In this document: positions 1-64,000 of the stretch, piece by piece | How positions within the stretch are numbered: the stretch's first letter is position 1 | Layout: each line of letters opens with the position of its first letter | NCBI GenBank assembly: GCA_963699255.1 | Contig: OY969425.1 | Location: 6,070 to 70,069 of the forward strand | DNA: 64,000 bases | Direction of reading: 5' to 3' | Source of the DNA: an uncultured bacterium | GTDB lineage: Bacteria > Margulisbacteria > WOR-1 > CAVSGV01 | Program-made: the position numbers and the translations under genes | The notes under the pieces: generated by a model | The model's database searches: none | Seen by the model: only the letters and a program-made list of their open reading frames with translations | Told to the model about the DNA's origin: nothing

Positions 1-458
1 CATTTTTGGTGCCTTTATTTGTCTGTCCGCCCTGTCCGGAATACATGCCTCCGGTGTTCTCGCGGATGACGGTATAATCGATCTCTTTAGGCCCCTTTCC
101 TTTTATGGGGCACTCGACGCCCGGATAAAGCTTTACCGGCCTCAGGTTGATGTATTGATCAAGGTCAAAACGGATCTTGAGTAGAAGCCCTTTTTCAAGA
201 ATCCCCGGCTTTACTTTCGGGTCCCCGACGGCCGAAAGATATATGGCGTCGCTTTTTTTGAAATCGGCCATGACCTGGTCCGGAAGAACTTCGCCGGTCC
301 TTAAATATCTCGCGGCTCCGATGTCATGATATGTCAGATTCAACTTAAAGCCGAACTTATCCGCCGCCGCCATGATGACCTTGATCCCTTCGGCCATCAC
401 TTCCGGGCCGGTCCCGTCGCCTTTTATGACCGCGATGTTATATGTTTTTGCCATGTAT
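1..458 (-). CDS. leuB: 3-isopropylmalate dehydrogenase, N-terminal part; the gene continues past the window start
   Basis: Reverse-complement translation from ATG at 458 reads [20 protein letters not shown]...[17 protein letters not shown], the typical IPMDH/IDH-family N-terminus. It overlaps the leuD stop by 21 nt and sits next to leuD-leuC. Confidence 0.75.
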
Positions 459-938
459 CTTTGTCCTTACATACTCTATGAGCCCGCCCGCCTTTATTAT
501 CTGCTGCATGAAAGGCGGGAACGAGGTCGCTTTATAATTCTTTTTTGTCGTGACGTTCCTTATCTCGCCGATGGTCAGCTCTATCTCGATCTCGTCGCCA
601 TCTGTGATGCCGTCCACAGCTTCTTTTGATTCAAGTATCGGCAATCCTATATTGATGGCATTGCGATAGAAGATCCTCGCGAAAGATTTGGCGATGACCG
701 CCGATATCCCCGCCGCCTTTATCGCAATAGGCGCGTGCTCGCGTGAAGATCCGCAGCCGAAGTTCTCTCCGCCTACTATGATGTCGTTCACCTTCATCCT
801 GTTAACGAAGCGCGGATCAGCGTCTTCCATCACGTGTTTCGCGAGTTCCGCCGGGTCGTGAGTGTTCAGGTACCTCGCGGGGATTATCGCGTCGGTGTCA
901 ATATTGTCTCCGAATTTATGCGCTTTCCCTAATAACAT
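438..938 (-). CDS. leuD: 3-isopropylmalate dehydratase small subunit
   Basis: 166-aa ORF with the LeuD signature, [42 protein letters not shown]. Confidence 0.9.
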
Positions 939-1012
939 GGTAACCTTTCTTTGTCATCCTGAATTTATTTCAGGATCTCAAATGCGGATTCCGAAACAAG
1001 TTCGGAATGACA

Positions 1013-2293
1013 TTATAACTCTTCCGGGCTTCCGATGCGCCCCAGCACCGCCGATGCCGCCGCGACCGCCACATTTGAGAGATATACTTCCGATTTAGGA
1101 TGCCCCATGCGGCCCACAAAATTCCTGTTGGTGGTGGATAACGCTTTCTCGCCTTCCGCGAGGACTCCCATATGCCCGCCAAGGCACGGCCCGCAGGTCG
1201 GCGTTGAGACCGCGCATTGCGCGTCTATAAAGATGTCCATAAGGCCTTCTTTCACCATCTGTTTCACGATCATCTGGGTGGCGGGAAGTATTATCACTCT
1301 CAGGTCCTTATGTTTTTTCCTGCCTTTAAGTATCTTTGCCGCGATCCTCATGTCCTCGATCCTTCCGTTGGTGCAGGAGCCGATCACCACCTGGTCAAGC
1401 TTCACGTTCAGCCTGGATGCCTCGGATATCGGCTTGGCATTCGACGGCAGGCTGGGGAAAGCGACCTGAGGCTCGATCTCGGCGCAGTTATACTCGATCA
1501 CCCTGGCGTATGCCGCATCCGGATCGCTCTTATATAGTGTATAGCTTCTTTTAATGTTGTTCCTTTTAATGACATCTTTGACATATTTGACGGTAATGTC
1601 ATCCGGCTCTATTATCCCGTTCTTCCCGCCGGCTTCAATGGCCATGTTCGCCATGGTGAACCTCTGATCCATCGATAGGGCCTTTATCGCGTCGCCGGTG
1701 AACTCCATGGACATGTATCTGGCACCGTCAACCCCGATATTGCCGATCGTATAAAGTATCAGGTCTTTTCCCTCGACCCATTTGTTCATCTTGCCTTTGT
1801 ACACGAACTTAATGGTTTCCGGCACCTTGAGCCAGACCTCGCCTGTTGCCATGGCCGCGGCCATGTCAGTGGAGCCGACGCCCGTGGAGAACGCGCCAAG
1901 CGCTCCGTACGTACAGGTATGGGAATCCGCGCCTATTACAAGGTCGCCGGGAAGGACAAGCCCGAGTTCAGGGAGCAGCGCGTGTTCTATCCCGACGCAT
2001 CCGATCTCAAAGAAATTCGTGATATTGAATTTTCGGGCGAATTCCCTGAGCATCTTTACCTGCTGAGCTGACTTTATGTCCTTGTTCGGCGTGAAGTGGT
2101 CGGGGACCAGCGCTATCCGGTCTTTGTCGAATACCTTATCCACCCCGATCCTCTCGAATTCCTTTATGGCTGTGGGCGCGGTGATGTCGTTGCCCAGGAC
2201 AAGGTCTGTCCTGGCATTGATCAGCTCTCCCGCGGAGACTTTTGATCTGCCGCAGTGGGCCGCAAGTATCTTTTCGGTTATCGTCATTGCCAT
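1013..2293 (-). CDS. leuC: 3-isopropylmalate dehydratase large subunit (aconitase family)
   Basis: 426-aa ORF with the aconitase-family Fe-S motifs [15 protein letters not shown] and STPTCGPC. It lies immediately upstream of leuD. Confidence 0.9.
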
Positions 2294-2331
2294 GATGGTT
2301 AGATTTTAGCAGAAAATATTTTAAATTAAAC

Positions 2332-2362
2332 TGAAATTTTCCCATGAATATTACGATAATAA
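2332..2362 (+). promoter_or_regulatory. recurrent promoter-like motif, CTGAAAT-N16-CGATAAT
   Basis: ctgaaattttcccatgaatattacgataataacg lies in the divergent leuC / 2498 intergenic region. It matches the motif found upstream of 10 other genes in this window. Confidence 0.4.
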
Positions 2363-2497
2363 CGCGGAGGAAAAAGCGGCCTACGAAAGCAAATACCTTA
2401 ATGATTGAAATTTTCGCGTGAAACTGACGATATATAAAGAGGGAAGAAGCACAAATGTTTTGAGTCACGACGTTCGGCAACGTCACAGGAAGGATAC

Positions 2498-5200
2498 ATG
2501 ATGATGAATGTTTCAAAAATGACTTTAGGGACAAGACAACCGGGTTTGAACCATCCTGTCAGTTATCGGGGGAGGATCCTTTCGCTAATTTCTCCTGAAT
2601 ATGCAATTCACCCGGATTCAGAAAAAATTGGAAAGATCATACATAATATAGCCCTCTGGCACGCAAGTATCGGAATAAGGACAAATGTTATAATCCCGTA
2701 TTCCAGTAAACTTGATAACATTAATTGGGACCAGATCACATATAACCATCCGCATAATTTCTGCTATAAGGAATATGAGGGCATTCCTGTTTTCGCGATC
2801 GGGAAAGACAAGCCTTTTTCTAATGTAATTCCGCCTAAAGAAACCGGGTATGCCGATCTGATCCATTTTGGGGACGCATTATTATATTTTATGAATCTGA
2901 ACGACTACAGCAATCATCCAACGGCCTTATTGCATTTCTTTGATTATCCCATGGGGATCGCCATGGACTACATCAGCAAACAACTTAAAGGGAACCCAAT
3001 TGCGAGTAATATGATCTTTTCACCAATGGATCCGCAAAGAAACTTTCATAAATACAACATGGGAGGAATGGGAGTCGGCATGGAAAAAGTGGATGGGCTC
3101 GAAATGGGCGCTAATGTTGCGCATAGCGTCATGTTCTGGTCGGATAAGTTTTACAAGGAGCTTCAAGGTAGTCATATGTTCTACGAATTCCTTAGGGTAA
3201 CTGGCGACAAAGCGGTTAAGTTGCCCGGTAGCTGGCAGCCTAATGTATTGGATAATATCTCGGAAAAAACATTAAGAGAGATGCAGGAAGTATATATGGG
3301 CACGTTATATAAAAAAGGGATAGATAGGTCAATACATTTTATGACTGAACCGGACACGAAAATGTTCATGGACAAGGTTTACTACTTCATTCCCGAACCC
3401 TCAGACATAGCGAAACCTTCCAGAAAAATAGTGCTCAAAGATGCTTTAAGGCATGTCGCAAGTGACCTGGACAATATAATTGTCGGTGGACTCAGAGGAG
3501 TGAAGATACTTGGCGGAGGAAGGGACAAGGATGTGTTCTACGATTACTGGGAGAATCTGGGAGGTTTAACCGCTCTTCTGGAACAGGTCATAGTGGATAA
3601 CCGGGGGAGAGCGGACGTTGATGTAAAGGGAGCAAGATACCTTCTTTTGGCAGATGCGGGAGATTTTAAAAGAGGCGGGGTAATGGCCCAGGCGCTAGGA
3701 ATTGAAGCTCTAAAAAGTTTGACGCCGGAAGGGGAGAACACACTTGGCATTAATTGTATCAAACAGGCTCCGATCTTTTTCCGTCAGCTGCCTGATCACG
3801 GGAAGGGGTGGATAGTTTTTTCCGCTTCGGACAATAAATGGCTGCCGGATGGTTCGCCAAAAACGGGGAAAAAATATTTATGGGAGTCAAAGTCCAAGAT
3901 AATCCTTACCGGGAAGCCGGCCGCCAATGTGGAGGCTGTAAAAGGCCTGGGTTGTTGGGTCGCTGATGAAGCCGGAAAGATCCAATTGTTCGCGGAGAAA
4001 GCTTCGCCGGATGTGGTTAAAAACGCCTTGGATAACCTGGGATTGGCAGAGGAAGATATAAACTTGAACCCTTTCGTTTTCGCGATCAAATACGATATTG
4101 CTGAAAAAATAGTGAACTTATACAAGGATACGCCATGCAAGAAGGACGGAAAAGCTTTTGTGACCACGTATCCCCTGGATATTTCGAGCCATTTTATTTT
4201 CCCGACAACGCTTAAAAAGGGGGAATGGCAAAGGATATACGAGATATTACAGCAGGTCAGAAAAGGCAAGGTGGCTGATGAGGTTTATGATGAAGCTACC
4301 GAGAACGGGTTAAATCTGGTCGCGATAGCGAAAGGGATGAAAAAGTTTGAAAAAGAGAGGATAGGGCAGGTATTTGATAATCTGGAGGATTGGATGATGA
4401 TATATGAGATGGCGCAGAAAATAAAACTTGATGCAAATGATATCGCGGGAGCAAGCATCGGGCCGAATTGCCAGTGGAATGATTACGGGACCCTTGAAGA
4501 AATGATCGAAAAGATGTGGATGGCGGCTTTTGATAACAAGGAGCAGGTCAGATCTGTCGCAAGAAGAAGAACAGGGTTTCCTGAGGACAACAACGATATG
4601 AGCGTTGATATGGAACAAATCAAAACGTATGTAACATTCATTGATCCAGTAACCAATGATGTCATGGATCTCGAGGACGGGGAAATTCCGGAAAAGGTGA
4701 TAATACAAGATGTTAATTTTGATCATCCGGTCCAGATCGTTGCCGATAGAGTGATATTGCATGATGTTGTACTGGGAGAGGGAGTGAAAAGGATACCGGC
4801 GAATACCATCATTTCCAGAGGGGAAATAGATGAGCTGGAAGAAGCTCCCGACCAACCCAAAAGAATATCGCATCAGCCGGCGCTAATATTCAATTGTCAT
4901 AAAAAGGGCAAGGTCATTGTTTACAGAGGCATGGCACACGCATCCCTTAGTCTTGCGTATGTTGATAATGCGGATCTTATCGCACAGGGTTTACATGCAT
5001 CAGAAACGCCGCTGGCGTTAAGCCCCATATATTTCGATCTTAAGGAGGAAATCTTGAAACAGAACAATTATCAACTGTATCCCGGCATTAATCTGCTTGA
5101 ACCGGGACTGAACATGCTGGATCAGTCGTTCATCATAGAAGATGAAAATGGCAAGCCGAAGCTTTTGGGCCTGAACTTTTTCCAGGTCAAGAGCGATTGA
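2498..5200 (+). CDS. large hypothetical protein, paralog A (900 aa)
   Basis: Long ORF. It is collinear with the next gene along its whole length, with shared motifs HNFC, HFFDYPMG, FSPMDP, ADAGDFKRGG, WESK/NAKII, FVTTYP.DIS.HFIFPTTL, YRGMAHASLSL and YPGINLLEP. No recognisable domain. Confidence 0.7.
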   Translation: MMMNVSKMTLGTRQPGLNHPVSYRGRILSLISPEYAIHPDSEKIGKIIHNIALWHASIGIRTNVIIPYSSKLDNINWDQITYNHPHNFCYKEYEGIPVFAIGKDKPFSNVIPPKETGYADLIHFGDALLYFMNLNDYSNHPTALLHFFDYPMGIAMDYISKQLKGNPIASNMIFSPMDPQRNFHKYNMGGMGVGMEKVDGLEMGANVAHSVMFWSDKFYKELQGSHMFYEFLRVTGDKAVKLPGSWQPNVLDNISEKTLREMQEVYMGTLYKKGIDRSIHFMTEPDTKMFMDKVYYFIPEPSDIAKPSRKIVLKDALRHVASDLDNIIVGGLRGVKILGGGRDKDVFYDYWENLGGLTALLEQVIVDNRGRADVDVKGARYLLLADAGDFKRGGVMAQALGIEALKSLTPEGENTLGINCIKQAPIFFRQLPDHGKGWIVFSASDNKWLPDGSPKTGKKYLWESKSKIILTGKPAANVEAVKGLGCWVADEAGKIQLFAEKASPDVVKNALDNLGLAEEDINLNPFVFAIKYDIAEKIVNLYKDTPCKKDGKAFVTTYPLDISSHFIFPTTLKKGEWQRIYEILQQVRKGKVADEVYDEATENGLNLVAIAKGMKKFEKERIGQVFDNLEDWMMIYEMAQKIKLDANDIAGASIGPNCQWNDYGTLEEMIEKMWMAAFDNKEQVRSVARRRTGFPEDNNDMSVDMEQIKTYVTFIDPVTNDVMDLEDGEIPEKVIIQDVNFDHPVQIVADRVILHDVVLGEGVKRIPANTIISRGEIDELEEAPDQPKRISHQPALIFNCHKKGKVIVYRGMAHASLSLAYVDNADLIAQGLHASETPLALSPIYFDLKEEILKQNNYQLYPGINLLEPGLNMLDQSFIIEDENGKPKLLGLNFFQVKSD

Positions 5201-5265
5201 TGCTGTTTAAAGGAAATGCGGAATTTTAAGATCCGGAGTTTGTCAAGTTTTTAGGAGGACTTATC

Positions 5266-7962
5266 ATGGACAGGCTAACAAGGACATCAGGAACAATGAG
5301 CCATCCTATCAGTTATCAGGGAAGGACCGTCTGGCTCGTTTCTCCCGAGCACATTATCCATCCGGGATGCGGGAAAATGGGGAAGATCGTACATGAGATA
5401 GCTCTGTCGAACACAAAAGCCGGAACAAATACCAATATAATAATTCCATATTCGGAGAAACTGGCTGATGTTAAATGGGACGTAAGTACGCGTAATTATA
5501 CTCATAATTTTTGCTTTAGGAAGGTTGATAATATTAGCATTTTCGCGGTCGGACGCGACCAGCCCTGGTCCGAGGTGGTGCCGGCTCAAGATAAATACTA
5601 CGAGTATGTACAATTTGCGGACGCGCTGAATTATTTTATTCATCTGCACGCTTTTACGCAAGATCCCGCCGCGATCATGCATTTCTTTGATTATCCCATG
5701 GGTTTTGCTATGAGCAATCTTAAGAGCACTCTAAGATATAATGCGAACAATTCTGATCTGATGAACAATATAATATTTTCGCCAATGGATCCGCTTAATT
5801 TTAACAAACGATATAATACAGGCGACCTTTATAACATAGACGGACTTGAATCGGGCGCTAACGCGGCGCATAAAGTGATGTTCTGGTCAGAGAAATTCTA
5901 CGATGATATCAAACGAAGCAATAGGTTCCCGGAGTTTTTAAGCGCGGCCAGCGGCAAAGAGGATATTATGCCCGGCGGCTGGCAGCCCAGAATGACGGAA
6001 ACGATCCCTCAGGTAACGATACGGGGGATGCGGGCGGGGTACATGGACACATTGTATAAAAGCGGGCTTGATCGCTCGTTCCATTTTATGGCAAGACCAG
6101 GCGTAAAAATGGACAAAGTTTTCTATTTCATTCCTGAACCATCCGATACAGGGAAACCTTCCAGGAAATCTGTGATCAGAAAGTCGTTAAGACGCGTCGA
6201 GAATGAAATGGATAGTATAGTAAAAAATGGCATAGACGGAATTAAGATGCTTGGCGGAGGAAGGGACAATGTGTTCTACGATTACTGGGGGAACCTGGGG
6301 GGATTGGTCGCTTTTCTTGAGCAAATGATGATTGAGAACACGACCAAAACGGAAGATGAAATAAAAAATGCCAGATATCTTTTCATGGCTGATGCCGGGG
6401 ATTTTAAGAGGGGCGGCGGAATTGCCCAGGCAAAAGGAGTGGAAGCTCTAAAAAGCATGACGCCGGAAGGGGATCGCACGCTCGGAATTAACTGCATTTT
6501 GCAGGCCCCCGTCTTTTTCCGGCAGCTGCCGGATGACGGAAAAGGATGGATAGTATACACGGCTTCGGACAATAAATGGATCCCCGACGGCACGCCAAGA
6601 ACGGGCAATAATTATTTGTGGGAATCAAACGCTAAAATTATCATCAGCGGGCGGCCGGCCGCAAATGTGGAAGCGGTAAGAGGACTGGGTTGTTGGATCA
6701 CCGATAAATTCGGCCAGGTCATATTTTTTGCCGAGAAAGCATCGCCGGAGGTGATCAGACACACCTTAAATAAGTTAGGCCTGAAGGAAGAAGATCTGTG
6801 CCTGAACACGTTCGTGTGGGCCATGAAATACGATCTTGCCAAAAAGATAGTGGATCTATATAAGAATAAAAAATGCAAGAAGATCATGAAGGGCAAACAA
6901 GAAGCAAAATGTTTTGTGACCACGTATCCTATGGACATTTCAACTCATTTTATCTTCCCGACAACTCTCACCCGGGCAGAATGGGAAAAAACATACGAAA
7001 TATTGCAGTATGTTAGAGCGAAAAAGGATACCTCCAAATTCAGCAATGAATTTACCGGACGCGGGCTAAGCCTGGTTGAGGTGGCGAAACAAATGAAAGG
7101 ATTTGAAAAAGAGGGGCCGGGCACTGATCAGGTCTTTAATGATCTGGATGATTGGATGACCATATATGATATGGCGAGCATTATTAACGAGGATGCAAAC
7201 GGCATAGATGGAGCGAATATCGGGAAGAATTGCCTGTGGAACGATTTCGGAGACCTTAAGAGTATGGTTAATGAAATGTATTTTGAAAATTTTTCAGACA
7301 ATGAATGGGCCAGAAAAGCCGAAAGAACGAGATCGGGATACCCTCTGGATAAGAACACTCAGAATGTTGACATGAATGAGATCAGGGACTATGTGAAATT
7401 CATAGACCCGGAATCCGGCAAGCCTATGCAGCTTGCCGAGGGGGAGATACCTGAAAAGGTGATATTAAATAATGTGAGCTTTGATCATCCTGTTGAAATT
7501 GTCGCTGACAGGGTAATATTGGATGATGTAAAGCTTGGGAAAGGGGTCACAAAAATACCGGCAAATACTATCATTGCCAAAGGAGAAATAGAGGATCTGG
7601 AAGAAGCTCCAGATCAGTCCGAAACACTTTCGAAGATGCCGGCATTGATATTCAATTGCCATAAAAAAGGCAAAGTACTTGTTTATAGGGGCATGGCACA
7701 TGCGTCTCTTAGCCTTGAATATGTCGACCAAAAAGATCTCAACGAGCAGGGTTTATCACCCTCTGACACGCCACTGACATTAACTCCCATCCTTTTCAAT
7801 TTAAAAGCACCCATTAATGAGCAAGACGACTATATACTGTACCCGGGAATTAATCTGCTTGAACCAGAATTTAGCATGTTAGAGCAGTCGTTCATCATAG
7901 AAGATGAAAATGGCAAGCCGAAGCTATTGGGCCTGACCTTTTTCCAGGTTAAGGGCGACTGA
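5266..7962 (+). CDS. large hypothetical protein, paralog B (898 aa)
   Basis: Tandem paralog of 2498..5200. A GGAGG RBS precedes the ATG. The last ~40 nt of coding DNA are almost identical to paralog A. Confidence 0.7.
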   Translation: MDRLTRTSGTMSHPISYQGRTVWLVSPEHIIHPGCGKMGKIVHEIALSNTKAGTNTNIIIPYSEKLADVKWDVSTRNYTHNFCFRKVDNISIFAVGRDQPWSEVVPAQDKYYEYVQFADALNYFIHLHAFTQDPAAIMHFFDYPMGFAMSNLKSTLRYNANNSDLMNNIIFSPMDPLNFNKRYNTGDLYNIDGLESGANAAHKVMFWSEKFYDDIKRSNRFPEFLSAASGKEDIMPGGWQPRMTETIPQVTIRGMRAGYMDTLYKSGLDRSFHFMARPGVKMDKVFYFIPEPSDTGKPSRKSVIRKSLRRVENEMDSIVKNGIDGIKMLGGGRDNVFYDYWGNLGGLVAFLEQMMIENTTKTEDEIKNARYLFMADAGDFKRGGGIAQAKGVEALKSMTPEGDRTLGINCILQAPVFFRQLPDDGKGWIVYTASDNKWIPDGTPRTGNNYLWESNAKIIISGRPAANVEAVRGLGCWITDKFGQVIFFAEKASPEVIRHTLNKLGLKEEDLCLNTFVWAMKYDLAKKIVDLYKNKKCKKIMKGKQEAKCFVTTYPMDISTHFIFPTTLTRAEWEKTYEILQYVRAKKDTSKFSNEFTGRGLSLVEVAKQMKGFEKEGPGTDQVFNDLDDWMTIYDMASIINEDANGIDGANIGKNCLWNDFGDLKSMVNEMYFENFSDNEWARKAERTRSGYPLDKNTQNVDMNEIRDYVKFIDPESGKPMQLAEGEIPEKVILNNVSFDHPVEIVADRVILDDVKLGKGVTKIPANTIIAKGEIEDLEEAPDQSETLSKMPALIFNCHKKGKVLVYRGMAHASLSLEYVDQKDLNEQGLSPSDTPLTLTPILFNLKAPINEQDDYILYPGINLLEPEFSMLEQSFIIEDENGKPKLLGLTFFQVKGD

Positions 7963-8037
7963 TGTTTTATATTCAATGTTTTCAAAGCCAAGAGAATAGT
8001 TTTACGGGTATTTTGAATATTAACGAGATAACAAGTT

Positions 8038-11000
8038 ATGGTAGAACGCACTAGGGACATAAGCCATCTGCCTGTAGCGCGGTTCAATTCGCGTTCATGC
8101 GGGATCACGTCAAAAATACCCTCAATTAAAGCCGGCCGTGATGTCGTATCGTCGACTAAAAGAATATTGATCATGTTCAAGCCGGATTGTCTGGCGTACG
8201 GAATGGTCCCGGAGACGCTCCAGCTTTTAAAGAAAGGGCTTGACCGCGAAAAGATAGATGCCCGTTTTGCAGGTCTGGTCCTCCTTAATTTAACGCCTCA
8301 GCTGACGGACAGGATATATGCGGAACATGTTGGAAAGGATTGGTACGAAGGACTATTCAAACCATTCATGACCGCAAAGCACCCGAACGAAAAAGCTGTT
8401 CGTGCCCCGATCATCGCGGCAATGCTGGAAGTAAGAAATGACGCCAGCCGGGATGTTGTCAGCGTGATAAGGAAGAACGTCATCGGCCCCACCGATGTAG
8501 AAGAGTACGAAAATAAAGATGAAATAAAGGACACATTAAGATACAAACTGATACTGGAAAAAGGATTGTTAACATGGCCGTTCCCGGAGGATCCCAAAGG
8601 CCCGAATTACAACAGGATACATTGTTCTGCAAATGAAAAAATCGCGGGAGATGAACTTTACCCGGTTTTTGGCATAAAAGGCATTTTGTCCAAACTTTAT
8701 GAACCGTCCGCGGTAAAGGATGTTCTGTCAGGCTGGAGCCAGCAGGGTTATGCCGATGTCCCCGGCGTGATCAGGATACCGATTCATGAGTATCTTGGGG
8801 CTGATCCGGTGATCTTTTCCAGAAAGATCATCAGGGCCTTCAGTGACAATGGATGCGTATATAAGGACTTTGATGAGATCAAGGCTGAACAATTGATAAG
8901 GTCATTGAATGACATGCGGGAGATGATCCAGGGCCAGGAGTTTTTTTTTAACAAGGTAACCTCTTCGATCGACCCCACAGATCCCATAAATCCTTTAAAA
9001 CCAAGAGTTGTAGCAATATTTGGCGCCCCCGGAAGCGGAAAAACCACCATTTCAGACATATTAAAGAATAAAGGCGTCGTTTCCATTCTGCCTTTGACCG
9101 TGAATGAAGAAAGAGAAAAAAGCGGAGCGACGGAATATGAGCTCAGATCAAAGACCGAAATATTGCGGATGATCCGGGAGAATGAATTCGTCGGATGGGA
9201 AATCCTTGCCGGCAATTATTATGGAATATCAAAACGGACCGCGGAAATGATCCTGAGATCTTCCGGCAAAACTTTCGCTCTGCTGGCCGGGCCAACAATT
9301 GTTTATCCATTAAGGGAAGCGCTCAAGGGGAAAGCGGACTTTTATCAGGTGATGTTCAAAGTGCCCCCGAATGACCTTGCTTCAAGGATCACAAAACGCG
9401 CGACCGTCCGGGACAGGGAAAGGGGCATCGCTTTATCCCTTGAGACTCAAAAATGGATGGAGGAAAGTTTCGGGAATTTCGACCTCATAACGGAAAACCC
9501 GAACAGCGAAAGTGAAACGGCGGCGGCTCAAAAGCTGATCGATTTTCTGGCCAAGCCCCAAAACGTAGAATTCGACCGCAAAAAAGAAGCTTCAACTCTG
9601 GCGGCTACTTATCCATATAATGCCGTGGAAATGTTCAAGGACCAGAGACAGAGTTTCAGTAATAAGGATATTGTAACCCTTGAAAAACAAGTCATGTCCC
9701 TTGTGGGGACTACAATTGAAGCTATGTACCGCGCGGTCAGGAGCTCGCTTCCCGCGGAGACGGACCTGGGAGTCGAATTCAATGAATTTTTGTCCGGCTT
9801 GATATTGCATACCGCAAAAGTACTGGTCGCCGGTATTCAGCTTAGATCGTTCCAATATGAAGATATTACCGCGAGCCCGATCAAGTTCGGCAGGATAGGA
9901 CTGTGCAGCTCAAAAGAAAGGGCGGATAAACTTTATAAAAAGCTCAAGGATATCCAGAACAGGATGCCTCTTGAAGAAGAAATGCTTTTTGATCTTGTTC
10001 ATGATATCGGGAAAATGGAGAACATCATACAACATCCCGAAAAAGGTTATGAAATAGCGAAAAGGCTGAAAATGTTCGAAGGGTGGGGGGTTGAAGGGAT
10101 AGACACCGATGTCGATCTTATTGCCATAAAATGCTCGCATCTTATCGGCTCGTATATGTTGCCGGATAATTCGCTTATTGCCGTGGCAGATGAACTTTCC
10201 CATAAGGATGTGAAGAGCGTTCTTGCCAGGAAGGACGGGAGCGTGGACATGGAACGCATGAAAAACTTCCTGGAAAAGATATGTTTTTTCCCGTCCAAGG
10301 ACGCATCCGGATACAAGGATGGATGGTTGTTAGTTCTGTTCTCTGAAGGGTATTTTGCCTTTGGAGAATGGCTTTATTCCGTATTCAGCAGGAATTCGGA
10401 TAATTACGATAACGCGATAGCTGAAATTAAAAAGAGCAGCGCCGGGTCTAATATGGACAGGATAGCAAAGTGCGTTGCCATGGAGGATGCGGATGCCGAT
10501 GTCAACGGGCGAACATTCGAATATTACAGGGACAATATCGTAATGCCGAACGTCCGGGCCTGCGTTGATGAATGGGTATTCACGCAAAAAGACTGGGATC
10601 TGGTCGTGGGGAACCTCCATCATATAAGTAAACTCCGTTATTCAACGAACCTGATATGCGATTCCCTGCAGTGGATAGGGGCAAAAGGCGAAAAGATCGA
10701 GGACCTCAATAATTACAGGAATATGTTCAAGCTTTTCGTGATCATGGCTAAATCGCTCATCGCATTCTCAAAGGATCCATCGCGGCCCGGCGATTTTGAG
10801 TTCAGGTTCACATATGACGACGGCAAAGAGATAATGGGCCCGAAGAATTGGGGGCCGGCAATGGACTTTTGTAATGACCAGCTGGATATTTCAACCGGCG
10901 ATATTGAAAAAGTCGGCAACAGCATATCAATCGTTCCCAAAGAAAAAAGCAAGCTGCCGAACGTGGAAATTACCGAAGAAATCGTGGATGGATGCAGGTT

Positions 11001-11052
11001 GATCTCCTTCAAGCTTAAAGGTTATTCAGGGCAAAATCCCGCTTCAAAATAG
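8038..11052 (+). CDS. multidomain protein with NDK-like, guanylate-kinase-like and HD-phosphohydrolase domains plus a C-terminal region of unknown function (1004 aa)
   Basis: Residues ~40-180 read ILIMFKPDC...FAGLVLLNLTPQLTDRIYAEHVGKDWYEGLFKPFMT...APIIAAMLEVR, an NDK-like fold in which I cannot find the HGSD catalytic His. Residues ~330-490 have the P-loop AIFGAPGSGKTT, then TVNEEREKSG, GNYYGISKRT and LAGPTIV, matching GMP kinase. Residues ~590-700 have H...LVHDIGK, an HD motif. The start is uncertain; ATG at 8174 (MFKPD) is an alternative. Confidence 0.7.
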   Translation: MVERTRDISHLPVARFNSRSCGITSKIPSIKAGRDVVSSTKRILIMFKPDCLAYGMVPETLQLLKKGLDREKIDARFAGLVLLNLTPQLTDRIYAEHVGKDWYEGLFKPFMTAKHPNEKAVRAPIIAAMLEVRNDASRDVVSVIRKNVIGPTDVEEYENKDEIKDTLRYKLILEKGLLTWPFPEDPKGPNYNRIHCSANEKIAGDELYPVFGIKGILSKLYEPSAVKDVLSGWSQQGYADVPGVIRIPIHEYLGADPVIFSRKIIRAFSDNGCVYKDFDEIKAEQLIRSLNDMREMIQGQEFFFNKVTSSIDPTDPINPLKPRVVAIFGAPGSGKTTISDILKNKGVVSILPLTVNEEREKSGATEYELRSKTEILRMIRENEFVGWEILAGNYYGISKRTAEMILRSSGKTFALLAGPTIVYPLREALKGKADFYQVMFKVPPNDLASRITKRATVRDRERGIALSLETQKWMEESFGNFDLITENPNSESETAAAQKLIDFLAKPQNVEFDRKKEASTLAATYPYNAVEMFKDQRQSFSNKDIVTLEKQVMSLVGTTIEAMYRAVRSSLPAETDLGVEFNEFLSGLILHTAKVLVAGIQLRSFQYEDITASPIKFGRIGLCSSKERADKLYKKLKDIQNRMPLEEEMLFDLVHDIGKMENIIQHPEKGYEIAKRLKMFEGWGVEGIDTDVDLIAIKCSHLIGSYMLPDNSLIAVADELSHKDVKSVLARKDGSVDMERMKNFLEKICFFPSKDASGYKDGWLLVLFSEGYFAFGEWLYSVFSRNSDNYDNAIAEIKKSSAGSNMDRIAKCVAMEDADADVNGRTFEYYRDNIVMPNVRACVDEWVFTQKDWDLVVGNLHHISKLRYSTNLICDSLQWIGAKGEKIEDLNNYRNMFKLFVIMAKSLIAFSKDPSRPGDFEFRFTYDDGKEIMGPKNWGPAMDFCNDQLDISTGDIEKVGNSISIVPKEKSKLPNVEITEEIVDGCRLISFKLKGYSGQNPASK

Positions 11053-11061
11053 TCCTCAAAT

Positions 11062-11090
11062 TGAAATTTCCAGGAGTTTCATACGATAAA
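11062..11090 (+). promoter_or_regulatory. recurrent promoter-like motif
   Basis: ttgaaatttccaggagtttcatacgataaat, 12 nt upstream of the 11103 start. Confidence 0.4.
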
Positions 11091-11102
11091 TAAAGGAAGA
11101 TT

Positions 11103-12536
11103 ATGAGTGAAATTCGCTTTAACCCGAGAATGCCGCGCGTAGAGAACGCTGTTTTGCAGCCGAAAAAGCTGTCAAACGGAACATCCGCGCTTTATTTCAG
11201 CAGATCGCTCCCGTATAGCGATCCCAATAACGCGAGAGAACTGATAGATAACAAGCTTTTTTATCTGTCGGCGCAGAGGTTTGATGTCTTCGCGTGTTTC
11301 TCGGGGCACATGTCCAGAAAGCCCGCCATTTTACAGGAAAGCGTGAACCGATTTGCATCCCGTTTTAGAGAAAGAAACAAGGTGGTCATAAAGGAACTTG
11401 GAGCGGGATCCGGGGACAGCATGGCAATCGTGCTTGGCGATGTAAAAAAGAGATATTCTCCGCTGTACAAGAAATTGTCCGCGTATGCTTCCGACGGGTA
11501 TGAACCGGTTTGTGAAGCAATGAAAAGGTCAAAGCAGCTTCGACAATTCATTTCAGAAAATAAATTGGATATTTTACGGGAGGACCTGTTGGAAGATCTC
11601 CACGGCCAGAAATTAGCCGATTATGTTCGAGTGAGTTATTCTCTCTCGGACCTTCCGGAAGATATCGTGAAGAAAGAAAACGGAAGGTTTTACGCGGCTG
11701 ATGTAAGAGGATATATTACCGGCAAAGAGGGCTTTAGAACGCAAGACAATGAAAATATCCCTGTCAAATATATTGCCGGTCTGTTAAGCGAAGGAAAGCT
11801 GCAGGAGATCATAGACCTGGGACTGGACATACGCGACATAAAACCCAGAGTGGGATTTGATGTCAAGTATGCGCCTATGGATTTCGCCGTCATGACCGAC
11901 GGCGGTCTGGTCAGGAATATACTGGAGCAGATCACGGCTGGTATGGGAGATACCAAGCTCAGGACGGGATTGAACGCGGCAAAAGCGGTCGAAAAAATAT
12001 TGAACAATCATCTCAGGCCGGATGTTGGATCATATATCGAGGCGTTCGATGTGTGGACATCAGAGATCATGCCGCATGCGCACATCCCTTATACGGCCCT
12101 TGATCTTACTTCGGCATACAGCGTGAACCTGCCTTTCATCAAGGCGTATTTTGAAGCCAAAAAGACGCCGATAGATGTGGGATTCGAGGACTGGAAGAGA
12201 TACATAAATCTGACAGAGCCGTATATCGATCTGTCGCATTTTTCAAGATGGCTAAAGGGCAGCGGAGCGGAGATCGATTCGTTCTTCGGGCGGCATATTC
12301 CGGCAAGAAGCGTGAGCATGGTCGTTGACTTCCTTAAAAGGACGCAACATGTTGCTGATATGGTTTTATATTCCGAAAAGCAGGCTCATCCATTTATCCT
12401 GGTCCTTAATAACGCGGGATTCACTGAGAAGGAAAAAGAAATGTTATTCATCAGCGGAAAATTCCCGGAGACCGTTAATACAAAAACAAAAGGTTATTTC
12501 GGGCTTTATCAGGTCGTTACCATCAAAAACATATGA
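11103..12536 (+). CDS. hypothetical protein, possible Rossmann-fold SAM-methyltransferase-like (477 aa)
   Basis: AAGGAAG RBS. VIKELGAGSGDSMAIVLG resembles MTase motif I, with an acidic residue after the next strand (AYASDGYEP). Assignment is weak. Confidence 0.5.
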   Translation: MSEIRFNPRMPRVENAVLQPKKLSNGTSALYFSRSLPYSDPNNARELIDNKLFYLSAQRFDVFACFSGHMSRKPAILQESVNRFASRFRERNKVVIKELGAGSGDSMAIVLGDVKKRYSPLYKKLSAYASDGYEPVCEAMKRSKQLRQFISENKLDILREDLLEDLHGQKLADYVRVSYSLSDLPEDIVKKENGRFYAADVRGYITGKEGFRTQDNENIPVKYIAGLLSEGKLQEIIDLGLDIRDIKPRVGFDVKYAPMDFAVMTDGGLVRNILEQITAGMGDTKLRTGLNAAKAVEKILNNHLRPDVGSYIEAFDVWTSEIMPHAHIPYTALDLTSAYSVNLPFIKAYFEAKKTPIDVGFEDWKRYINLTEPYIDLSHFSRWLKGSGAEIDSFFGRHIPARSVSMVVDFLKRTQHVADMVLYSEKQAHPFILVLNNAGFTEKEKEMLFISGKFPETVNTKTKGYFGLYQVVTIKNI

Positions 12537-12537
12537 T

Positions 12538-12572
12538 CTGAAATTTCCCTCCATTTTTAACGATATATATAC
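12538..12572 (+). promoter_or_regulatory. recurrent promoter-like motif
   Basis: ctgaaatttccctccatttttaacgatatatatacac, followed by the RBS cagggagaaaatgcctatg. Confidence 0.4.
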
Positions 12573-12583
12573 ACAGGGAGAAA

Positions 12584-13327
12584 ATGCCTATGGCCGATAT
12601 TAGAGGGATTTCATTCGGGACAGCGTTAAAAGGGACGGCCCATTATCTAAAAATGAGGTCAATGGAAAAGCTGCATCCATTCAATGTCCCTGCCGGCGGG
12701 AAATTCTCAAAGCCCGGTCTCATAATGGACGAAGATGCTTACGTAATGGCCATGCATGAGCCGATAGCCGTATATTACGCGCAAAAGCTCGCGGTAAAGC
12801 ATCTGGTCGAGATCTGCTCAGGAGCCGGTTCAATGACAGTTCAATTCGGGCGGTTCAGCGACCGCGTATCCACAATAGAGATGGACCTTTACCGTTCTCA
12901 AAGGTGTGTCCCGCACAATACAAAAGTTTACGGCGTAAATGAAAAGGTGACCTCAATATGGGGGAACGCCATGCATGAAGATCTTTTAAAATCTTTAGCT
13001 CCGGCTGGTGCGGTTTGGGCCGATCCGGACTGGCTTTATGACGTGCCGCCGGCGAATTTCCCGATCGCCATGACGCAGCCGCCGATCCCGGAGGTATTTG
13101 AAAAGGTCAACCGCTTATTGACCCCTAACATGGCGTTCAGGATGGTGAGGACAACAAGGATCAATGACGTGCTGAAGCTTGGCCCATGCAGGATAGAATA
13201 TGTTTATTGGGACAATAAGCTTAAATTCCTGGTAAGCCTCTTTGGTAATCTTGCTTCTGAACAGGGTATCTTTGAAATTAACTTTTCCTCAGATAAAGGA
13301 TTCCTCTCAAGCCAGCGCATTAAGTGA
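12584..13327 (+). CDS. putative SAM-dependent methyltransferase (247 aa)
   Basis: Motif I-like VEICSGAGSMTVQFG. A downstream WADPDW / DVPPANF segment is reminiscent of the (D/N)PP(Y/W) motif of amino-MTases. Own promoter motif and RBS. Confidence 0.5.
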   Translation: MPMADIRGISFGTALKGTAHYLKMRSMEKLHPFNVPAGGKFSKPGLIMDEDAYVMAMHEPIAVYYAQKLAVKHLVEICSGAGSMTVQFGRFSDRVSTIEMDLYRSQRCVPHNTKVYGVNEKVTSIWGNAMHEDLLKSLAPAGAVWADPDWLYDVPPANFPIAMTQPPIPEVFEKVNRLLTPNMAFRMVRTTRINDVLKLGPCRIEYVYWDNKLKFLVSLFGNLASEQGIFEINFSSDKGFLSSQRIK

Positions 13328-13359
13328 AATTCCGCCCCATTTTTGACGATATATATATA
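13324..13359 (+). promoter_or_regulatory. recurrent promoter-like motif
   Basis: gtgaaattccgccccatttttgacgatatatatata, followed by the RBS caggggagaacaaaatg. Confidence 0.4.
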
Positions 13360-13373
13360 CAGGGGAGAACAAA

Positions 13374-13583
13374 ATGAAGACCGGAAAAGCAATAAATTTC
13401 TATTTCAATGAACCCCGCATTTACAGGGCGAGACCGGATGTCGCGAGGCTGAAAACACTGCATAAAGAAGGGCTTAACATACGGTATACAACAGCTGAGG
13501 ACAGGGACATGAAGATACCCGACAAATTTTTTCCCTGCACCGCGTATCGCGGGAAACCTCATTACCCAGGGATATTCATATAA
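13374..13583 (+). CDS. small hypothetical protein (69 aa)
   Basis: Strong RBS (AGGGGAG) and the promoter motif lie directly upstream. The ORF ends 4 nt before the PurA-like gene. Confidence 0.4.
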   Translation: MKTGKAINFYFNEPRIYRARPDVARLKTLHKEGLNIRYTTAEDRDMKIPDKFFPCTAYRGKPHYPGIFI

Positions 13584-13587
13584 AGCG

Positions 13588-15162
13588 TTGGATTACGCGG
13601 TCAGCGTCATTAAGAACCAATTTGACAATAAAACACTGAAGGCCGGAGACAGCATTGACCTGATGAAATACCTTAAATTGCGCGGCAATTCTATGGTCCT
13701 TTGCGGAGCGCAATGGGGCGATGAAGGAAAGGGAAGAATGGCTTACCTCATGGCTTCCTTATTGGGAGCCAAAGCCGTGGTGAGATTCAACGGCGGGCCG
13801 AACGCGGGGAAAGTGGTGGAGGCTGAAAATGGAAGGGTCTTTGAATTGTGCATGCTGCCTGCCGGCGCTCTCAACCCGGACGTGGAAATATACATGGCTC
13901 AGGGAACGTACATCAACCTCAAGTATCTTCTAAAAGAGATTGACGATCTAGAGGCAAACAAAATATCCACCAGGAGGAGAGTGTTCATTGATGACAATTG
14001 CAGTTTGGTCCTTCCGTACTACGAAGAATTAAGCCGGGCAAAAAATATGGAGCGTTCAAAGGCCATATCTTTTAATGCAGGAATGGGAGAAGGAAGCACC
14101 GGCATGGGAATGGGCGGGGCGGTGGAAAGTAATGATATGCGCCGGGGCATTAAAGTCCATGATCTGTTCGGCGATCCCAAGCAATTACTCTCCAAGATAA
14201 CTAAAGATTTGATTTTGCAAGAATATAAGATCAGGGGATTGCTATTGATAAATAATGATAGCTGGCGTTTTCCTGAAAATTACGCAAAGAACCTTTGTGA
14301 TGACCTGTTGAAAATGGCGGGAGAGATCAAGCATATGAGGGCGAATGTAGGCCGAAAGATAGAAAGAACGATTCTGGCCGGCGGGAACATTGTTTTTGAA
14401 GGCGTCCAGGCGGCGCTTCTGGATAATGCCTGGGGCACATATCCAATTAATACAACATCCACCAAAACAACACCAAATAGCATTTATGATGGTTTGAACC
14501 TTGATTCAAAATATATGCTGACAAAAGTGGGTATCGTCAAAAGTTATACTGCCGTAAGAGGGAAGACCCCGCTTCCTACCGAATTAACCGGGGCAGAAGG
14601 TGATAAATTAAGTGAAGCGGGAAATGAATATGAGGTCAGTTACAAGATAGATCCAGAAGGCACCTTAATAACGGTTTATAATCCCGACGGGAAAACGATA
14701 GCTTATGATAAAAGCAAGCGTATCGCTGTGGGGTGGCAGGATGCCCTGGTTCTTGCAGAGTGCGCAAAGACAGGATTCACGCACTTCGCGCTCACAAAAC
14801 TGGATGCTCTGGACGGCTTCGATGAAATAAAGATCGCGACAGCGTACAAATACGAAGGCGATCAGGAATTAAACCCTAGTATTTATGAGGTCGAAGAACA
14901 CGACGAGGCAACTTTCATCCGATCATATGTCAAAGACCCGAAAGTACTTAAACACTGCACGCCGATCTATGAGACACTCCCCGGGTGGGCGTCCGAACTT
15001 AAAAAAAGAGGGCTTGCATCAATTTCGGAGATAAAAAAGTTTGAAGATCTTCCTGCCGCGGCGCAGAACTATGTGAAACGAATAGAAGAGATTCTGGGGC
15101 GTCCGATCGTATTTGTCTCTGTCGGCCCCAAAAAGGACCAATATATTGAAAGAAAATACTAG
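13588..15162 (+). CDS. adenylosuccinate-synthetase (PurA)-family ligase, divergent, with a remodelled active site and a ~100-aa insertion
   Basis: The P-loop CGAQWGDEGKG, VVRFNGGPNAGKV (GHT replaced by GKV), LLDNAWGTYPINTTST, TKLDALDG and SVGPKKD all align to PurA. The Asp-binding GATTGRRRR loop is replaced by VSYKIDPEGTLITVYNPDGKTIAYDKSKRIAVGW. The annotated start is TTG; in-frame ATGs at 13663 and 13693 are alternatives. Confidence 0.8.
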   Translation: MDYAVSVIKNQFDNKTLKAGDSIDLMKYLKLRGNSMVLCGAQWGDEGKGRMAYLMASLLGAKAVVRFNGGPNAGKVVEAENGRVFELCMLPAGALNPDVEIYMAQGTYINLKYLLKEIDDLEANKISTRRRVFIDDNCSLVLPYYEELSRAKNMERSKAISFNAGMGEGSTGMGMGGAVESNDMRRGIKVHDLFGDPKQLLSKITKDLILQEYKIRGLLLINNDSWRFPENYAKNLCDDLLKMAGEIKHMRANVGRKIERTILAGGNIVFEGVQAALLDNAWGTYPINTTSTKTTPNSIYDGLNLDSKYMLTKVGIVKSYTAVRGKTPLPTELTGAEGDKLSEAGNEYEVSYKIDPEGTLITVYNPDGKTIAYDKSKRIAVGWQDALVLAECAKTGFTHFALTKLDALDGFDEIKIATAYKYEGDQELNPSIYEVEEHDEATFIRSYVKDPKVLKHCTPIYETLPGWASELKKRGLASISEIKKFEDLPAAAQNYVKRIEEILGRPIVFVSVGPKKDQYIERKY

Positions 15163-15230
15163 AAAAACAGCTCTATATCAAGCGAGGATGATCAAATTGA
15201 GCGGGACGCCGCAAAAAAACGGTGAAAAAG

Positions 15231-15262
15231 TGAAATTTTTATTTATTTATTGCGATAAAGTA
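15231..15262 (+). promoter_or_regulatory. recurrent promoter-like motif
   Basis: gtgaaatttttatttatttattgcgataaagtaatt. Confidence 0.35.
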
Positions 15263-15287
15263 ATTGAAAGAAAAGGGAAACCAATAT

Positions 15288-18200
15288 ATGCCATTTTTTG
15301 AACGAATTAAATTCAACAGGACAGATATAAGAAAGCAAAACGTTGAGCCCCTTAAAATAGGGAAGCAGGCTCCAAAGCTGCATTTGCCGGATCAAGAAAT
15401 AAGGGTTCGAATTATCCCTGAGATCCATGGCATAACGGGGAACATGGAAAACATGAATAATATCGGACGGACCATAAAGATTTCCCAGGATGACGCCACA
15501 CTGTTCAAGACCCATCCCTGGCTGGAGCAAATACCCGAGGACGCGATCTTAAGCGGGGAAACCGCGAAGATATTCAAGAATAAGCTTTCAAAGGTCATTG
15601 ACGCGATGGACGGCCTGATGCCAAGTATCGGTGTTACGGGCACTAAATTAAAGAGTATCAGGGTCGCGACAGCGGAATTAAAGAAAATATTTAAGAGATC
15701 GGAAGGAAAGACGGTCCGGGACACATGCAAGGCATTGATCGGCGTATACACCTATTTGGGTGTAAGAGCGGTCGGGACCGTGGCTGTGGTGGGGATCCCG
15801 CAAATATCGACAGGTGAAAAGGTGATAGACGGAATAGCCGCGGCGGCGCTTTTTCTGGGAGAAAGTGTCGTAAGGCTCAGGACAACGATCGGATACCAGC
15901 ACTCGATCCTGGAAGGATTGGGCAGGGGACCAAAATATTACGATATAAGCGCGGATGAGAAAGTGCATGCTTCGGGGATCGAATTCAACCCAAATGACCT
16001 GGAAAACCCTTTCAAAATATTTACTGACGCGCCGGAATGCATGTCTGTCCTATATATCAATGAAGAGCCCGGCGTGCTGGAGAGAAGCATTTTCGGGCAC
16101 TTCTTTATTGAGAACAAGAGGCAAATGATGGTCGTGAACAGCGGAGGTTATAAGTTCGAGGAGTTCCAGCATATCGTGGATACCGTAAAAAATTGGATAG
16201 AAGCAAGAAAGAGCGAGGTACTGTCGGCAAAAGCTAGGTCCATAAGCTCCCGGGACGCGGAACTGTCGGCCATGGAACTTTTAAAGCTTCTTGTGAACAT
16301 AAGGACGGAGTGCAAGAGGCTTTCCGATGCCTACTATGAAACGGCCGTTCAGGATTTTGGCAACATGATAGCGGGCAGCGGCGCGGCGCTAGATAAGGAG
16401 CTTGCTCAGCAGATATTGCTGCATACCCGCAAATGGGACGAGAAGATATCCGCTCTTTATGACCATATAGAAAATTATGAGGGCGGCAATGTAAACGCGG
16501 ACCAGCTGAGACGCCATATAAGTTCTCACTATGACTATCTTGAGCAAAAATTCACTTTTGACATAGTGATCAATTTCCGCAATTTCAAGACCTTTGATGT
16601 TGGAACGTATAAAGCCATGTGCGGCGCGATAGAAACAAGGCTTGCAGGTCAAAATATCGACATGAACGCGCCCGTAGAAAGCGCCTCTTTTAACGCGATA
16701 GTAGACAGGATAATCGAGGAGAGCGAAGACAGGGACAGGCCGGTAAGCTACCTGTTGTCAACGATCCAAATGAACAACGGGAACGTGCGCTATGATCAAA
16801 CCTCGGCTTCTTATAAATATAATTGCATCATCGGCGGAAAGACGAACAAAGCGGTGCTGGATGAGCTTATTATGGAGAATCTTTCAAGAATGGCGTTTGA
16901 AGGCGCCTACAAAGCCGGCGCCCGGGCCGAGGAATATGACCATCTTGGCAGGAAATACGTGAAGGCCGTGAACAGCTACGGTACAAGGTTCCTTGTGACC
17001 GTGGATGAATGGCTTGGCGGCATGTCGGATGTGATACTTGGGCCTGAATTGAGGAGAGCTTCAATTGATCTTGGGAACAATGTGGCCGGACAGCTTCAAC
17101 TGGATGCCGCAAGGGCAATAGATAAAGAGACAGCACAAAGAGCCATAGAAGCGGTGGCATCAAGGACATTGAACAACGGCGGCAACACGACGATCCGCGA
17201 CAGGCAAAAGATAAGGATAATGGAGAGGATCGCAAAAGTGTTCATGGAGGATGGCAGGACGACCGGCGATTTCCTGAAAGAAATAGCGGCTGTCGCGCTT
17301 TATGATGTGGCGGCTTCTCCGACTTATGATCCGACATATGAGACCGCGATCGAATGGGCGGCGTATCCCGAAAAGGCGTATATCCTGAGCTATGACAAGG
17401 ATTATGTCCCGCAGTCCATAGATCCGAACAGCGGCGAATATAATGATATGGCAAGATTGAGCGTGCCGATGCATGAAAAATGGATCTATGAAGACAACAG
17501 GACAAATATAGCTTTGATCCAGCATCCCCAGTACCAGAAGCATTTTAAAAAAGAAGGCCCCTTAAAAGACGGCGTCAGAATGACTACCGGCAACGGGAAG
17601 TACCTGGAGCCGGTGGCAAATTCTTCGGGATCGGACCAGCAGGCATGGTACGGCGAGTTTGCCCTGCCAAAGCCGCTTGAAAGGACGCTTAGCAGGTATA
17701 TCAACAGGAGAACAGGCGTGCAGTTCCTGGAAAAGGTTGCGAACAAACTTTACAAGGACAAGACCGTTAGAAAGAGCCTTGTCGCGAATATTACAAGGGA
17801 TATGCGGGAGAATGTGGCTTACAGGATGGAGAAAGGTATTGACCAGAAGCTGGATTACCTGACCGGGCGGGAGATCATTGAAAGGGTAAAATATTATTCA
17901 AGGGATATCATGATCGCCACCGGGATTGGGCCGGGAAGGGGAAAATTCAACTCGTTCTTCAGCTGCGGTACCAATGAGCTTGAATATGCGGTGGGCATGA
18001 TGCTTGGTTTTAACAGCCCATATACATATATGGTGGACGGTATAACGATGCTCGGGCAGACGACCGTAAGATATAACCCGGACATGGGAAAGATGGAGAT
18101 ACATAATTATGAGCCCAGATTTTCAAATGATCTGACATGGATAAGCGAAAGCAATGATCAAAATCACAGGCAAATGCATGAATTGAACGAGTCCGATATG

Positions 18201-18314
18201 AGGGAAATAAAAGAGGAGTACGAAGTTAACGGTAGGACCGTGGCGTTCTTGAATAACAGGGCATATGTGAAATACAACGGTGATGTTGAGAAGGTGATCT
18301 GGTGGTATCAGTAA
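15288..18314 (+). CDS. large hypothetical protein (~1008 aa)
   Basis: Long ORF. ATG at 15288 has AAGGGAAA 10 nt upstream; the ORF track's start at 15264 is TTG. No recognisable domain. Confidence 0.65.
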   Translation: MPFFERIKFNRTDIRKQNVEPLKIGKQAPKLHLPDQEIRVRIIPEIHGITGNMENMNNIGRTIKISQDDATLFKTHPWLEQIPEDAILSGETAKIFKNKLSKVIDAMDGLMPSIGVTGTKLKSIRVATAELKKIFKRSEGKTVRDTCKALIGVYTYLGVRAVGTVAVVGIPQISTGEKVIDGIAAAALFLGESVVRLRTTIGYQHSILEGLGRGPKYYDISADEKVHASGIEFNPNDLENPFKIFTDAPECMSVLYINEEPGVLERSIFGHFFIENKRQMMVVNSGGYKFEEFQHIVDTVKNWIEARKSEVLSAKARSISSRDAELSAMELLKLLVNIRTECKRLSDAYYETAVQDFGNMIAGSGAALDKELAQQILLHTRKWDEKISALYDHIENYEGGNVNADQLRRHISSHYDYLEQKFTFDIVINFRNFKTFDVGTYKAMCGAIETRLAGQNIDMNAPVESASFNAIVDRIIEESEDRDRPVSYLLSTIQMNNGNVRYDQTSASYKYNCIIGGKTNKAVLDELIMENLSRMAFEGAYKAGARAEEYDHLGRKYVKAVNSYGTRFLVTVDEWLGGMSDVILGPELRRASIDLGNNVAGQLQLDAARAIDKETAQRAIEAVASRTLNNGGNTTIRDRQKIRIMERIAKVFMEDGRTTGDFLKEIAAVALYDVAASPTYDPTYETAIEWAAYPEKAYILSYDKDYVPQSIDPNSGEYNDMARLSVPMHEKWIYEDNRTNIALIQHPQYQKHFKKEGPLKDGVRMTTGNGKYLEPVANSSGSDQQAWYGEFALPKPLERTLSRYINRRTGVQFLEKVANKLYKDKTVRKSLVANITRDMRENVAYRMEKGIDQKLDYLTGREIIERVKYYSRDIMIATGIGPGRGKFNSFFSCGTNELEYAVGMMLGFNSPYTYMVDGITMLGQTTVRYNPDMGKMEIHNYEPRFSNDLTWISESNDQNHRQMHELNESDMREIKEEYEVNGRTVAFLNNRAYVKYNGDVEKVIWWYQ

Positions 18315-19771
18315 AAAAAATCGAGAATAAATCGGTCAGGCTCGACTGCCGCAGGGTGGAGCTGGACTATTCGCGCCGTAAGCAGTCCGGAAAAATAATA
18401 AAGGATTATAACCCATCGAGCAGCAATTATTATGAATTGAAGCTGGGACCGGGAAGGGTGTTCACCGAAAGATTCAGATGTAAAGAGGATAATATTTCCA
18501 CGATAATAGCGAACCTGAAACTCCAGAGGGAAATGGTGGGTGTTCCTGATATCGGCGACGGCAGGGGAGGAACGAAGATCATTTCGGTTAAGACTCGCAT
18601 TGCCGAAATGGTCGCCCAGTACCATTCATTTAAAGATGACAAGGAATACGTTGAAACTGTATTGACCGCCCCTATCTTTCAGCCGCCAAGCTGGATCACA
18701 GAGGACATGATGACCACATATTTCCATTACCTTACCGGCTGGGACACGGAGATCAATCCTGAGGGCGTTGGGTTTGCGGTCGGGCCTTCGGATTTTGTTG
18801 ATCTGGCCAAGCAGCATCACAGATGGTTCAAGGGCGGGCCGGAATGTTATCTGGACATGAAAAAATACCTTGACGCGTACCCGGCGTTGAAACATTCAAT
18901 GCAGGGGTATTCCATGCAACAGGCGTTCTTATGGCCGCTACATACCTTAACCGATGAGCTTCTGTATTATGTGCCGGCCGTTTATTGGGCCGGCCAGATA
19001 CTCAAGATCGGCGGAAAGATCCTGAAGAAGGGGATAATCCCGTTTTCAACCAACTGGATCTTTATTCCCGTGTTCGGGTGGTATTTCTACTATACCCTTA
19101 AGAACTATATAAGGCCGATGGCTTTAATGGGGGTCAGTTTCCCCGAATTATGGAGAAAAGAAGCGATGCTTTCCATACAGGGACCTGTTTATGAGGACGC
19201 CGTTAAAAAGGCGGTCCTGCGAGAGCCGCTTGAATTCGCGGCGACGGCGGCCGGAGACAGGAAAATGCTCTCGTATGAATTCCTTAAAGGGATAAAATGG
19301 AAAAGGAACCTGAGCAAGGTCACAACGCTTGTCGGAACAGGTATTTCCGCGGGGCTTGTATATCTGAAAGGCGGCGATCTTGAGTGGCAGACTTATGCCG
19401 GCTTAGGGTTCAATGTCCTGTTCCCGCTTTTAAGATGGGGATTGCTCAGCAGCGGGATAAAAGACCAGTATTCTTACCCCACAAGTTATGACACATACCT
19501 GAAGGAAAACCTGGAGCTCGAGGGCGCCGGATACATAAAAGTATCCGAACATACCCCCGATACAAGGCTTGTAACCTTTAAGGTGAACAGCAAGCAGGAC
19601 GCGGAAAGGGCGATAAACAGATTATCGGGTAATCTGGGAGCGTTCACCCAGGTGAAGAATTATCTTGCGGGCATTCCGGGCACAGCGGGATTTGCCGAAA
19701 TAGCAAGCCAGATACTGGCGCCTGATAACGCGGCCGAACCGAACGGACCCAGACCGTGTACCTGGCGGTGA
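18302..19771 (+). CDS. hypothetical integral membrane protein (489 aa)
   Basis: GTG start overlaps the upstream stop. Hydrophobic segments include FLWPLHTLTDELLYYVPAVYWAGQIL and IPFSTNWIFIPVFGWYFYYTL. Confidence 0.55.
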   Translation: MVSVKKIENKSVRLDCRRVELDYSRRKQSGKIIKDYNPSSSNYYELKLGPGRVFTERFRCKEDNISTIIANLKLQREMVGVPDIGDGRGGTKIISVKTRIAEMVAQYHSFKDDKEYVETVLTAPIFQPPSWITEDMMTTYFHYLTGWDTEINPEGVGFAVGPSDFVDLAKQHHRWFKGGPECYLDMKKYLDAYPALKHSMQGYSMQQAFLWPLHTLTDELLYYVPAVYWAGQILKIGGKILKKGIIPFSTNWIFIPVFGWYFYYTLKNYIRPMALMGVSFPELWRKEAMLSIQGPVYEDAVKKAVLREPLEFAATAAGDRKMLSYEFLKGIKWKRNLSKVTTLVGTGISAGLVYLKGGDLEWQTYAGLGFNVLFPLLRWGLLSSGIKDQYSYPTSYDTYLKENLELEGAGYIKVSEHTPDTRLVTFKVNSKQDAERAINRLSGNLGAFTQVKNYLAGIPGTAGFAEIASQILAPDNAAEPNGPRPCTWR

Positions 19772-20706
19772 AGGTAAAAGAAGGCGGAATATACGAGAGC
19801 TTCTCAAGGCATTCAAGGATCGACGGTGATTTCTATTTCAAGCATGACTATAAGATCCAAAAAAATTACCATGACATGGATAAAGACCTTAAGACCGCCG
19901 TATCAAAGGGACGACTGGAAGAGGCATTGGATAATTACGACAGGATAGTTAAGGAGAAAAGAAGGAACAGCGCTGAGATCCTGGATGATAAAAAATCATA
20001 TAAAGCAAAGGTGACCGGCGAGGAAACAGGCCTGCTTAAATCGGCCATCAGCAAGCTTACTGATAATATTAAAAACGAGAACGACCCGGAAAAGACATAT
20101 GAGGATATCATGCTTCTTTCCAGGGCTTTTGTAACGACCGGGCGATACGCTGATTCGGCGGCGCTGCTCCTGAAACTGCTTTCCAAGGGGAATAGCACCA
20201 TCCCGGTAAAAGGGTTTAAGGATAACGAGCTTGATGCCGCAACAGGCAAAGCAGCTGACGCGGTGAAAGACAGGAGCGAGATAATAAAAAAGATCCGACA
20301 GGCTATATTGCGCGATCCGGCTTCCATGAACAAGATCGTGCTGTCAATGAAAACGGATGAGATAAAGGAGATATTCGGTTCGACAGGCGCTGTTTTCAAC
20401 GGGGTAAGCGCTGAAGATATTTCTGATGTAACATCAAATATGACCCTGGAACAGGAAGGCGTATTCATGCAGAGCCTGGTCAATGCGGGATGCGGGGAAT
20501 TAAAGGACGCATTGATCATAGAGTTCTATGGAGTGAGCGGAAAGTCCTATGATGAACTTATCGCGTTAACAAAGGAGTTTACGAAGAACGAGCGGGCTAT
20601 AAGGGACATACTGGACAGAGAAGCGAAAAAGAAAACGGAAAATATAATGATCAGGATAATCGGTCCTGATATCGCGAAACTATTGCTGACAGGGGGCAAG
20701 AAATAA
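19756..20706 (+). CDS. hypothetical protein (316 aa)
   Basis: ORF overlaps the upstream stop by 16 nt and ends 1 nt before the next gene. Lys/Glu-rich, probably helical. Confidence 0.5.
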   Translation: MYLAVKVKEGGIYESFSRHSRIDGDFYFKHDYKIQKNYHDMDKDLKTAVSKGRLEEALDNYDRIVKEKRRNSAEILDDKKSYKAKVTGEETGLLKSAISKLTDNIKNENDPEKTYEDIMLLSRAFVTTGRYADSAALLLKLLSKGNSTIPVKGFKDNELDAATGKAADAVKDRSEIIKKIRQAILRDPASMNKIVLSMKTDEIKEIFGSTGAVFNGVSAEDISDVTSNMTLEQEGVFMQSLVNAGCGELKDALIIEFYGVSGKSYDELIALTKEFTKNERAIRDILDREAKKKTENIMIRIIGPDIAKLLLTGGKK

Positions 20707-23700
20707 ATGAGCGACCCACTTAATAAAATATCCGGTTCCGGCAGCACGAACAATATCAAAAAAGACGTAAAGCCGGAAAATAAAAAGAAAAAGGATGAAA
20801 ACATGGATGTTTCTGTAACGTTCATCCCATACGGGCCGGATTACGCGGAAGTGGCGGATTGCGCGTTCGTGTTCAATCCAGCGCAGTATATGGCGCAGCA
20901 TCAGATAACCGGGAAAACCAACAAAACGGATGTGTCAGAGGAATCCAGGCTTTTTGTGGCAAATTTCTTCAAGAGCGGCAAGGAAAGCGTGGATAACGCG
21001 AACTTAGAATCCAAAACTAATTTTGTTGCTCCGATCGTTAGCCCCGAACCGTTCATAAGACCGTTCATAAACTCGGCGGTCCCGGATAAAACGTACGTGT
21101 ACAACGCGGCGCTGGACGCGGTGCAACGCGAGGAACAAGAACAGTTCGGTAGCTTCAATGCGAAGGTAAAGCCGGTGGAAGGCAAATGCTTACTTGGAGC
21201 TTGGTTCGGAGTTTCCCCGGATGAAAATAATTCAAAATCTATTTTCGCTGTCCCTACTGTTGTCAGGAGCGTTACTTTTGACCATTCAGACCTGGAAGCC
21301 CTAAAAAAGGAAAATCTGGCCAATCTGAAGACCATGCTGGAGAAAAAAGGGTATACAGGCAAAACGGCCCTAAAGCCTGAAAAAATAGATTTTATCAAGG
21401 CGCAATTGACGCCATATATCTCTTTGGACCTGGATTCCGCGAAAGATATAACCGCAGATATCCCGATCGAGATGAAGACCGTAAACAAGAAAATATCGAC
21501 CATGGAAGATTACAGGAAGAAAAGGGATGATTTTGCCGCCCTGACCGGCAAGGCCCCGAAAATAGAAATGATGTTCGAAGTGTGGAGCGATACCTGGACA
21601 TACAATCCATTCCCGGCGGCTTTTTGCACGGAAGTTGACCAGCATGGTCATATCCCGATGGTGACATGGGGACCTTCGGGGCTGCCGTTCAACCCGACGG
21701 ATGACAAAAGCACTTACCTGGATGAATTCAACAAGCAGCTCGCGAATAAGCACGGCGAAATTTATGAATACGCGAAAAATTGGGCCGAGGAGGCAAAGGA
21801 ATACGGGAAGCCGTTCTTGCTGAGGCCGTTCCATGAAATGAACCTGCAGGACAACTGCGAATGGACGGCGTGGATGAACGGAGGAGAAAAAGGAATAGCT
21901 AAATTCAAGAAAGCATGGCAAAACCTGTATACATTATTCAAGGAAGTGGGGGCGGACAACGCCACATTCGTCTGGTGCCCGAATACCAGGGGATATCCGC
22001 TAGAAGATTGGAACAGTAAAGCGCGGGATTACTTCCCCGGCGCCGAATATGTGGATTGGCTGGGCGTTGACGGATATCTGAAGTCCGAGATCAAGACAGG
22101 AAGCGAATTTCCGAGATTCGCCACGGTTTTTGGGGCCACGATCGGGAAATCGACCGTTCCAAAAAGCAGGATTGTCGGTATTTTTGGAGCGAAAGATATG
22201 TCCTGGCGCCAGTATTTCGTCGATCCGGACGATAAGGACATTCTTTTTAAGCCTGATATTGAAAATGAATTAAGAAAACAGGCGAATCCCGGCAAGGACA
22301 CAAAAGCGGACCCGGTTAAAGCAGAAAGGTCACGCAAGCTGCTTAAAATTTATGATGAGATCCCCGAGTTGAGCTTATTGTCCAAACAATACCATAAGCC
22401 TTTGATGATATGTGAAACATCTTCAAGGCCGGACCTGTACAAGGCCGAATATTTCACGCAATTATTTGGCGCTGCGAAAGCATACGACCTGAGCGCGGTG
22501 GTCCTGTTCAACCAGAACAAATTAGGGATGGGCGGAAGCGCAGAGGATGACTGGCTTATTGACGCGCCGATCAAGGGCGAAAAGGAAGAGCTTAGTGCCG
22601 AGGCGCAAATACAGCTTGATCAGGCAGCGCGCGAATCCAAAGAGGCGTGGCAATATGTATTCGATCATCTTAAGGATATGGGTTTACCCGAGCCCACAAA
22701 GGTTTTAGTTGCCCCGGAAAGGAATCCGGTGCTTGAAACATTCAGGAATATCGGGAATGACGGTTCCCTGCTGTTCGACCCAAAGGGAATATCGGTCAAT
22801 AAAATAGGAGTGAACAACGAAACGCCGCAGGATATCAAGATGCCGGAGCGGGAAAAAGATCTGAACATAAAAATAAGAAAGCGCAACACCGAGCTGAAAA
22901 TTTATCCGCAGGACATTGATATAAGGATGAAGGTGGGGGAGTATCAGGAAGAACTTTCCGGCTACCAGTACCTTAAAGTAATAAATGAAAAAATCGATCC
23001 TAAGGAGGTCCTGAAAAAGATAGGCGAACAGCATCAGCTGGCCATAAATGAACTTAAAAAAGTGCCCGGATCGGACCGCAATTACCTGAAAGCGCGCGCT
23101 GCAATGAAAGAAATCTACGCCTCATGGGATTCTGACGATAAAGACCTGAAAAAGTACTACAGGGATCAAGCGAAAAAGATATCCCTGGAAATAATAGCAT
23201 TGACGAAAGACGAAAAATACATCAAGCCTTTTAGCAATAAAACGGCGCTCAAATTCTTTGACCCCGGGTATACAGAAAGGGAGCTGCTCGGGATGAGGGC
23301 TTCCGCTCATGTGACGATAGCGGACATTTACGCGGAATGGTCCGAAAAGGAAAATGCGAAAAAAGAATATACAGAAGCTTTGAAGATCCTGAAAAACGAA
23401 GAATTCCAGAGAAGCGCGTATAAAGACAAGCTGGCGAATTCAAGCGCGGAATACCGGCAGGAAAAACATTATCCGGACGCTGGCAGGGACTTTTTGGAGG
23501 CGTGCGTTTATCCGGTGAACTGGCTTACCAGGGATAAGGACAAGGACCTGAAGACAAGCATCGCGATCGGCATGGCGAAAGTGAAGACCCTTGATACTAA
23601 AGACACAAAAACCTTTGATGAAGGCATTGAAGAGCTGAATAATATCGCTTACAAAACTTTCGGCGTAAGCCCAAGGCTTGTATTAAAGGCAAAAGTCGAG

Positions 23701-23892
23701 CTCGCGTACGCGCTAGCCAACTACGCGTTAATAGCGAAGAAAGTGAAAGACAAGGATCCGGCACTTTACAACAGTTATATGGCCAAGGCAATGCAGTCGT
23801 TCGTTATCGCAAGGGGACTCTTTGCCACGGAATACGCCTACAAGGCCGGCAAACTGATAGATGACCTCACGGCGACCCTGATCAAACAATAA
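20707..23892 (+). CDS. GH26-like glycoside-hydrolase domain protein with a C-terminal TPR-like helical region (1061 aa)
   Basis: LLRPFHEMNLQDNCEWTAWMNGGE, FVWCPN, YVDWLGVDGY and MICETSS resemble the GH26 acid/base and nucleophile regions. The C-terminal ~350 aa are helical repeats. Confidence 0.55.
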   Translation: MSDPLNKISGSGSTNNIKKDVKPENKKKKDENMDVSVTFIPYGPDYAEVADCAFVFNPAQYMAQHQITGKTNKTDVSEESRLFVANFFKSGKESVDNANLESKTNFVAPIVSPEPFIRPFINSAVPDKTYVYNAALDAVQREEQEQFGSFNAKVKPVEGKCLLGAWFGVSPDENNSKSIFAVPTVVRSVTFDHSDLEALKKENLANLKTMLEKKGYTGKTALKPEKIDFIKAQLTPYISLDLDSAKDITADIPIEMKTVNKKISTMEDYRKKRDDFAALTGKAPKIEMMFEVWSDTWTYNPFPAAFCTEVDQHGHIPMVTWGPSGLPFNPTDDKSTYLDEFNKQLANKHGEIYEYAKNWAEEAKEYGKPFLLRPFHEMNLQDNCEWTAWMNGGEKGIAKFKKAWQNLYTLFKEVGADNATFVWCPNTRGYPLEDWNSKARDYFPGAEYVDWLGVDGYLKSEIKTGSEFPRFATVFGATIGKSTVPKSRIVGIFGAKDMSWRQYFVDPDDKDILFKPDIENELRKQANPGKDTKADPVKAERSRKLLKIYDEIPELSLLSKQYHKPLMICETSSRPDLYKAEYFTQLFGAAKAYDLSAVVLFNQNKLGMGGSAEDDWLIDAPIKGEKEELSAEAQIQLDQAARESKEAWQYVFDHLKDMGLPEPTKVLVAPERNPVLETFRNIGNDGSLLFDPKGISVNKIGVNNETPQDIKMPEREKDLNIKIRKRNTELKIYPQDIDIRMKVGEYQEELSGYQYLKVINEKIDPKEVLKKIGEQHQLAINELKKVPGSDRNYLKARAAMKEIYASWDSDDKDLKKYYRDQAKKISLEIIALTKDEKYIKPFSNKTALKFFDPGYTERELLGMRASAHVTIADIYAEWSEKENAKKEYTEALKILKNEEFQRSAYKDKLANSSAEYRQEKHYPDAGRDFLEACVYPVNWLTRDKDKDLKTSIAIGMAKVKTLDTKDTKTFDEGIEELNNIAYKTFGVSPRLVLKAKVELAYALANYALIAKKVKDKDPALYNSYMAKAMQSFVIARGLFATEYAYKAGKLIDDLTATLIKQ

Positions 23893-23894
23893 CA

Positions 23895-23940
23895 GGTCTT
23901 CTCCCGAAGGGCAAAGACCGCGCAAAAATATTTTAAAAAC
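23895..23940 (+). terminator. stem-loop followed by an A/T-rich tract
   Basis: GGTCTTctcccgaagggcAAAGACC forms a hairpin 3 nt after the stop, followed by gcgcaaaaatattttaaaaa. Confidence 0.35.
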
Positions 23941-23942
23941 CA

Positions 23943-23977
23943 GTGAAATTTACGACGAAACCTGCCGATATATATAT
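23943..23977 (+). promoter_or_regulatory. recurrent promoter-like motif
   Basis: gtgaaatttacgacgaaacctgccgatatatatat is GAAA-N15-GCCGATAT, which also matches the sigma-28/SigD-type -10 element. Confidence 0.4.
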
Positions 23978-24037
23978 GTCGGAAATAAGGCCGAAAATCG
24001 ACTTAACGCGGCCAAAATATATTAGGGGGAAATACAA

Positions 24038-27000
24038 ATGGGTGAGCAAGTAAGACTGGGAACGACCACGGATTATTATAGTCCGCAGCCGATAGATGTA
24101 GGGCACGATAAAGTAACCGGAGAAGAAATATACAGGCAGAGAACTTACGCGAAATGCAGCGTGGGCAAACAGAGCAACCTGACATTGGATGCCGCGCTTG
24201 ATGAGGTTGAATCAGAGAAGATAGATTATCTGAATAAAAAACAGCCGTCACAGGCCTTTGGATGCATGATCCAGGCAGCCGGACTTTACGGGAACAGGGA
24301 CGACATTGGCGACCGGAAAAAAGCATATTTATTGCTCCGCAAAATAATAGTCCTGGCAAGCAAAGATACGATAGAAAGAACGAAAAAGACCATTGCCTAT
24401 GGCGTGCCGGGCGGAGAAATAACAACCGCTGAATTTGCAACATTTGACCCTAAGTTTTTGAAAGATCCCCAGGTGCAGGAAGCCCAGGCGAAGATCGCTA
24501 TAGCTGATCTGGTCCTGAAGCAGCTGAACGACAATGAGGTCCCGGATGTTAAGGTTGTAGACCCAAAGATCACAGACGCGACAGCCTACGCGATAAGCTG
24601 CTGCCAGTCCGCGAGAACCGCCCTTAACGCGTTTAAATACAAAGACGATTTCAATATAAGCAAGAGCTACATACTAGAGGCAAAATTGATGGCTTTGAGT
24701 AAAGCATCGGATGACGATGTCCGCGCGAAACTTAAGTCAGCGCACATCGATTGGAACGCGATCAAAGACCGCGTTTCGGATGATCCGAATGTCAAAGATG
24801 AAAGCCTGAGGCCGGCCGGGATGAGCAAGGATGACTACATTGAAGAGATCAGGAAAGGCACCGTATACATCAATGCGTGGGCGATGGTTGAAGACGCGCA
24901 TCTTACCGACCAGAAGGTGAACGTCAGCACGGAGGACATATCCGCGAAGATAGGTTTATGCAGTGATGCTCATGTAATGCTTTCCGGCAAGGACACGGAC
25001 AACGGCATAGACAAGGCAAAGGATTATATTAACCACGACGCGTTTTTAACAGAGGCGAACCTTACCGCGAAACTTGCCCGCCTTAACATTAATGATCCGG
25101 ACAAATATAGGGGCGGCTTGAATGACGCAAGGGCCCTGTATAAAGAAATATCGGAGAAAACCGCGTTCAGTGATATAAAAGCTATCGCGATCGCAGCAAA
25201 AATATCCATCGATATGGAGCTTGGCGAATTCACATGGGATGACGCGAAAAGTGCTTTAGAGGCTTATTTTGATCCAACAACCAGCACATTTCCCCTTAAA
25301 TCCCCATTCGCTGAAAATTCATTCACATACCTGTCCATGGAGCTCCTGGAGGCCCAGCTGAGGAATACAACGCAAAGGAAGAAAGTGTGGGTCCCCGGCT
25401 GCGGCGATTGCACATATAAAACGAAGACCGAAGTTGCTGATTATACCCTCGCGGGGATAAGGACGGACAACGTGAAAAAGGCCATTAAAGCCAGATCAGT
25501 TAAGGCGGTCAGGGATCCGGAGGCGCTGAACGACCTTAATATCAGGGCAAGTCTTGAACACGCCAGATCAACAGCTTTGGAAGGCATAGCGCTAAGGGAC
25601 GATATCGCCAAAAGGGCGAAATTCAATGACGACGCCATAAAAGAGCTTACGGATATCCTGGGCCCCACCGGCCTTAATGAAACCACGGACAATATATTGA
25701 ACAATCTCGGCGGCAAGAGAAAAATGGAAAGCTCCTTCTATGTGACGCTGTGGGGGGAATGGGCGAATTACCTGGAGCAGATAGCGTGGCTGGACAGCAA
25801 GGATAAGCCGGGAGACATGAACATATTTAAAGCCGCCAATGACAAATACGATGAAACAATAAAGCTCTGCGGTTATTCAAAGGCCACATATGACAAAGGG
25901 GTAGCGGGGCAGGAAAGCGCCAGGAAGCAAATGATAAAGCTTTCCAAGGACAACATTAAAAATTCCGTGGAGAATAATATTGAAGTTGCCGCGCTTACCA
26001 ACCCGGACGCGCAAAAGGCGATAACCGCTTTGGATGGTGTTATCAAGAACATCGGCGACTTCAAGATACCGTCCGAGTTCAAAGGCACGCAGCTGGTAAA
26101 AATGCAGGCGGAATTGAACAGGAGAAAGCTGGAGATCCGCTGCAAAGAGGTGTTCTACATAAACAAACAGCCGACCAGCTACCTTTACACCAGCAGCAAG
26201 ACGAACGCTCCGATCAGCGCGGATGACAAGAAAAAAGATGTCAGCGCGGATGACAAGATAAAAGATGTCAGCGCGGATGACAAGAAAAAAGATGTCAGCG
26301 CGGATGACAAGATAAAAGAGCTGTATCAGCAGATCAATGACCTGGCGGACAAAACGCTCCCGTACCTGGATACCCCGTATTATTCCATTTTGAACCTGTT
26401 CGGGGTGAATTCTGTTTACATGAGGATAAATAAAGATGCGGCCGCGGACGAGATAGTCGCGCTGTACGGCAATTATATAAAGGGAAAGGATTTTGAAACA
26501 ACTTACGACATGATAGACCCCCTTGCGAATGCCGCTTTAATAAGGACCGGCAGAATTAAAACAGCAAAGGGAGCCGACACAAATCTTAAGGGCGAGATAA
26601 TGGATTATCTAACTACATTATTAACGGGATCCAAGACGACGGCTGCTGACAAGGCGAAAGCTTATGTCTGGAAAGCGCGCATGAATGTCTGGTTCAAGGA
26701 TAGCCAGGATCTAAACCAAGCGTTGAAAGATTATGACGAGGCGATCAAACTTTACGGCACTATTACGGACGGCAATAAGCTTTACGGGAACGGCGCGTCA
26801 AAACTGGCTGTAATGGAGGAGCGATCGTTCGCCCAGTTCATGCTCGTGAACGATACCAAGAAAGGCGACGCGAATGCGAAGGATAGAATCGGTCAATACC
26901 AGCAGATCGCCAAGTATATCAACGATAATATCCTTAAGGGGGCCGCAACGACCGGCTTGAGCGAGGAGATCGCGAAGAAAGTGGATAAGCAGGACGCGGC

Positions 27001-28417
27001 GGCAAAAATAAAGGCGCGCCTCACCCTGATATCCATGACCATGGGCATCGCCGAACCTCTGAAAAAGGGCCTCCTGGCGGATCCAGTGATGGTCACGGCG
27101 GTTACGGATATCTGCGGCGAGAACATCACGGACGAGAACAAGCTTTTTGTCAAAACGGAAGAATTGTTCAATAGCGTTACAGCCGATATAAAAAAGCTTG
27201 GATTGATCGATACTGAGATGGTGAGCCTGGGGATAGATGTTCCCACTGTTTACGCGCGCATGGCCGAAAACTACATGATCCTGGCGTTAGAAGCCATGGT
27301 GCCTGGCAGAGATATTGATGATGCTGATGATTTATTAGAAGACTTGAAGGACGAGAAAGCCTCAATGGAAAATACTAATACCAGCTCAATGCCGGCAAAA
27401 CGACTCGAACGGTTCAATCAAAACATGAAAGCGATTTCAGACGCGATCCTTAAAGTAAGTTCCGCCCTGACTCAAGTTCAGAGCAAGAAGAACATTATTG
27501 CCCAGAACGCGCAAAAATACATCGAAAATATGAACAACTATTTAACTAAAGCTGCAAGTATCGCGGAAAAGGACGCTAACAGCTTAGCGCAGGCTAAAGC
27601 CCTTCTTGTTCAGGCGCAATACGCAGGCTGGACTGCGGGAAGTGATATTGACAAGTTAAAGGTAGCTCGAGGGTTATATGAAAAAGTCATCAGCATAAAT
27701 CCCGTCGCTATGGATATGAAGGCGAAATTGGACTATGCCGGCGTGATCTCGATCATATCGTTAAGGCTCCTGAAAACTGACAAAACAGCGGCGGCGGATG
27801 TAGCCAATATAGCCATAAGCAAATATAAAGAGGTAAAGACGAATGACGATATCGCTCTTGGCGCCAGGGCTTGCATAGAAATGGCGAATCTTCAAGCTGC
27901 GTTCGCAGTTGAAGATGGGACCAAGCTGAGGGAGGCGCGGGCAAGTGTCTACGACGCCCTTATAAAACTTACAGGATCGAAACAGGATACCATGGGATAC
28001 ATTAACCTGGTGAACGGCATGATCAACCTGAATAAGCCCGTCGATAAAACAATAATACAAGCCCTCTGCTATCTTGGCGTGATCGAAGCCAGATTGTACA
28101 CGTCAAAGACTAACCTGACGGAGCCGCAAAGATTGGCGGGGTATAATGCGATAAAAGGGATTATGGGCGGGATCGGAACTGTTACCGGCGGCATATACGG
28201 TATTATCAAGCAGCAGAATCTGGAAGGTGACGCCTCATTGAAAGTAGTTATGAAGCAATTTATGGATTTTAAGGCTGAGGTGGTGCTTGCCTGGGGAGAT
28301 GCCGGAGGAGACGAGTCAACTGATGAATATAAACAGGCAAGCTACAAAACGTCTAACTATGATGCCAGGGTGCAAGAAGCCATAGAGAAATTAAAAAAAT
28401 TAGAGGATATAAAATAG
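24038..28417 (+). CDS. very large hypothetical protein, helical/TPR-like, with an internal low-complexity repeat (1459 aa)
   Basis: GGGGGAAA RBS. Contains four SADDK(K/I)KDV repeats. No catalytic motif recognised. Confidence 0.65.
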   Translation: MGEQVRLGTTTDYYSPQPIDVGHDKVTGEEIYRQRTYAKCSVGKQSNLTLDAALDEVESEKIDYLNKKQPSQAFGCMIQAAGLYGNRDDIGDRKKAYLLLRKIIVLASKDTIERTKKTIAYGVPGGEITTAEFATFDPKFLKDPQVQEAQAKIAIADLVLKQLNDNEVPDVKVVDPKITDATAYAISCCQSARTALNAFKYKDDFNISKSYILEAKLMALSKASDDDVRAKLKSAHIDWNAIKDRVSDDPNVKDESLRPAGMSKDDYIEEIRKGTVYINAWAMVEDAHLTDQKVNVSTEDISAKIGLCSDAHVMLSGKDTDNGIDKAKDYINHDAFLTEANLTAKLARLNINDPDKYRGGLNDARALYKEISEKTAFSDIKAIAIAAKISIDMELGEFTWDDAKSALEAYFDPTTSTFPLKSPFAENSFTYLSMELLEAQLRNTTQRKKVWVPGCGDCTYKTKTEVADYTLAGIRTDNVKKAIKARSVKAVRDPEALNDLNIRASLEHARSTALEGIALRDDIAKRAKFNDDAIKELTDILGPTGLNETTDNILNNLGGKRKMESSFYVTLWGEWANYLEQIAWLDSKDKPGDMNIFKAANDKYDETIKLCGYSKATYDKGVAGQESARKQMIKLSKDNIKNSVENNIEVAALTNPDAQKAITALDGVIKNIGDFKIPSEFKGTQLVKMQAELNRRKLEIRCKEVFYINKQPTSYLYTSSKTNAPISADDKKKDVSADDKIKDVSADDKKKDVSADDKIKELYQQINDLADKTLPYLDTPYYSILNLFGVNSVYMRINKDAAADEIVALYGNYIKGKDFETTYDMIDPLANAALIRTGRIKTAKGADTNLKGEIMDYLTTLLTGSKTTAADKAKAYVWKARMNVWFKDSQDLNQALKDYDEAIKLYGTITDGNKLYGNGASKLAVMEERSFAQFMLVNDTKKGDANAKDRIGQYQQIAKYINDNILKGAATTGLSEEIAKKVDKQDAAAKIKARLTLISMTMGIAEPLKKGLLADPVMVTAVTDICGENITDENKLFVKTEELFNSVTADIKKLGLIDTEMVSLGIDVPTVYARMAENYMILALEAMVPGRDIDDADDLLEDLKDEKASMENTNTSSMPAKRLERFNQNMKAISDAILKVSSALTQVQSKKNIIAQNAQKYIENMNNYLTKAASIAEKDANSLAQAKALLVQAQYAGWTAGSDIDKLKVARGLYEKVISINPVAMDMKAKLDYAGVISIISLRLLKTDKTAAADVANIAISKYKEVKTNDDIALGARACIEMANLQAAFAVEDGTKLREARASVYDALIKLTGSKQDTMGYINLVNGMINLNKPVDKTIIQALCYLGVIEARLYTSKTNLTEPQRLAGYNAIKGIMGGIGTVTGGIYGIIKQQNLEGDASLKVVMKQFMDFKAEVVLAWGDAGGDESTDEYKQASYKTSNYDARVQEAIEKLKKLEDIK
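26216..26322 (+). repeat. 27-bp tandem repeat x4 within a CDS
   Basis: agcgcggatgacaag(a/a)(a/t)aaaagatgtc repeated, giving SADDKKKDV / SADDKIKDV. Confidence 0.8.
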
Positions 28418-28430
28418 GGGAGACGAAAAA

Positions 28431-30518
28431 ATGAGCTCAGCCGGTAGAATATCAGGTTCCATGTACCAGACGTTTTCTAGCGATTCCATCGCTCAGGATA
28501 CCGTACACATACGCAACAATAAAATATCAAAGGAAGACCTGAAAAGGATAACGTCGCAGAAGGATGCGAACAGTAAAACAGTTTCTATCGTTTTCGATCA
28601 GAACGAAGTTGGCAAGAATGACCAGAGTCAAACCCAGCCGCAGGGCCAGCAAACACAGACCCAGCCAAAGGATACGACAAACAATGTGACCAGGCAGCCG
28701 TTCGAGTTCCCCGGATGGAAAGATGCCGAGCAGCTAAAAAAATATCAAGAGATCGAAAATGACATTCTTTGCGCGGATATAAACTATTATAACGGCAACA
28801 TACCGGAATTTCACAAATACAGCGATTGGGCTATAGGTAATGGATATAAAAAGGATTCACCGTCAGGAAAGCGGTTTTGGCCCCAATTCAGGGAAATATC
28901 GCTCTATACCAAACCGATCATCCAAGTGTCCAGTTATTGGTCCAAAAGCAATATCAGGCCGGAATTTGTGAATTTTATAGATGAGAATAATATGGGCGCG
29001 GATGGGAAGATGCTGACGGACGGGGTGAAGCAGCCCTGGGAAAAATACTCATACATTTATAATGCCGATAGTACTAAGATAATCAGGCCCGATTATAAAT
29101 TAAGCGATGTTAAACAGCCGCAGAACGCGTTGACAACGCAGGTCTCATACATAATCCCGAATTTTGACTTTGAGGGCAAAGGTTTTAACACCAAAAATGC
29201 CAAAGACCGGATACTGGACCTTCAGGGGACCCTGATCGTGGACCTGCTCAAGACCGACTACAACGGGACCCTCAACACAGGGTTCAACTTATACTCTTTT
29301 ATCAATCCCGATCATCCTGAATATACTCTGAATTACCTGAAGAAACTTAACGGGAATGAATATACGGCATGCGAATTCGGGCCTGTTTATTCCCAGCATG
29401 TGTTATTCGGACTCGCCCAGCCTTTGTTCGGCACGCTTCCCGAAATGCCTCAAGCGATCCGCTGGCTGGTCCCTATTTTAGTGAACAAGCTGTCGGCAAC
29501 ATATGAGAACACACTGACGGAAATGAGCATGAGAGCTTTTCCGAATTACGCGTACAACGAATCGACAAAGAACCTGGCGAATTATATATACGATTATGCA
29601 CACAATGAATCCACCAACATCCTGGCGCCGGAGGGAATTAAGGGACTTTTTGTCAGCGACCTCCAGTCTCTCACGCTTGGTTTTGAGTCTCGAACGCTGA
29701 CGATGTTAAAGAACAAATGGCCGTATTCGATATATCCCGCCCTGATATTCAAGTATAAATTCTCCTGGCTTTCCAGCAACATGCCGGACCCGTATTATCT
29801 GTCCGAAAAGTATTATGTCCCGCCTTTTTATGATAAGGACGTTAAGCTTACCCAGGCCCAGAGGGACACCATAATGAACGATTATGTCAATAATTACCTG
29901 CCGGAGAGAAGTGAAAATAAGGGACTTACCGCCAACGAGATGACTCTCGGCGCGAGGGTGAATTTCCCGGGCTTTGCGCAGCTCCTTACCGGCATGGGGA
30001 TCCTGAGCATCCCTGACGGAGGGGCCGACCAGACAAAGACCCTTTTTCAGTACACCATCACCGGTTATGATCCGATACGGAACACGGGGGGGAACGGGCT
30101 TTCCCCGGCATATCTGAACCACTTCGCGGAGTATCATCTGGATGAGTCCGGCAACCTTGTGAAGGTGGGCAGCAACTATCACGCGCCGATAGAGCCGTAT
30201 AAAGGGCATTCATGGCGTTTTTCACTGGACAACAATATCAGACTGAGCAAGGGCCCCGATCTGGATGATAAGGGAAATGACATAACCACAGGGATCTACA
30301 TGCCTGTTGGATTCAGCATAGGCGGAGGCAGCTACACGGTGGGTGGAGTTAAGAAGCACTCGTCCGAGTGGAGCTTCAATATAGGACTGGGCATAACGGA
30401 CCAGGCGACCTTAAGATACACCATATCCAAGAACAACAACGGGTATGATTATGATGAGGCCGTTCAATCCTTGACGTTCACATGGATGTTCGACGAACCG
30501 AAGAAACATAAGAAATGA
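28431..30518 (+). CDS. hypothetical protein, possibly an outer-membrane beta-barrel (695 aa)
   Basis: GGGGGAG RBS. A Gln/Thr-rich linker (QTQPQGQQTQTQP) and a C-terminal aromatic residue (…FTWMF) suggest an OMP. Confidence 0.55.
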   Translation: MSSAGRISGSMYQTFSSDSIAQDTVHIRNNKISKEDLKRITSQKDANSKTVSIVFDQNEVGKNDQSQTQPQGQQTQTQPKDTTNNVTRQPFEFPGWKDAEQLKKYQEIENDILCADINYYNGNIPEFHKYSDWAIGNGYKKDSPSGKRFWPQFREISLYTKPIIQVSSYWSKSNIRPEFVNFIDENNMGADGKMLTDGVKQPWEKYSYIYNADSTKIIRPDYKLSDVKQPQNALTTQVSYIIPNFDFEGKGFNTKNAKDRILDLQGTLIVDLLKTDYNGTLNTGFNLYSFINPDHPEYTLNYLKKLNGNEYTACEFGPVYSQHVLFGLAQPLFGTLPEMPQAIRWLVPILVNKLSATYENTLTEMSMRAFPNYAYNESTKNLANYIYDYAHNESTNILAPEGIKGLFVSDLQSLTLGFESRTLTMLKNKWPYSIYPALIFKYKFSWLSSNMPDPYYLSEKYYVPPFYDKDVKLTQAQRDTIMNDYVNNYLPERSENKGLTANEMTLGARVNFPGFAQLLTGMGILSIPDGGADQTKTLFQYTITGYDPIRNTGGNGLSPAYLNHFAEYHLDESGNLVKVGSNYHAPIEPYKGHSWRFSLDNNIRLSKGPDLDDKGNDITTGIYMPVGFSIGGGSYTVGGVKKHSSEWSFNIGLGITDQATLRYTISKNNNGYDYDEAVQSLTFTWMFDEPKKHKK

Positions 30519-30561
30519 GCCGCGCTTTAAGGATTTTCCCGTCCAGAAAAATCATTAAAAA

Positions 30562-30600
30562 CTGAAATTCTTCATAAGATCCGACGATAATATAGTATAG
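30562..30600 (+). promoter_or_regulatory. recurrent promoter-like motif
   Basis: ctgaaattcttcataagatccgacgataatatagtata. Confidence 0.4.
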
Positions 30601-30652
30601 GGAAAAAGCGTCTTTCGGGCTTGAGCGTAGCATATAAGGAGATAAACAGTAT

Positions 30653-32458
30653 ATGGACCCTATTAATAGTATATCGAATAATTCCCTGTTATATCAGCAG
30701 AGCGATACGACCTCCTCGGCGCAGGATACAACAAAAAAGGCAAAGGTCAAGGTCGTGCCTCAGCCAAACCCCCATCCCCAAATTGACGCGTTCAACAAAC
30801 CGGTGTTCGGGACCGGGGACATTTATTTTGTCGACAAAATCGAATGGCAGCCTTTCGGGAACGAAGTGTGGAACATAAAGGATTTCGGGAACGGGAACGA
30901 TCTTGTCAATAAGAGCTCTGTCGGGCTCGGGTTGGGCGCGAACCTGACAATTCCCAGCATCGGACTTCTCAATGCTTTATCGGTGAATTATGATAACGCC
31001 GATTACACGTACGGAGGGGGCGACGCCGGGAACAACAGGAACTTCAGCTTAAACTTGCAGACGCTGATCCCCGAAAAAAAATATCTCGATAAGGTCTTTC
31101 CATCAATAAGCGGCGACCCGCTGTTCAAGGGCAAGGAATGGTACCAGCAGCCGGCAGAAGCGCTCAGGATGTTGTGGAGATGGCCGTCCTACCTGAAAGA
31201 TCAAGTGGATGGTCTTTCGGACGGCTGGAAGGCGGTCGGCATGCTTGCGGACATTCCGCTGACCGTATTAAAATTTGCCGCCGAGGATATCCCGAATTCG
31301 CTCATCGGCGGGCAGGTAAGATATTCATTCATTGATAACAGCGAGAGGGATATCCCGAACTTTTATGATCCGTCCGTGAAAGCCGCGGGCATTAACTTGA
31401 ACGCGTACTGGGCCCTGGGCAATTCTTCTTTTATAACGACTTCATACGAGCGCAGGCTGGGCACAAAGGAGTACACGCTTGGGCTTCCGCACAGGTCCGA
31501 CGACAGGAACTGGGCGGTCCGCTTTGACGCGCCGAACATTCTGGATGAGAACTGGGGACTTTCTTTCCTGAGGCTCCATCCGTGGGCGGAGTTCAGGAAA
31601 GGACGGGATCAGCTGCAGATATCCTCCAGCTCCACTGTCACAACAACGGAAACGGACCCGATAACCCTGGTGGAATCAGACACGACGAATAATGTGTCCG
31701 GCAGGGCGGCCGAAATACAGATCGCGTATTCAAAGCTCAGCGGCGGGGTCAACATGTATCTCTTTGATAACAGGCTGGAGGCGGGAGTGGCACTTTCAAA
31801 AGAGACGCGCCAGATGCAGAAGGACAGGCAGACCACCGAATATCATCTGACCTACGGGCCGGCGACCTTGAAATACTCGCAGATCCAGAACCCGATAATG
31901 TTCTACCATATGAACACGAACCTGCCGGAAGAACAGAACAGGTTCGAATTTGAATTCGATCCAAGGTACTACACTGGCAGTGCCGGGCAGTTCATTCCCA
32001 GCGTGGTCATCGGCTATGAGAAAACATGGGTGGATAACGGCGGTTTGCGTACCATTAAGGACAATTTCCCGTATTTCGGCATAAAGTTCTCATTGAGGCT
32101 GTCCGGCAGGAAGCAAAAACAGGCGGTATGCAACTACGGCAATGAACAGTTCATTAACGCTTCGGACGTTACTAACATCATGGGGAACAATAAATACACC
32201 TCGGACAGGTATCTTACGTATAAGATCGTGCAGAACTTGAAGATCGATCATGAAAAAGCACTGAAGACATGCATCTACAACATGTTGCCGAACGCCGATG
32301 ATATAACAAAAGCCAAGGACAAGGAAAGAGCGAAATTAGATGACTACATAAAGGACTTCAAAACAATAGTCAGGCAGAAAGGCCTTGCTTCTGATGAGGC
32401 GACAGCAAAGAAAACCGAGATAGATAAGTACATAAAGGAGCTGTCAACTACCAAATGA
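30653..32458 (+). CDS. hypothetical protein (601 aa)
   Basis: AAGGAG RBS. No recognisable domain. Confidence 0.6.
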   Translation: MDPINSISNNSLLYQQSDTTSSAQDTTKKAKVKVVPQPNPHPQIDAFNKPVFGTGDIYFVDKIEWQPFGNEVWNIKDFGNGNDLVNKSSVGLGLGANLTIPSIGLLNALSVNYDNADYTYGGGDAGNNRNFSLNLQTLIPEKKYLDKVFPSISGDPLFKGKEWYQQPAEALRMLWRWPSYLKDQVDGLSDGWKAVGMLADIPLTVLKFAAEDIPNSLIGGQVRYSFIDNSERDIPNFYDPSVKAAGINLNAYWALGNSSFITTSYERRLGTKEYTLGLPHRSDDRNWAVRFDAPNILDENWGLSFLRLHPWAEFRKGRDQLQISSSSTVTTTETDPITLVESDTTNNVSGRAAEIQIAYSKLSGGVNMYLFDNRLEAGVALSKETRQMQKDRQTTEYHLTYGPATLKYSQIQNPIMFYHMNTNLPEEQNRFEFEFDPRYYTGSAGQFIPSVVIGYEKTWVDNGGLRTIKDNFPYFGIKFSLRLSGRKQKQAVCNYGNEQFINASDVTNIMGNNKYTSDRYLTYKIVQNLKIDHEKALKTCIYNMLPNADDITKAKDKERAKLDDYIKDFKTIVRQKGLASDEATAKKTEIDKYIKELSTTK

Positions 32459-32497
32459 TGTTAGAAAAAGTAAGGGGTGTAAAAGGGGGAATAAGAT

Positions 32498-34438
32498 ATG
32501 CCTATTAGCGCATTATCATCGGACTCAACAAGCACGGTAAAGCCGGTTATTTTAAATAATAATTTAGCAAAATCTGATTCGACAAAGACGGATTCAACGT
32601 ACGTCATGCCGCTGGTCTACCCTGACGGCACTTTCAACCAGAAACCGGCTAAAGGGAAAAAAGAGGCAAATACCTGGGGGATAACTCCTCTCATTACCGA
32701 GGATCAGAACAGGAATGGCGGCACTGTAGGGGCTAATGTGGATCTCTGGCGCTTGATGTCGAAGGACGATAAGGGCACTTTTGACTTCGGCGTTGAGAAC
32801 AGGATGGGCAAGGATCTCAGCACCAATAAGAACATGTTGAGCAAAGATCTTAATGTATACGCATATATTGATCCGGGCGTGTGCAAGATCGGGACGTTCA
32901 ATAGGAACCTGAAATTCCTTGGCGAGCTTCAGATAAGGCCGACCGTGGACCTGAATTACGGCTATAACTCAGAGTTCAAAACGAACAGACTTGATGGTTT
33001 CGGGTCGTTCGCAATGGGGCTTAATAAACCGTTCCAGTCCGACAAGTTCAAACTTGTCAATTACTTTGGCTTTACTGTGGCTTATTCCGGAAGCGCCGCG
33101 CTGAGCGGAAAAAAGATGGATGTTCTCCTGGGAAATTATGAGGATAACGGGGAGGCGGCGGACAGGGAATTATCGGTGAAAACAGAGATACGGTTCGCGC
33201 CGAAACCGGGTTCAAGTATCTTTGATTTCGCGGACATATATATGAAGAACAATCTTGGGAGGGACCCCTTCAATCCGTATCTTACTTCGAGAGAGAAATT
33301 CAGGCTCGGGGGGTATCTTCAGCGTCGACAGGAGCAGGTTTATCCTTGACGTGGAGGCTTATAAGGCGCCTTCATATTATGCGGGTGATCCTTACAGCAA
33401 GAAGCTTGACCTGGATGCGTTCCTCAGATATCAAATAGTTAATTGGGATAATAAGAAGAGCGGAGAGAACAGGAGATCCGTGGTCATTACCGGGGATGTG
33501 TCCTCGACCGGTATCTTCGGATGGTTGAACAAGGGATATCCATTTTCGCCCATTCTTTTGGAGCTTACCGCGAATATCGACCTTGGCTGGGGCCATATCA
33601 ATGGATCATATCAACATATATTTAAAAGCAAACATGTGAACGATGGACCGGTAGAGCTGATCCAACCGGGGCTTCAGACCGTGACAGCCCAATGGAACGG
33701 CATCTCGGTGGATATGTCCGGCGGGCCGTACCAGACCACGAAAGAGGTAAGTCTTACAGCGGAGAAAATCTATGCGGATCCTAACTCCAAGCCGCAGATC
33801 ACCATAAATGCGGGTAATGTGGATTATCAGATAAGAGCCTTAGGACGGGGCCGGATGCGATCGGTGAAAATGCTCTGACCACGTGGCAGGACGGCGGATC
33901 GGCTCCTGTTAAACTATATGTAAGGAGCGTAAAGCTTATTGACAATGCCCATAACCGTATCTGGGGCCTTAATTCTGCCGGAAAATGGGTACCGCTTTCA
34001 GGGGCTCAGCCTACAACGTCGCCGGAAATCCTGCCGGAATCGAAATTTAATCTCTCCGGCGGATCGCGAACATTCACTTTTCCGGCGGATATGTGGTCAA
34101 GCCTCTTAAGCGATGGAACAAGAAGTTTTACCGTGAAAGTGGAATACGGCGCTGATATTTCAAAGCTTCCCCCAGATATAAATGCTCTTAAAAAATACAC
34201 CTCGGGGAGCAACAGAGTATTGGTCTGGGATCCAGATCAAGGTGTCGGGTATGTGCATGATAATTACGTTAGGTGGGACGCTCAAGGCGGATGGGCAGCG
34301 TATCATTATGATGACATCAACAGGATCGTAGTTGATCCGTATGACCCGGCGCAACCGAACGATCCTAATACGAACCCGTATTATGTCGGGCTCATGAAAC
34401 TGTCGACGATATTCCTTGGAACTACATTGCAGTATTAA
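32498..34438 (+). pseudogene. hypothetical ~645-aa gene split into three ORF fragments by two +/-1 shifts at G-runs
   Basis: Fragments are 32498..33349, 33255..33878 and 33826..34438. The reading frame continues across ctcGGGGGGTatc at ~33309 and acGGGGcc at ~33856. The third frame stays open upstream of the listed 34091 start (…DAIGENALTTWQDGGSAPVKLYVRSVKL…). Confidence 0.5.
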
Positions 34439-34443
34439 AAGGC

Positions 34444-34459
34444 CCGCAATCGATTGCGG
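34444..34459. other. perfect 16-bp palindrome, CCGCAATCGATTGCGG
   Basis: Read directly from the sequence, 5 nt after the stop at 34438. It could be a terminator stem or a protein-binding site. Confidence 0.5.
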
Positions 34460-34546
34460 TGCCTCAGGAATAGGAGTAAAATATACATATATATGTAAAG
34501 GCCGGAAATGAAGGAAAACCGCGGGTAACCTGCCCTTGGCGGGTTT

Positions 34547-34984
34547 TTGGTCAGGAAGGATAATATGCGCATAAAAAATTTATTGATAGGGTTAATGACG
34601 GTAATGCTGACGGCGATGCTGTCATCTGCCGCGTTCGCGGTGCTGGATCCCGCGTCAGGCACTTCAACCCCGAACGGTGATTTTATTTTTGTCCCCAACC
34701 AGACGAACACCGCGTCGATAGAGGTAGTAAGGACGTCCGATGATGCTGCGGTGCAGGCGATCAACGTTGCAAGCGGAACCCCGGCCAGCATGGCGACTTC
34801 CCCGGACGGAAAAACCCTTTTTGTCGTCGTTGCCGGAGCTACAGGAAGCAGGGTAAGGGCCTACAGCATAGGTTCCACAGAGCCTTACTTCTTTATCCTA
34901 TACGGTACTGAGCTCCACCTACACCGCAGGAAGGCAGTGCGCCATCACCCCCGACGGAAAATACCTTTATGTGGCGAACTATGA
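34547..34984 (+). CDS. N-terminal fragment of the giant protein (signal peptide plus YVTN-like beta-propeller repeat)
   Basis: MRIKNLLIGLMTVMLTAMLSSAAFA is a signal peptide. The frame of 34971..43685 is open from 34872 and reads …STYTAGRQCAITPDGKYLYVANYDD, which continues the same repeat type. A -1 shift near 34880-34895 is implied. Confidence 0.45.
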   Translation: MVRKDNMRIKNLLIGLMTVMLTAMLSSAAFAVLDPASGTSTPNGDFIFVPNQTNTASIEVVRTSDDAAVQAINVASGTPASMATSPDGKTLFVVVAGATGSRVRAYSIGSTEPYFFILYGTELHLHRRKAVRHHPRRKIPLCGEL

Positions 34985-37900
34985 TGATTCATTCGCGGGC
35001 GCAGGCAGGAGGGTTTACATACTTGATGTTTCAAATCCTTCAGCAATGACCGTTGCGGGCAGTTTCCAGGTCGCCGCTTCGGATTCCACGGTCAACCTCT
35101 GGGGAATAGCCATAAAACCGGACGGCACAAGGCTTTATGTGGGAGACAGGTACAACTACTACGGTTATTACAAGGTGTGCGTCTACAACATAGCGGGTGC
35201 GAACAGAACAAGTCCCCAGCATGTTACGGACATAAACCTTGGCACGACCAAGAACCCGACCTATCTTGCCGTGAATACGGACGGGAACAGGTTATTCGTG
35301 AAAGTGGATGAGACAGCGGATCCGGGCGACGGCGCCAGAAAAGACGTTGAAATGTACGATATTTCAGGCCCCACGCCTGTGCTTATGGCGGAGGTTTATA
35401 AGATAACGGGAAATAATTACAGAAGCTACCTTCCCGGGGACCATCTTCCAACCGGCAACGATCTGGACACGAGGAACGGCAGCGAGGGTATGGCATTAAG
35501 CCCCAACGGCTGGTTCATGTATTTTTCAAATTTTAACGGGCCTTCCGGCGACGGGAGCCTTTACTATCGGGATACTTTATACGGCTCTTCGATCGCTAAT
35601 TTAACGAACGGTTTTGACAGGACAAATCCGGGGGACATCTGGGTAAGCTGGGGCGGATGCACACAGGAGTCCCCGGCCATCTGGAGCGGATGGCATTCTT
35701 CCGACGGCATCATCGCCACAAGAAACAATAAAGTTTATTTTACTTACAGCGATGTAAGCGTGACCCCGGAATATCTCAGCGTGCCGACGACGACCGACGC
35801 GAATATTCCCCCGACAGCGCCGAAAATAACCTATCCTCTGCCGCAAGCTACTAATGTTTCCGGTTTCATTACCTGGGAGCCTTCGCTGGATGACGGCATC
35901 GGTCCTCACGGATTAACATACACCGTTGAAACCATAGAAGCTTCGACTCTGGAAGGCGGAACAACCGCCTGGAATCACATGGCTTACACCGCGACGGGCG
36001 AGGTATATACGCCTCTTATCGGAGTCAAGCCCGGCGGAACGTATTATGCCAGAGTGCAGGCTTTTGACGGCACATATACCAGCCCATGGTCCTATACGGG
36101 GCCGTTCACCATGGATGCCAATTTCCTTTTGCCACCCACATGGGAGAGCTCTTATCTGATCACATCCAGAGAAGCGGTGATCGACTGGGCAAGTGTTGCG
36201 GCGGCCGACAGTTACATTATCCAGTATAGGATAACAGGCGAAGCGACCTGGCACAGCACGTCTGCTATAGCAAGCACATACAGGTATAATTCGACAGATC
36301 CAAATCCGAACTATAGGCTTACGAACCTTACTCCGAGCGCGACCTATGAGGTGAATTTAATCGCGGTTAGGAGCGGGGTCAAAAGCGTCCCGTCTTCAAA
36401 GCCTTATGTTTCTTTCTACACGCTGGAAGAGCCGTGGGTGAGCCACGCCAGGGTCACGTCGACAGAGGCATATATATTGTGGGGACCTGAGGTAAGCACA
36501 TTGGAGCTGAATGTTCCGAACGCTGTCAATTATGAATGCTGGTACAGGATACAGAATGCGCCTGTGGACTGGACAAGAGTCACATGGCCTTCCGGAAAGC
36601 AGGACAGTACAACAATGACAGTGTTGAACGCCAAGCTGAGCGGCTTAACGGCGTCCACCACATATGAGGTCAGGATGAGGACCGTAGATGCATATGGCGG
36701 GCGCTCTCTCTGGTCGCCAATTCATGATGTGTACACGATGGAGCGGCCGTGGGTGAGCCACGCAAAGGTCACATCAACAGAGGCGTATATATTGTGGGGA
36801 CCCGAAGAAAGCACTTCTTTTAATATACCCAATGCCGCCAGCTATCAATATCAGTATATGAAGAAAACGGATACCTCATGGACCACCGGTCCCGAGCCTC
36901 TCAGCAAGAGAGACGATGGAACTATGCCCGTATTGAATTTTAAGCTGAGCAATTTAACGGCGTCAACCACATATGAAGTTCAGATGAGAGCGTTGGATGT
37001 CTATGGCCGCACTTCCGACTGGTCAGCGACGGATGAAGTGTATACTCTTGAGAGCCCGTGGGTGAGCCACGCCAAGACGTCAACGAACGAATCGTACATA
37101 TTGTGGGGTTCCTCGACGAGCTTTGAAGTTAGGAACGCCACTACCTACGAAGCAAGAGCCAGAATAACATCCAGCGCTTCGTGGGATGCGGTCCCGATCA
37201 AAGGGGTGCCTCGATATAATCGCGATGACGGCACCATGTCGCCGACGTTAAACATCAAATTAAGCTCGTTGCTCGGATTTACTCCGATAGTAAACACTAC
37301 ATATGAGGTCAGGATGAGGGCGAGAAATGCCGGCGGAGCATCTGACTGGTCCGCCACAAATGAAGTGTATGTGCTGGGGACCCCGTGGGTAAGCGCCGCG
37401 AAGGTCACATCGAAAGAGGCGTATATATTGTGGGGGCCGGTAGGCGAGACCGGGCTGGATGTGACCGGAGCTACAAGTTATCAGTGCTGGTACAGGGTGC
37501 AGAATGCGCCTGTGGACTGGACAAAGGTCACATGGCCTGTCGGCAAGCAGGACGATAGGACAATGGCAACGTTGAACGCCAAGCTGAGCGGCTTAACGGC
37601 GTCCACCACATATGAGGTCCAGATGAGGGCGGTTGGATCAGGAGGATACTCTGACTGGTCGCCTATCTATGATGTGTTCACATTTGAGCGGCCCTGGGTG
37701 AATCATGCGAACGTCAAAGCGACAGAAGCATACATATTATGGGGGCCTGAAGAAAGCGCTTCTCTTAATATACCCAATGCCGCCAGCTATGTGTATCAAT
37801 ACAGGAAGCCGGCGGATACTTCATGGACCAGCGGTCCCGAGCCTCTAAGCAAGCAGGACGATGGGACCATGCCCGTGTTGAATTTTAAGTTAACGGGCTT

Positions 37901-40900
37901 GACGGCGTTGACCACATATGAAGTTCAGATGAAAGCGCTGGATTCTATCGGCCGCAGCTCAGACTGGTCCGCCACAAACGAGGTGTTCACACTTGAGTGC
38001 CCGTGGGTGAGCCACGCCAAGACGTCAACGAACGAAGCGTACATATTATGGGGTTCCACGACGAGCTTTGAAGTGATAAACGCCACGACCTACGAAGCCA
38101 AAGCCAGAATAGCATCCAGCGCTTCGTGGGCTTCCATACCGTCGATAGGGGTTCCGCGATATAACCGCGATGATGCCACCATGTCTCCTACGCTGAACAT
38201 CAAACTAAGCAAGCTGCTTGGTTATGCTCCGACTACCGGCGTTACCTATGAGGTAATAATGAGGGCGGATGGACCGGGAGGATACTCCGACTGGTCGGCC
38301 ACACATGAGGTGTTCATGCTTGAGAGTCCATGGGTGGGGCACGCCAAGGTGGCGACCAATGAGGCGATAATATTGTGGGGCGCCACGACCAGTTTCGAGG
38401 TTCAAGGGGCTACTAGCTATCAGGCTATGGCATGCGCCAAGAACGGGGCATGGCAGCCGATAGTGAGCGTGCCTAACTTTAATATCGATGATGGGACCAT
38501 AAGCCCGACGGCTACAAGTATGTTCAATATCAAATTAAGCAAGTTGCTCGGATCAGCTCCGACACTGAACACTACTTATGAAGTAATGATGAGAGCGGTC
38601 GGATCCGCGGGTTACTCCGACTGGTCAGCCACTCATGAGGTATATATATTGGGGGCCCCATGGGTAAGCCACGCTAATGTTACAGCAACGCAGGAATATG
38701 TGTTATGGGGTCCGATAGGCCAAAGCGGCTTGAATGTGACCGGCGCGGTAAGTTATGAATATCAATACAAGAGAAAGATAGATACTTCATGGATCGGCGG
38801 CTCCGAGCCTCTCAGCAAGAGAGATAATATTTTGATGAGTTGCTTGAACTTCAGGTTGACCGGTTTGACGGCGTCAACCACATATGATGTTCAGGTGAGG
38901 TCGGTCGGGACATACGGTCGCTCCGACTGGTCTGCCACAGATGAAGTGTACACTCTTGAAAGCCCGTGGGTGAGCTACGCTAACATAACAACAAATGAAG
39001 CATCCATATTGTGGGGTTCAACGTCGAGCTTTGAAGTGATAAATGCGGCAACATATGAAGCTAAAGCCAGGATACAGGGCGGCGCTTCGTGGGATACCAT
39101 CTCGTCCATAGGTGTGCCGCGATATAACCGCGATGATCCAACTATGGCTCCAACATTGAACATAAAATTAAGCAAGCTGCTCGGAATTGCTCCGACATCG
39201 GGCGTTACTTATGAAGTAATTATGAGAGCGGATAATGCCGGCGGAGTTTCAGACTGGTCAGCCACAGCTGAGGTGTTCATGATAGGGACCCCGTGGGTAA
39301 GCCACGCGAAGGTTTCGTCTAAGGAAGCTTATGTGTTGTGGGGACCGATAGGTCAAAGCGGTCTGGATGTGACCGGAGCCTCATCTTATGAATGCCGATA
39401 CAGGATAAAGGGAGCGCAGGTGCCGTGGACAACGAAGATCGAGCCTCTCGGCAAGCAGGACGATCCGACAATGCCTGTATTGAACTTCGAGCTTAGCAAT
39501 TTAACGCCGTCCACAACATATCAGATCCAGATGAGGGCGGATGGAACAGGAGGGAACTCCGGCTGGTCGGCAACAGATGAGGTGTATACTCTGGAGACCC
39601 CGTGGGTGAACCATGCGAACGTCAAAAAGACAGAAGCATACATAATATGGGGATCGATAAGCGGAGGGTTGGACGTTCCCAACGCCGCCTATTACAAATA
39701 TCAATACAAGAAGCTGTCGTCCGCGGTATGGATGAGCGGTACTCAGCCTCTCGGCATGAAAGACGATCCATCAATGGCCGTGTTGAACTTCAGGCTGGCT
39801 GGATTAACGGCATCGACCTCGTATGAGGTCCAGATGAAGGCGGTAGACGCCCTCGGCGGCGAATCCGACTGGTCGGCCATTGATTATTTCATAACGATAC
39901 AAGGCCCGTGGTGGATAGATGTAAGCCATGTAACCGGAACATCCGCTCTTATTTCCTGGGATAATACGGCTCCGGGAGTGACACAGTATGATCTTAGGTA
40001 CAGCACGGCCCCGTCGGCGGAACTCGGGACAGCGGTCCTTACTACGGATGCCCAGCTTGCCGTCACCGGTCTTAGTACGAATACACAGTATTACGCGAAA
40101 GTGAGGGCGATAACCGCTGCCGGCCCGAGCAGCTGGACGAGTGTTGCGCCCTTCTTTACAAATCCTGTTGTAGGCCCGTCATGGATAGCTGCTTTCAATA
40201 CGACAACAACAGCAACAATGGTCACGTGGGAAGGTGTATCCGGCGCAACATCGTATGAAGTGAATTACGGGATAAATACCATGCCCATGGTGTGGACTTC
40301 CTGGGCTCCGTCGCCGCAGGATCAGAATTACGGCGGTCCTATTACAGGATTGAACCCGAGGACATGGTATAACCTGAGGGTCAAGCTGCACAGCGGCGCA
40401 AGCGCAAGCGAGTGGTCACCCACGGCGTTATTTTATACGATACCCGCTCCGACCGGTGTTACACAGATAGGCTCCACCGTGACCACAGCGACCATTACAT
40501 GGGAGCCCGTGGACATGGGCGGAGGAACGCCCGCACCCGCTTACGAGATAAGCTGGGGCGTGGATGCTACTGCTTCCGGAAGCGGTGATGCCGTAACGGG
40601 CAACATTAATTATACTATGACAGGATTAACGACCGGCTTAACATATTATGTGACGGTCAGGGCACGCGAGAGCTCCAATCCTTCCGATGGATACAGCGAT
40701 TGGTCCCCGTATCCGGCACTGCAGGTAGTGGCATCGGGAACCATGGGTCCTGTCGCTCCAGCGTGGTCAAGCCATTACCTGGTCACTTCGAATGAGGCGG
40801 TGGTGAACTGGGGAAGCGTTGCACTGGCGGACCATTATATCGTGCAATATAAGAAATTGACCGATGCGACCTGGGCCAGCGTAGAGGTGCTAAGCACATA

Positions 40901-43685
40901 TCAATACAATACAGCCGATACGAACCCGAATTGCCAGCTTACCAATCTTTCTCCAACCGTGACCTATCAGGTAAGGGTGATATCGGAGATAGGCGCGCTG
41001 CAAAGCTTCCCGTCCAATCCGCCGGATACTTTCTACACTCTGGAAAGGCCATGGGTGGACACCTATAAGCCTGACTCAACCCAGATATATGTTACCTGGG
41101 GGCCGGAGGTCAATACATCAGAAGTAGCTGTTCCGCTCGCGGACCATTATCTCCTGCAATACAGCCAGAACGGCGGAACATCATGGACGACTTATTCGGC
41201 CAAGATCCTGGATAACACCGTTCACGATGACGCGACCAACCTGAATTTGAACATATTATTGAGCGGCCTGATCACAAATTCAACATATGAGGTCCAGATG
41301 AGGACCGTTGACAGCACGGGCGGGTTGAGCGACTGGTCGGCCATCAAGACGTTCCACACGATAAGAGCGCCCTGGTGGATAGACGCGACCATTACGGGAG
41401 CCGACTCTGCCAACATATTCTGGGACAATGTGTCAGCTCCGCAGTATGAACTCAGGTACAGCCATAATCCTTCAGCTGAAGGTGCAGGCATGACCGTTGT
41501 TACTACTACGGATGCAAAGTGCGCTGTCGCCGGCCTAGATGTCAATTCCACGTATTATGCGAAGGTCAGGGCGCTGACAGTCGCCGGCGCGAGCGACTGG
41601 TCGCCCATAAAGATGTTCGGTACGTTGCCCGGACCGACCTGGATATCTAATTATTTGACAACGACCACCTCGACCTCGTTCACCTGGGAGGGGGTTGCCG
41701 GGACTTATGAGGTGAGCTACGGGACAAATACGGATGCTTCAGGCACCCTTATTTATCCGTTCATGCCGACCGATCCTTTTATCACAGGTATTACCGGGCT
41801 GACGCCGAAGACATGGTATCACGCGAAAGTGAGGGCTTATTCCAGCGGGAGCGTAAGCTCATGGTCGCCGATAGATGACTTTTTCACTATACCCGCTCCG
41901 AACAATGTTGCCTGGACAGGGTCCACTATAACCACAGCATCCATAACATGGGAGCCGGTGGACCTGGGCGGGACGCCGTGCACCTCTTATGAGGTAAGCT
42001 GGAGCCTGACGCCCGAGGTTACGGGAAGCGTCAGTATTATGACCAAAGAGGTTTACTCGACCATATCCGGCTTAACGACAGGTTCGACTTATTATGTGAA
42101 AGTCAGGGCGCGTGACGACGCCGACAGCGGATACAGCAGCTGGGCGCCGTATCCTCCTCTTACTATCGTGGCGACGGATCAAGCTACGATAAACGATGTG
42201 AACGCGGGTTATGGCGTTACAGGCGGCTGGAGAGGCACAACGGTCATGATCGAAGGGATGAATTTCGGTTCAACTATGGGGACCGTTTCATTTGGATCAA
42301 CGGTCGCGCAGCCCGGTTACTGGAAGAACAATGAAATAGCCGTGTCCGTGCCGCCGACCGCGGTTTCAGGACCTAATGCCATAACGGTCGTGACCAATGC
42401 CGGGGTCACCGCGACGAGCGTCCCGTCAACATTTTTCTTTACCGTGACCGACGGCGGGGTTGTTCTTGATGACTTTGAAGGCGGCGCGTGGCAGTTCTCC
42501 ACCTGCGAGGTCGGACCTCTGAACTCCGTGAGCGCAGTGAAGAACTACACCAACCCGCAGGAGAGGAACACTTATTTGACGGTTGAATGCAACGGGACCG
42601 CGGCTTATGAAATAGTGGGCGGGGTTACCCCGTACGGCGACCAGCCTACCGAGAATGGCATCGACATAAGTTCATGCAAGCAGATAAAGCTCTGGTTCAA
42701 AGGCGACGGCTCCACGAATATCGCCACATTCGAGCTGGGCGAAAGCAATATGGCGCCCGGAAACAATCCGACGAACCCGAATGCCGCGGAAATATGGGCA
42801 TATAATGTTCCGATCTCCATGTCTAATACGAACTGGCAGCAGATAACCATAAACCTGACCACTGAAGGGGCGGGCAGTTTCGCGGTTACCAACTACTGGC
42901 CCGGAGACGGCGTTCTTGAACTTAACATGATAAAGAGCTACCAGATACTTACGAGCGGCGGGAACCCGAAATCATACGCTGTAGATTATATTTTCGCGAC
43001 GACGGAAGCAGGCGGAGGCCCTGGGACAGTTAGCTATAATCTTCAGAATAATGCATCAGGGAACGTCAACTGGGTCGCATTTCCTTATACCGGTTCCGGA
43101 TATAACACGACGACTGATCTGGCTGCGGCGATAGGCAACACGATACCTATTGGTTCTCGTACCGCCTGGGTGGATGTTGTGGAAGTGAACGTATGGGATG
43201 CCACCGCCCAGTCTCAAACGACATATCAATCATGGTGGGATGGGACCATCTGGAATGATCTGGGCAGCAACGCGAATCTGGTAGTTGGAGATATGTATAC
43301 GGTTACGGTCCCAAGCAGCGCTAATGGGAATGCTTTCTCGATCAATGGGAACACGCCTGCAAGCGGTTCTGTTTCATTTACTCTTCAGAATAATGCATCC
43401 GGAAATGTCAACTGGATGACGATACCTGCGTATTTATCGGGGATCGTGACAACGACCGATCTGGCAACATCAATAGGCAATAAGATACCGATAGGTTCTC
43501 GCACCGCATGGGTGGATGTTGTGGAAGTGAACGTATGGGATCCCGTCGCTCAGTCTCAAACGACATATCAATCATGGTGGGATGGGACCATCTGGAATGA
43601 TCTGGGCAGCAATACGGCCGTGGTTACACCAGGCGCGTATAAAGTAACAGTTCCATCGTCAGCAAATGGCCTTGTTTGGCCATAA
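34971..43685 (+). CDS. giant cell-surface protein with ~20 fibronectin-III-like modules and a duplicated C-terminal domain (2904 aa as called; ~3045 aa if joined to 34547)
   Basis: ~100-aa modules of the form PWVSHAKVTS.EAYILWGP…Y.YQY…LS.LTASTTYEVQMRA…SDWSAT.EVYTLE recur about 20 times. The C-terminal ~110-aa unit NVNW.A.P…IGSRTAWVDVVEVNVWD…TTYQSWWDGTIWNDLGSN occurs twice. Confidence 0.8.
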   Translation: MANYDDSFAGAGRRVYILDVSNPSAMTVAGSFQVAASDSTVNLWGIAIKPDGTRLYVGDRYNYYGYYKVCVYNIAGANRTSPQHVTDINLGTTKNPTYLAVNTDGNRLFVKVDETADPGDGARKDVEMYDISGPTPVLMAEVYKITGNNYRSYLPGDHLPTGNDLDTRNGSEGMALSPNGWFMYFSNFNGPSGDGSLYYRDTLYGSSIANLTNGFDRTNPGDIWVSWGGCTQESPAIWSGWHSSDGIIATRNNKVYFTYSDVSVTPEYLSVPTTTDANIPPTAPKITYPLPQATNVSGFITWEPSLDDGIGPHGLTYTVETIEASTLEGGTTAWNHMAYTATGEVYTPLIGVKPGGTYYARVQAFDGTYTSPWSYTGPFTMDANFLLPPTWESSYLITSREAVIDWASVAAADSYIIQYRITGEATWHSTSAIASTYRYNSTDPNPNYRLTNLTPSATYEVNLIAVRSGVKSVPSSKPYVSFYTLEEPWVSHARVTSTEAYILWGPEVSTLELNVPNAVNYECWYRIQNAPVDWTRVTWPSGKQDSTTMTVLNAKLSGLTASTTYEVRMRTVDAYGGRSLWSPIHDVYTMERPWVSHAKVTSTEAYILWGPEESTSFNIPNAASYQYQYMKKTDTSWTTGPEPLSKRDDGTMPVLNFKLSNLTASTTYEVQMRALDVYGRTSDWSATDEVYTLESPWVSHAKTSTNESYILWGSSTSFEVRNATTYEARARITSSASWDAVPIKGVPRYNRDDGTMSPTLNIKLSSLLGFTPIVNTTYEVRMRARNAGGASDWSATNEVYVLGTPWVSAAKVTSKEAYILWGPVGETGLDVTGATSYQCWYRVQNAPVDWTKVTWPVGKQDDRTMATLNAKLSGLTASTTYEVQMRAVGSGGYSDWSPIYDVFTFERPWVNHANVKATEAYILWGPEESASLNIPNAASYVYQYRKPADTSWTSGPEPLSKQDDGTMPVLNFKLTGLTALTTYEVQMKALDSIGRSSDWSATNEVFTLECPWVSHAKTSTNEAYILWGSTTSFEVINATTYEAKARIASSASWASIPSIGVPRYNRDDATMSPTLNIKLSKLLGYAPTTGVTYEVIMRADGPGGYSDWSATHEVFMLESPWVGHAKVATNEAIILWGATTSFEVQGATSYQAMACAKNGAWQPIVSVPNFNIDDGTISPTATSMFNIKLSKLLGSAPTLNTTYEVMMRAVGSAGYSDWSATHEVYILGAPWVSHANVTATQEYVLWGPIGQSGLNVTGAVSYEYQYKRKIDTSWIGGSEPLSKRDNILMSCLNFRLTGLTASTTYDVQVRSVGTYGRSDWSATDEVYTLESPWVSYANITTNEASILWGSTSSFEVINAATYEAKARIQGGASWDTISSIGVPRYNRDDPTMAPTLNIKLSKLLGIAPTSGVTYEVIMRADNAGGVSDWSATAEVFMIGTPWVSHAKVSSKEAYVLWGPIGQSGLDVTGASSYECRYRIKGAQVPWTTKIEPLGKQDDPTMPVLNFELSNLTPSTTYQIQMRADGTGGNSGWSATDEVYTLETPWVNHANVKKTEAYIIWGSISGGLDVPNAAYYKYQYKKLSSAVWMSGTQPLGMKDDPSMAVLNFRLAGLTASTSYEVQMKAVDALGGESDWSAIDYFITIQGPWWIDVSHVTGTSALISWDNTAPGVTQYDLRYSTAPSAELGTAVLTTDAQLAVTGLSTNTQYYAKVRAITAAGPSSWTSVAPFFTNPVVGPSWIAAFNTTTTATMVTWEGVSGATSYEVNYGINTMPMVWTSWAPSPQDQNYGGPITGLNPRTWYNLRVKLHSGASASEWSPTALFYTIPAPTGVTQIGSTVTTATITWEPVDMGGGTPAPAYEISWGVDATASGSGDAVTGNINYTMTGLTTGLTYYVTVRARESSNPSDGYSDWSPYPALQVVASGTMGPVAPAWSSHYLVTSNEAVVNWGSVALADHYIVQYKKLTDATWASVEVLSTYQYNTADTNPNCQLTNLSPTVTYQVRVISEIGALQSFPSNPPDTFYTLERPWVDTYKPDSTQIYVTWGPEVNTSEVAVPLADHYLLQYSQNGGTSWTTYSAKILDNTVHDDATNLNLNILLSGLITNSTYEVQMRTVDSTGGLSDWSAIKTFHTIRAPWWIDATITGADSANIFWDNVSAPQYELRYSHNPSAEGAGMTVVTTTDAKCAVAGLDVNSTYYAKVRALTVAGASDWSPIKMFGTLPGPTWISNYLTTTTSTSFTWEGVAGTYEVSYGTNTDASGTLIYPFMPTDPFITGITGLTPKTWYHAKVRAYSSGSVSSWSPIDDFFTIPAPNNVAWTGSTITTASITWEPVDLGGTPCTSYEVSWSLTPEVTGSVSIMTKEVYSTISGLTTGSTYYVKVRARDDADSGYSSWAPYPPLTIVATDQATINDVNAGYGVTGGWRGTTVMIEGMNFGSTMGTVSFGSTVAQPGYWKNNEIAVSVPPTAVSGPNAITVVTNAGVTATSVPSTFFFTVTDGGVVLDDFEGGAWQFSTCEVGPLNSVSAVKNYTNPQERNTYLTVECNGTAAYEIVGGVTPYGDQPTENGIDISSCKQIKLWFKGDGSTNIATFELGESNMAPGNNPTNPNAAEIWAYNVPISMSNTNWQQITINLTTEGAGSFAVTNYWPGDGVLELNMIKSYQILTSGGNPKSYAVDYIFATTEAGGGPGTVSYNLQNNASGNVNWVAFPYTGSGYNTTTDLAAAIGNTIPIGSRTAWVDVVEVNVWDATAQSQTTYQSWWDGTIWNDLGSNANLVVGDMYTVTVPSSANGNAFSINGNTPASGSVSFTLQNNASGNVNWMTIPAYLSGIVTTTDLATSIGNKIPIGSRTAWVDVVEVNVWDPVAQSQTTYQSWWDGTIWNDLGSNTAVVTPGAYKVTVPSSANGLVWP
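36420..39900 (+). repeat. tandem array of ~300-bp FN3-module coding repeats
   Basis: Recurring ccgtgggtgagccacgcc / catatgaggtccagatgag strings. Several copies are more than 85% identical at DNA level, so assembly collapse is possible. Confidence 0.7.
43038..43680 (+). repeat. ~340-bp tandem duplication encoding the C-terminal domain of the giant protein
   Basis: cttcagaataatgcatc…gtcaactgg…ggttctcg(t/c)accgc(c/a)tgggtggatgttgtggaagtgaacgtatgggat occurs at ~43041 and ~43382. Confidence 0.75.
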
Positions 43686-43710
43686 TTTTATAAACGGGAG
43701 GAAGATTTTT

Positions 43711-46110
43711 ATGATAAAAATGAATTTAAATAGAGGAGGGAAGATAGGGCTGCTGATGCTTATGGTGGCGGCAGTTCTGTGCGTAACCGCCAGTGCGTCA
43801 TTTGCGGTCACGGATCAGACCTGGCTTAAAACCGCTGCCGGGGGGCAGGTTGCTGCGGCCGGGAATTGCCGTTTTATAGCCGTTGCAAAAGGCGATGACA
43901 GCTACATCATGACAGAGGACGACGGCGGCGCGAGTTATGCCGACTCGAACGGTGCATATATGGCAGCTGGAACTACAGGATTTGCCAAAACGGACAGCAC
44001 TCACTGGTCGACAGGATGGATCGTTGCAACGGATACTTACGCTATATGGGTTTCTTCGATCGCGGACGGTCAGACCGGCACTGCTTCAGGCACGATCGGC
44101 ACCACTTCACCGAATTACACTACTCCGGGGACCAACGCATCCCAGCTGTCTCTGGCAACGACCAGTTATATGGCCGCGCCGGGGAACTTTAAAGCATATG
44201 CCGGGGACAAAGTTGCATTATTGAAATGGGATGCGGTGACAGGCGCAACAAAGTACAGGATATTCAAGGGACCGGTAACCGGCAATTCCAACAGTCTGTA
44301 TTCAAAAGTGGGAACAACAACCGGTCTTTGTTATGAAGATACTTCCTTAACGGATGGAACGGCCTATTATTATATAGTTGTGCCTATGAACGGCAGCAAT
44401 TGGTACGGTGTTCATGCCAATCAGTTATCGGTGACACCAAGCGCAACAGGCGCGCCGACCATATCATTGAACCCCACGACCGGTATCGTAGGCTCATCGG
44501 TCACGATAACCGGCACAAATTTTGGGGCCGCACAGGGGACCGGGTTCGTTGAGTTCAATGGAGTGGTGGCTACGGTAACTTCATGGAGCGCTACTTCAGT
44601 GGTTGTAACAGTTCCGACCGGCGCGACAACGGGCCTTGTTTGTTTAGTTAACTCATCCAATGCCGCAAGCAATGGCGTCACTTTTACGGTTTCCACGCCC
44701 GGCACTCCTTCATTTACCAGTATTACTCCCTCAAGCGGATATAAGGGCGACACGCTCACAAGCGTTGCTATAGTGGGTGCGAATACGAACTTTGTTAATG
44801 GAACGACCACGGTGAGCATTAGCGGGAGCAATGTGACCGTAAGCAATGTTACCGTGACCAACTCCACACATTTAACCTGTGATATCGCCATAGCTGCCGG
44901 GGCAGCCGCGGGAGCAAGGGATGTTGTTGTTACGACCGGCAGCGAAGTCGTTACCGGGACAGGATCTTTCACGGTCAAAGCACCTGTATTCACGAGCATT
45001 TCTCCGGCCAGTGAAGCGGAGGGGACGACTACCAGCGTGACCATAGTTGGAACAGGAACGCACTTTACCGGAACGCCTACTGTGACCTTTAGCGGGACCG
45101 GCGTTACCGCCAGCGGCATTTCTGTAACCGATGCCACGCATTTAACATGTAATGCCGTCATCGTGGCCGTCACGGCATTGACAGCAAGGGATGTCACCGT
45201 AACGACCGGCAGTGAAACCGTTACCGGTACCGGCGTATTCACGGTCACTTCCGGAGCGCCGACCGTTACCAGCGTTTCTCCGTCAAGCGGGGCGTCGCCG
45301 GCTACGGGAATAACGATATCAGGAACGAATTTCAACGGCGTAACAGGTATAGTTATCGGCTCTACCGCGATAACCACATACACCGTTTCAAGCGCAACAT
45401 CCATAACCGGCGTTTCCATCCCTTCCGGATTGGCTGCCGGAGCATATGATATAAAGGTCACGAACGCGTCAGGGACGAGCTCAGTTGTGGCAGGGGATAA
45501 ATATACGGTAACACCCGGAGTGCCCACCGTTACGAGCGTTTCTCCGTCAAGCGGAGCGTCGCCGAATACGGGAATAACGATATCAGGAACGAATTTCAGC
45601 GGCGTAACAGGTATAGTTATCGGTTCTACCGCTATAACCACATACACCGTTTCAAGCGCAACATCCATAACCGGCGTTTCCATCCCCTCCGGACTGGCTG
45701 CCGGTATATATGATATACAGGTGACGAACTCGTCAGGTCAGAGCTCGATCACGGCAGGGGATAAATATACGGTTATCGCCGGCGGCGGCGGCAATGGCTC
45801 GGGCATATATGAAGGAGCCGGCGGAGTAATGATGGCTTATCCGAACCCGTTCAATCCGCTGGACAAGGCCAATCCGCTCAAGATGCTATTTAACGTGGCT
45901 ACCGGAGAAGCGGTTGATATTTACATCTTTGACACGAACGGAAGGGTGATCTACCAGGACAGGAACAGCGCGATCAATGCGGACAGAACGGTTACTTGGT
46001 CCGGAGACACAGCATATGGCGAAACAGTGGATAACGGGCTCTACCTTATAAGGGTCGTAAACAACGGAAAACTGGTCGCAAAGGGCAAGATCCTGGTAAT
46101 AAAGAATTGA
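43711..46110 (+). CDS. secreted IPT/TIG-repeat surface protein with a T9SS-type (Por_Secre_tail-like) C-terminal sorting domain (~800 aa)
   Basis: GGGAGGAAG RBS then MIKMNLNRGGKIGLLMLMVAAVLCVTASASFA signal peptide. Repeated ...SGTNF.GV…TYTV.S… Ig-like units. C-terminus reads VDIYIFDTNGRVIYQD…NGLYLIRVVNNGKLVAKGKILVIKN. Confidence 0.75.
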   Translation: MIKMNLNRGGKIGLLMLMVAAVLCVTASASFAVTDQTWLKTAAGGQVAAAGNCRFIAVAKGDDSYIMTEDDGGASYADSNGAYMAAGTTGFAKTDSTHWSTGWIVATDTYAIWVSSIADGQTGTASGTIGTTSPNYTTPGTNASQLSLATTSYMAAPGNFKAYAGDKVALLKWDAVTGATKYRIFKGPVTGNSNSLYSKVGTTTGLCYEDTSLTDGTAYYYIVVPMNGSNWYGVHANQLSVTPSATGAPTISLNPTTGIVGSSVTITGTNFGAAQGTGFVEFNGVVATVTSWSATSVVVTVPTGATTGLVCLVNSSNAASNGVTFTVSTPGTPSFTSITPSSGYKGDTLTSVAIVGANTNFVNGTTTVSISGSNVTVSNVTVTNSTHLTCDIAIAAGAAAGARDVVVTTGSEVVTGTGSFTVKAPVFTSISPASEAEGTTTSVTIVGTGTHFTGTPTVTFSGTGVTASGISVTDATHLTCNAVIVAVTALTARDVTVTTGSETVTGTGVFTVTSGAPTVTSVSPSSGASPATGITISGTNFNGVTGIVIGSTAITTYTVSSATSITGVSIPSGLAAGAYDIKVTNASGTSSVVAGDKYTVTPGVPTVTSVSPSSGASPNTGITISGTNFSGVTGIVIGSTAITTYTVSSATSITGVSIPSGLAAGIYDIQVTNSSGQSSITAGDKYTVIAGGGGNGSGIYEGAGGVMMAYPNPFNPLDKANPLKMLFNVATGEAVDIYIFDTNGRVIYQDRNSAINADRTVTWSGDTAYGETVDNGLYLIRVVNNGKLVAKGKILVIKN
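45241..45780 (+). repeat. two near-identical ~277-bp units encoding TIG domains
   Basis: ccgttac(c/g)agcgtttctccgtcaagcgg(g/a)gcgtcgcc…ataacgatatcaggaacgaatttc occurs at 45250 and 45527. Confidence 0.75.
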
Positions 46111-46423
46111 AGCCTTTTAAACCCTCCGTCAATAACTGACCCAGGGAAATTTCATTCGGACGTCCCGACGCTATAGTCGGGGCAAATGAACAGCCATGAT
46201 ACTAAAAGTTTGTCAACATTTTAATGGTTTTTCCCGTCCAATCTGTGGGGCTTCCGCTATTCTTTCATGTGATCGAACATCTCGAACGCGCGATATTTAC
46301 ATGTACATATATATACATAACAGACTTGATATCAGGATCGCGGGCTCTGGAAGCGCGAAAAGAATTTGATGGAAAATCGTCCGCCGGAGGCGGGCGGTAC
46401 CTTACCGGTAATTTTGGTGAAAA

Positions 46424-46456
46424 GTGAAATTTATCCAGCGATCGGTCGATAATAAT
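46424..46456 (+). promoter_or_regulatory. recurrent promoter-like motif, distal copy
   Basis: gtgaaatttatccagcgatcggtcgataataat. Confidence 0.35.
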
Positions 46457-46502
46457 AAGAGAGGAACTGACAGGATTGATCGGTCAGGGAAATTAAAGAA
46501 GA

Positions 46503-46538
46503 AGTGAAATTTAAAGTGGATTTTAACGATATATATAT
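46503..46538 (+). promoter_or_regulatory. recurrent promoter-like motif, proximal copy
   Basis: gtgaaatttaaagtggattttaacgatatatatata, 57 nt upstream of the 46595 start. Confidence 0.4.
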
Positions 46539-46594
46539 AGAGGGAAAGGATATAAGAGGATCAATATATCAGGCGATCAGGGGGAGAAATTCAA

Positions 46595-49183
46595 ATGCTT
46601 GGTAAAAGAAAATATTGTTTAATATTCGCGCTGTGCCTCGCGGCATGCCTCATGAGCTTTACCCCGGCTTTTTCCCTTACAGCCGACCCGATGGATCTCT
46701 CGGTGGGAGCAAGGTCAATGGGAATGGGCAACGCCTATGTCGCTCTCGGGGAGGATGCGGAGACCGTATTTGTTAACCCTGCGGGACTCGGGACCATATC
46801 CTCGCTAAAGCTCGGGAGCATGTACACGAGCCTTCTTGATGATGTGAATTATACGGTGATATCCGGCGTATACCCGATGGACAGTAATTCAGGCACGATA
46901 GGAGCCGGCATCATAAACCAGTCCGTATCCAGCATTCCTCTTTACAGCACCGAAGGGACGCCCGAAGGCAACGGCACGTACGGGGACAATGTCTTTTTTA
47001 TCTCTCACGGATTCGACCTGAGCAAAAAAGGGATTGCTGCAAATAACCTCTACGGTGGATATACATTAAAATATTTCATGAAGAGCGCGAGCGGCCAGGA
47101 TACCTCGGACATGACAGGCACCGGTTTTGCCGCGGATCTCGGGCTGTTATATAAACCAACAGGATCCATATCATATGGCTTGACCCTGCAGAACATACTT
47201 GCGGGCACAATGAACTATGCCAACGGGGATGAAGATGACATCGACTCCGCCATGAAGATCGGCACCAATATAAATCTCCTCGGCGACGCGCAGGGCGGAG
47301 ACGCTATTTATCAGAACGATTCAAAGGTGAATATGGCCCTTGAATATGACATAGGCCTCAGAGGGAAAGTCCCGGCCACGGCACACGTGGGATTTGAATA
47401 TAAACCCCAGCTGGGCGTTAACTTTATAGATAAGATATTAACTCTCAGGGCAGGCTTGAACCAGATCTCCAGCCCGACAGGTAACATAAGCGATGCCACA
47501 ATCGGCGTTGGCATAAATGTCCAGGGCGTGGAATTCAACTATGCCTACAGCCCGATGTACGAAGACATTCCGGGAACATCGACCCAGTACTTCTCTCTGT
47601 CATATGTGGGCGTGCCTGCGCCGGTTAAACCGATAGAAGAAATGAAGCCTCTGATCTCGCAGGCGCCTATGCCCATGATCTCCATGGTAACGCCCGATGA
47701 CAAACTCGTAACGAGCGCGTCAACGATCCTTGTCCAGGGCAGGGTATCGGTCCCCGCGAAGCTGGCAAAGCTGGAGATCAATAATGCGGGAGTGAACGTT
47801 TCCGATATAGGCGCGTTCGAGATGAACGTTCCGCTTTCTTCGACAGGCAAGCACCTGATAGTCGTCCGCGCGACGGATACAGCGGGAAAGACCGAGGAGC
47901 GCCAGATAAGAGTGGTAAGAATGTCGCAATTCACGGATGTTCCAAATAATCACTGGGCGGTAACCCCGATACAACAGCTTGCCACGGCAGGCCTGATAGA
48001 AGGGTATCCGACCGGGGCATTCCAGCCGGAAAGGGCGCTGTCCAGAGCGGAGCTTGCCACTCTTCTTGTGAAGAGCAAGGGCATAGAATCAGCTCAAGCT
48101 ACTGGAAGGATATTTAAAGATGTGCCTCCTTCCCACTGGGCGGCAAAATATGTGAAAGACGCGGTCGCAATGGGGCTTGTTACGGGGTACCCGGACAGGA
48201 CATTCAAGCCGAACAATAAGATAAGCAGAATGGAAGGCGTGGCGGTCCTCGCAAGGTTCGGCGAACTTCAGCAGGCCGGGCTTACAGCGAACCCGTATCC
48301 GGATGTGTCTGCCAGGTCCTGGGCGTCTCCTTTCATAGCCGCCGCAAAGACAGCCGGATTGCTTGATTATATCGGCAACAATAACTTTGAGCCCAGGAGA
48401 ACTCTTACAAGGGCTGAGGCAGCTGAGATGCTCGCAAAGACCACTTATGTCAAGGCAAAACTGGACAATCTTATGGACTGGACGGTCGGCTTTGCGCCTG
48501 AAACCGGAAAAGCGGTCGTGGCCGCAGCACCCGCTACGGTTACGGGACAAACCGCCAATGTAGTTGGATTGCCCGTGCCCGGCATGGGGACAATGGTAAC
48601 GCCGGGAACCGAGTTTTCCGATATACCGGATGATTTCTGGGCAAGTAACTCGGTCAAGTACATTGCCGCTGCAGGCGTCATGAAAGGGTATCCTGACGGT
48701 ACATTCAAGCCGAATAAGATCGTGAGCAGGGCGGATCTCGCTTCAATACTCGTAAAAGCAAGAAGGATCCCGGTCAATAAAGTTGCCGTGACGCAGTATT
48801 CGGATGTTTCAAGGCAGAACGTGGCGGCGCCGTACATAAAGGCCGCGGTCGTTTCCGGATATTTAACGGGAAGAAAAGGCAGCAAGTTCGAGCCGAACAA
48901 AGGGGCGTCAAGGGCCGAAGCCGTCGCCGCGCTGGTAAAGTTCGACAAAATGGAAGTGCCGACAGGACTTCGCGAGGGGCCATTCTCGGACATGAAAGCT
49001 AAAGACTGGTCATCAAAGTACGTCGCCGCAGCGAAAGATGCCGGAATGCTGGAGTTCCTGCAAGGGGATAACTTTGAAGCGAACAAGCCCATAACCAGGG
49101 CGGAGCTTGCGGAGATGATCGCAAAGACAAGTTTCGGACAGGCGAAGATAGATCAAGTGAAATCTGCCGGCATATCTCAATAA
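46595..49183 (+). CDS. outer-membrane protein with an N-terminal PorV/FadL-like beta-barrel region and ~6 C-terminal SLH domains (862 aa)
   Basis: Signal peptide MLGKRKYCLIFALCLAACLMSFTPAFS. The N-terminal region has DLSVGARSMGMGNAYVALGEDAETVFVNPAGLG, a PorV/PorP/FadL-like signature. Repeated SLH motifs follow, of the form FTDVP..HWA…I…A.GL..GYPDGTF.P…SRAE.A.LL. Confidence 0.8.
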   Translation: MLGKRKYCLIFALCLAACLMSFTPAFSLTADPMDLSVGARSMGMGNAYVALGEDAETVFVNPAGLGTISSLKLGSMYTSLLDDVNYTVISGVYPMDSNSGTIGAGIINQSVSSIPLYSTEGTPEGNGTYGDNVFFISHGFDLSKKGIAANNLYGGYTLKYFMKSASGQDTSDMTGTGFAADLGLLYKPTGSISYGLTLQNILAGTMNYANGDEDDIDSAMKIGTNINLLGDAQGGDAIYQNDSKVNMALEYDIGLRGKVPATAHVGFEYKPQLGVNFIDKILTLRAGLNQISSPTGNISDATIGVGINVQGVEFNYAYSPMYEDIPGTSTQYFSLSYVGVPAPVKPIEEMKPLISQAPMPMISMVTPDDKLVTSASTILVQGRVSVPAKLAKLEINNAGVNVSDIGAFEMNVPLSSTGKHLIVVRATDTAGKTEERQIRVVRMSQFTDVPNNHWAVTPIQQLATAGLIEGYPTGAFQPERALSRAELATLLVKSKGIESAQATGRIFKDVPPSHWAAKYVKDAVAMGLVTGYPDRTFKPNNKISRMEGVAVLARFGELQQAGLTANPYPDVSARSWASPFIAAAKTAGLLDYIGNNNFEPRRTLTRAEAAEMLAKTTYVKAKLDNLMDWTVGFAPETGKAVVAAAPATVTGQTANVVGLPVPGMGTMVTPGTEFSDIPDDFWASNSVKYIAAAGVMKGYPDGTFKPNKIVSRADLASILVKARRIPVNKVAVTQYSDVSRQNVAAPYIKAAVVSGYLTGRKGSKFEPNKGASRAEAVAALVKFDKMEVPTGLREGPFSDMKAKDWSSKYVAAAKDAGMLEFLQGDNFEANKPITRAELAEMIAKTSFGQAKIDQVKSAGISQ

Positions 49184-49299
49184 AAGAATAAGCCCTAAAT
49201 CCTAAGCACTAAACCCTAAACAATCCCAAGATCAGAAGATCGAAATTCCGCTTGACAAAATATACCCAATACCTGTATGGTGTATCATAGCGTATAAAT

Positions 49300-49560
49300 A
49301 TGGCTAATACAGGCAGGGAAGAAATAATAAATCGGCTTAACCGCATAAAAGGGCAGGTGGAGGGGATACTGCGCATGGTGGACCGTCCGAAGCCCGCGGT
49401 AGAGATATTCCATCAGATCACGGCGGCCAGGAAGGCCCTTGATTCAACGGGGAGACTGCTGCTGGAGAATTATATCCAGGAAAATTTAAGCGGTGTATCA
49501 AGGTCAAAAGGGGATAGCGATAAGATCAGGGAAATACTCGAAATAATGGAGAAGTTCTAA
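49300..49560 (+). CDS. CsoR/RcnR-family metal-sensing transcriptional repressor
   Basis: Contains the CsoR-family (DUF156) pattern LNRIKGQVEGILRMVDRPKPAVEIFHQITAARKALDSTGRLLLENY. Confidence 0.8.
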   Translation: MANTGREEIINRLNRIKGQVEGILRMVDRPKPAVEIFHQITAARKALDSTGRLLLENYIQENLSGVSRSKGDSDKIREILEIMEKF

Positions 49561-49592
49561 TGGGGCAATTAAAAATGAACAATTTCTCAATT

Positions 49593-49640
49593 AACAACAA
49601 GGTGTCGCTTTCGCGACATAATATATTATTCTTTGTTGTT
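49593..49640 (+). terminator. hairpin plus T-rich tract after csoR
   Basis: aacaacaaggtGTCGCtttcGCGACataatatattattctttgttgtt. Inner stem is 5 bp, outer AACAACAA/TTGTTGTT. Confidence 0.4.
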
Positions 49641-49690
49641 CATTGTGTCATTGTTAATTGTTCATTGTCCATTTAAATTGAAGGGGGTGT

Positions 49691-51834
49691 ATGTGTATGG
49701 TAGAATGTAACAAAATGAAGAGATTTGAAAGGGTGGGCATTGTAGGTCTGGCGCTGTTCCTGTCCCTCGCAAGCCTGCCGGCCGGCAGGCGGGGGGAGGC
49801 TTTTGCGTTCTCATCCCCTCCATCAAAAGAAAAGTCGGAAGCGCCAAAAGTGGTGAGCAGGTTCAGTGCGCCTCCTGCCGAAACAGATTGGCCCACCTTC
49901 CACGGGGATGTGGACAGGAACGGCATATCTCTTGCTAAATACATCAAGCCGCCGCTTTCTGTTAAGTGGGGATACTCCACCGGCGGGAACATATGGTCTT
50001 CTCCAGCCGTGGTCGCGGACACGCTCTTTGTCGGGTCGTCTGACGGCAAGCTGTACAGCCTGGACGTCGGGGACGGCAATATGCGCTGGGCGTTCAAGAC
50101 GGGAGGCGCGGTATTCTCTTCTCCGGCAGTCGACAAAGGGAACGTATATTTCGGTTCGTCGGATCACATGTTTTACGCCCTGGATGCCGATACAGGGGAC
50201 CTGAAATGGTTTTTTGAGACCGGCGACCAGATAACATCATCACCCGCGGCCTATGAAGGCAGGATTTATTTCGGTTCGTGGGACGGCTCCATGTATGCCT
50301 TAACGGATAGCGGAGGACTGAAGTGGAAATTCCAGACTGACGGCGCCATATATTCATCTCCCGCTCTGGCTTACAAGAAGGTCTTTTTCGGCTCATCTGA
50401 CGGCAAGGTGTACGCGCTGGACAGGGAAAAAGGAACCCTGTCTGGACGTTCCAGACAGACGACAACATTTCCGCGACCCCGTCCATCTCGGGGAAGGTCA
50501 TTTATATCGGGTCATGGGACGGCAGCATGTACGCTCTGGGCAGCGAGGACGGGAAGCTGTTATGGAAATTCAGGACCGGGGGAGGGGTTTATTCTTCGCC
50601 GGCGATATTGGACGATACGATCATTTTTGGTTCGTATGACGGCAAGCTATACTGCCTTGACAAACAAACGGGCGCGCTAAGGTGGTTTTATGCCTCAAAA
50701 GATTCCGTTTACCATTCATCGCCGGTCGTTGCCAACGGCGTTGTGTATGTGGGGCTTGGCTACAAGAACAAGGTACAGGCATTTAACGCAAGGACCGGAG
50801 AATATTTGTGGAGCTATCCGACAGGAGCGTCCGTAGGGGCCACTCCGGCTATTTCCGAAACCAACATGTACATAGCCGCGTCGGACGGCAAAATATACGC
50901 CTTCGGGGACATTGTGCCTCCGGATGCAAAAGTTAATCCGCTTAAGATGGCGCACAATCGATATGATTTTGTTGTCAGCTGGTCGGGGGAGGACAAGGGG
51001 GGATCCGGTATAAGGTCCTACGATGTCCAGTTCAGGTCGGGAGCCGGAGAGCCGTGGCAGAACTGGCTTACGAACGTGGCGACCACGTTCGCCGTTTTCG
51101 GCCCAAATGATCCTGTAGATGTCAGGGATAATACCGTTTATTATTTCCAGGCGCGGGCCCACGATCATGCGGGGAATGTCGGCGCTTACGCCGGCGGCGA
51201 CGGGGACACTTACACGATCATCGATCTGACCCCGCCGAGGATCGCGAAAGTAAGCATAAATAATGTTCAGGTGCAGTCCGGAAGTTTCATAAGCGCCAAA
51301 CCGCTCATCCAGGCTTCCATAAGCGACAATGTTTCCGTGGATCCGGAGAGCCTGAAAGTCTATATCGATAATGCCGAATTCATCCCGAACAGCTTCATAG
51401 GAGGGATCATGAAGTACCAGCACAAGATCCCGCTTACGCCCGGGAAGCACAATATAAAGGTCGTCGCGGAGGACACTTCCGGCAATTGGGCTGATACGTG
51501 GGAGGTAAAGAGCGTGAGGGTTTCTGAAGGGATAGAGGCGGCGGATATCTCGGCTTATCCTACGCCGTTCAATCCTCTGGCCGGCCCTATATATATTTCT
51601 TACAGGCTTAACGCCAGCGCGGAAACCAACATATACATTTATGAGAGATCCGGCTCCCTGATTTTTTCGATGAAATTCAGCGAGGGGGCGAACGGAGGAA
51701 AGCGCGGCTGGAACAAAATAGCATGGAACGGCGTATCGGCATCCGACAGCATCGCGGGGAACGGGGAATATTCCTATAAGATAGTCGCCAACAGGAATCT
51801 GGTCGGAAAAGGTCAGATAATAATACAAAAATAA
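49691..51834 (+). pseudogene. PQQ-like beta-propeller repeat protein with a T9SS-type C-terminal domain, interrupted by a single frameshift
   Basis: ORFs 49691..50680 and 50527..51834 carry the same repeat, G.LYALD..TG.L.W.F.TGG.I.SSPA. The frame switches at gaaaaaggaaccctgtctgg (~50440). The 3' frame is open from ~50446 and reads VWTFQTDDNISATPSISGKVIYIGSWDG. C-terminus: ETNIYIYERSGSLIF…GKGQIIIQK. Confidence 0.65.
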
Positions 51835-51838
51835 CACG

Positions 51839-53116
51839 ATGAAATTCAGCGAAAGCTTTATCAGCAGGATCGCCCGCCTTGAGAGGGTCTCCGAAAAGAA
51901 AATATTGAGCGGGCTCAGCTCCGGAGAGATCGCCATCCCGTATAACAAGGTCCATTCTCCTCTTCATCCCGTGGCGATCGGCGCGGGACTGCGGACAAAG
52001 GTAAACGCGAATATCGGGACCTCACAGGAATTCTGCGACCTCTCGCTTGAACTTGAAAAGGTGGAAGTGTGCCTGAAGAACAAGGCCGACGCGATAATGG
52101 ACCTGTCCATCGGAGGCGACATGGACGAGATAAGACAGGCGGTGATCAACGCTTCCACCGTTCCCGTGGGCACGGTCCCCATTTATCAGGCGGCGATAGA
52201 ATCGGGTTCAATAGAGAAAATGACGGCGGACATAATGTTCAGGGTCATCGAGAAGCACGCCCGGTCGGGGGTCGATTTCATGACGGTCCACTGCGGCGTG
52301 ACAAGGTCCCTCATAAAAAGGACAAAAGGCAAAAAGCGCATCATGGACATAGTAAGCCGCGGAGGCGCATTTTTGTATAAATGGATCGTTTCGAGAGATA
52401 TGGAGAATCCCCTGTATGAACAGTACGACAGGCTGCTTGAGATAGCGGAAAAATACGGAGTGACGCTCAGCCTCGGAGACGGAATGAGGCCGGGGTGCAT
52501 AGCCGATGCCGGCGATATGCTTCAGCTTGGGGAGCTGAAGGTGCTGGGGCAGCTGGCCCAGAGGGCCCGCAGGGCTGGCGTACAGGTCATCATTGAAGGG
52601 CCGGGGCATGTTCCTATCGATAAGATAGAGGAGCAGATCAGGCTGGAGAAAAAGATATGCAGGAAGGCGCCTTTCTATGTGCTCGGGCCGCTTCCCACGG
52701 ATGTCGCGCCGGGCTATGACCATTTGACCTCCGCCATAGGAGGGGCGATCGCGGCCGCCGCGGGAGCGGATTTCCTGTGCTACGTGACGCCGTCCGAGCA
52801 CCTGGGGCTCCCGAATTTATCGGATGTGAAGAACGGGATCGTCGCGGCCAGGATCGCCGCGCACATAGGGGATATAGCGAAGGGCGTTAACGGAGCCAGG
52901 GAGTGGGACCTGGAAATGTCCAAAGCAAGAAAAGCGCTTGATTGGGATAAACAAATCGACCTTGCTGTCGATCCAGTCACCGCGGCGGAGATAAGGGAGA
53001 CAAGGTCCGCTGCTAAAAAAACGGATACCTGCACCATGTGCGGGGAATTTTGCGCGATGAAAGTGATGTCGGAAGCAAAGCCTGCCTTGCCGTCAGGCAG
53101 GAAGCGCAAAAAATGA
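51839..53116 (+). CDS. thiC: phosphomethylpyrimidine synthase
   Basis: GTVPIYQA motif, radical-SAM/ThiC family, and the C-terminal cluster CTMCGEFCAMK. Short (425 aa) form. Confidence 0.9.
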   Translation: MKFSESFISRIARLERVSEKKILSGLSSGEIAIPYNKVHSPLHPVAIGAGLRTKVNANIGTSQEFCDLSLELEKVEVCLKNKADAIMDLSIGGDMDEIRQAVINASTVPVGTVPIYQAAIESGSIEKMTADIMFRVIEKHARSGVDFMTVHCGVTRSLIKRTKGKKRIMDIVSRGGAFLYKWIVSRDMENPLYEQYDRLLEIAEKYGVTLSLGDGMRPGCIADAGDMLQLGELKVLGQLAQRARRAGVQVIIEGPGHVPIDKIEEQIRLEKKICRKAPFYVLGPLPTDVAPGYDHLTSAIGGAIAAAAGADFLCYVTPSEHLGLPNLSDVKNGIVAARIAAHIGDIAKGVNGAREWDLEMSKARKALDWDKQIDLAVDPVTAAEIRETRSAAKKTDTCTMCGEFCAMKVMSEAKPALPSGRKRKK

Positions 53117-54048
53117 AGATATCCAAAGTCGGGCAGTTCGGGCTGATCGATATCATAAAAAGAAAGAATCCTTCAAGAGCGAAGGATGTTGTTGCCTCTA
53201 TCGGCGACGATGCAGCCGTAATAAAAAACAACGCAAAAGATAAATATATATTATTGACCACGGATACGCTGGTCGAGAAGACACATTTCAATTTAAAATA
53301 TTTCACGTTTTTCGAATTAGGATGGAAACTTCTCGCGGTGAACCTTTCGGATATCGCCGCTATGGGAGGCGTCCCGAAGTATGCTCTCGTGACGCTGGGA
53401 CTGAAGAAGGATCTAAGCGTTGCGGATATCAATGGCTTTTATGCGGGGATCAGGGCCCTTGCCGGAAAGCATCATGTTGAAATAGTCGGCGGGGACATCG
53501 TAAGTTCGCCGCGGAATTTATTTTTTACTCTGGACCTTTTTGGCACGGCGGAAAAAGTCATCAAGAGGAGCGGGGCAAGGCCCGGTGATGCGGTTGTTTC
53601 GATCGGGAGTATTGGCGGATCCGCTGCGGGGCTTGCATCTTTGAGAAAATACGGCAGGAAAGCTTTGAATATTGATAGATCGAATGCGAAAGCCCATCTT
53701 ATGCCGTATCCCATGATCAAAGAAGGCCGCCTCGCGTCCAGATACGCGACTTCGATGATAGATAACAGCGACGGGCTCGCGAGATGCCTCATTGAAATAT
53801 GCGGATCAGGCAAAGTCGGCGCGAAAATATACTTAAAGAGCGTCCCGGTCGCCAAAGGGGCCACACTTAAGGATGCGTTCGACGGCGGGGAAGATTACAA
53901 CTTGATCTTAACCGTCCCGAAAAATAAAGTTAAGCTGGTCAAAAAAGGCGTAATGATCGGAGAGGTTACGAGGGCAAGGAAGATCGTTCTAGTCGACGGC
54001 AAAGGCCGGGAGTCTCTCATGAAAGCAAAGGGGTACGAGCACTTTTGA
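53113..54048 (+). CDS. thiL: thiamine-monophosphate kinase
   Basis: MKISKVGQFGLIDII…ASIGDDAAVI…LLTTDTLVEKTHF…VNLSDIAAMGG matches the AIR-synthase-related ThiL family. ATG overlaps the thiC stop (ATGA). Confidence 0.8.
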   Translation: MKISKVGQFGLIDIIKRKNPSRAKDVVASIGDDAAVIKNNAKDKYILLTTDTLVEKTHFNLKYFTFFELGWKLLAVNLSDIAAMGGVPKYALVTLGLKKDLSVADINGFYAGIRALAGKHHVEIVGGDIVSSPRNLFFTLDLFGTAEKVIKRSGARPGDAVVSIGSIGGSAAGLASLRKYGRKALNIDRSNAKAHLMPYPMIKEGRLASRYATSMIDNSDGLARCLIEICGSGKVGAKIYLKSVPVAKGATLKDAFDGGEDYNLILTVPKNKVKLVKKGVMIGEVTRARKIVLVDGKGRESLMKAKGYEHF

Positions 54049-54071
54049 AGGGGTGAGGTCGGAGGGTAATT

Positions 54072-55187
54072 TTGATAAATAAGAACAATTTGGTAAAGCG
54101 TTTCATTAAATACGTTAAGATCGACAGCCTGTCGGGAAAAGAAGCCCGGTTCATGAAGCTTATCAGGAAACAGCTGTCGGATATGGGGATCAGGTCATAT
54201 CAGGACAATGCCGGCCGCAAGATCGGGGGCGACTGCGGCAACCTTTACGCTTTCATTAAAGGCACGGTAAAGGGCGCGCCAAGGATACTTATTAACGCTC
54301 ATGTTGACACGGTCATGCCGGGGGAGAACATCAGGCCGCGGATAAGGAAAGGGATCATCCGCAGCGACGGGAAAACTATATTAGGCGCGGATAACAAGGC
54401 CGGCGTCGCGGTGATAATGGAAGTTTTAAAAACGATCAGGTCAAATAAAGTGCCTCACGGGGACCTGGATATTCTGTTCACTGTTTCGGAAGAAACCGGT
54501 CTCATGGGCTCAAAATACGTGGACAGGAAATTCCTGAAGGCCGACTTCGGCTATGTCCTGGACGGCGGGGAAGTGGAGGAGATGATCAACAATGCCCCTT
54601 CGCAGGACTCGTTCGACATCACGATAACGGGGCGCGCGGCGCATGCAGGGGTCCATCCGGAGCAGGGGATAAACGCGATCAAGGTCGCGTCCGCGGCGAT
54701 ATCAAAGATGAGACTCGGAAGGATCGACCATGAAACCACCGCCAATATCGGGATAATAAAAGGCGGCGTCGCGACGAATATCGTCCCTGAAACCGTTAAT
54801 ATTCTGGGAGAGGCGAGGAGCCGCGACATGAAGAAACTGAGGCGGCAGGTGAAGCATATGGTAAGCGTCCTGCGCGAGGCGTGCTCTAAATTCAAGGCAA
54901 AACTGATATGCAAGGTCACGCCTTCTTACAGGGCGTTCAATATCCCAAAGACGCATAAGGCATTGGTCCTGGCGCAGAAAGCGGCAAAAAAGATCGGATT
55001 GAAACCGGTCGTTAAACCTACCGGCGGCGGAAGCGACGCGAATATTTTCTCTTCATTTGGACTGCCGTGCCTGATCCTGGGCGTCGGAGCGGACAGCGTC
55101 CACACAAAAAAAGAGAACATAGCCGTGGATGACATGGCGGCCGGCGCGGACCTTCTTTTAAATATCATAAAGGAGAGCTTGGGATGA
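54072..55187 (+). CDS. M20-family metallopeptidase (peptidase T-like)
   Basis: LVKRFIKYVKIDSLSGKE, INAHVDTVMPGE, GADNKAGVAVIME and FTVSEETG match M20/PepT. Confidence 0.75.
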   Translation: MINKNNLVKRFIKYVKIDSLSGKEARFMKLIRKQLSDMGIRSYQDNAGRKIGGDCGNLYAFIKGTVKGAPRILINAHVDTVMPGENIRPRIRKGIIRSDGKTILGADNKAGVAVIMEVLKTIRSNKVPHGDLDILFTVSEETGLMGSKYVDRKFLKADFGYVLDGGEVEEMINNAPSQDSFDITITGRAAHAGVHPEQGINAIKVASAAISKMRLGRIDHETTANIGIIKGGVATNIVPETVNILGEARSRDMKKLRRQVKHMVSVLREACSKFKAKLICKVTPSYRAFNIPKTHKALVLAQKAAKKIGLKPVVKPTGGGSDANIFSSFGLPCLILGVGADSVHTKKENIAVDDMAAGADLLLNIIKESLG

Positions 55188-55714
55188 TGGAGAAGACCCT
55201 GAAAACAAATAGGATATATAAAGGCAGGATCGTCGGATTGAGGGAGGACACTGTCAAACTAGTTAACGGAGTGGTGTCCAAAAGGGAGATAGTTGAGCAT
55301 CCGGGCGCCGTCGCCGTTATCGCCGTTACAAAAGACGGCAGGATGGTCCTGATAAGGCAGTTCAGGAAACCCGCGGAGAAAGTTCTTCTTGAAATTCCCG
55401 CGGGGCTTGTGCACAAGGGAGAAAGCAATATCAACGGCGCGCGAAGGGAGCTTACGGAAGAGACCGGATATGTGGCCGGCAGGATCAGGGAGATATTCAG
55501 CGGCTACTCGTCCCCTGGGTACAGCACGGAAGTGATAAAATTCTTCCTCGCGACCGACCTGAAGAAAGCGGAACAAAATTGCGATGCGGATGAAATGATC
55601 AGCGTTGAACTTTGTCCCGTGAAAAAAGCCCTGAAGATGCTGAGGCTGGGAAAGATAAGGGACAATAAAACAGCCGTCGGAATACTGCTAGCTAATATTT
55701 TATGGAAAAGATAA
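55184..55714 (+). CDS. NUDIX hydrolase (ADP-ribose pyrophosphatase-like)
   Basis: Nudix box GLVHKGESNINGARRELTEETGY. Start overlaps the upstream stop. Confidence 0.8.
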   Translation: MMEKTLKTNRIYKGRIVGLREDTVKLVNGVVSKREIVEHPGAVAVIAVTKDGRMVLIRQFRKPAEKVLLEIPAGLVHKGESNINGARRELTEETGYVAGRIREIFSGYSSPGYSTEVIKFFLATDLKKAEQNCDADEMISVELCPVKKALKMLRLGKIRDNKTAVGILLANILWKR

Positions 55715-56562
55715 TAGAAGAATTTTTAAGCCACCTTAAGTATGAAAGGGGATACAGCGGGAACACCGTATCTGCTTATAAGAGGGACCTTGCTCATTTT
55801 GACAGGCATTTGAGGCAGCTGAATATCAGCTCTGTAAGCAGCATCACAAGGCCCGCGATAAGTTCGTTCGTCACGGCCCTTGTGGGGATGGGGCTTGAAG
55901 CTTCAAGCATAGAAAGGCATGTTGCGGCGGTAAAATCATTTTTTGCTTATCTGGTAAGGGAAGGCAAGGTCAAGATAAACCCCACTTCTGATATAAGGCT
56001 TCCGAGAAAGAGCAAGAAACTGCCGAAAGCCCTTTCAATGAACGAGGCGAAGAGCCTGGTGGAATGCCCCAGGTCAAAAAAGGACAGGGCGATAATGGAG
56101 CTTCTTTACGCGACGGGGATAAGGGCGACGGAGCTGGTCGGCCTCACGCTGAATGATGTCAATCTGGACGTCGGCTTTATCAAATGTTTCGGCAAGGGCG
56201 GGAAAGAACGGATCGTGCCGATGGGAGGATCCGCGATCTCCGCCATTAAAGAATACATCAAGTCGGACCGTCCAAAGTCCTCAAGCGATATTTTGTTCCT
56301 GGACAGGATGGGAAAGCAGCTTACCCGCCAGGGACTCTGGTTCATCGTCAAGAAATACGTTGAATTATCGGGGGTGAGGGCGAGCGCGTCTCCCCACACC
56401 CTGAGGCATTCTTTCGCCACGCACCTTTTGGAGGGCGGCGCGGACCTGCGCTGCGTCCAGGAGATGCTGGGCCACAGCGATATTTCCACCACCCAGGTGT
56501 ATACTAGCGTAAGCAGGGAGCGGCTGAAAAAGATATATCACTCCGCTCATCCTAGGGCATAA
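55702..56562 (+). CDS. XerC/XerD-family tyrosine recombinase
   Basis: N-terminal SAM-like domain (LKYERGYSGNTVSAYKRDLAHF). C-terminal catalytic region HTLRHSFATHLLEGGADLRCVQEMLGHSDISTTQVYT has the R..H..R..Y residues. Confidence 0.85.
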   Translation: MEKIIEEFLSHLKYERGYSGNTVSAYKRDLAHFDRHLRQLNISSVSSITRPAISSFVTALVGMGLEASSIERHVAAVKSFFAYLVREGKVKINPTSDIRLPRKSKKLPKALSMNEAKSLVECPRSKKDRAIMELLYATGIRATELVGLTLNDVNLDVGFIKCFGKGGKERIVPMGGSAISAIKEYIKSDRPKSSSDILFLDRMGKQLTRQGLWFIVKKYVELSGVRASASPHTLRHSFATHLLEGGADLRCVQEMLGHSDISTTQVYTSVSRERLKKIYHSAHPRA

Positions 56563-56776
56563 CGGGTAACCATGGAACCTGAGACTAAAAGTCTCGGTTC
56601 CAAATAGAGTATGAAAATTAACCGCGAATTTTATTCGCGGGATGTTAGTTAGCTCATCCTAGGGCATAACGGGTAACCATGGAACCTGAGACTAAAAGTC
56701 TCGGTTCCAAATAGAGTATGAAAATTAACCGCGAATTTTATTCGCGGGATTTTAGTTAACTCATCCGAGGGCATAA
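56545..56776 (+). repeat. tandem direct repeat, 2 x 107 bp plus a 15-bp partial third unit; each unit has two hairpins and includes the last ~18 nt of the recombinase gene
   Basis: The unit is (gct)catcctagggcataacgggtaaccatGGAACCtGAGACtaaaaGTCTCGGTTCCaaatagagtatgaaaattaaCCGCGAATtttATTCGCGGgat(g/t)ttagtta(g/a)ct, with units at 56548-56654 and 56655-56761, then catccgagggcataa. Confidence 0.85.
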
Positions 56777-56779
56777 AAT

Positions 56780-57379
56780 ATGTTAGGCGCTTTGATACTT
56801 ATTTTGATATTCCTTTTTGCCGTCACGATACACGAGGCCTCTCACGGATTCGTGGCTAACATGCTTGGGGATCCGACGCCGAAGCTTGCCGGCCGCCTGA
56901 CCCTGAACCCTGTGGCGCATCTGGATCCCATCGGGACGCTGCTGCCTCTTTTGCTGATATTTTCTGGGTCTCCAATGGTATTCGGCTGGGCGAAGCCGGT
57001 GCCGATAAACCCTTATAATTTCAAGGACCCATCCCGTGGGGAAATGCTGGTTTCGTTCGCCGGGCCGTTCTCAAATTTCCTTGCCGCATGGATAGTTGCG
57101 ATGCTGATAAGGTTCATCCCCGCACATATAATGATGACCGGTATTACAGTTTCCGTTATACGCAGCTTTATTCTGGTCAATCTTACCCTGGCGGTCTTTA
57201 ATCTTATTCCTATCCCGCCTTTGGACGGTTCGCACATACTTGAGCCGTTCATTCCGTACGAGTTCAGGCGGATGTTCGAGCAATACGGCTTCTTCATATT
57301 GATATTCATACTTATTTTCCCGCCAACGGCGGACCTGTTGTTCTACATAATAAACTTCCTGTTCGGGCTGATGACCTAA
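56780..57379 (+). CDS. M50-family (site-2 protease-like) membrane metalloprotease
   Basis: HEASHGF zinc motif at the N-terminus, multiple TM segments, and NLIPIPPLDGSHIL (the LDG motif). Confidence 0.75.
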   Translation: MLGALILILIFLFAVTIHEASHGFVANMLGDPTPKLAGRLTLNPVAHLDPIGTLLPLLLIFSGSPMVFGWAKPVPINPYNFKDPSRGEMLVSFAGPFSNFLAAWIVAMLIRFIPAHIMMTGITVSVIRSFILVNLTLAVFNLIPIPPLDGSHILEPFIPYEFRRMFEQYGFFILIFILIFPPTADLLFYIINFLFGLMT

Positions 57380-57380
57380 A

Positions 57381-58562
57381 ATGAACTATCGCCGCGCGGT
57401 CGCCTATCTGGAGAGCTTTCAGAAAATGGGCATAAGGCTTGGGCTTGAAAGGATCCGCACCCTGCTTTCGCATCTCGGAGCCCCCCAGGATGCTTACAAG
57501 ATGATCCACATTGCCGGAACGAACGGAAAAGGTTCCATTGCCGCCATGCTTTCATCGATACTTAAACAGGCCGGATATAATGTAGGGCTTTACACTTCGC
57601 CGCATCTCGTCGATTACACCGAGAGGATAAGGATAAATGAGAAGGACGTCTCGAGGGAAAAATTCGCCGCGGCCGTTGAGGCGGTTAAAAAGGTCATCAA
57701 CAAGCTGCCGGAGATGGACCTTACGGAATTCGAGGTCCTGACCGCCGCATCGTTCTTGTTGTTATCCCGTGAAAAAGTTGAGATAGTCATCGTTGAGACC
57801 GGGCTTGGCGGCAGTCTTGACGCGACGAACGTAATAACCCCCATATTATCGATCATCACTAATATCGATTATGACCACATGGATGTTCTGGGCGGCACTA
57901 TAAGCAAGATAGCAAAGGAAAAGGGCGGGATCATAAAGAACCATGTCCCGCTTGTCACCGGCGAAAAAAAAGTGTGGCGGATCCTGCATAGTATATGTAA
58001 GGAAAAGAGATGCAGGTTCATCAGGTCCGTCAGGGAAAAGGTTAAATATGTCCCGTTACTGGGGAGCCATCAGGCGGAGAACACGAAGGTTGTGCTTGCC
58101 AGCGTACGGGTTTTAAGGGGTTTGGGGCTCAATATCAGCGATAAGCAGGTGGACAGAGGGCTTCGGCGCACTTTCTGGCCAGGAAGGCTTCAGGTCGTCT
58201 CAAAAAGTCCTCTGACTATCCTTGACGGGGCGCATAATCCCGCGGGAGCGAAAGCTCTGGTTGAATATCTGTCAGGATTGAAGAAGAAGTTCACTTTTGT
58301 TATCGGGATGCAGAGGAACAAGGATATTGATAGTGTTATCAAAATATTGATGCCTGTCGCGGACAGGTTCATTGTTGTAAAGTCGAGCAATCCGAATGCC
58401 GTGTCGAAAGATGTCCTTGCGAAGAAGATAGAGAGGGCAGGGGGGCTGGCGGTGATCGCGAAGGATCTGAAGGGGGCACTTTCGATGGCGAAAAAGACAG
58501 GGAATCCCGTCTGTGTCGCCGGCTCGCTTTATTTAATAGGAGATGCGTTAAAGAAGTTTTAA
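57381..58562 (+). CDS. folC: folylpolyglutamate synthase / dihydrofolate synthase
   Basis: HIAGTNGKGS P-loop, YTSPHLVDYTERI and DGAHNPAGAKAL are typical of FolC (Mur ligase family). Confidence 0.85.
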   Translation: MNYRRAVAYLESFQKMGIRLGLERIRTLLSHLGAPQDAYKMIHIAGTNGKGSIAAMLSSILKQAGYNVGLYTSPHLVDYTERIRINEKDVSREKFAAAVEAVKKVINKLPEMDLTEFEVLTAASFLLLSREKVEIVIVETGLGGSLDATNVITPILSIITNIDYDHMDVLGGTISKIAKEKGGIIKNHVPLVTGEKKVWRILHSICKEKRCRFIRSVREKVKYVPLLGSHQAENTKVVLASVRVLRGLGLNISDKQVDRGLRRTFWPGRLQVVSKSPLTILDGAHNPAGAKALVEYLSGLKKKFTFVIGMQRNKDIDSVIKILMPVADRFIVVKSSNPNAVSKDVLAKKIERAGGLAVIAKDLKGALSMAKKTGNPVCVAGSLYLIGDALKKF

Positions 58563-58801
58563 TTTGAGAAGGATTTAAAAGGTCCTTATTTAAGGAGTTG
58601 TCGGATGATGCTCGTTGCAATGGCATTTACTCTAATTCATAGGCACAGTCTGGGTAAAGAGAGTTTGAGAAGGCGAAGGAATGGAATATTAGGATTCCGA
58701 ACGAAAAAGAGTATAATGAGTTGAAATATCTTATTTTGTTAGGTGTACTAATGTGATTAGCGGAAATGAATCAACTAAAAAACGACTATTGGAGGTAAAT
58801 C

Positions 58802-60343
58802 ATGGATGTAACAGATGAAGTGTCTTTTTGGTCCAGATTAGGATTTAAGGCGAACCCTTTCCAATATACAAATGCTGACCAGGAAGATGAATTGCATAAA
58901 TATTTTGTGCCGCCTCAATATTTTCCGTCTGTATGGGGTGACCCTCAAAAACCCCAGTCTTGTGTGGTGTTTGCACCACGTGGTGGAGGCAAATCTGCAC
59001 AAAGAAGAATGATCGAAAATCAAAGTATTGGGAGTAAAGTCCTTGCACTTCAGTACACAAGGTTTGAATTTAGACCGGGTATGCGCATATCGGACATAGA
59101 TATTGAATATCATCTCAAAAACATTATTCGAATATGTTTAATCGGATTTCTTATGCAAACATATGAGAATAAAATTGGGCATATGGTTTTCAATGCAACT
59201 GAAAAGAGGCAAGTTAAGGATCTATGTAATTTTTATTTACATGATATGAATACTGAAGCGGTTTCCGCAGCTGTAAATGCGATAATGAGTCCAGCCGAAA
59301 AAGCAAAAAAATTGTTTTATGAGAACTCATGGGTTATCGGACCAATTATTCAGATTTTAGCAAAAACGTATATAGGGATAGACTTATTCCCTTTAACACT
59401 TCAAGCTGATGATACATCAATAAGAAATGTATCAAAGACGCACTTAGAGAACATATTATTACTAATTAAAAAGCTTGGTTATGATTCAGTATATGTATTA
59501 ATTGATAAAGTCGATGAAACAAGCTTAACAAGTAATAATGCACAAGCTTCCTTTGATTTGATTGCTCCAATGCTTAAGGATTTAGAATTACTACAAATGG
59601 GTAATATTGCCTTCAAATTCTTTTTGTGGGATGAAATCACTCCTTCATTTATTAAATATGCACGGCCTGACAGAATTACGGCATTTAATATGACATGGTT
59701 AGAAGCAGACTTAAAAAATATGATGACTCGGAGGCTGTGTGCTTATAGCAATAATGGTAAGCGCAATTTCGGAAATCTATTTGATGCTAAGATAGCCCCC
59801 ATAGATGTCCTTGAAGAATTGCTTTCTATTTTCTCCCAGAATTCCCCAAGAGATATGATTCGGATATGCAGGCAAATGGCTGCTGAACAATTAAAAATTA
59901 ACCCATCAGATAGCCATATAGGCATGACTGCTGCTACTGAAGGGATAAACAGATTTTGTCTTGACCGCGCGCGCGAAGTTGTTTCCACGAAGATTCTTGA
60001 AGAGCTTCAGAAAACTCACCGATTAGATTTCACTGTAAATTATGTTGCAAATGATATTTTTAAAATAGACCAAAATGCTGCAAGGGCAAAAATTACCTCA
60101 AGTTGGGTGGTAACTGGTATTATAAGGCGCATTGATGATACCCATATTAAGGGAGTAAAAAAACCAGCGCATCATTTTGCGGTTATGGATTCTAGGATTG
60201 CCAGATCAATATTCCCTGAACTAAACTTTCTGGATTTCTTAGAGAATAAAGTTCGTGAATGTAAATGCGGGGAATTTGTTCTTAGAGATTGGGATATTTC
60301 AAGCAATCAGATATGTCAAAAGTGCAAAACGCAAATGAAATAA
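58802..60343 (+). CDS. P-loop NTPase with a C-terminal zinc ribbon (513 aa), carried on a low-GC islet
   Basis: Walker A FAPRGGGKSAQRR. A candidate Walker B lies in VYVLIDKVDETS. The C-terminal motif is CKCGEFV…CQKCKTQ. The gene and its flanks (58563-60433) are visibly more AT-rich than the neighbours, with different codon usage. Confidence 0.7.
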   Translation: MDVTDEVSFWSRLGFKANPFQYTNADQEDELHKYFVPPQYFPSVWGDPQKPQSCVVFAPRGGGKSAQRRMIENQSIGSKVLALQYTRFEFRPGMRISDIDIEYHLKNIIRICLIGFLMQTYENKIGHMVFNATEKRQVKDLCNFYLHDMNTEAVSAAVNAIMSPAEKAKKLFYENSWVIGPIIQILAKTYIGIDLFPLTLQADDTSIRNVSKTHLENILLLIKKLGYDSVYVLIDKVDETSLTSNNAQASFDLIAPMLKDLELLQMGNIAFKFFLWDEITPSFIKYARPDRITAFNMTWLEADLKNMMTRRLCAYSNNGKRNFGNLFDAKIAPIDVLEELLSIFSQNSPRDMIRICRQMAAEQLKINPSDSHIGMTAATEGINRFCLDRAREVVSTKILEELQKTHRLDFTVNYVANDIFKIDQNAARAKITSSWVVTGIIRRIDDTHIKGVKKPAHHFAVMDSRIARSIFPELNFLDFLENKVRECKCGEFVLRDWDISSNQICQKCKTQMK

Positions 60344-60350
60344 TGGACAG

Positions 60351-60383
60351 GTGATTATCTATGCTAATCACTCTTCTTCTTCA
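60351..60383. terminator. hairpin between convergent genes
   Basis: GTGATTAtctatgcTAATCAC is a 7-bp stem followed by tcttcttcttc. It sits 8 nt after the 58802..60343 stop and upstream of the - strand MTase 3' end. Confidence 0.45.
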
Positions 60384-60433
60384 GGAGTGCTAGGGAGGCA
60401 GGCTAAGAATCCTTAAATATGCTCTCTAACTTG

Positions 60434-60994
60434 CTATTTCTTGATATTTATTGCCACTGACCGGCTGAACCAGATCTTAGGTTCTTCAAGAACATTAAAC
60501 CCAAGGCTTTTTATCGTTTCTATCGACTTGCTAAAGTCTTTCTTTGAAACATGGAACTTCGGCTCAACTATTAGGACTTTCCCGTCCGGCTTCAATAACG
60601 TCTTTATTTCCTTCAACAACGCCAGCTGGTCGGGGATCTCGTGAAGGACATAAAATATCAAAATAAAGTCGAACTTTTCCGTTAAGCCTAACTTGTCCTT
60701 CGGGGTTATATATAGCTCTATGTTCTTAAGGCCCGAACGCTCGATCTTTTTCTTCAGTATCTCCAGCATCCCATCCTGCAGATCAGCCGCAACCACCTTG
60801 CCGGAAGCTCCCACCATCTTCGCCATATCCATGGTGAAAAATCCCGGGCCGCAGCCAAGATCAAGCACCGTCATCCCTTCATTAATATATGGCTTTAATA
60901 TCCGCTTCGGATCATGGGCCCGCCTGCGTATCCCCATATCCAATATGCCCGAGAGTATTACCGGGCAGATTTTGTAGTTTATATCTAATTTCAT
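60434..60994 (-). CDS. class I SAM-dependent methyltransferase (UbiE/SmtA-like)
   Basis: Motif I VLDLGCGPGFFTMDMA, followed by the acidic motif VVAADL. Confidence 0.75.
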   Translation of the reverse strand: MKLDINYKICPVILSGILDMGIRRRAHDPKRILKPYINEGMTVLDLGCGPGFFTMDMAKMVGASGKVVAADLQDGMLEILKKKIERSGLKNIELYITPKDKLGLTEKFDFILIFYVLHEIPDQLALLKEIKTLLKPDGKVLIVEPKFHVSKKDFSKSIETIKSLGFNVLEEPKIWFSRSVAINIKK

Positions 60995-61181
60995 TTTTCC
61001 TTCCCGCTTTCTTTATTATATTTATCGTTCATCAGCTTGTCTATATTTCATTTGTTGAACTATTTTTCAGGTGAGAGTTAACATGGTGGAAGCTAATTTG
61101 GGCTTATCGGCAAGATCAAAACGCGTTTCTGCGCTTTAGATATACTATGGCATAGTAATAAGCCAATCAGAAACGCTTGAC

Positions 61182-61505
61182 CTTCTTTCTTTGTTACTTT
61201 CTTTGTGTCAAGACAAAGAAAGTAAGAAAGAAATGCCTTTGTGTTGTTTAGACAAAAAATGATCTTAAATGATCGAGACGAGGGGCTCTGCCCTTACGTA
61301 GAAAGTATAGTGGTTCCATTAAGATATCTCTCTCATCCCGCCCATTTTCTTTCTGCTCCTTCCTTGACTTGCCTACTCCCCCGACACAAGGTCGAGGTCG
61401 TACGGCTCAAACAGAAGGCCTAACAATGAAACCCCCTCTGTATCTCCCCCTTACTAAGGGGGAGAAGTCTTGCGCGCAAGCGTGAGACAGAGGGGGTGCA
61501 GACTT
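61182..61505. repeat. hairpin-rich ~300-bp intergenic element, copy 1, including a 22/24-bp inverted repeat at 61184-61232
   Basis: cttctttctttgttactttctttgtgtc-aa-gacaaagaaagtaagaaagaaa is a near-perfect palindrome. The core …gggctctgcccttacgtagaaagtatagtggttccattaagatatctctctcatcccgcccattttctttctgc…ggtcgaggtcgtacggctcaaacagaaggcctaacaatgaaaccccctctgtatctcccccttactaagggggagaag… is shared with 63469-63830. Confidence 0.6.
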
Positions 61506-61598
61506 ATTAAGAGGTTGACAATGGGATTTTTGGCTATTAGTATGACTGCATCGGTCTCGCAAGAGGGGTTAACCCGTTATTCTTTAAGCCATAAATAC

Positions 61599-61630
61599 TG
61601 AAATTTATCGCGTAATTTAATGATATATAT
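61599..61630 (+). promoter_or_regulatory. recurrent promoter-like motif
   Basis: ctgaaatttatcgcgtaatttaatgatatatat, 24 nt upstream of the 61655 start. RBS is agaggag. Confidence 0.4.
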
Positions 61631-61654
61631 GATGAGAAGAGGAGAATTGATCCG

Positions 61655-61843
61655 ATGGACAACACATTGGTAAAAGATGAAAAATACGGCGGCCGGTTCG
61701 TGGCTCTGAAGAGCTTTGACGACAAAACAATACTTGTTGACGGGAAAGATCCGAAAGAAACCCTTGAAAAAGCAGCTCAAAAAGGGTTTAAAAATCCTGT
61801 AATATTCTATGTGCCGATAAAAGATATGGTTCAGATCTACTGA
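61655..61843 (+). CDS. small hypothetical protein (62 aa), DUF5678-like
   Basis: Good RBS and the promoter motif upstream. It is of the small protein type often paired with retropepsin-like proteases in uncultivated bacteria and archaea; I state this family assignment from memory only. Confidence 0.5.
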   Translation: MDNTLVKDEKYGGRFVALKSFDDKTILVDGKDPKETLEKAAQKGFKNPVIFYVPIKDMVQIY

Positions 61844-61907
61844 CAGATGGGACTTCAGAACAAACCTTTTATTCAGATCGGCTCGGGAAATACTCCAAAA
61901 CCCTAGC

Positions 61908-62251
61908 TTCCTATCGTTATAATAAATCCTCATACCAAGAAAAGCGTTTCCACTTATGGACTTGTTGACACGGGTGCGGATGAATGCGCCTTGCCCGCTA
62001 GTTTTGCCGAAATACTTGGCCATAACCTGCAACAAGGAAGCCCCAAGGAAATATCCACGGGGAATGGCATTACGATCGCATATTCGCATACTGTTTCAAT
62101 TGAAACGGATGGCTTTCATACGGAGGATGTGTTGATCGATTTTATGCCCAATTTAAGCATTCCATTGTTGGGCGTGAGAAGCTTTTTGAGTAAATTTATT
62201 CTAACGATTAACTATAAAGAGCGAACTTTTTCTCTGCAGCCAAACAACTGA
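61908..62251 (+). CDS. retropepsin-like aspartic protease (clan AA), start codon unclear
   Basis: …STYGLVDTGADECALPASFAEILG… has the D-T/S-G-A catalytic motif. The frame is open from 61908 but holds no ATG before the TTG at 61991. The 3' end overlaps pabB convergently by 44 nt. Confidence 0.55.
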
Positions 62252-63329
62252 TAAACTCCGCTTTCAGCCGGGTTTCGGCCCATTCGCCCTCCGCAGTGGA
62301 ATCCCAGATTATCCCGCCGCCTATTCCCATCTCGCAACTTTTACCTCGTACAAGTATAGTCCTGATGGGAACATTGAAATACATCCCGCCATCGGGAGAT
62401 ATGTACCCGATCGCCCCCGTGTAAACATTCCTTTCTTCCTTTTCGATCTCCCTGATGATCTCCATCGCGCGTATCTTCGGCGCGCCGGTGACCGACCCGG
62501 AAGGGAAAAGCGCGGACATCAGTCTTGAGAGCTTGATATCAGGCGGGACTTTAGCGGTGACCGTGGATGTCATCTGGAACAGAGTTTTATATGCCGTTAC
62601 CTTGAACAGGTCCCGCCACGCGATATTTCTGCCTATCCTTCCCAGGTCATTCCGCAAAAGATCCGCTATCATTATGTTCTCAGCCCTGTTCTTTCCATCA
62701 TGGAAGAACCTGCGCTTCTCGATAACATCGGATATCGCATTTTTCCCCCTGCGCCACGTGCCTTTCATCGGCTCAGTTAGAATATGCCCGCAGTTTTTCT
62801 TTATAAAACGCTCCGGGGAAAGCGACAGGACCTGGAATCCTCCCGCGTCGATGTAAGCGGGATAGGGGACAGGCTGGCGGCGTAAAAGCTCTTTGTACAG
62901 CGCGTACGGGTCGCCCTGAAGATCGAATTTATATTTTACGCAGTATGTTATCTGATAAACATCGCCGTTCGATATGTGCCGGCGGATGAGTCCGATATTG
63001 CGGGAGTAATCTTCAAATGAAATATCCGGCCTTAGATCTTTGATGCCGAAGGTCCCGGGTTTCCTCGATGTTGACTCCTGGCCACAAGCATTTTTATAAA
63101 CGCCGAAAATAAGAAGTGGGAGATCAGAAGGGATCGCTGTGTATAATTTTTCTTCAAGGCAATAGCCGGCTTCGTATGAAATGTATCCCGCCAGCCAGTA
63201 TCCGGCGGCGGAAAGATCCTCCAGCTCCTTCAGCGCGGAATGAAAATGCTGCGGATCATAACAGGCCACGATCTTTTCCGGATCGCGGAAAAAAAGCGGT
63301 TTGTTCTCAAAACTGGCCTGGACTTCCAT
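62208..63329 (-). CDS. pabB: aminodeoxychorismate synthase component I (chorismate-binding enzyme, PabB/TrpE family)
   Basis: C-terminal chorismate-binding domain has GSVTGAPKIRAMEIIREIE, RNVYTGAIGYISPDG and GIGGGIIWDSTAEGEWAETRLKA. It is short (373 aa) and lies near folC. Confidence 0.75.
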   Translation of the reverse strand: MEVQASFENKPLFFRDPEKIVACYDPQHFHSALKELEDLSAAGYWLAGYISYEAGYCLEEKLYTAIPSDLPLLIFGVYKNACGQESTSRKPGTFGIKDLRPDISFEDYSRNIGLIRRHISNGDVYQITYCVKYKFDLQGDPYALYKELLRRQPVPYPAYIDAGGFQVLSLSPERFIKKNCGHILTEPMKGTWRRGKNAISDVIEKRRFFHDGKNRAENIMIADLLRNDLGRIGRNIAWRDLFKVTAYKTLFQMTSTVTAKVPPDIKLSRLMSALFPSGSVTGAPKIRAMEIIREIEKEERNVYTGAIGYISPDGGMYFNVPIRTILVRGKSCEMGIGGGIIWDSTAEGEWAETRLKAEFISCLAAEKKFALYS

Positions 63330-63468
63330 GGACTTACTCCTTTAAGCCTGGGTGTCCCGGTTAAAGAGGAGTGAAGTTCATGGCCCGGACATGATTATAT
63401 CACTTATAATTCCGGATGTAATTTCTTACCTTGTGAGCAACTGCTCGAAGCCGCGAGCCTGAAGGAAT

Positions 63469-63830
63469 GTAAAAGAAAGTGGAAAGGAAATACCTTTTAT
63501 GTAAAACAATGCAAAATGAAAACTAAAGTTATCGTGACGATGGGCTCTGCCCTTGCGTGGAAAGTATAGTGGTTCCATTAAGATATCTCTCTCATCCCGC
63601 CCATTTTCTTTCTGCAGCGAAAGAAAATGGGGGAAAAGAACGCCGACAGGGGACAAGCCCCCTGTACCCCCACGGCCTTGACTCGCCTTCTCGTCCTCAC
63701 CAAGCTCGGCCTCGTACGGCTCAGACAGAAGGCCTAATAATGAAACCCCCTCTGTATCTCCCCCTTACAAAGGGGGAGAAGTTTCGAACGCAAGCAAAAG
63801 AAAGTAAGAAGGAAAGGTATTATGTTTTTT
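63469..63830. repeat. hairpin-rich intergenic element, copy 2, with a ~50-nt insertion relative to copy 1 that creates a 13-bp perfect hairpin
   Basis: CCCATTTTCTTTCtgcagcGAAAGAAAATGGG and ACAGGGGacaagcCCCCTGT hairpins. It is flanked by aaagaaagtggaaaggaaa on the left and aaagaaagtaagaaggaaagg on the right. Confidence 0.6.
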
Positions 63831-63842
63831 TGAGTTAGAAAC

Positions 63843-63877
63843 ATGGAGCGAACTTTTTCTCTACAGCCAAGCAACAC
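63843..63877 (+). other. remnant of the 3' end of a second retropepsin-like protease gene
   Basis: atggagcgaactttttctctacagccaagcaacactag (MERTFSLQPSN…) aligns with agagcgaactttttctctgcagccaaacaactgataa (KERTFSLQPNN*) at 62214-62251. Confidence 0.4.
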
Positions 63878-64000
63878 TAGCCCAATTCTAAGATTATGAA
63901 GGCTAGGTGGCCATGATGATTACGAGCATATATAATTAATGATATGCTCCTCTAGGGTCCTTCCGATTTGATATGCGTCATTTCTTTCGATCACTTTTTT

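Follow-up and report, generated by a model that had tools for sequence, protein, structure and literature searches.

In Bacteroidota, the peptidoglycan-binding protein PorE, the 14-stranded FadL-family barrel PorP and PG1035, which has an intact C-terminal domain (CTD), form a complex (Gorasia et al. 2022, PMC9143113). The same paper describes SprF as the anchor of SprB and porP-like genes as adjoining both their own cargo and porE-like genes. The SLH (S-layer-homology) domain is N-terminal in the OmpM literature. Witwinowski et al. (bioRxiv 10.1101/2021.05.31.446380) took any beta-barrel combined with SLH as their operational definition of OmpM and report the protein from Margulis- and Saganbacteria.

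The window analysed here, a stretch of 64 kb, encodes an outer-membrane barrel of the PorV/FadL type that is fused to SLH domains and lies near genes for proteins ending in a type IX secretion system (T9SS) type-A-like CTD. A sequence-only reading had reported these features, and they are present in the DNA where it placed them. Across Candidatus Margulisiibacteriota/Saganbacteria/WOR-1 the fusion is conserved together with its paired CTD gene, and it is not an oddity of this genome.

Organization of the locus

The features of the locus are as follows.

34565..43685, + strand: giant secreted FN3 and TIG-repeat protein (~3000 aa), first gene of the surface-protein operon, without a CTD
43711..46110, + strand: cargo 1, secreted IPT/TIG-repeat protein of 799 aa with a T9SS type-A-like CTD at its C-terminus
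45838..46107, + strand: CTD of cargo 1, aa 710-799 (TIGR04183, AlphaFold2, Foldseek)
46595..49183, + strand: anchor protein of 862 aa with signal peptide, PorV/PorQ-family barrel, Ig spacer and two SLH triplets
46676..47614, + strand: 14-stranded FadL/PorV-type outer-membrane barrel of the anchor, aa 28-340 (NF033709, AlphaFold2, Foldseek)
47672..47920, + strand: Ig-like beta-sandwich spacer (Glucodextran_B), aa 360-442 (PF09136, AlphaFold2)
47930..48460, + strand: SLH triplet 1, aa 446-622 (PF00395, profile search, motif positions)
48614..49147, + strand: SLH triplet 2, aa 674-851 (PF00395, motif positions)
49300..49560, + strand: CsoR/RcnR/FrmR-type metal-sensing repressor (PF02583, E 5e-21), between the anchor gene and cargo 2
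49715..51834, + strand: cargo 2, secreted PQQ-type beta-propeller with Ig region and CTD, 706 aa if repaired (PQ_2/Beta-prop matches)
51535..51831, + strand: CTD of cargo 2 (CTD HMM, PorU C-terminal region, orthologue tail alignment)

The barrel gene had been described as lying between two genes for CTD proteins. Both are near, but the CsoR/RcnR gene separates the barrel gene from the PQQ gene, and it is kept in the same place in two related loci (L002 and L005). The giant protein has fn3 matches (E 1e-76) in 9 stretches and a TIG domain, and homologues of it come before the CTD gene in the same two loci; here its signal peptide is read from 34565 and a frame switch near 34870-34900 leads into the ORF 34971-43685. 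There is a gap of 484 nt with a weak promoter-like site between cargo 1 and the barrel gene, so that co-transcription of the two at this locus is not certain.

The anchor protein

The anchor begins with a Sec-type signal peptide, MLGKRKYCLIFALCLAACLMSFTPAFS, followed by LTADP. Residues 34-337 form a PorV/PorQ-family region, which matches 8-324 of the 326 positions of NCBIfam NF033709 (E 8.6e-29; 101.1 bits, cutoff 90). With the equivalog models of PorV, PorQ and PorV2 it reaches only 34-40 bits where the cutoffs are 220-325, and orthology to any of these three proteins was rejected on that basis. The AlphaFold2 model of aa 1-450 (pLDDT 82.6) has 14 main strands in aa 72-337 followed by the Ig sandwich. 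Its barrel is matched best in the PDB by F. johnsoniae PorV (Foldseek, 8gl6_F and 6h3i_F, E 2e-9 and 7e-9, TM on target 0.61 and 0.66), and a profile search of PDB sequences found 6h3i_F at E 1.6e-9. The proposal of a PorV/FadL-type barrel in the N-terminal region is therefore upheld.

TodX and FadL rank after PorV in the Foldseek list. With E ~1e-7 the barrel is about equally similar in fold to these transporters, which is a counter-point to a docking role. The NPA motif in the barrel hatch is a FadL-family motif with a role in FadL. In the N-terminal hatch-like segment of the anchor family F59, N61, P62, A63 and G64 (motif F-x-NPAG) are invariant in the alignment. The match to UPF0164 is weak (15.6 bits).

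The barrel is followed by a spacer that is probably periplasmic; aa 360-441 match Glucodextran_B (PF09136, 35.6 bits against a cutoff of 27), and the modelled strands span aa 362-442 with pLDDT around 90. After the spacer, PF00395 matches with E 1.1e-65. Pfam gives five stretches, while direct reading and a regular expression locate six SLH motifs, starting at aa 446, 507, 568, 674, 735 and 797, in agreement with the six repeats first counted. A linker rich in Ala, Val, Gly and Pro parts the two triplets. The alignment contains one-triplet and two-triplet subfamilies, and triplet 2 is confined to the subfamily of ~860 aa. In the profile search the SLH region matched the SLH domain of B. anthracis Sap (3pyw, E 8e-22) and OmpM (8bym, E 4e-11).

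The CTD-bearing neighbours

Cargo 1 has a signal peptide by direct reading and four IPT/TIG stretches (TIG, E 9.7e-24). Its tail, aa 710-796, scores 30.8 bits against TIGR04183 (cutoff 23) and 36.6 bits when scanned alone, and in an alignment of 26 CTDs it shows the motifs YPNPFNP ... IYIFD..GR ... W.G ... G.Y..RV ... KGKILVIK. The model of this CTD (pLDDT 92.6) has 7 strands, and the top Foldseek matches are PorZ (5m11) and PorU (6za2), then the CTDs of NucA and RemA (8glk_D, 8gl6_D). The best matches of the barrel and the CTD thus include two chains of a single T9SS substrate-bound complex, 8gl6, in which PorV is chain F and the RemA CTD chain D.

Cargo 2 had been taken for one PQQ protein starting at 49691. 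It is a propeller with a homologous CTD, but in this sequence an A-run near 50430 is 1 nt short, as judged against intact orthologues of 713 aa and 703 aa in L002 and L005, so that the gene falls into two ORFs, 49691-50680 and 50527-51834. TIGR04183 was not reached at E <= 0.01 in a scan of the whole fragment. The tail does match the PorU C-terminal region (E 2e-12) and FlgD_ig (20 bits), and the tail of an orthologue aligns end-to-end with that of cargo 1 (E 1.8e-10). Our CTD HMM covers it over positions 3-98, the sequence itself being part of the HMM's training set. By HMM and fold both tails are T9SS type-A-like CTDs, which supports the first proposal, but with a length of ~90 aa rather than ~70 aa.

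Distribution and gene pairing

The barrel-Ig-SLH architecture was found in more than 100 protein clusters with 33-85% identity from independent assemblies (NCBI, JGI, ENA, Logan), and an identical 862-aa anchor is encoded on an independent Logan contig. There are at least two frameshifts in the window, so the assembly is imperfect, and the anchor could in principle be a chimeric ORF made from a barrel gene and an SLH gene by assembly or gene calling. The independent clusters and the identical Logan protein refute this artefact, which we regard as vanishingly improbable. Members are named 'PorV/PorQ family protein' by the NCBI pipeline, and the 27 loci with the fusion all come from MAGs of Margulisiibacteriota/Saganbacteria/WOR-1 or from relatives.

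In 21 of the 22 fusion loci whose upstream sequence is available, the barrel gene directly follows a same-strand gene that ends in the same CTD, usually with a spacing of -4 to 60 nt; L028 has no adjacent CTD gene by the CTD HMM on its ORFs. The remainder of the upstream protein varies and spans 570-1900 aa. When all ORFs of 60 aa or more from the window and the fusion loci were scanned, the CTD HMM matched only genes adjoining the barrel gene; as the HMM was built from such adjacent genes, the independent results are the absence of other matches and the matches to mini proteins. The latter are ~110-aa proteins, in about 60 clusters, that consist of a signal peptide and a CTD only and directly precede stand-alone PorV-like barrels of the same phylum. 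They score E 2e-29 and 7e-26 and are absent from the training set. Since there is nothing but a CTD in them, their CTD cannot serve the export of a passenger.

The wall-binding modules are interchangeable: relatives from other lineages have OmpA (P0157, P0171) or LysM (P0104, P0105) where the anchor has SLH. The OmpA-fused version is directly preceded by a 5426-aa cargo with a FlgD_ig/Por_Secre_tail end, and a stand-alone barrel of Elusimicrobia is preceded by a 183-aa Por_Secre_tail protein. The lptF/G and lptB-like genes on a related contig support a diderm envelope.

Proposed function

We propose that barrel and CTD proteins probably form a two-part module for display and tethering at the cell surface, in which the barrel would be a fixed, wall-tethered docking site for CTD-bearing surface proteins. 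Such a module most likely holds these proteins to the cell wall across the outer membrane. The 14-stranded barrel of the 862-aa protein would insert in the outer membrane, and as the strand number is even its C-terminus would return to the periplasm. There the Ig spacer and the two SLH triplets would bind a polymer associated with peptidoglycan, the ligand suggested by what is known of SLH domains in Sap and OmpM. The barrel would dock the C-terminal beta-sandwich of ~90 aa of the adjacent gene product or products, at this locus the TIG-repeat protein and probably also the PQQ-propeller protein. Physical binding of CTD to barrel is suggested by gene order and homology, and the cargo is presumed to be surface-exposed. 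The CTD would stay on the cargo as a docking domain and not act as a cleaved export signal. The result would be a continuous chain from cell wall through SLH, barrel and CTD to the surface protein, which would also tie the outer membrane to the wall.

Instead, the genome could contain a canonical T9SS elsewhere, with this barrel acting as PorV: type-A CTD cargo would be collected at a SprA/Sov translocon, and a PorU-type sortase would remove the CTD and pass the cargo to LPS. Family-level membership in PorV/PorQ, the PorV fold match and CTDs that reach TIGR04183 and resemble those of T9SS substrates agree with this, and NCBI calls related proteins 'T9SS type A sorting domain-containing protein'. 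However, the equivalog scores are far under their cutoffs and the CTD-only mini proteins would be senseless as cleaved signals. Six SLH domains would also hold the barrel so that it cannot diffuse, which makes the 'shuttle' of the sequence-only reading unlikely. Reviews confine T9SS to the FCB superphylum, and our literature search gave no paper tying Margulisbacteria to T9SS. Neither the window nor about 0.5 Mb of flanking sequence from related loci showed a T9SS core gene; in weak tests, SprA, GldK/L/M/N, PorT and PorU families were not detected in the window, in the gene tables read for related loci or in a list of 25 families that covers 119 neighbouring proteins. We consider a canonical T9SS decidedly unlikely. 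If there is no SprA-like translocon, the route of the cargo over the outer membrane is unexplained, a counter-point to the docking proposal.

It is also rather unlikely, if less so, that the anchor is only a tether between outer membrane and wall, a FadL-like channel for hydrophobic uptake, or both, functioning like OmpM with a barrel of another kind, and that its CTD neighbours are unrelated secreted proteins co-regulated by chance. The closeness of the SLH domains to those of Sap and OmpM is consistent with this, as are the strong FadL and TodX fold matches, the invariant NPA motif and the report of OmpM, as SLH plus any beta-barrel, in Margulis- and Saganbacteria. Tethering is also part of the docking proposal, so that the dispute concerns cargo docking only. 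Here a tether or channel leaves unexplained why a CTD-ending gene whose remainder varies freely is upstream in 21 of 22 loci, why CTD genes are nowhere else in the flanks, why CTD-only proteins accompany the stand-alone paralogous barrels and why the OmpA-fused relative keeps the same pairing.

Comparison with known systems

The docking module would be a single-chain analogue of the Bacteroidota PorE-PorP-cargo complex and not a mobile shuttle. Shared with PorE-PorP-PG1035 would be a chain that leads from peptidoglycan by way of a wall-binding module and a 14-stranded FadL-family barrel to an intact CTD on the surface protein. As in the PorP-like/PorE-like clusters of Bacteroidota (PMC9143113), cargo genes lie beside dedicated barrel genes and there are several modules per genome. 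The wall-binding part of PorE-PorP is a separate OmpA_C-like lipoprotein and the cargo CTD is type B, whereas here SLH is the wall-binding part, on the same polypeptide as the barrel, and the CTD resembles type A (TIGR04183). Moreover, the barrel scores in the PorV/PorQ family, the host phylum does not belong to FCB, and no T9SS core gene was seen with the module in the window and flanks covered.

PorV of F. johnsoniae (6H3I, 8GL6) is the best sequence-profile and fold match of the anchor barrel, and the best matches of the tails are the CTDs of PorU and PorZ from the PorV-PorU and PorQ-PorZ pairs of the P. gingivalis attachment complex. Unlike the SLH-held anchor, PorV lacks a periplasmic extension and is believed to travel from the translocon to the attachment complex and back. 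In contrast with the P. gingivalis pairs, no sortase or A-LPS pathway is evident at this locus. Gene context suggests a fixed one-to-one anchor for the product of the neighbouring gene, with a likeness to PorP-PorE-cargo or PorQ-PorZ and not to a mobile PorV pool.

OmpM, Slp and SlpA of diderm Terrabacteria (bioRxiv 10.1101/2021.05.31.446380; 8BYM) also combine an outer-membrane barrel and periplasmic SLH in one polypeptide, in lineages that use SLH instead of OmpA or Pal, and their SLH sequences resemble those of the anchor. The domain order runs the opposite way, as the sequence-only reading had remarked, and the anchors have 3 or 6 SLH repeats where OmpM has one. The OmpM barrel is a porin with a coiled-coil stalk, whereas the anchor has a FadL/PorV-type barrel, no stalk and a paired CTD cargo gene.

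Finally, the anchor has the 14-stranded fold and the N-terminal NPA-containing hatch motif in common with FadL/TodX channels and the spirochaete UPF0164 FadL-like proteins, but its family is PorV/PorQ and its context is surface proteins, not catabolic operons. FadL-like proteins of Treponema bear C-terminal periplasmic extensions, and extensions of this kind, such as TPR, are present in some relatives of the anchor.

Genes of the surface-protein region

The region from 34565 to 51834 contains four co-directional genes, with one small gene lying between them:

34971 to 43685, + strand: ORF of a giant FN3/TIG-repeat protein; the real start is an ATG at 34565 in another frame, where the signal peptide is encoded
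43711 to 46110, + strand: IPT/TIG-repeat protein of 799 aa (the TIG protein)
46595 to 49183, + strand: anchor protein of 862 aa
49300 to 49560, + strand: CsoR/RcnR/FrmR-type metal-sensing repressor, between the anchor gene and the gene of the PQQ-CTD protein
49691 to 50680 and 50527 to 51834, + strand: PQQ-type beta-propeller protein, as split ORFs (the PQQ protein)

Two of these genes are frameshifted. In the giant FN3/TIG gene the shift lies near 34870-34900, the start at 34565 being out of frame with the ORF at 34971-43685. In the PQQ gene the frame switches inside GGGAAAAAGGAACCC, near 50430; alignment with the intact orthologue from the related locus L002 indicates that one base is missing in a run of A, and adding one base gives a protein of 706 aa. 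Both genes are intact in relatives, which suggests that the frameshifts are probably homopolymer sequencing errors and that the genes are not pseudogenes.

The sequence-only reading had placed a PorV-like barrel with SLH domains between two proteins ending in C-terminal sorting domains (CTDs) of the kind that a type IX secretion system (T9SS) uses. The barrel-SLH protein is indeed flanked by T9SS-like tails, but the PQQ gene is split and a csoR-like gene intervenes. This csoR-like gene is at the same position in two related loci (L002 and L005) and is absent from two others (L003 and L004), where thiC directly follows the anchor gene. Rfam and tRNA scans of the whole window gave no matches, and a promoter and terminator scan of the locus gave nothing beyond chance level.

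The anchor protein is a PorV/PorQ-family barrel followed by SLH domains

Residues 34-337 of the anchor protein match NF033709, the subfamily-level model of the PorV/PorQ family, with 101.1 bits (cutoff 90, E 8.6e-29), and cover positions 8-324 of the 326 in the profile. Scores for the equivalog models of the PorV, PorQ and PorV2 orthologues are below their cutoffs (NF033710, 34.5 against 250 bits; NF033711, 39.9 against 220 bits; and NF052325, 40.0 against 325 bits). There is no match to FadL (PF03349) in the protein at E <= 0.01, and the likeness to FadL/TodX is at the fold level only. An AF2 model of aa 1-450, made with 40 homologues (pLDDT 82.6), begins with a signal helix and a short N-terminal segment, continues with 14 main strands (aa 72-337) and a low-confidence linker, and ends in an Ig sandwich. 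The barrel is encoded at 46676-47614. A Foldseek comparison of the barrel with the PDB put PorV of F. johnsoniae on top (8gl6_F and 6h3i_F), with TodX and FadL next. Among the PDB sequences, the family profile also picked up PorV (6h3i_F, E 1.6e-9) and, besides it, the SLH domains of Sap and OmpM. Residues F59, N61, P62, A63 and G64 are invariant throughout the family and form the motif F-x-NPAG, the counterpart of the NPA hatch motif known in the FadL superfamily.

The Ig sandwich is a Glucodextran_B domain in Pfam (aa 360-441) and is followed by SLH domains (PF00395, E 1.1e-65, above the gathering score; the Sap SLH structure 3pyw was found at E 8e-22 by profile search). Six SLH motifs can be read from the sequence, arranged in two triplets (aa 446-622 and 674-851); such triplets are typically the unit that binds secondary cell-wall polymer. 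This is not the order found in OmpM, the outer-membrane tether of diderm Terrabacteria, where an N-terminal SLH domain and a stalk precede a C-terminal porin barrel; here the barrel comes first, then the Ig domain and the six SLH domains. The number of strands is even, so that both termini of the barrel would be in the periplasm, and therefore the Ig spacer and the SLH domains as well. SLH domains must be periplasmic to reach the wall.

The flanking proteins end in T9SS-like CTDs

The C-terminal ~90 aa of the TIG protein (45838-46107) match TIGR04183 with 30.8 bits (cutoff 23), or 36.6 bits when scanned alone. The same tail is below the Pfam cutoffs (PF18962, 16.6 against 27; FlgD_ig is also under its cutoff). 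TIGR04183 matches 21 of the 26 CTDs of barrel neighbours at E <= 1e-3. The tail of the PQQ protein (51535-51831) matches the C-terminal region of PorU (E 2e-12) and does not reach TIGR04183 at E <= 0.01; the tail of a PQQ orthologue aligns end-to-end to the TIG tail (E 1.8e-10), showing that the two are homologous. When a profile of the 26 tails was compared with the PDB sequences, the best matches were the CTDs of PorU (6za2) and PorZ (5m11).

The structural comparison gave the same result. The AF2 model of the TIG tail (pLDDT 92.6) has seven strands in a beta-sandwich like that of solved CTDs, and Foldseek matched it to PorZ (5m11, TM 0.67), PorU (6za2, 0.68) and the CTD of NucA (8glk_D, TM 0.73 on target), with further matches to the CTDs of RemA (8gl6_D) and RgpB (7pq4). 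The NucA and RemA domains are the substrate CTDs in T9SS translocon structures.

Barrel and CTD genes are conserved neighbours

The barrel-Ig-SLH architecture is present in more than 100 clusters in a search of 5.8 billion proteins and has two size classes, ~630 aa with one SLH triplet and ~860 aa with two. Named members are called 'PorV/PorQ family protein' or 'S-layer homology domain-containing protein' and come from Candidatus Margulisbacteria, Saganbacteria and WOR-1. When one genome per GTDB species was scanned with an 11-sequence alignment (A2) as query, 27 fusion loci were found, all of them in these lineages or in the MAGs closest to the window. These closest relatives are 59-69% identical, the best GTDB-representative match being 69%. 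An identical protein is present in an independent Logan assembly, and a chimeric ORF is thereby ruled out. Two cargo-barrel modules lie in tandem in one WOR-1 genome, and three other MAGs have two modules each on separate contigs.

The same CTD ends the immediately upstream gene, on the same strand, in 21 of the 22 loci that have upstream sequence. This gene often overlaps the barrel gene or sits a few bases away from it. The remainder of the upstream protein is highly variable, with a length of 570-1900 aa and TIG, Big, He_PIG, cadherin-like or CBM domains. When every ORF of 60 aa or longer in the window and the related loci was scanned with a CTD HMM, matches were found only beside the barrel gene; those on the adjacent genes arise by construction, and the informative part is that there are no matches elsewhere.

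There are also stand-alone PorV-like barrels (~330-360 aa) in a housekeeping locus of Margulisiibacteriota (sepF/proC/yggT ... rpsB-tsf). Each of these is directly preceded by a protein of ~110 aa that consists of a signal peptide and a CTD only. Two such genes lie in related loci as follows:

L045, 9633 to 9968: CTD-only mini protein, directly upstream of a stand-alone PorV-like barrel at 10001 to 11029
L046, 4391 to 4720: CTD-only mini protein, directly upstream of a stand-alone PorV-like barrel

Both were outside the training set of the HMM and match it at E 2e-29 and 7e-26. The mini-CTD proteins form ~60 clusters, and some are named by NCBI as 'T9SS type A sorting domain-containing protein [Candidatus Margulisiibacteriota]'.

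The wall-binding part can be exchanged: among the barrel relatives found in protein searches there are members with OmpA (P0157 and P0171), LysM (P0104 and P0105) or TPR extensions in place of SLH. In locus L047 (1-9635) a 5426-aa Big-repeat protein ending in FlgD_ig/Por_Secre_tail is directly followed by the barrel-OmpA fusion P0171, which makes it the same module with another domain for the wall; a pilin-like N_methyl gene comes after P0171. In an Elusimicrobia MAG (L049, 3831-5278) a Por_Secre_tail protein of 183 aa is encoded directly upstream of a stand-alone PorV/PorQ-family barrel (P0150), and on this sequence evidence the predicted CTD-barrel pairing is thus present in another non-FCB phylum. 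One other stand-alone barrel relative has no CTD-type neighbour. Outside Margulisiibacteriota, then, the pairing is frequent but not universal.

Two further relatives (P0155 and P0182) are fusions of a barrel with FlgD_ig and were considered as Rosetta-stone evidence for contact between CTD and barrel. They were rejected because the Ig domain follows the barrel and would thus be periplasmic, and because the YPNPFNP motif is missing.

Search for T9SS components

T9SS is assigned to the FCB superphylum in reviews. Its core genes encode the SprA/Sov translocon, GldK/L/M/N (PorK/L/M/N), PorT and the sortase PorU. No SprA, GldK/L/M/N, PorT or PorU family was detected in the 64-kb window, which is part of a 1.77-Mb contig, and the gene tables of four related loci contain no T9SS core family either. 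The 25 most frequent NCBIfam families listed for 119 flanking proteins do not include one, which is a weak negative. A related contig contains lptF/G, which supports a predicted true, LPS-containing outer membrane.

A proposed docking platform at the outer membrane

Taken together, the sequence data are best explained by a fixed docking platform. The barrel would be inserted in the outer membrane, with the SLH triplets fastening it to the wall polymer. The neighbouring gene would supply the CTD, which would dock on the barrel and be retained there, so that a surface protein would be connected to the wall across the membrane and the membrane would be tethered too. We infer the binding of CTD to barrel, the surface exposure of the cargo and the ligand of the SLH domains. 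The sequence-only reading had proposed a PorV-like shuttle tethered to peptidoglycan via SLH domains; the shuttle is its least likely part, six SLH domains being incompatible with free diffusion. The CTD-only proteins argue against the CTD being purely a cleaved signal, since they cannot export a passenger and the CTD itself would have to be the functional partner of the barrel in those loci.

The systems described that are closest to the proposed platform are PorE-PorP-PG1035 of P. gingivalis and SprF-SprB of F. johnsoniae. In the former PorE binds peptidoglycan, PorP is a 14-stranded barrel of the FadL family and the cargo keeps its CTD; porP-like genes adjoin their cargo genes and often porE-like genes too (PMC9143113). 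A general role in tethering the outer membrane to peptidoglycan has also been proposed for PorE (PMC12204202). In Margulisiibacteriota, in contrast, barrel and wall binder are fused in one protein, the CTD is type-A-like and the lineage is outside the FCB superphylum. The wall binder is also SLH, which fits a Terrabacteria-type envelope, where the usual tether is OmpM and not Pal/OmpA (bioRxiv 10.1101/2021.05.31.446380). We rate the module as anchoring of the PorP-PorE type, but fused, SLH-based and outside FCB.

In the literature search no paper was found that describes the fusion, the CTD genes paired with it or the proteins made only of a CTD; the parts are already labelled by automated annotation. 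The operational definition of OmpM used by Witwinowski et al. is 'SLH plus a beta-barrel'; they report OmpM in Marguli- and Saganbacteria, and their text is silent on whether the barrel-Ig-SLH family was included (bioRxiv 10.1101/2021.05.31.446380). In surveys of OmpM that accept any barrel joined to SLH, OmpM and this family could be confused. The module would be a second type of SLH-based connection from outer membrane to wall among diderm Terrabacteria, its topology being opposite to that of OmpM.

Margulisiibacteriota is a sister phylum to Cyanobacteria. Both halves of the T9SS cargo-recognition pair, the PorV-type barrel and the type-A-like CTD, are conserved neighbours there, outside FCB, which bears on the origin of CTD-barrel recognition and on whether it is workable without the SprA/GldKLMN machine. 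The CTD-only mini proteins and the swappable SLH, OmpA and LysM domains offer simple test cases for docking in lineages without cultured members.

A wider proposal, which we consider possible although rather unlikely, is that pairs of a CTD and a FadL-type barrel are an autonomous display or capping module at the outer membrane that does not need T9SS. It would be present in lineages distant from Bacteroidota, namely Margulisiibacteriota, Elusimicrobia and an OmpA-using lineage, with the barrel tied to the wall by the lineage's own domain (SLH, OmpA or LysM). The T9SS attachment and PorP-PorE modules would then descend from, or be related to, an older and wider docking system. The SLH-fused version would be a main link between outer membrane and wall in Margulisiibacteriota, and giant Ig-repeat proteins, forming an S-layer-like coat, would be held by it as well.

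Other observations in the window and related loci

Upstream of the surface-protein operon, between it and leuC, there is a block (2498-33878, + strand) of ~15 large co-directional ORFs of 207-1459 aa with almost no Pfam, NCBIfam or PADLOC matches. Its GC content is 0.44-0.47, against 0.50-0.54 in the flanks. The following features were recognized in it:

8038 to 11052, + strand: NDK and guanylate-kinase-like region
12584 to 13327, + strand: methyltransferase
13588 to 15162, + strand: PurA-like protein, divergent (291 bits against a cutoff of 402)
20707 to 23892, + strand: GH26-like region

The PADLOC scan of the block gave no significant match. In the related locus L006 the end of leuC and the first cargo-like gene, which lies downstream of it, are ~1.7 kb apart, and for this reason the block looks like a putative inserted island.

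Matches to glmS (glutamine-fructose-6-phosphate transaminase) were found for 4 of the 119 flanking proteins scanned. Judged by ORF sizes, glmS apparently lies downstream of the anchor gene in L007, L015, L017 and L019, with a few genes' distance between them, and in L007 it was confirmed by GATase/SIS Pfam matches. Its position near the anchor gene may reflect a link to the supply of envelope sugars, or local synteny only.

Finally, the stretch from 58000 to 62000 has a low GC content (0.40-0.41) and contains an ORF of 513 aa (58802-60343) with a weak ORC/Cdc6-like AAA match; possibly this is an insertion of mobile or defence-related DNA.

Follow-up and report, generated by a model that had tools for sequence, protein, structure and literature searches.

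DS-41 is a single-gene anti-phage system of Escherichia coli (protein WP_033812887.1, clone AAA2) that came out of the DefensePredictor study published in Science in 2026 (PMC13092281). Cloned alone, as a one-gene unit, it guards E. coli against many unrelated phages, and it ranks among the broadest-acting single-gene systems of that screen (PMC13092281). T4 and Bas1 lose about 5 logs of plating, Candy 4.7, Bas63 3.6, and Bas3, Bas19 and Bas69 lose 2.3-2.7 (PMC13092281). Its authors place DS-41 among the distant homologues of Avs1B (HHblits probability 98.1, coverage 0.52) and report no mechanism (PMC13092281). A 2026 survey of STAND NTPases (PMC13581612) mentions neither DS-41 nor a Sll1717-type family, ORC/Cdc6-like cores are not discussed by Kaur et al. 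(2020), and none of the papers searched mentions Sll1717. The DNA of the E. coli gene has no match in 5,426 complete E. coli genomes.

A relative of DS-41 is encoded in the window, by which we mean the whole stretch of 64,000 nucleotides analysed here, from an uncultured WOR-1 bacterium (contig OY969425.1). The segment that carries it probably represents an acquired defence gene of the DS-41 family, lodged in an insertion hotspot (Table 1). The family assignment comes from the NCBIfam equivalog model NF053860 (DS41_1_antiphage; cut-off 370 bits), on which the window ATPase scores 394.3 bits, its residues 14-463 being aligned to positions 1-447 of the 448 in the model, and E. coli DS-41 scores 414.7 bits. 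The protein also scores 134.3 bits (residues 20-448; cut-off 75) on NF047389, the Sll1717 family of P-loop ATPases, a broader parent family without assigned function. Judged by its profile score, the window ATPase is a member of the DS-41 anti-phage family, in which it falls into a separate, zinc-ribbon clade. The first-pass annotation of this DNA had read the gene as that of a phage-defence NTPase, acquired horizontally as a single-gene system, and had been unable to assign it to a named one. The NF053860 score and the loci of relatives support the former statement; the latter gives way to DS-41. The same annotation had named placement in a housekeeping ATPase family as evidence to the contrary, and the family found is an anti-phage one. 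As to the PADLOC-style scan that it recommended, PADLOC-DB 2023 has no model for a DS-41-like ATPase and returns a marginal match only (PDC-M28C, E = 0.005), so that no PADLOC assignment is made, whereas the NCBIfam model is matched above its cut-off. There is no match to the ATPase in PHROGs. The assignment overturns nothing; current PGAP annotation would already read 'anti-phage protein'.

The E. coli and window proteins are both single-gene products and comparable in length (502 and 513 aa). They align collinearly over residues 13-475, from the NPF motif to the winged helix, and share the GxGKS (Walker A) and LIDKxDET (Walker B) motifs as well as lid and winged helix. Both genes are accessory and GC-poor, at 0.361 against flanks of 0.479 for the E. 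coli plasmid gene and 0.361 against 0.49 for the window gene. However, identity in the core is about 25-26%, and clustering on the core places the two in separate clades, 123 proteins with DS-41 and 165 with the window ATPase. E. coli DS-41 ends in ...PAVGFSDLSEED, which is acidic and has no Cys, whereas the window ATPase ends in a four-Cys ribbon. This difference holds for the clades as well, since the 114 close relatives of DS-41 all have an acidic end free of Cys and the four-Cys ribbon is found in 151 of the 165 members of the ribbon clade. The DS-41 clade is mainly proteobacterial, while the ribbon clade is made up of environmental Acidobacteriota, Chloroflexota and candidate phyla. Because the NF053860 model stops short of the C-terminal end, the ribbon separates the clades but does not exclude membership. 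With identity this low and separate clades, the transfer of function rests on profile and context, and a defence role for the zinc-ribbon clade would be one carried over from the E. coli protein. The DS-41 family has a large sister clade whose members come for the most part from environmental phyla that are uncultured, and in which a conserved zinc ribbon takes the place of the acidic tail.

Table 1. Features of the folC-methyltransferase locus and of the encoded ATPase (positions in the window; aa, residues of the ATPase)
Feature	Positions	Strand	Basis
folC, conserved left flank, outside the system	57381-58562	+	Pfam Mur_ligase_M and Mur_ligase_C
Variable cassette, 1,881 bp, GC 0.363	58556-60436		folC stop codon to methyltransferase stop codon; DNA comparison of window and L034
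AT-rich upstream intergenic region, candidate promoter and Shine-Dalgarno	58563-58801	+	read from sequence
DS-41-family ATPase gene, zinc-ribbon clade, 513 aa	58802-60343	+	ORF, NF053860, AF2 model, Foldseek
N-terminal motif block, aa 9-51, F..LGF..NPF..TNAD.E..L..YF..PPYF, ahead of the P-loop	58826-58954	+	conservation
Walker A, FAPRGGGKS, aa 57-65	58970-58996	+	R60, G61, G63, K64 invariant in 69 sequences
Helical insertion, aa 100-225, between beta2 and beta3	59099-59476	+	DSSP on model
Walker B, VLIDKVDET, aa 232-240	59495-59521	+	L233, D235, D238, E239 invariant
R288-P-D290-R291, between beta4 and beta5, candidate arginine finger (box VII)	59663-59674	+	conservation (R288, D290, R291 invariant), DSSP
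S348-P-R350-D...R354, lid, candidate sensor 2	59843-59863	+	conservation (S348, P349, R350, R354 invariant)
Winged-helix domain, aa 371-472	59912-60217	+	sub-domain model
Zinc ribbon, aa 484-510, C487-x-C489...R495-D-W497...C505-x2-C508	60251-60331	+	Cys conservation, spacing, profiles
Weak AT-rich hairpin, no credible intrinsic terminator	60351-60371		sequence, terminator scan, fold test
Class I SAM methyltransferase, UbiE/ArsM-like, right flank, outside the system	60434-60994	-	Pfam, NCBIfam

The ATPase gene stands out from its surroundings by composition. Its GC content is 0.361 against a mean of 0.490 (sd 0.033) in the 32 other ORFs of the window (z = -3.9), and its GC3 is 0.298 against a mean of 0.585 (sd 0.053; z = -5.4). 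This accords with the abrupt AT-rich shift over ~1.9 kb described in the first-pass annotation, as do the AT-rich flanks noted on both sides (intergenic GC 0.356 on the left, from 58563 to 58801, and 0.422 on the right, from 60344 to 60433). The return to normal composition placed at the convergent methyltransferase is likewise found: GC3 of this gene is 0.588, a native-like value that limits the compositional anomaly to the ATPase gene. The methyltransferase has a sigma-70-like promoter of its own at 61043-61015, as seen in a promoter scan. It was considered as a restriction-modification partner of the ATPase and rejected, being of the UbiE/ArsM-like small-molecule type and of native codon usage. 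Both neighbours had been named correctly from the start, the Mur ligase domains identifying folC and the class I SAM fold the methyltransferase.

The junction was then compared among related genomes. A first synteny test with a GTDB representative (L002, FolC 63% identical) gave a synteny break only and was replaced by a comparison with closer relatives found through XerD. folC is syntenic in five relatives. In four of them (L002, L035, L036 and L037) the ATPase gene is absent from the junction and folC leads directly to other genes. In the fifth and closest, L034, whose FolC shares 84% aa identity with that of the window, DNA homology of 84% runs up to position 58555 and resumes, at 88%, at 60437. 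An unrelated segment of 1,605 bp (GC 0.32; positions 12786-14390 of L034) lies between the same breakpoints and carries two GC-poor genes, of 207 and 278 aa. Neither could be assigned by Pfam, PADLOC or NCBIfam; a metallophosphatase match is weak (E = 0.004). At the equivalent place in L034 the methyltransferase is reduced to a C-terminal remnant of 53 codons with 85% aa identity, and in more distant relatives it too is missing from the locus, which indicates that the variable region reaches further right. The description of an insert between folC and the methyltransferase is therefore exact for the comparison with L034, where the mapped segment nearly equals the span first noted (58563-60433), but too narrow for distant relatives. 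The ATPase gene occupies this position in none of the five; its presence there at matching GC would have told against acquisition.

Absence of the gene in four relatives and different cargo in the fifth point to a precisely bounded insertion hotspot whose cargo can be exchanged. Integration takes place where the 3' ends of folC and of the methyltransferase gene converge, and the site shows presence/absence polymorphism. Together with the GC3 deviation, these comparisons are the reason to consider the gene horizontally acquired. A tRNA scan found none, leaving no tRNA-linked integration site, and no direct or inverted repeats bracket the cassette above chance-level 14-mers; att-like sites and inverted terminal repeats were not seen either. 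Nothing was found that would account for the arrival of the cassette, neither a gene for mobility nor a tRNA nor a repeat at its borders. The locus offers a natural swap site in which to seek further defence candidates.

Upstream of the ATPase gene, a perfect -10 hexamer (TATAAT, 58712-58717) is accompanied by a weak -35 (TTAGGA, 58689-58694). A consensus promoter scan did not call this candidate, so it is to be taken as a lead only. A Shine-Dalgarno sequence, GGAGG (58791-58795), lies 6 nt ahead of the ATG. On the downstream side, the hairpin that the first-pass annotation had taken for a clean bidirectional terminator does not qualify as one. Its stem, GTGATTA-N7-TAATCAC, has 7-8 pairs of which two are G-C, and it is followed 3' by TCTTCTTCTTC, without a T-run. 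A terminator scan of positions 58400-61200 yields zero sites. Folding of the region is no better than that of shuffled sequences (z = 0.31), 115 of 200 shuffles being at least as stable. An Rfam search of the whole window returns no family. A repeat element of ~300 nt was considered as a structured RNA and set aside, as its outer stem is not kept in the second copy.

The AF2 model of the ATPase is of high confidence (pLDDT 93.8, pTM 0.91). In the predicted architecture an Orc1/Cdc6-like AAA+ core is followed by lid, winged helix and zinc ribbon, all confidently modelled. No enzymatic effector domain is identifiable by Pfam or in the model. Foldseek matches the model best with Orc1/Cdc6 (2qby_A, E = 1.7e-5; 1w5t_A, E = 5.2e-4), at target TM-scores of 0.46-0.53. 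Orc1/Cdc6 is matched in its DNA-bound state, and other matches are ORC2, BrxC and TnsC; MalT and a plant TIR-NLR are also on the list. Sequence searches of the PDB, with the single protein or a profile, give nothing significant for the ATPase, and no viral structure in BFVD matches below 1e-3.

Invariance was scored across 69 sequences and is found at 38 residues, including K64, D238, E239, R288, R291, R311 and R350. The 513-aa ORF and its Walker A motif are as first described, and the candidate Walker B can be accepted in view of its invariant acidic residues. The best-conserved stretch is neither of these but the N-terminal motif block, with 3.1-3.5 bits per column and F20, A25, E28, L31, Y34, F35, P38, F41 and G46 invariant; it is the only part of the ATPase matched by the Pfam ORC-CDC6-like family (PF24389). 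The helical insertion is the least conserved region, with the lowest mean information (1.95 bits), and is a candidate sensor surface. R288 and R291 fall between beta4 and beta5 and R350 falls within the lid, which, as far as predicted positions go, are the places expected for an AAA+ protein of the Orc1/Cdc6 type. The former pair would make the R-P-D-R motif a candidate arginine finger, and from the AAA+ layout the S-P-R-D...R motif of the lid may correspond to sensor 2.

Modelled separately, the winged-helix sub-domain reaches a pLDDT of 95.6. The Foldseek list for the C-terminal module contains DNA-binding wHTH regulators throughout (GntR, MarR, ArsR) as well as TFE-alpha. None of these matches is significant (best E = 0.02), so that DNA binding remains a predicted property. 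The CxC...CxxC tail recognized in the first reading is a family trait: C487, C489, C505 and C508 are kept in 112 of 113 full-length relatives, and the spacing within the family is mostly CxxC-x15-18-CxxC. The ribbon has two predicted beta-strands (484-486 and 492-494, pLDDT ~95), and its sub-threshold profile matches are to the eS31/S27ae and RpoP ribbons. With two Cys knuckles and short beta-strands, present family-wide, the C-terminus has the marks of a zinc ribbon, for which metal binding is a predicted property.

The ATPase gene is solitary here and at seven further loci whose neighbouring genes are unrelated, and it has no conserved partner. Two homologues stand in a defence-like context: one (P0007) lies immediately behind hsdR-hsdM-hsdS and ahead of a serine recombinase gene, another (P0005) adjoins two D12 DNA methyltransferase genes. 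A third adjoins a PolB-like and a Cas1 gene in a casposon-like context. Like the E. coli plasmid copy, the homologue in L029 is GC-poor relative to its flanks. In some relatives the protein is joined to a Ser/Thr kinase, DUF952 or the effector-recruiting adaptor EAD1. Such fusions are hallmarks of conflict systems, and the same core that is effector-less in the window is thus provided with additional domains elsewhere.

How the protein might act can be outlined tentatively. We infer, with considerable reserve, that it senses nucleic acid in an ATP-dependent manner. The ATPase would be an ATP-driven switch that uses its winged helix and zinc ribbon to bind nucleic acid, be it the DNA of an invading phage or an intermediate of replication or transcription. 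Once bound, it would oligomerise in an ATP-dependent way via the conserved candidate arginine finger. The assembly itself might then block replication or expression of phage DNA, or might recruit a host factor encoded elsewhere; no built-in nuclease or NADase would be involved. A bolder version of this scheme, which we regard as improbable, takes the ribbon clade for an effector-less mimic of origin recognition that loads on phage DNA or replication intermediates and stops replication by ATP-locked occupancy, with the folC-methyltransferase junction serving as a lineage-specific defence hotspot and the L034 genes as a further system. If true, it would amount to a defence principle apart from nucleases, NADases, membrane effectors and STAND-type protein sensors.

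An alternative model keeps the family assignment but assumes a receptor of the STAND/Avs type. The helical insertion or the ribbon would recognize a phage protein, and ATP-dependent oligomerisation would result in abortive infection, brought about, for instance, by runaway ATP hydrolysis or by an effector recruited from elsewhere. The remote homology to Avs1B seen by the DS-41 authors (PMC13092281) agrees with it, and so do the structural matches to MalT and the plant TIR-NLR. The low conservation of the helical insertion is as expected under arms-race selection, and the kinase, DUF952 and EAD1 fusions recall sensor-effector systems. However, the protein has neither a repeat-type sensor nor an N-terminal effector, and the Avs models of PADLOC are silent. 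The conserved R-x-D-R motif and the S-P-R of the lid would suit a sensor 2 and an arginine finger of AAA+ type better than a STAND protein, and the breadth of DS-41 over unrelated phage families is easier to obtain via a generic cue. This model is possible but somewhat doubtful.

Outside defence, the gene might encode an Orc1/Cdc6-like replication initiator or a maintenance ATPase, sole survivor of a decayed mobile element. Its foreign composition could be so explained, archaeal initiators in complex with origin DNA lead the structural matches, along with the transposition ATPase TnsC, and homologues are met near PolB-like and Cas1 genes or a serine recombinase. We nevertheless hold this to be very unlikely. 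No iterons or other repeats were found in the flanks of the gene, nor any other gene of an element; the gene is intact, keeps its invariant residues and stands alone in the other seven contexts. No homologue exists in 50,697 phage records, plasmid copies of the family are DS-41 genes only, and one family member, that of E. coli, has a demonstrated defence phenotype. Finally, an ATP-dependent winged-helix transcription regulator of the host, AT-rich by chance, would suit the JGI label 'predicted transcriptional regulator' on some homologues and the GntR-, MarR-, ArsR- and TFE-alpha-like fold of the C-terminus, but it is very improbable for a gene so low in GC3, which four of the five nearest genomes lack and in whose place the fifth has different cargo, which a profile search assigns to an anti-phage family and which has no conserved adjacent target operon.

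As a probable defence ATPase of the DS-41 family, the window protein can be set beside several known systems. Archaeal Orc1/Cdc6 proteins (2qby, 1w5t) have the same domain order, AAA+ base, lid and C-terminal winged helix, and are its closest structural counterparts (E = 1.7e-5 to 5e-4), in keeping with the Pfam ORC-CDC6-like match at the N-terminus. Identity is ~10%, however, and the window ATPase adds the 125-residue helical insertion and the zinc ribbon; the archaeal proteins are conserved initiators, whereas the gene of the window ATPase occurs sporadically among bacteria, as an accessory one. TFE-alpha/TFIIE-alpha resembles the C-terminal module in having a winged helix followed by a zinc ribbon, but the matches (6xjf, 5gpy; E = 0.05-0.06) fall short of significance, the sequences are not similar and the biological context is unrelated.

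BrxC (9zll, 9zdx; E = 5e-4 to 2e-3) is, like the window ATPase, an ORC/Cdc6-like AAA+ defence ATPase without a nuclease of its own. It differs in showing no sequence-level match to the window protein and in working within a six-gene BREX operon, together with the PglX methyltransferase and PglZ, whereas the window ATPase is solitary and the methyltransferase beside it is of small-molecule type; no BREX gene is present between 54 and 64 kb. Avs/AVAST proteins and other STAND NTPases have in common with it a P-loop switch, a helical lid and a winged-helix core, and fusion to effector or adaptor domains occurs among relatives of the window ATPase as it does among Avs proteins. Unlike them, the window ATPase lacks both an effector at the N-terminus and a repeat sensor at the C-terminus, by Pfam and in the model, and does not match the PADLOC Avs models. 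Its conserved arginine-finger-like motif, again unlike STAND, suggests that catalysis takes place between subunits, in the AAA+ manner.

The open reading frame placed by the first-pass annotation at 58802-60343 on the + strand stands and encodes a protein of 513 amino acids; GGAGG is found 6 nt 5' of its ATG. A profile scan, which that annotation had proposed, places this window protein in NF053860, 'DS41_1_antiphage' (NCBIfam release 20), with a full-length match of 394.3 bits in which residues 14-463 align with positions 1-447 of the 448 in the model. NF053860 is an equivalog model with a curated cut-off of 370 bits and, judged by its sequence, the protein by this criterion belongs to the NCBIfam DS-41 family. 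The broader NCBIfam 'P-loop ATPase, Sll1717 family' is also matched (134 bits), as is Pfam PF24389, 'ORC-CDC6-like' (31.4 bits), the latter by the N-terminal 58 residues only. Nothing usable was obtained from PADLOC 2023, PHROGs or PDB sequences. Relatives of the protein comprise 338 matches with a top identity of 56%, the named ones being from Acidobacteriota and Chloroflexota MAGs, and when 1.84 billion cluster representatives were searched exhaustively, 156 clusters matched at E <= 1e-30, rising to 1,137 at E <= 1e-3. Exact copies occur on two contigs, one of them a 4.6-kb Logan contig. No homologue was found among 50,697 phage records.

DS-41, clone 'AAA2' of the DefensePredictor study (Science 2026; PMC13092281), consists of one E. 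coli gene, and the authors class its 502-amino acid product, WP_033812887.1, as a remote homologue of Avs1B. It lowers plating by ~5.3 logs for T4, 5 for Bas1, 4.7 for Candy and 3.6 for Bas63 (Table S7), with further drops of 2.7 logs for Bas3, 2.5 for Bas69, 2.3 for Bas19 and 1.4 for Bas25; no mechanism is given (PMC13092281). The full-length protein, recovered from the IncF conjugative plasmid CP058102.1, itself scores 414.7 bits against NF053860, evidently a broad model. Its alignment with the window protein is collinear over residues 13-475, at 26% identity. The validated gene is carried by IncF conjugative plasmids, and the E. coli DS-41 genes are the only plasmid copies of DS-41-like genes. 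On CP058102.1 (82180-90645) the surroundings of the gene include toxin-antitoxin genes; the genes around it are ccdAB, one for a RES-family NAD+ phosphorylase, relE/parE with a CopG-family gene, and astA. None of 5,426 complete RefSeq E. coli genomes contains DS-41 DNA; in E. coli the gene is a rare accessory one.

The DS-41 protein ends in the cysteine-free '...PAVGFSDLSEED', and of its 114 full-length close relatives, which are mostly from Proteobacteria, not one has a Cys-rich tail. The four C-terminal cysteines noticed at first reading in the window protein (C487, C489, C505 and C508) are kept in 112 of 113 full-length relatives, making the ribbon near-universal among them. Most of them space the cysteines as CxxC-x15-18-CxxC and keep an R-D-W between the knuckles; the first knuckle of the window protein, CxC, is a rarer form. 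When 288 proteins are clustered by their core (residues 14-463) and nothing else, they fall into two groups: the 123 proteins grouping with E. coli DS-41 all lack the ribbon, and 151 of the 165 grouping with the window protein have it. Core identity is ~0.25 between the groups; inside each it is higher, at 0.40 for the ribbon group and 0.49 for the DS-41 group. On these sequence comparisons, the clade of the window protein is distinct, set apart from validated DS-41 by its C-terminal module.

The Walker A motif (FAPRGGGKS) and candidate Walker B (VLIDKVDET) of the first-pass annotation are borne out by invariant residues, K64 in the former and D235, D238 and E239 in the latter. An AlphaFold2 model built on a 69-sequence alignment (mean pLDDT 93.8, pTM 0.91) has the layout listed in the table. 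Its top structural match in the PDB is S. solfataricus Orc1/Cdc6 on origin DNA (2qby_A, E = 1.7e-5), and the other best matches are A. pernix ORC2, the BREX ATPase BrxC, ORC/Cdc6 in OCCM complexes, TnsC and MalT; in a viral structure library nothing passes 1e-3. Modelled separately (pLDDT 95.6), the C-terminal module has no significant structural neighbour (best E = 0.02). Its non-significant matches are DNA-binding winged-helix regulators and TFE-alpha/TFIIE-alpha, which likewise pair a winged helix with a zinc ribbon. A profile search of the tail against PDB sequences returns the eS31/S27ae and RpoP ribbons, sub-threshold only. The protein, in which no enzymatic effector domain is found, is an intact, conserved ATPase of Orc1/Cdc6-like layout that also has a winged helix and a zinc ribbon.

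The abrupt compositional shift claimed at first reading is real and large. The ORF has a GC of 0.361 (z = -3.9) and a GC3 of 0.298 (z = -5.4), against means of 0.490 (sd 0.033) and 0.585 (sd 0.053) for the 32 other non-overlapping window ORFs of >=150 aa. The flanks are AT-rich as described, with an intergenic GC of 0.356 on the left and 0.422 on the right. The convergent methyltransferase gene returns to native codon usage (GC3 0.588), so the anomaly is limited to the ORF and its spacers. The 'clean bidirectional terminator' proposed at 60351-60371 did not survive scrutiny: GTGATTA-N7-TAATCAC has two G-C pairs and no T-run, a terminator scan of the region gave nothing, and shuffled sequence folds just as well as the region (z = 0.31).

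The folC-methyltransferase junction was compared among relatives, another check suggested at first reading. In a GTDB representative (L002; FolC 63% identical), thiL-M20-nudix-xerD-M50-folC is kept and synteny then breaks. A XerD search, whose named relatives (54-61% identity) are Margulisiibacteriota, WOR-1 and Saganbacteria and so indicate the host tentatively, found much closer loci. Three of these (L035-L037; XerD 77-80%, FolC ~71%) have SPOR-mreB-mreC-mreD-PBP2 directly after folC. In the closest (L034; XerD 89%, FolC 84%), folC is followed by a 207-aa gene (-), a 278-aa gene (+), a methyltransferase remnant, a ~300-nt element, a TPR gene and SPOR-mreB. The remnant is 53 codons of the C-terminus of the window methyltransferase (85% amino acid and 88% nucleotide identity). 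DNA homology between the window and L034 stops at 58555, 7 nt before the folC stop, and restarts at 60437, the methyltransferase stop codon. Between these points lie different GC-poor segments, of 1,881 bp (GC 0.363) in the window and 1,605 bp (GC 0.32) in L034, in flanks of GC 0.50. Such a pattern, in the spacer between two convergent genes, is what marks an integration hotspot whose cargo can be exchanged. Neither a tRNA nor an integrase, transposase or flanking repeat that would explain the cassette was found; exchange may possibly have occurred by homologous recombination via the conserved flanks. The two unannotated L034 cargo proteins have no match in PADLOC or NCBIfam, the 278-aa one showing a weak Metallophos_2 match (E = 0.004) and nothing more. 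They are a candidate uncharacterised defence pair.

Features of the window, of the L034 locus and of the window protein
Feature	Location	Strand	Remarks
Very large ORFs	2498-46110		series, 900-2904 aa
Tandem duplication	56545-56758		107 nt, 99% identity; last 18 nt of xerD plus xerD-M50 spacer
Methyltransferase gene	60434-60994	-	convergent
Lineage-specific stretch	60597-64000 and beyond		absent from the locus in L035-L037
~300-nt element	61180-61510; 63472-63800; L034:14677-14946		intergenic repeat
DUF5678 gene	61655-61843		
86-aa ORF	61991-62251		
Chorismate-binding PabB/TrpE-like gene	62208-63329	-	
30-nt repeat	62219-62248; 63846-63875		3' end of pabB-like gene, 93% identity
Alternative cargo	L034:12786-14390	-, +	207-aa and 278-aa genes, GC-poor
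Conserved N-terminal motif block	aa 9-51		AlphaFold2 layout, as for all rows below
beta1 with Walker A, then beta2	after N-terminal block		
Helical insertion	aa 100-225		125 residues; least conserved region
beta3 with Walker B, then beta4	after helical insertion		
R288-x-D290-R291, then beta5	after beta4		motif invariant
Helical lid with S348-P-R350	after beta5		motif invariant
Winged helix	aa 371-472		
Small beta-ribbon	C-terminal to winged helix		bears the four cysteines

To the right of the cassette, L035-L037 lack the full methyltransferase, the DUF5678 gene, the 86-aa ORF and the chorismate-binding gene at the folC locus. The lineage-specific stretch thus reaches beyond the cassette and past the window end, which precedes the expected SPOR-mreB. 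Two window copies of the ~300-nt element (82-88% identity) flank the DUF5678 and pabB-like segment. The first contains a very stable nested hairpin (61431-61497, -48 kcal/mol, z = -7.1). The outer stem is not kept in the second copy; Rfam has no match for the element. The second copy of the 30-nt repeat sits just past the second copy of the element and suggests that a second chorismate-binding gene, duplicated or paralogous, runs past the window end. Elsewhere, the near-perfect tandem duplication is single-copy in L034, and is therefore recent and specific to the window genome. The very large ORFs have no NCBIfam match; their counterparts in relatives carry TIG, CBM_11 and SLH domains, and the ORFs probably encode giant surface proteins anchored in the S-layer, of a kind typical of this uncultured lineage.

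At seven other loci the homologue is solitary, with no recurring neighbour. Two of the closest homologues (P0007 and P0005, at 54% identity) are found in a defence or mobile setting: P0007 has hsdR-hsdM-hsdS before it and a serine recombinase after it, and P0005 adjoins two D12-class DNA methyltransferases. The GC deficit relative to the flanks is marked at one homologue's locus, L029 (0.364 versus 0.53), and on the E. coli plasmid (0.361 versus 0.479), and smaller at the others. In two Acidiferrales MAGs (L024:7557-13340 and L025:2737-8520) the homologue P0042 adjoins a 1002-aa protein with a faint DNA_pol_B_2 match, and farther on stands a 517-aa Cas1, a casposon-like gene pair. In a few relatives, recovered by the exhaustive cluster search (P0435, P0442, P0457, P0419 and P0403), the core is fused with another domain: a Ser/Thr kinase at the N-terminus (three proteins of ~900 aa), or DUF952 or EAD1 at the C-terminus. 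EAD1 has been described as an adaptor without enzymatic activity, to which effectors are recruited through homotypic interaction (Kaur et al., PMC7159879). The fusions suggest effector-coupled versions of a DS-41-like switch.

The window gene is likely to be a DS-41-family defence gene that was acquired. The first-pass reading of an acquired phage-defence P-loop NTPase is supported by the family match, the foreign composition and the hotspot-borne locus, and the distribution of the gene is accessory and hotspot-borne. Broad protection by the gene alone is shown for a homologue ~25% identical, E. coli DS-41 (PMC13092281). As to mechanism, we propose, with low confidence, a nucleic-acid-sensing model without an effector. 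The ATPase would be a nucleotide switch with inter-subunit catalysis, using an R288/R291 finger and R350 as sensor 2, and the winged helix and ribbon would bind nucleic acid. Since DS-41 protects across unrelated phages, the cue would be generic, for example invading or replicating DNA, and not one phage protein. The oligomer might then directly block replication or expression, or recruit a factor encoded elsewhere.

An alternative model, about as likely as the first, assumes STAND-like protein sensing with abortive infection. It is supported by the remote Avs1B similarity, the variable helical insertion and the effector or adaptor fusions of relatives; canonical Avs proteins differ, however, in that the window protein has neither an effector nor a repeat sensor. 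Non-defence roles, as a mobile-element initiator or a host regulator, are together improbable.

To a specialist, the defence assignment of the window gene would be no surprise, and the gene would already receive a name from current NCBI annotation. Useful additions are the clade with the ribbon, a swap site with precise bounds and, for a broad-acting system, an ORC-like architecture that lacks an effector. The window gene also differs from brxC in having no BREX operon around it, while its product has its ATPase ancestry in common with both Avs and BrxC.

Follow-up and report, generated by a model that had tools for sequence, protein, structure and literature searches.

Two copies of a non-coding segment of about 300 nt lie around pabB in the 64-kb stretch of DNA analysed here (the window), raising the question of whether such a repeat is a mobile element, a family of structured RNAs or the trace of a past rearrangement. 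The two copies are best read as an informative rearrangement scar, neither a new RNA nor a 300-base mobile element. They are probably paralogous non-coding flanks of a relocated pabB, left behind by recombination or duplication in an accessory region that is variable and low in GC, and each of them ends in a REP-like hairpin. Both copies lie on the plus strand, at the places given by a sequence-only reading of this DNA (Table 1).

Table 1. Features of the pabB region, in window coordinates
Feature	Position	Strand	Details
A/T- and purine-rich inverted repeat	61183-61233	.	arms 61186-61206 / 61213-61233
Copy 1 of the non-coding segment	61213-61505	+	edge motif, block I, variable middle, block II
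Copy 1, block I	61278-61355		equivalent to 63537-63614
Copy 1, variable middle	61356-61395		
Copy 1, block II	61396-61470		equivalent to 63710-63784
Complete REP/MITE-like nested hairpin module	61431-61497	+	P1 61431-61441/61487-61497; P2 61443-61465; P3 ~61468-61486
Small gene cassette common to relatives	61514-62251	+	promoter, motif, two genes
Promoter-like site TTGACA/TAGTAT	61515-61543	+	within cassette
TGAAATTT-N15-GATATATA motif	61599-61629	+	within cassette
DUF5678 gene	61655-61843	+	Pfam
Retropepsin-like pseudogene	61847-62251	+	Pfam; in-frame TAG at codon 20, 61904-61906
Relocated segment: pabB (gene 62208-63329) and ~73 nt upstream	62254-63402	-	homology to the ruvB-pabB-lapA locus
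Spacer, origin unassigned	63403-63468	.	66 nt between pabB upstream region and copy 2
Copy 2 of the non-coding segment	63469-63830	+	edge motif 63472-63490, second edge motif 63797-63815
Copy 2, block I	63537-63614		
Copy 2, 55-nt insertion	63615-63669		
Copy 2, middle	63670-63709		
Copy 2, block II	63710-63784		
Copy 2, truncated module	63745 to ~63796		P1 5' strand from 63745; P2 63757-63779; P3 stub to ~63796
Retropepsin 3'-end remnant after copy 2	63845-63874	+	30 nt, 28/30 identical to 62219-62248

A 23-mer from the core and a block I 30-mer are each present at exactly two places in the window, where chance predicts none. Identity between the copies is a mosaic and not the single near-identical core of ∼150 nt described earlier: block I matches at 75 of 78 positions (96%) and block II at 69 of 75 (92%), whereas the 40 nt that separate them match at only 26 (65%; Fisher p = 7e-6 for blocks versus middle). 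A single neutral duplication would not predict this pattern; any duplication history also has to invoke a mosaic origin, gene conversion or selection acting on the two blocks. The perfect stem CCCATTTTCTTTC/GAAAGAAAATGGG, previously noticed in copy 2 only, is created by the 55-nt insertion, which also adds a second hairpin. At the edges, the purine motif AAAGAAAGTrrGAArGAAA occurs five times, all within 60996-63815 (0.01 expected). These strings form an inverted repeat at copy 1 and direct repeats at copy 2, as had been proposed, but the arms at copy 1 measure 21 nt rather than 22 (95% complementary), the right arm being the left-edge motif of that copy. The junction of copy 2 reuses a 25-mer from the left edge of copy 1 (88%).

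Comparison with relatives places pabB outside its usual neighborhood. The locus of the relatives reads ruvB, an 85-nt spacer, pabB and lapA; here, homology to it is limited to the relocated segment, and both breakpoints coincide with repeat-bearing flanks, the segment being wedged between copy 1 plus the DUF5678/retropepsin cassette on one side and copy 2 plus the protease-gene remnant on the other. The last ∼12 pabB codons (62208-62251) are the antisense of the protease gene's 3' end, and the protein has 373 residues with a different C-terminal tail, compared with 363-364 in relatives. An independent Logan contig (window 61439-63589) reproduces both pabB junctions. The description of the repeat as recombining is supported: the copies bracket a pabB segment displaced from its normal gene order, and copy 2 bears deletion and junction scars. 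GC content is 0.32-0.42 at 58.8-62.2 kb against about 0.50 on either side, and the same stretch contains a DS41-type anti-phage gene. Read as a rearrangement scar, the locus shows an essential folate gene moved and re-terminated by recombination beside an accessory island, in which repeat scars accompany a defence gene and a toxin-antitoxin-like cassette.

The gene pair of the cassette is confirmed by Pfam, the retropepsin-like gene being interrupted by an in-frame stop codon; PADLOC returns only a weak generic protease match for the cassette proteins. Homology to the relatives' cassette is limited to 61514-62235. In those genomes, the cassette lies in a different genomic context, has its own promoters and lacks the 300-nt segment. 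The remnant of the protease gene reported 3' of copy 2 is present, although it spans 30 nt and not 35 bp; its coordinates differ by one nucleotide between analyses (63845-63874 or 63846-63875).

These features can be arranged into a tentative history. The 300-nt segment (A) would originally have stood upstream of the cassette (B), whose final 30 nt are designated C. In a duplicate of the A...C unit, B would have been lost by internal deletion, so that the P3 hairpin stub (..GCAAG) now abuts a further copy of the A edge motif. Normally found between ruvB and lapA, a 1.15-kb piece with pabB and its promoter would have ended between the two copies, its last codons being replaced by antisense cassette sequence. 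The present order, A-B-C-pabB-A'-C', fits a single crossover in C that may have integrated a circle carrying pabB, A' and C'; alternatively, a tandem duplication could have been followed by insertion and deletion. For both routes, the order of events is inferred from a single genome.

Within each copy, a dispersed repeat family is represented by the 3'-terminal 37-70 bases only. This module is laid out as ACCCCCTCTGT-A-TCTCCCCCTT-loop-AAGGGGGAGA. In copy 1, ACAGAGGGGGT and a second hairpin close the structure; in copy 2, the outer stem is without its 3' strand. The copy 1 module folds at -48 kcal/mol (z = -8.3) and that of copy 2 at z = -2.2. Complete modules all adopt the same P1(P2,P3) shape with z between -4.3 and -8.3; they were folded one by one rather than through a covariance model because the MAFFT alignment misaligned their 3' ends. 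The P2 hairpin, TCTCCCCCTT-loop(3-5)-AAGGGGGAGA, is shared by the two window copies and about 130 matches from outside the window. An identical module 20-mer is spread over at least nine phyla, with more than 117 genome loci, and also occurs in three viral contigs. Four MAGs hold at least 38, 22, 15 and 7 loci, the highest count being that of a Dehalococcoidia MAG; JBGPJN01, JALNZH01, SHYG01 and LLZO01 are MAGs rich in the module. The exact complete-module pattern has just two matches in metagenomes. The Methanoregula-labelled match (L046), on a 1x-coverage contig that may be mis-binned, is not taken as evidence of presence in archaea.

In a crude ORF survey, module copies are mostly intergenic, and the same calls reveal no strict bias in gene orientation among 130 matches. 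Other copies lie in frame inside dinB, radical-SAM hemW-like, cobN, GT9 and amine oxidase genes. The tiny ORF shared by the two window copies, judged probably incidental from the start, is indeed one reading frame of the module, and the peptides encoded by the module have no Pfam or NCBIfam match. A literature search with the sequence returned nothing but unrelated primer matches. Inverted repeats of 11 nt (ACCCCCTCTGT/ACAGAGGGGGT) terminate the 67-nt module. No short exact repeat indicative of target-site duplication flanks any of eight complete modules, and no mobilising enzyme was identified. The 3' hairpin module is REP/MITE-like, a member of a family dispersed across phyla, and is plausibly the mobile or recombination-prone part of each copy. 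The earlier suggestion of mobility is supported for this nested hairpin, with its wide occurrence and in-frame copies, and not for the 300-nt unit.

The remaining ∼230 nt of each copy were not found outside this genome in the searches made, and any function for them is putative. A block I 20-mer has no match in genome_contigs or metagenome_contigs, a chimeric six-frame peptide of the 5' part has none among 5.8 billion proteins, and no further 300-nt copies were found in the 64 kb or in the public collections searched; more may lie elsewhere on the source contig, outside the window. Block I was also scored as a promoter and rejected (-19 versus 39-49 for true sites, with a matrix from the lineage-specific motif TGAAATTT-N15-CGATATATA).

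Several other explanations account for part of these observations. A small non-autonomous transposon, with A as its left end, C as its right end and the DUF5678/retropepsin genes as cargo, would make copy 2 a deleted MITE-like derivative and have two insertions flank pabB. Copy 2 does keep both 'ends' (A' and C') without the interior, the edge motifs are arranged as direct repeats there and as an inverted repeat at copy 1, and the cassette occupies another context in relatives. However, those relatives carry the cassette without A, and neither terminal inverted repeats nor a short exact target-site duplication is seen for the 300-nt unit at either copy. Similarity is just 70-88% among the flanking motifs, against 92-96% identity in blocks I and II. 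Two independent insertions would also leave the displaced pabB unexplained and, with no further copies in the searches made, this scenario is unlikely; the proposal of a mobile 300-nt element is not supported. Regarding IS200/IS605-type elements, no transposase is present among the proteins annotated at 43.6-63.3 kb, and the Rfam scans contain no ωRNA. Somewhat less probable still, the element could act on either strand as a structured small RNA or cis-regulatory leader that controls either the cassette or the divergently placed genes, pabB and that of the methyltransferase. This would fit the good folding of the whole copies (z = -4.7 for copy 1, -2.8 for copy 2), the much better conservation of the two blocks relative to their linker, and the position of both copies 140-220 nt upstream of a minus-strand gene. 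Yet the whole 64-kb window has no Rfam match at gathering score (families including ωRNA/HEARO, riboswitches and ribozymes), a search of 60900-64000 at E up to 10 gives just miRNA-like noise on the A/T inverted repeat, and ARAGORN detects no tRNA or tmRNA. Compensatory change between the copies affects none of 46 predicted pairs, neither a sigma-70-like site nor the lineage-specific promoter motif precedes the segment, the relatives' cassette works from its own promoters without it, and copy 2 is missing a third of the structure while carrying the 55-nt insertion. The idea of a structured small-RNA family, also raised previously, gains no support from the Rfam scans or from covariation.

Sites of a cassette recombination system, either integron attC or Xer/dif-type module boundaries, are a very improbable reading. 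The copies do flank small gene units; GCCTAAC, a match to RYYYAAC, stands just 5' of the copy 1 module with GCCTAAT in copy 2, a XerD gene lies 5 kb away, and TTATGTAAAAC, beside an edge motif, resembles a XerD arm of the dif consensus. Nevertheless, GCCTAAC has no GTTRRRY partner, there is no ATAA-N6-TTAT dif core, and the dispersed module is without AAC/GTT core sites. The only tyrosine recombinase nearby, in the annotated part, is XerD (329.8 against a cut-off of 329.6) and scores 143.7 with the integron-integrase model, whose cut-off is 265. Both the attC and the dif-like readings were rejected on these grounds, and the cassette recombination site previously put forward is not supported as an integron-type site. 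Least probable of all is an assembly artefact caused by the repeats: the Logan contig ends inside both of them, so that sequence to the left of 61439 and to the right of 63589 is connected by the source assembly only. That independent contig nevertheless spans the two pabB junctions together with the unique sequence from one repeat to the other, and the copies are distinguishable by the 55-nt indel and many substitutions.

The module has one further peculiarity. The 5' arm of its stem is preceded by its own mirror image, an extra 5' C-run, giving the motif CCCCCTCT-GTA-TCTCCCCC...GGGGGAGA, and this mirror relation is kept in three sequence families even though their sequences differ. Owing to the mirror relation, a single strand could fold into an intramolecular triple helix, of the pyrimidine motif on one strand and of the purine motif on its complement; where the copy is complete, a three-way junction could arise from that strand instead. 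It is conceivable, if rather unlikely, that the module represents an undescribed architecture of small mobile palindromes, in which such a structure could be the recognition form for a mobilising enzyme or promote the recombination that relocated pabB. If the mirror repeat does reflect a triple-stranded fold, it would constitute a new recognition principle for small mobile DNA.

Among known repeats, the 300-nt segment as a whole recalls the BIMEs of E. coli, which are built from motifs recurring many times in the same genome. It is similarly mosaic-like and intergenic, with a REP-like hairpin, small hairpins and variable linkers, but only the REP-like hairpin was found to recur here. REPs are repetitive extragenic palindromes with a GTAG or CGTC tag, and REPINs are mobilised by RAYT tyrosine transposases. 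Passages of PMC3733652 describe REPs as short G+C-rich hairpins, numerous and mainly extragenic, that occur in inverted pairs, with copies in genes adding 20-30 residues; they also report degenerate REP tags. As in those passages, the module forms a small G+C-rich hairpin (10-bp stem, 3-5-nt loop of variable sequence), its copies are often paired with an inverted partner in a larger structure, and those inside genes, including a repair gene, add 20-30 residues. Some genomes also contain many copies, as in the Dehalococcoidia MAG. Unlike REPs, the module family has TGTA followed by T (GTAT) beside the stem and not GTAG; in a sister family that co-occurs in the same MAGs, GTAG immediately precedes the stem (TGTAG followed by TCCCCCC). 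Further differences are the mirror-image 5' C-run, a trait not found in the PMC3733652 passages, the 20-mer shared unchanged across phyla, and the presence of only two copies in the window; the RAYT link is a feature of REPs. With prokaryotic MITEs, the module shares terminal inverted repeats and internal hairpins, and its truncated copies resemble REPs, which is also reported of QMITE2; in-frame insertion in unrelated genes is shared with Rickettsia palindromic elements (PMC10969869). In contrast to MITEs, it measures only 64-95 nt, shows no target-site duplication at the eight complete copies, has no known parent insertion sequence and is spread over phyla far more widely than any single MITE family in PMC10969869. 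This REP/MITE-like family stands out for exceptional sequence identity across phyla, tolerance of in-frame insertion in core genes (dinB, obg, cobN and hemW-like) and a conserved mirror-repeat flank.

Two related non-coding copies of roughly 300 nt flank pabB, as the sequence-only reading had claimed, and direct reading and pairwise alignment place both on the plus strand. The single near-identical core of ~150 nt that had been proposed resolves into two blocks, I (75/78 identical) and II (69/75), whereas identity over the 40 nt after block I is only 26/40 (blocks against middle, Fisher p = 7e-6). A single neutral duplication does not account for this mosaic identity. A 55-nt insertion gives copy 2 two extra hairpins, in agreement with the indel said to add stems to this copy only; copy 2 also lacks the outer-stem 3' strand and the larger part of the second inner hairpin. 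In the 64 kb there are exactly two occurrences each of a core 23-mer and of a block I 30-mer (0 expected by chance). The protease-gene remnant reported after copy 2 is real and 30 nt long rather than 35 bp; 28 of the 30 positions agree with the retropepsin-like gene's 3' end. The boundary purine strings were likewise recovered: the motif AAAGAAAGTrrGAArGAAA occurs five times in the window, all within 60996-63815; to the left of copy 1 it makes up an inverted repeat of 21 nt, and on either side of copy 2 it lies as direct repeats. Independent support comes from a Logan contig of run ERR10755942 (window 61439-63589), which reproduces both pabB junctions and ends inside the two repeats.

Positions of the two copies, neighbouring genes and other features of the window
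Feature	Position	Strand	Remark
Adjacent ~900-aa genes	2498-5200, 5266-7962		stretches of about 75% nucleotide identity; look like paralogues
Giant ORF, 2904 aa	34971-43685		internal repeats of about 309-327 nt
XerD, not integron integrase	55702-56562		
107-nt tandem duplication, 99% identical	56545-56758		starts with last 17 nt of xerD; two hairpins, one terminator-like
DS41-type anti-phage protein	58802-60343		match above curated NCBIfam cut-off
SAM methyltransferase	60434-60994	minus	
Copy 1	61213-61505	plus	block I 61278-61355, block II 61396-61470
DUF5678 protein	61655-61843		
Retropepsin-like gene	61847-62251		in-frame TAG, codon 20 (61904-61906)
pabB	62208-63329	minus	
Copy 2	63469-63830	plus	block I 63537-63614, insertion 63615-63669, block II 63710-63784
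Retropepsin 3'-end remnant	63845-63874		

At 58.8-62.2 kb, GC content falls to 0.32-0.42; the flank on each side has about 0.50. This accessory stretch (58802-62250) lies between folC and pabB, both about 0.50 GC, and encodes the DS41-type anti-phage protein, the SAM methyltransferase and the DUF5678/retropepsin cassette. Because relatives encode an intact retropepsin-like protease of 132 aa, the gene in the window is probably a pseudogene. Close DUF5678 homologues (84-95% identity) always have an intact protease after them. Nucleotide homology of the relatives' cassette with the window starts only at the TTGACA (61514) that closely follows copy 1, and ends at 62235; the hairpin-rich segment therefore lies outside the cassette elsewhere, and copy 1 is absent from it. 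Other hairpin-rich inserts occupy the position upstream of the relatives' cassette where the window has copy 1. One relative (L122; L numbers denote loci from outside collections) carries a ~180-nt hairpin-rich insert upstream of the cassette (5680-5850), absent from relative L120, and a 22-nt imperfect inverted repeat (5736-5757/6810-6831) flanks its cassette. A promoter-like motif specific to the lineage, WGTGAAATTT-N15-CGATATATATA, precedes ORF starts by 45-95 nt (plus-strand sites 2406, 11062, 12539, 13325, 23944, 46505 and 61599; weaker sites 2330, 15229, 30561 and 46423) and is also conserved 5' of the DUF5678 gene in L120 and L122.

By the names of its best pabB homologues, the organism belongs to Candidatus Omnitrophota. 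In the closest homologues (78-81% identity), the gene sits in the row SLT/TPR, ruvB, pabB, lapA-domain gene, hisB, with an 85-nt ruvB-pabB spacer, and homology of these loci with the window is confined to 62254-63402. The left limit coincides with the right end of the cassette: PabB ends ...AEFLGKP* in relatives and ...AEF-ISCLAAEKKFALYS* in the window, where the protease gene's 3' end, read in antisense, supplies the tail ISCLAAEKKFALYS. The right limit lies 73 nt upstream of pabB; beyond it come, in order, a spacer of 66 nt, copy 2, the 30-nt remnant and an unrelated minus-strand gene's 3' end.

This arrangement is best read as a rearrangement scar. With A and A' for copies 1 and 2, B for the cassette, and C and C' for the 30-nt retropepsin 3' end and its remnant, the present order is A-B-C-pabB-A'-C'. 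In the simplest account, A...C would once have been present twice, with pabB lodged between the copies, either through a circle with pabB and A'C' that integrated by a crossover in C, or through tandem duplication followed by insertion; B would have been deleted from the second A...C copy. We infer this order and mechanism, in which hairpins may have promoted the events. At the deletion junction in copy 2, ..GCAAG of P3 (the second inner hairpin of the module at the 3' end of each copy) is joined to the 25-mer of the copy 1 left edge, and this looks like a head-to-tail junction.

Breakpoints and remnant bear out the recombination in the earlier proposal of a recombining, possibly mobile element; mobility is supported only for the small hairpin. 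No evidence was found that the 300-nt unit is a family, and the alternative of a structured RNA family found no backing: Rfam returned nothing at gathering score across the whole window and, at E up to 10 over 60900-64000, only miRNA-like noise on the A/T inverted repeat, no tRNA or tmRNA is present, and none of 46 predicted pairs had changed on both sides between the two sequences compared. A block I 20-mer had 0 matches in 596 Gb of species-representative genomes and likewise 0 in JGI metagenomes, and a chimeric six-frame query of the 5' part drew no called ORF from a set of 5.8 billion proteins. Except for one chance match, the remaining 60.9 kb share no 12-mer with either copy.

The module itself, a nested hairpin in which P1 encloses P2 and P3, is dispersed. 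Its 20-mer CCCCTCTGTATCTCCCCCTT lies in more than 117 genome-contig stretches among the matches listed; by record titles, these include Dehalococcoidia, SAR202, Bacteroidota, Ignavibacteria, 'Chlorobi', Saccharibacteria, Falkowbacteria, Poribacteria, Caldithrix, Bdellovibrionales, Competibacteraceae, Verrucomicrobiia, Margulisiibacteriota and one doubtful Methanoregula bin. Four MAGs hold at least 38, at least 22, at least 15 and at least 7 loci. The stretch shared with the window is only 37 nt (61431-61467), at most 72 nt by BLASTN. Three IMG/VR viral or proviral contigs (L135, L136, L137) also carry the 20-mer, in long open frames. Complete modules (about 15 of 130 matches) consist of P1 (ACCCCCTCTGT/ACAGAGGGGGT) around P2 (TCTCCCCCTT-loop-AAGGGGGAGA) and P3, whose sequence varies by genome; all fold into one shape (z -4.3 to -8.3), and inspection of them revealed no short exact target duplication. 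In Dehalococcoidia MAGs, P3 is a related, inverted hairpin, yielding REPIN-like doublets. Another hairpin that recurs, GTCCCGAGC-loop-GCGAGGGAC, has tandem G.A beside its loop and takes the place of P3 in unrelated genomes (L086, L089, L114, L129; variant in L005); it may represent a separate dispersed family. A Saccharibacteria MAG (locus L005) contains two 197-nt direct repeats (2628-2824 and 5345-5541, 97% identical) with the complete module, 2.7 kb apart with several ORFs between, a layout resembling that around pabB.

The 5' arm of the module stem is preceded by its own mirror image (CCCCCTCT-GTA-TCTCCCCC), and the relation holds with other sequences, CCCCTCC-TAA-CCTCCCC and CCCCCCTGT-AGTCCCCCC, in two hairpin families at the same loci. 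The flank mirrors the arm in 85 of 111 readings (shuffle mean 50, maximum 63) and 203 of 289 readings show complementary outer stem triplets (shuffle mean 92), counts that come from non-independent copies and amount to about three independent observations. An intramolecular triplex (H-DNA) needs a homopyrimidine mirror repeat beside its purine complement. Judged by sequence layout, the mirror flank might conceivably fit such a triplex, a reading we consider improbable.

Many module matches lie within long open frames, in both orientations, and the host genes are genuine. A DNA polymerase IV gene with the module encodes about 22 extra residues relative to PDB 7yll (residues 328-359 of the query against 316-325 of the 7yll chain); further hosts are a radical-SAM HemW-like gene, CobN, a GT9 glycosyltransferase, an amine oxidase, an FGE-sulfatase-domain protein and one resembling Obg, judged by eye. 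The tiny ORF inside both copies was rightly regarded as incidental: its peptide MKPPLYLPLTKGEK is just one frame of the module, and is embedded in L085 as well. The HemW-like gene of L129 holds another perfect in-frame palindrome, GTAGGGGCTGGCGGCCGCCAGCCCCTAC (about 690-650, minus strand), also in the C-terminal part of the ORF. This suggests that several hairpin families invade coding sequence in the L129 genome.

The scar holds a small palindromic repeat, a new member of the REP/MITE-like class. For tagged REPs and MITEs/RPEs, two papers (PMC3733652, PMC10969869) describe families common to distant taxa, dimers in inverted orientation and copies within genes that span 20-30 residues, repair genes included; the module resembles them in its occurrence in distant taxa, its inverted dimers and its intragenic copies.
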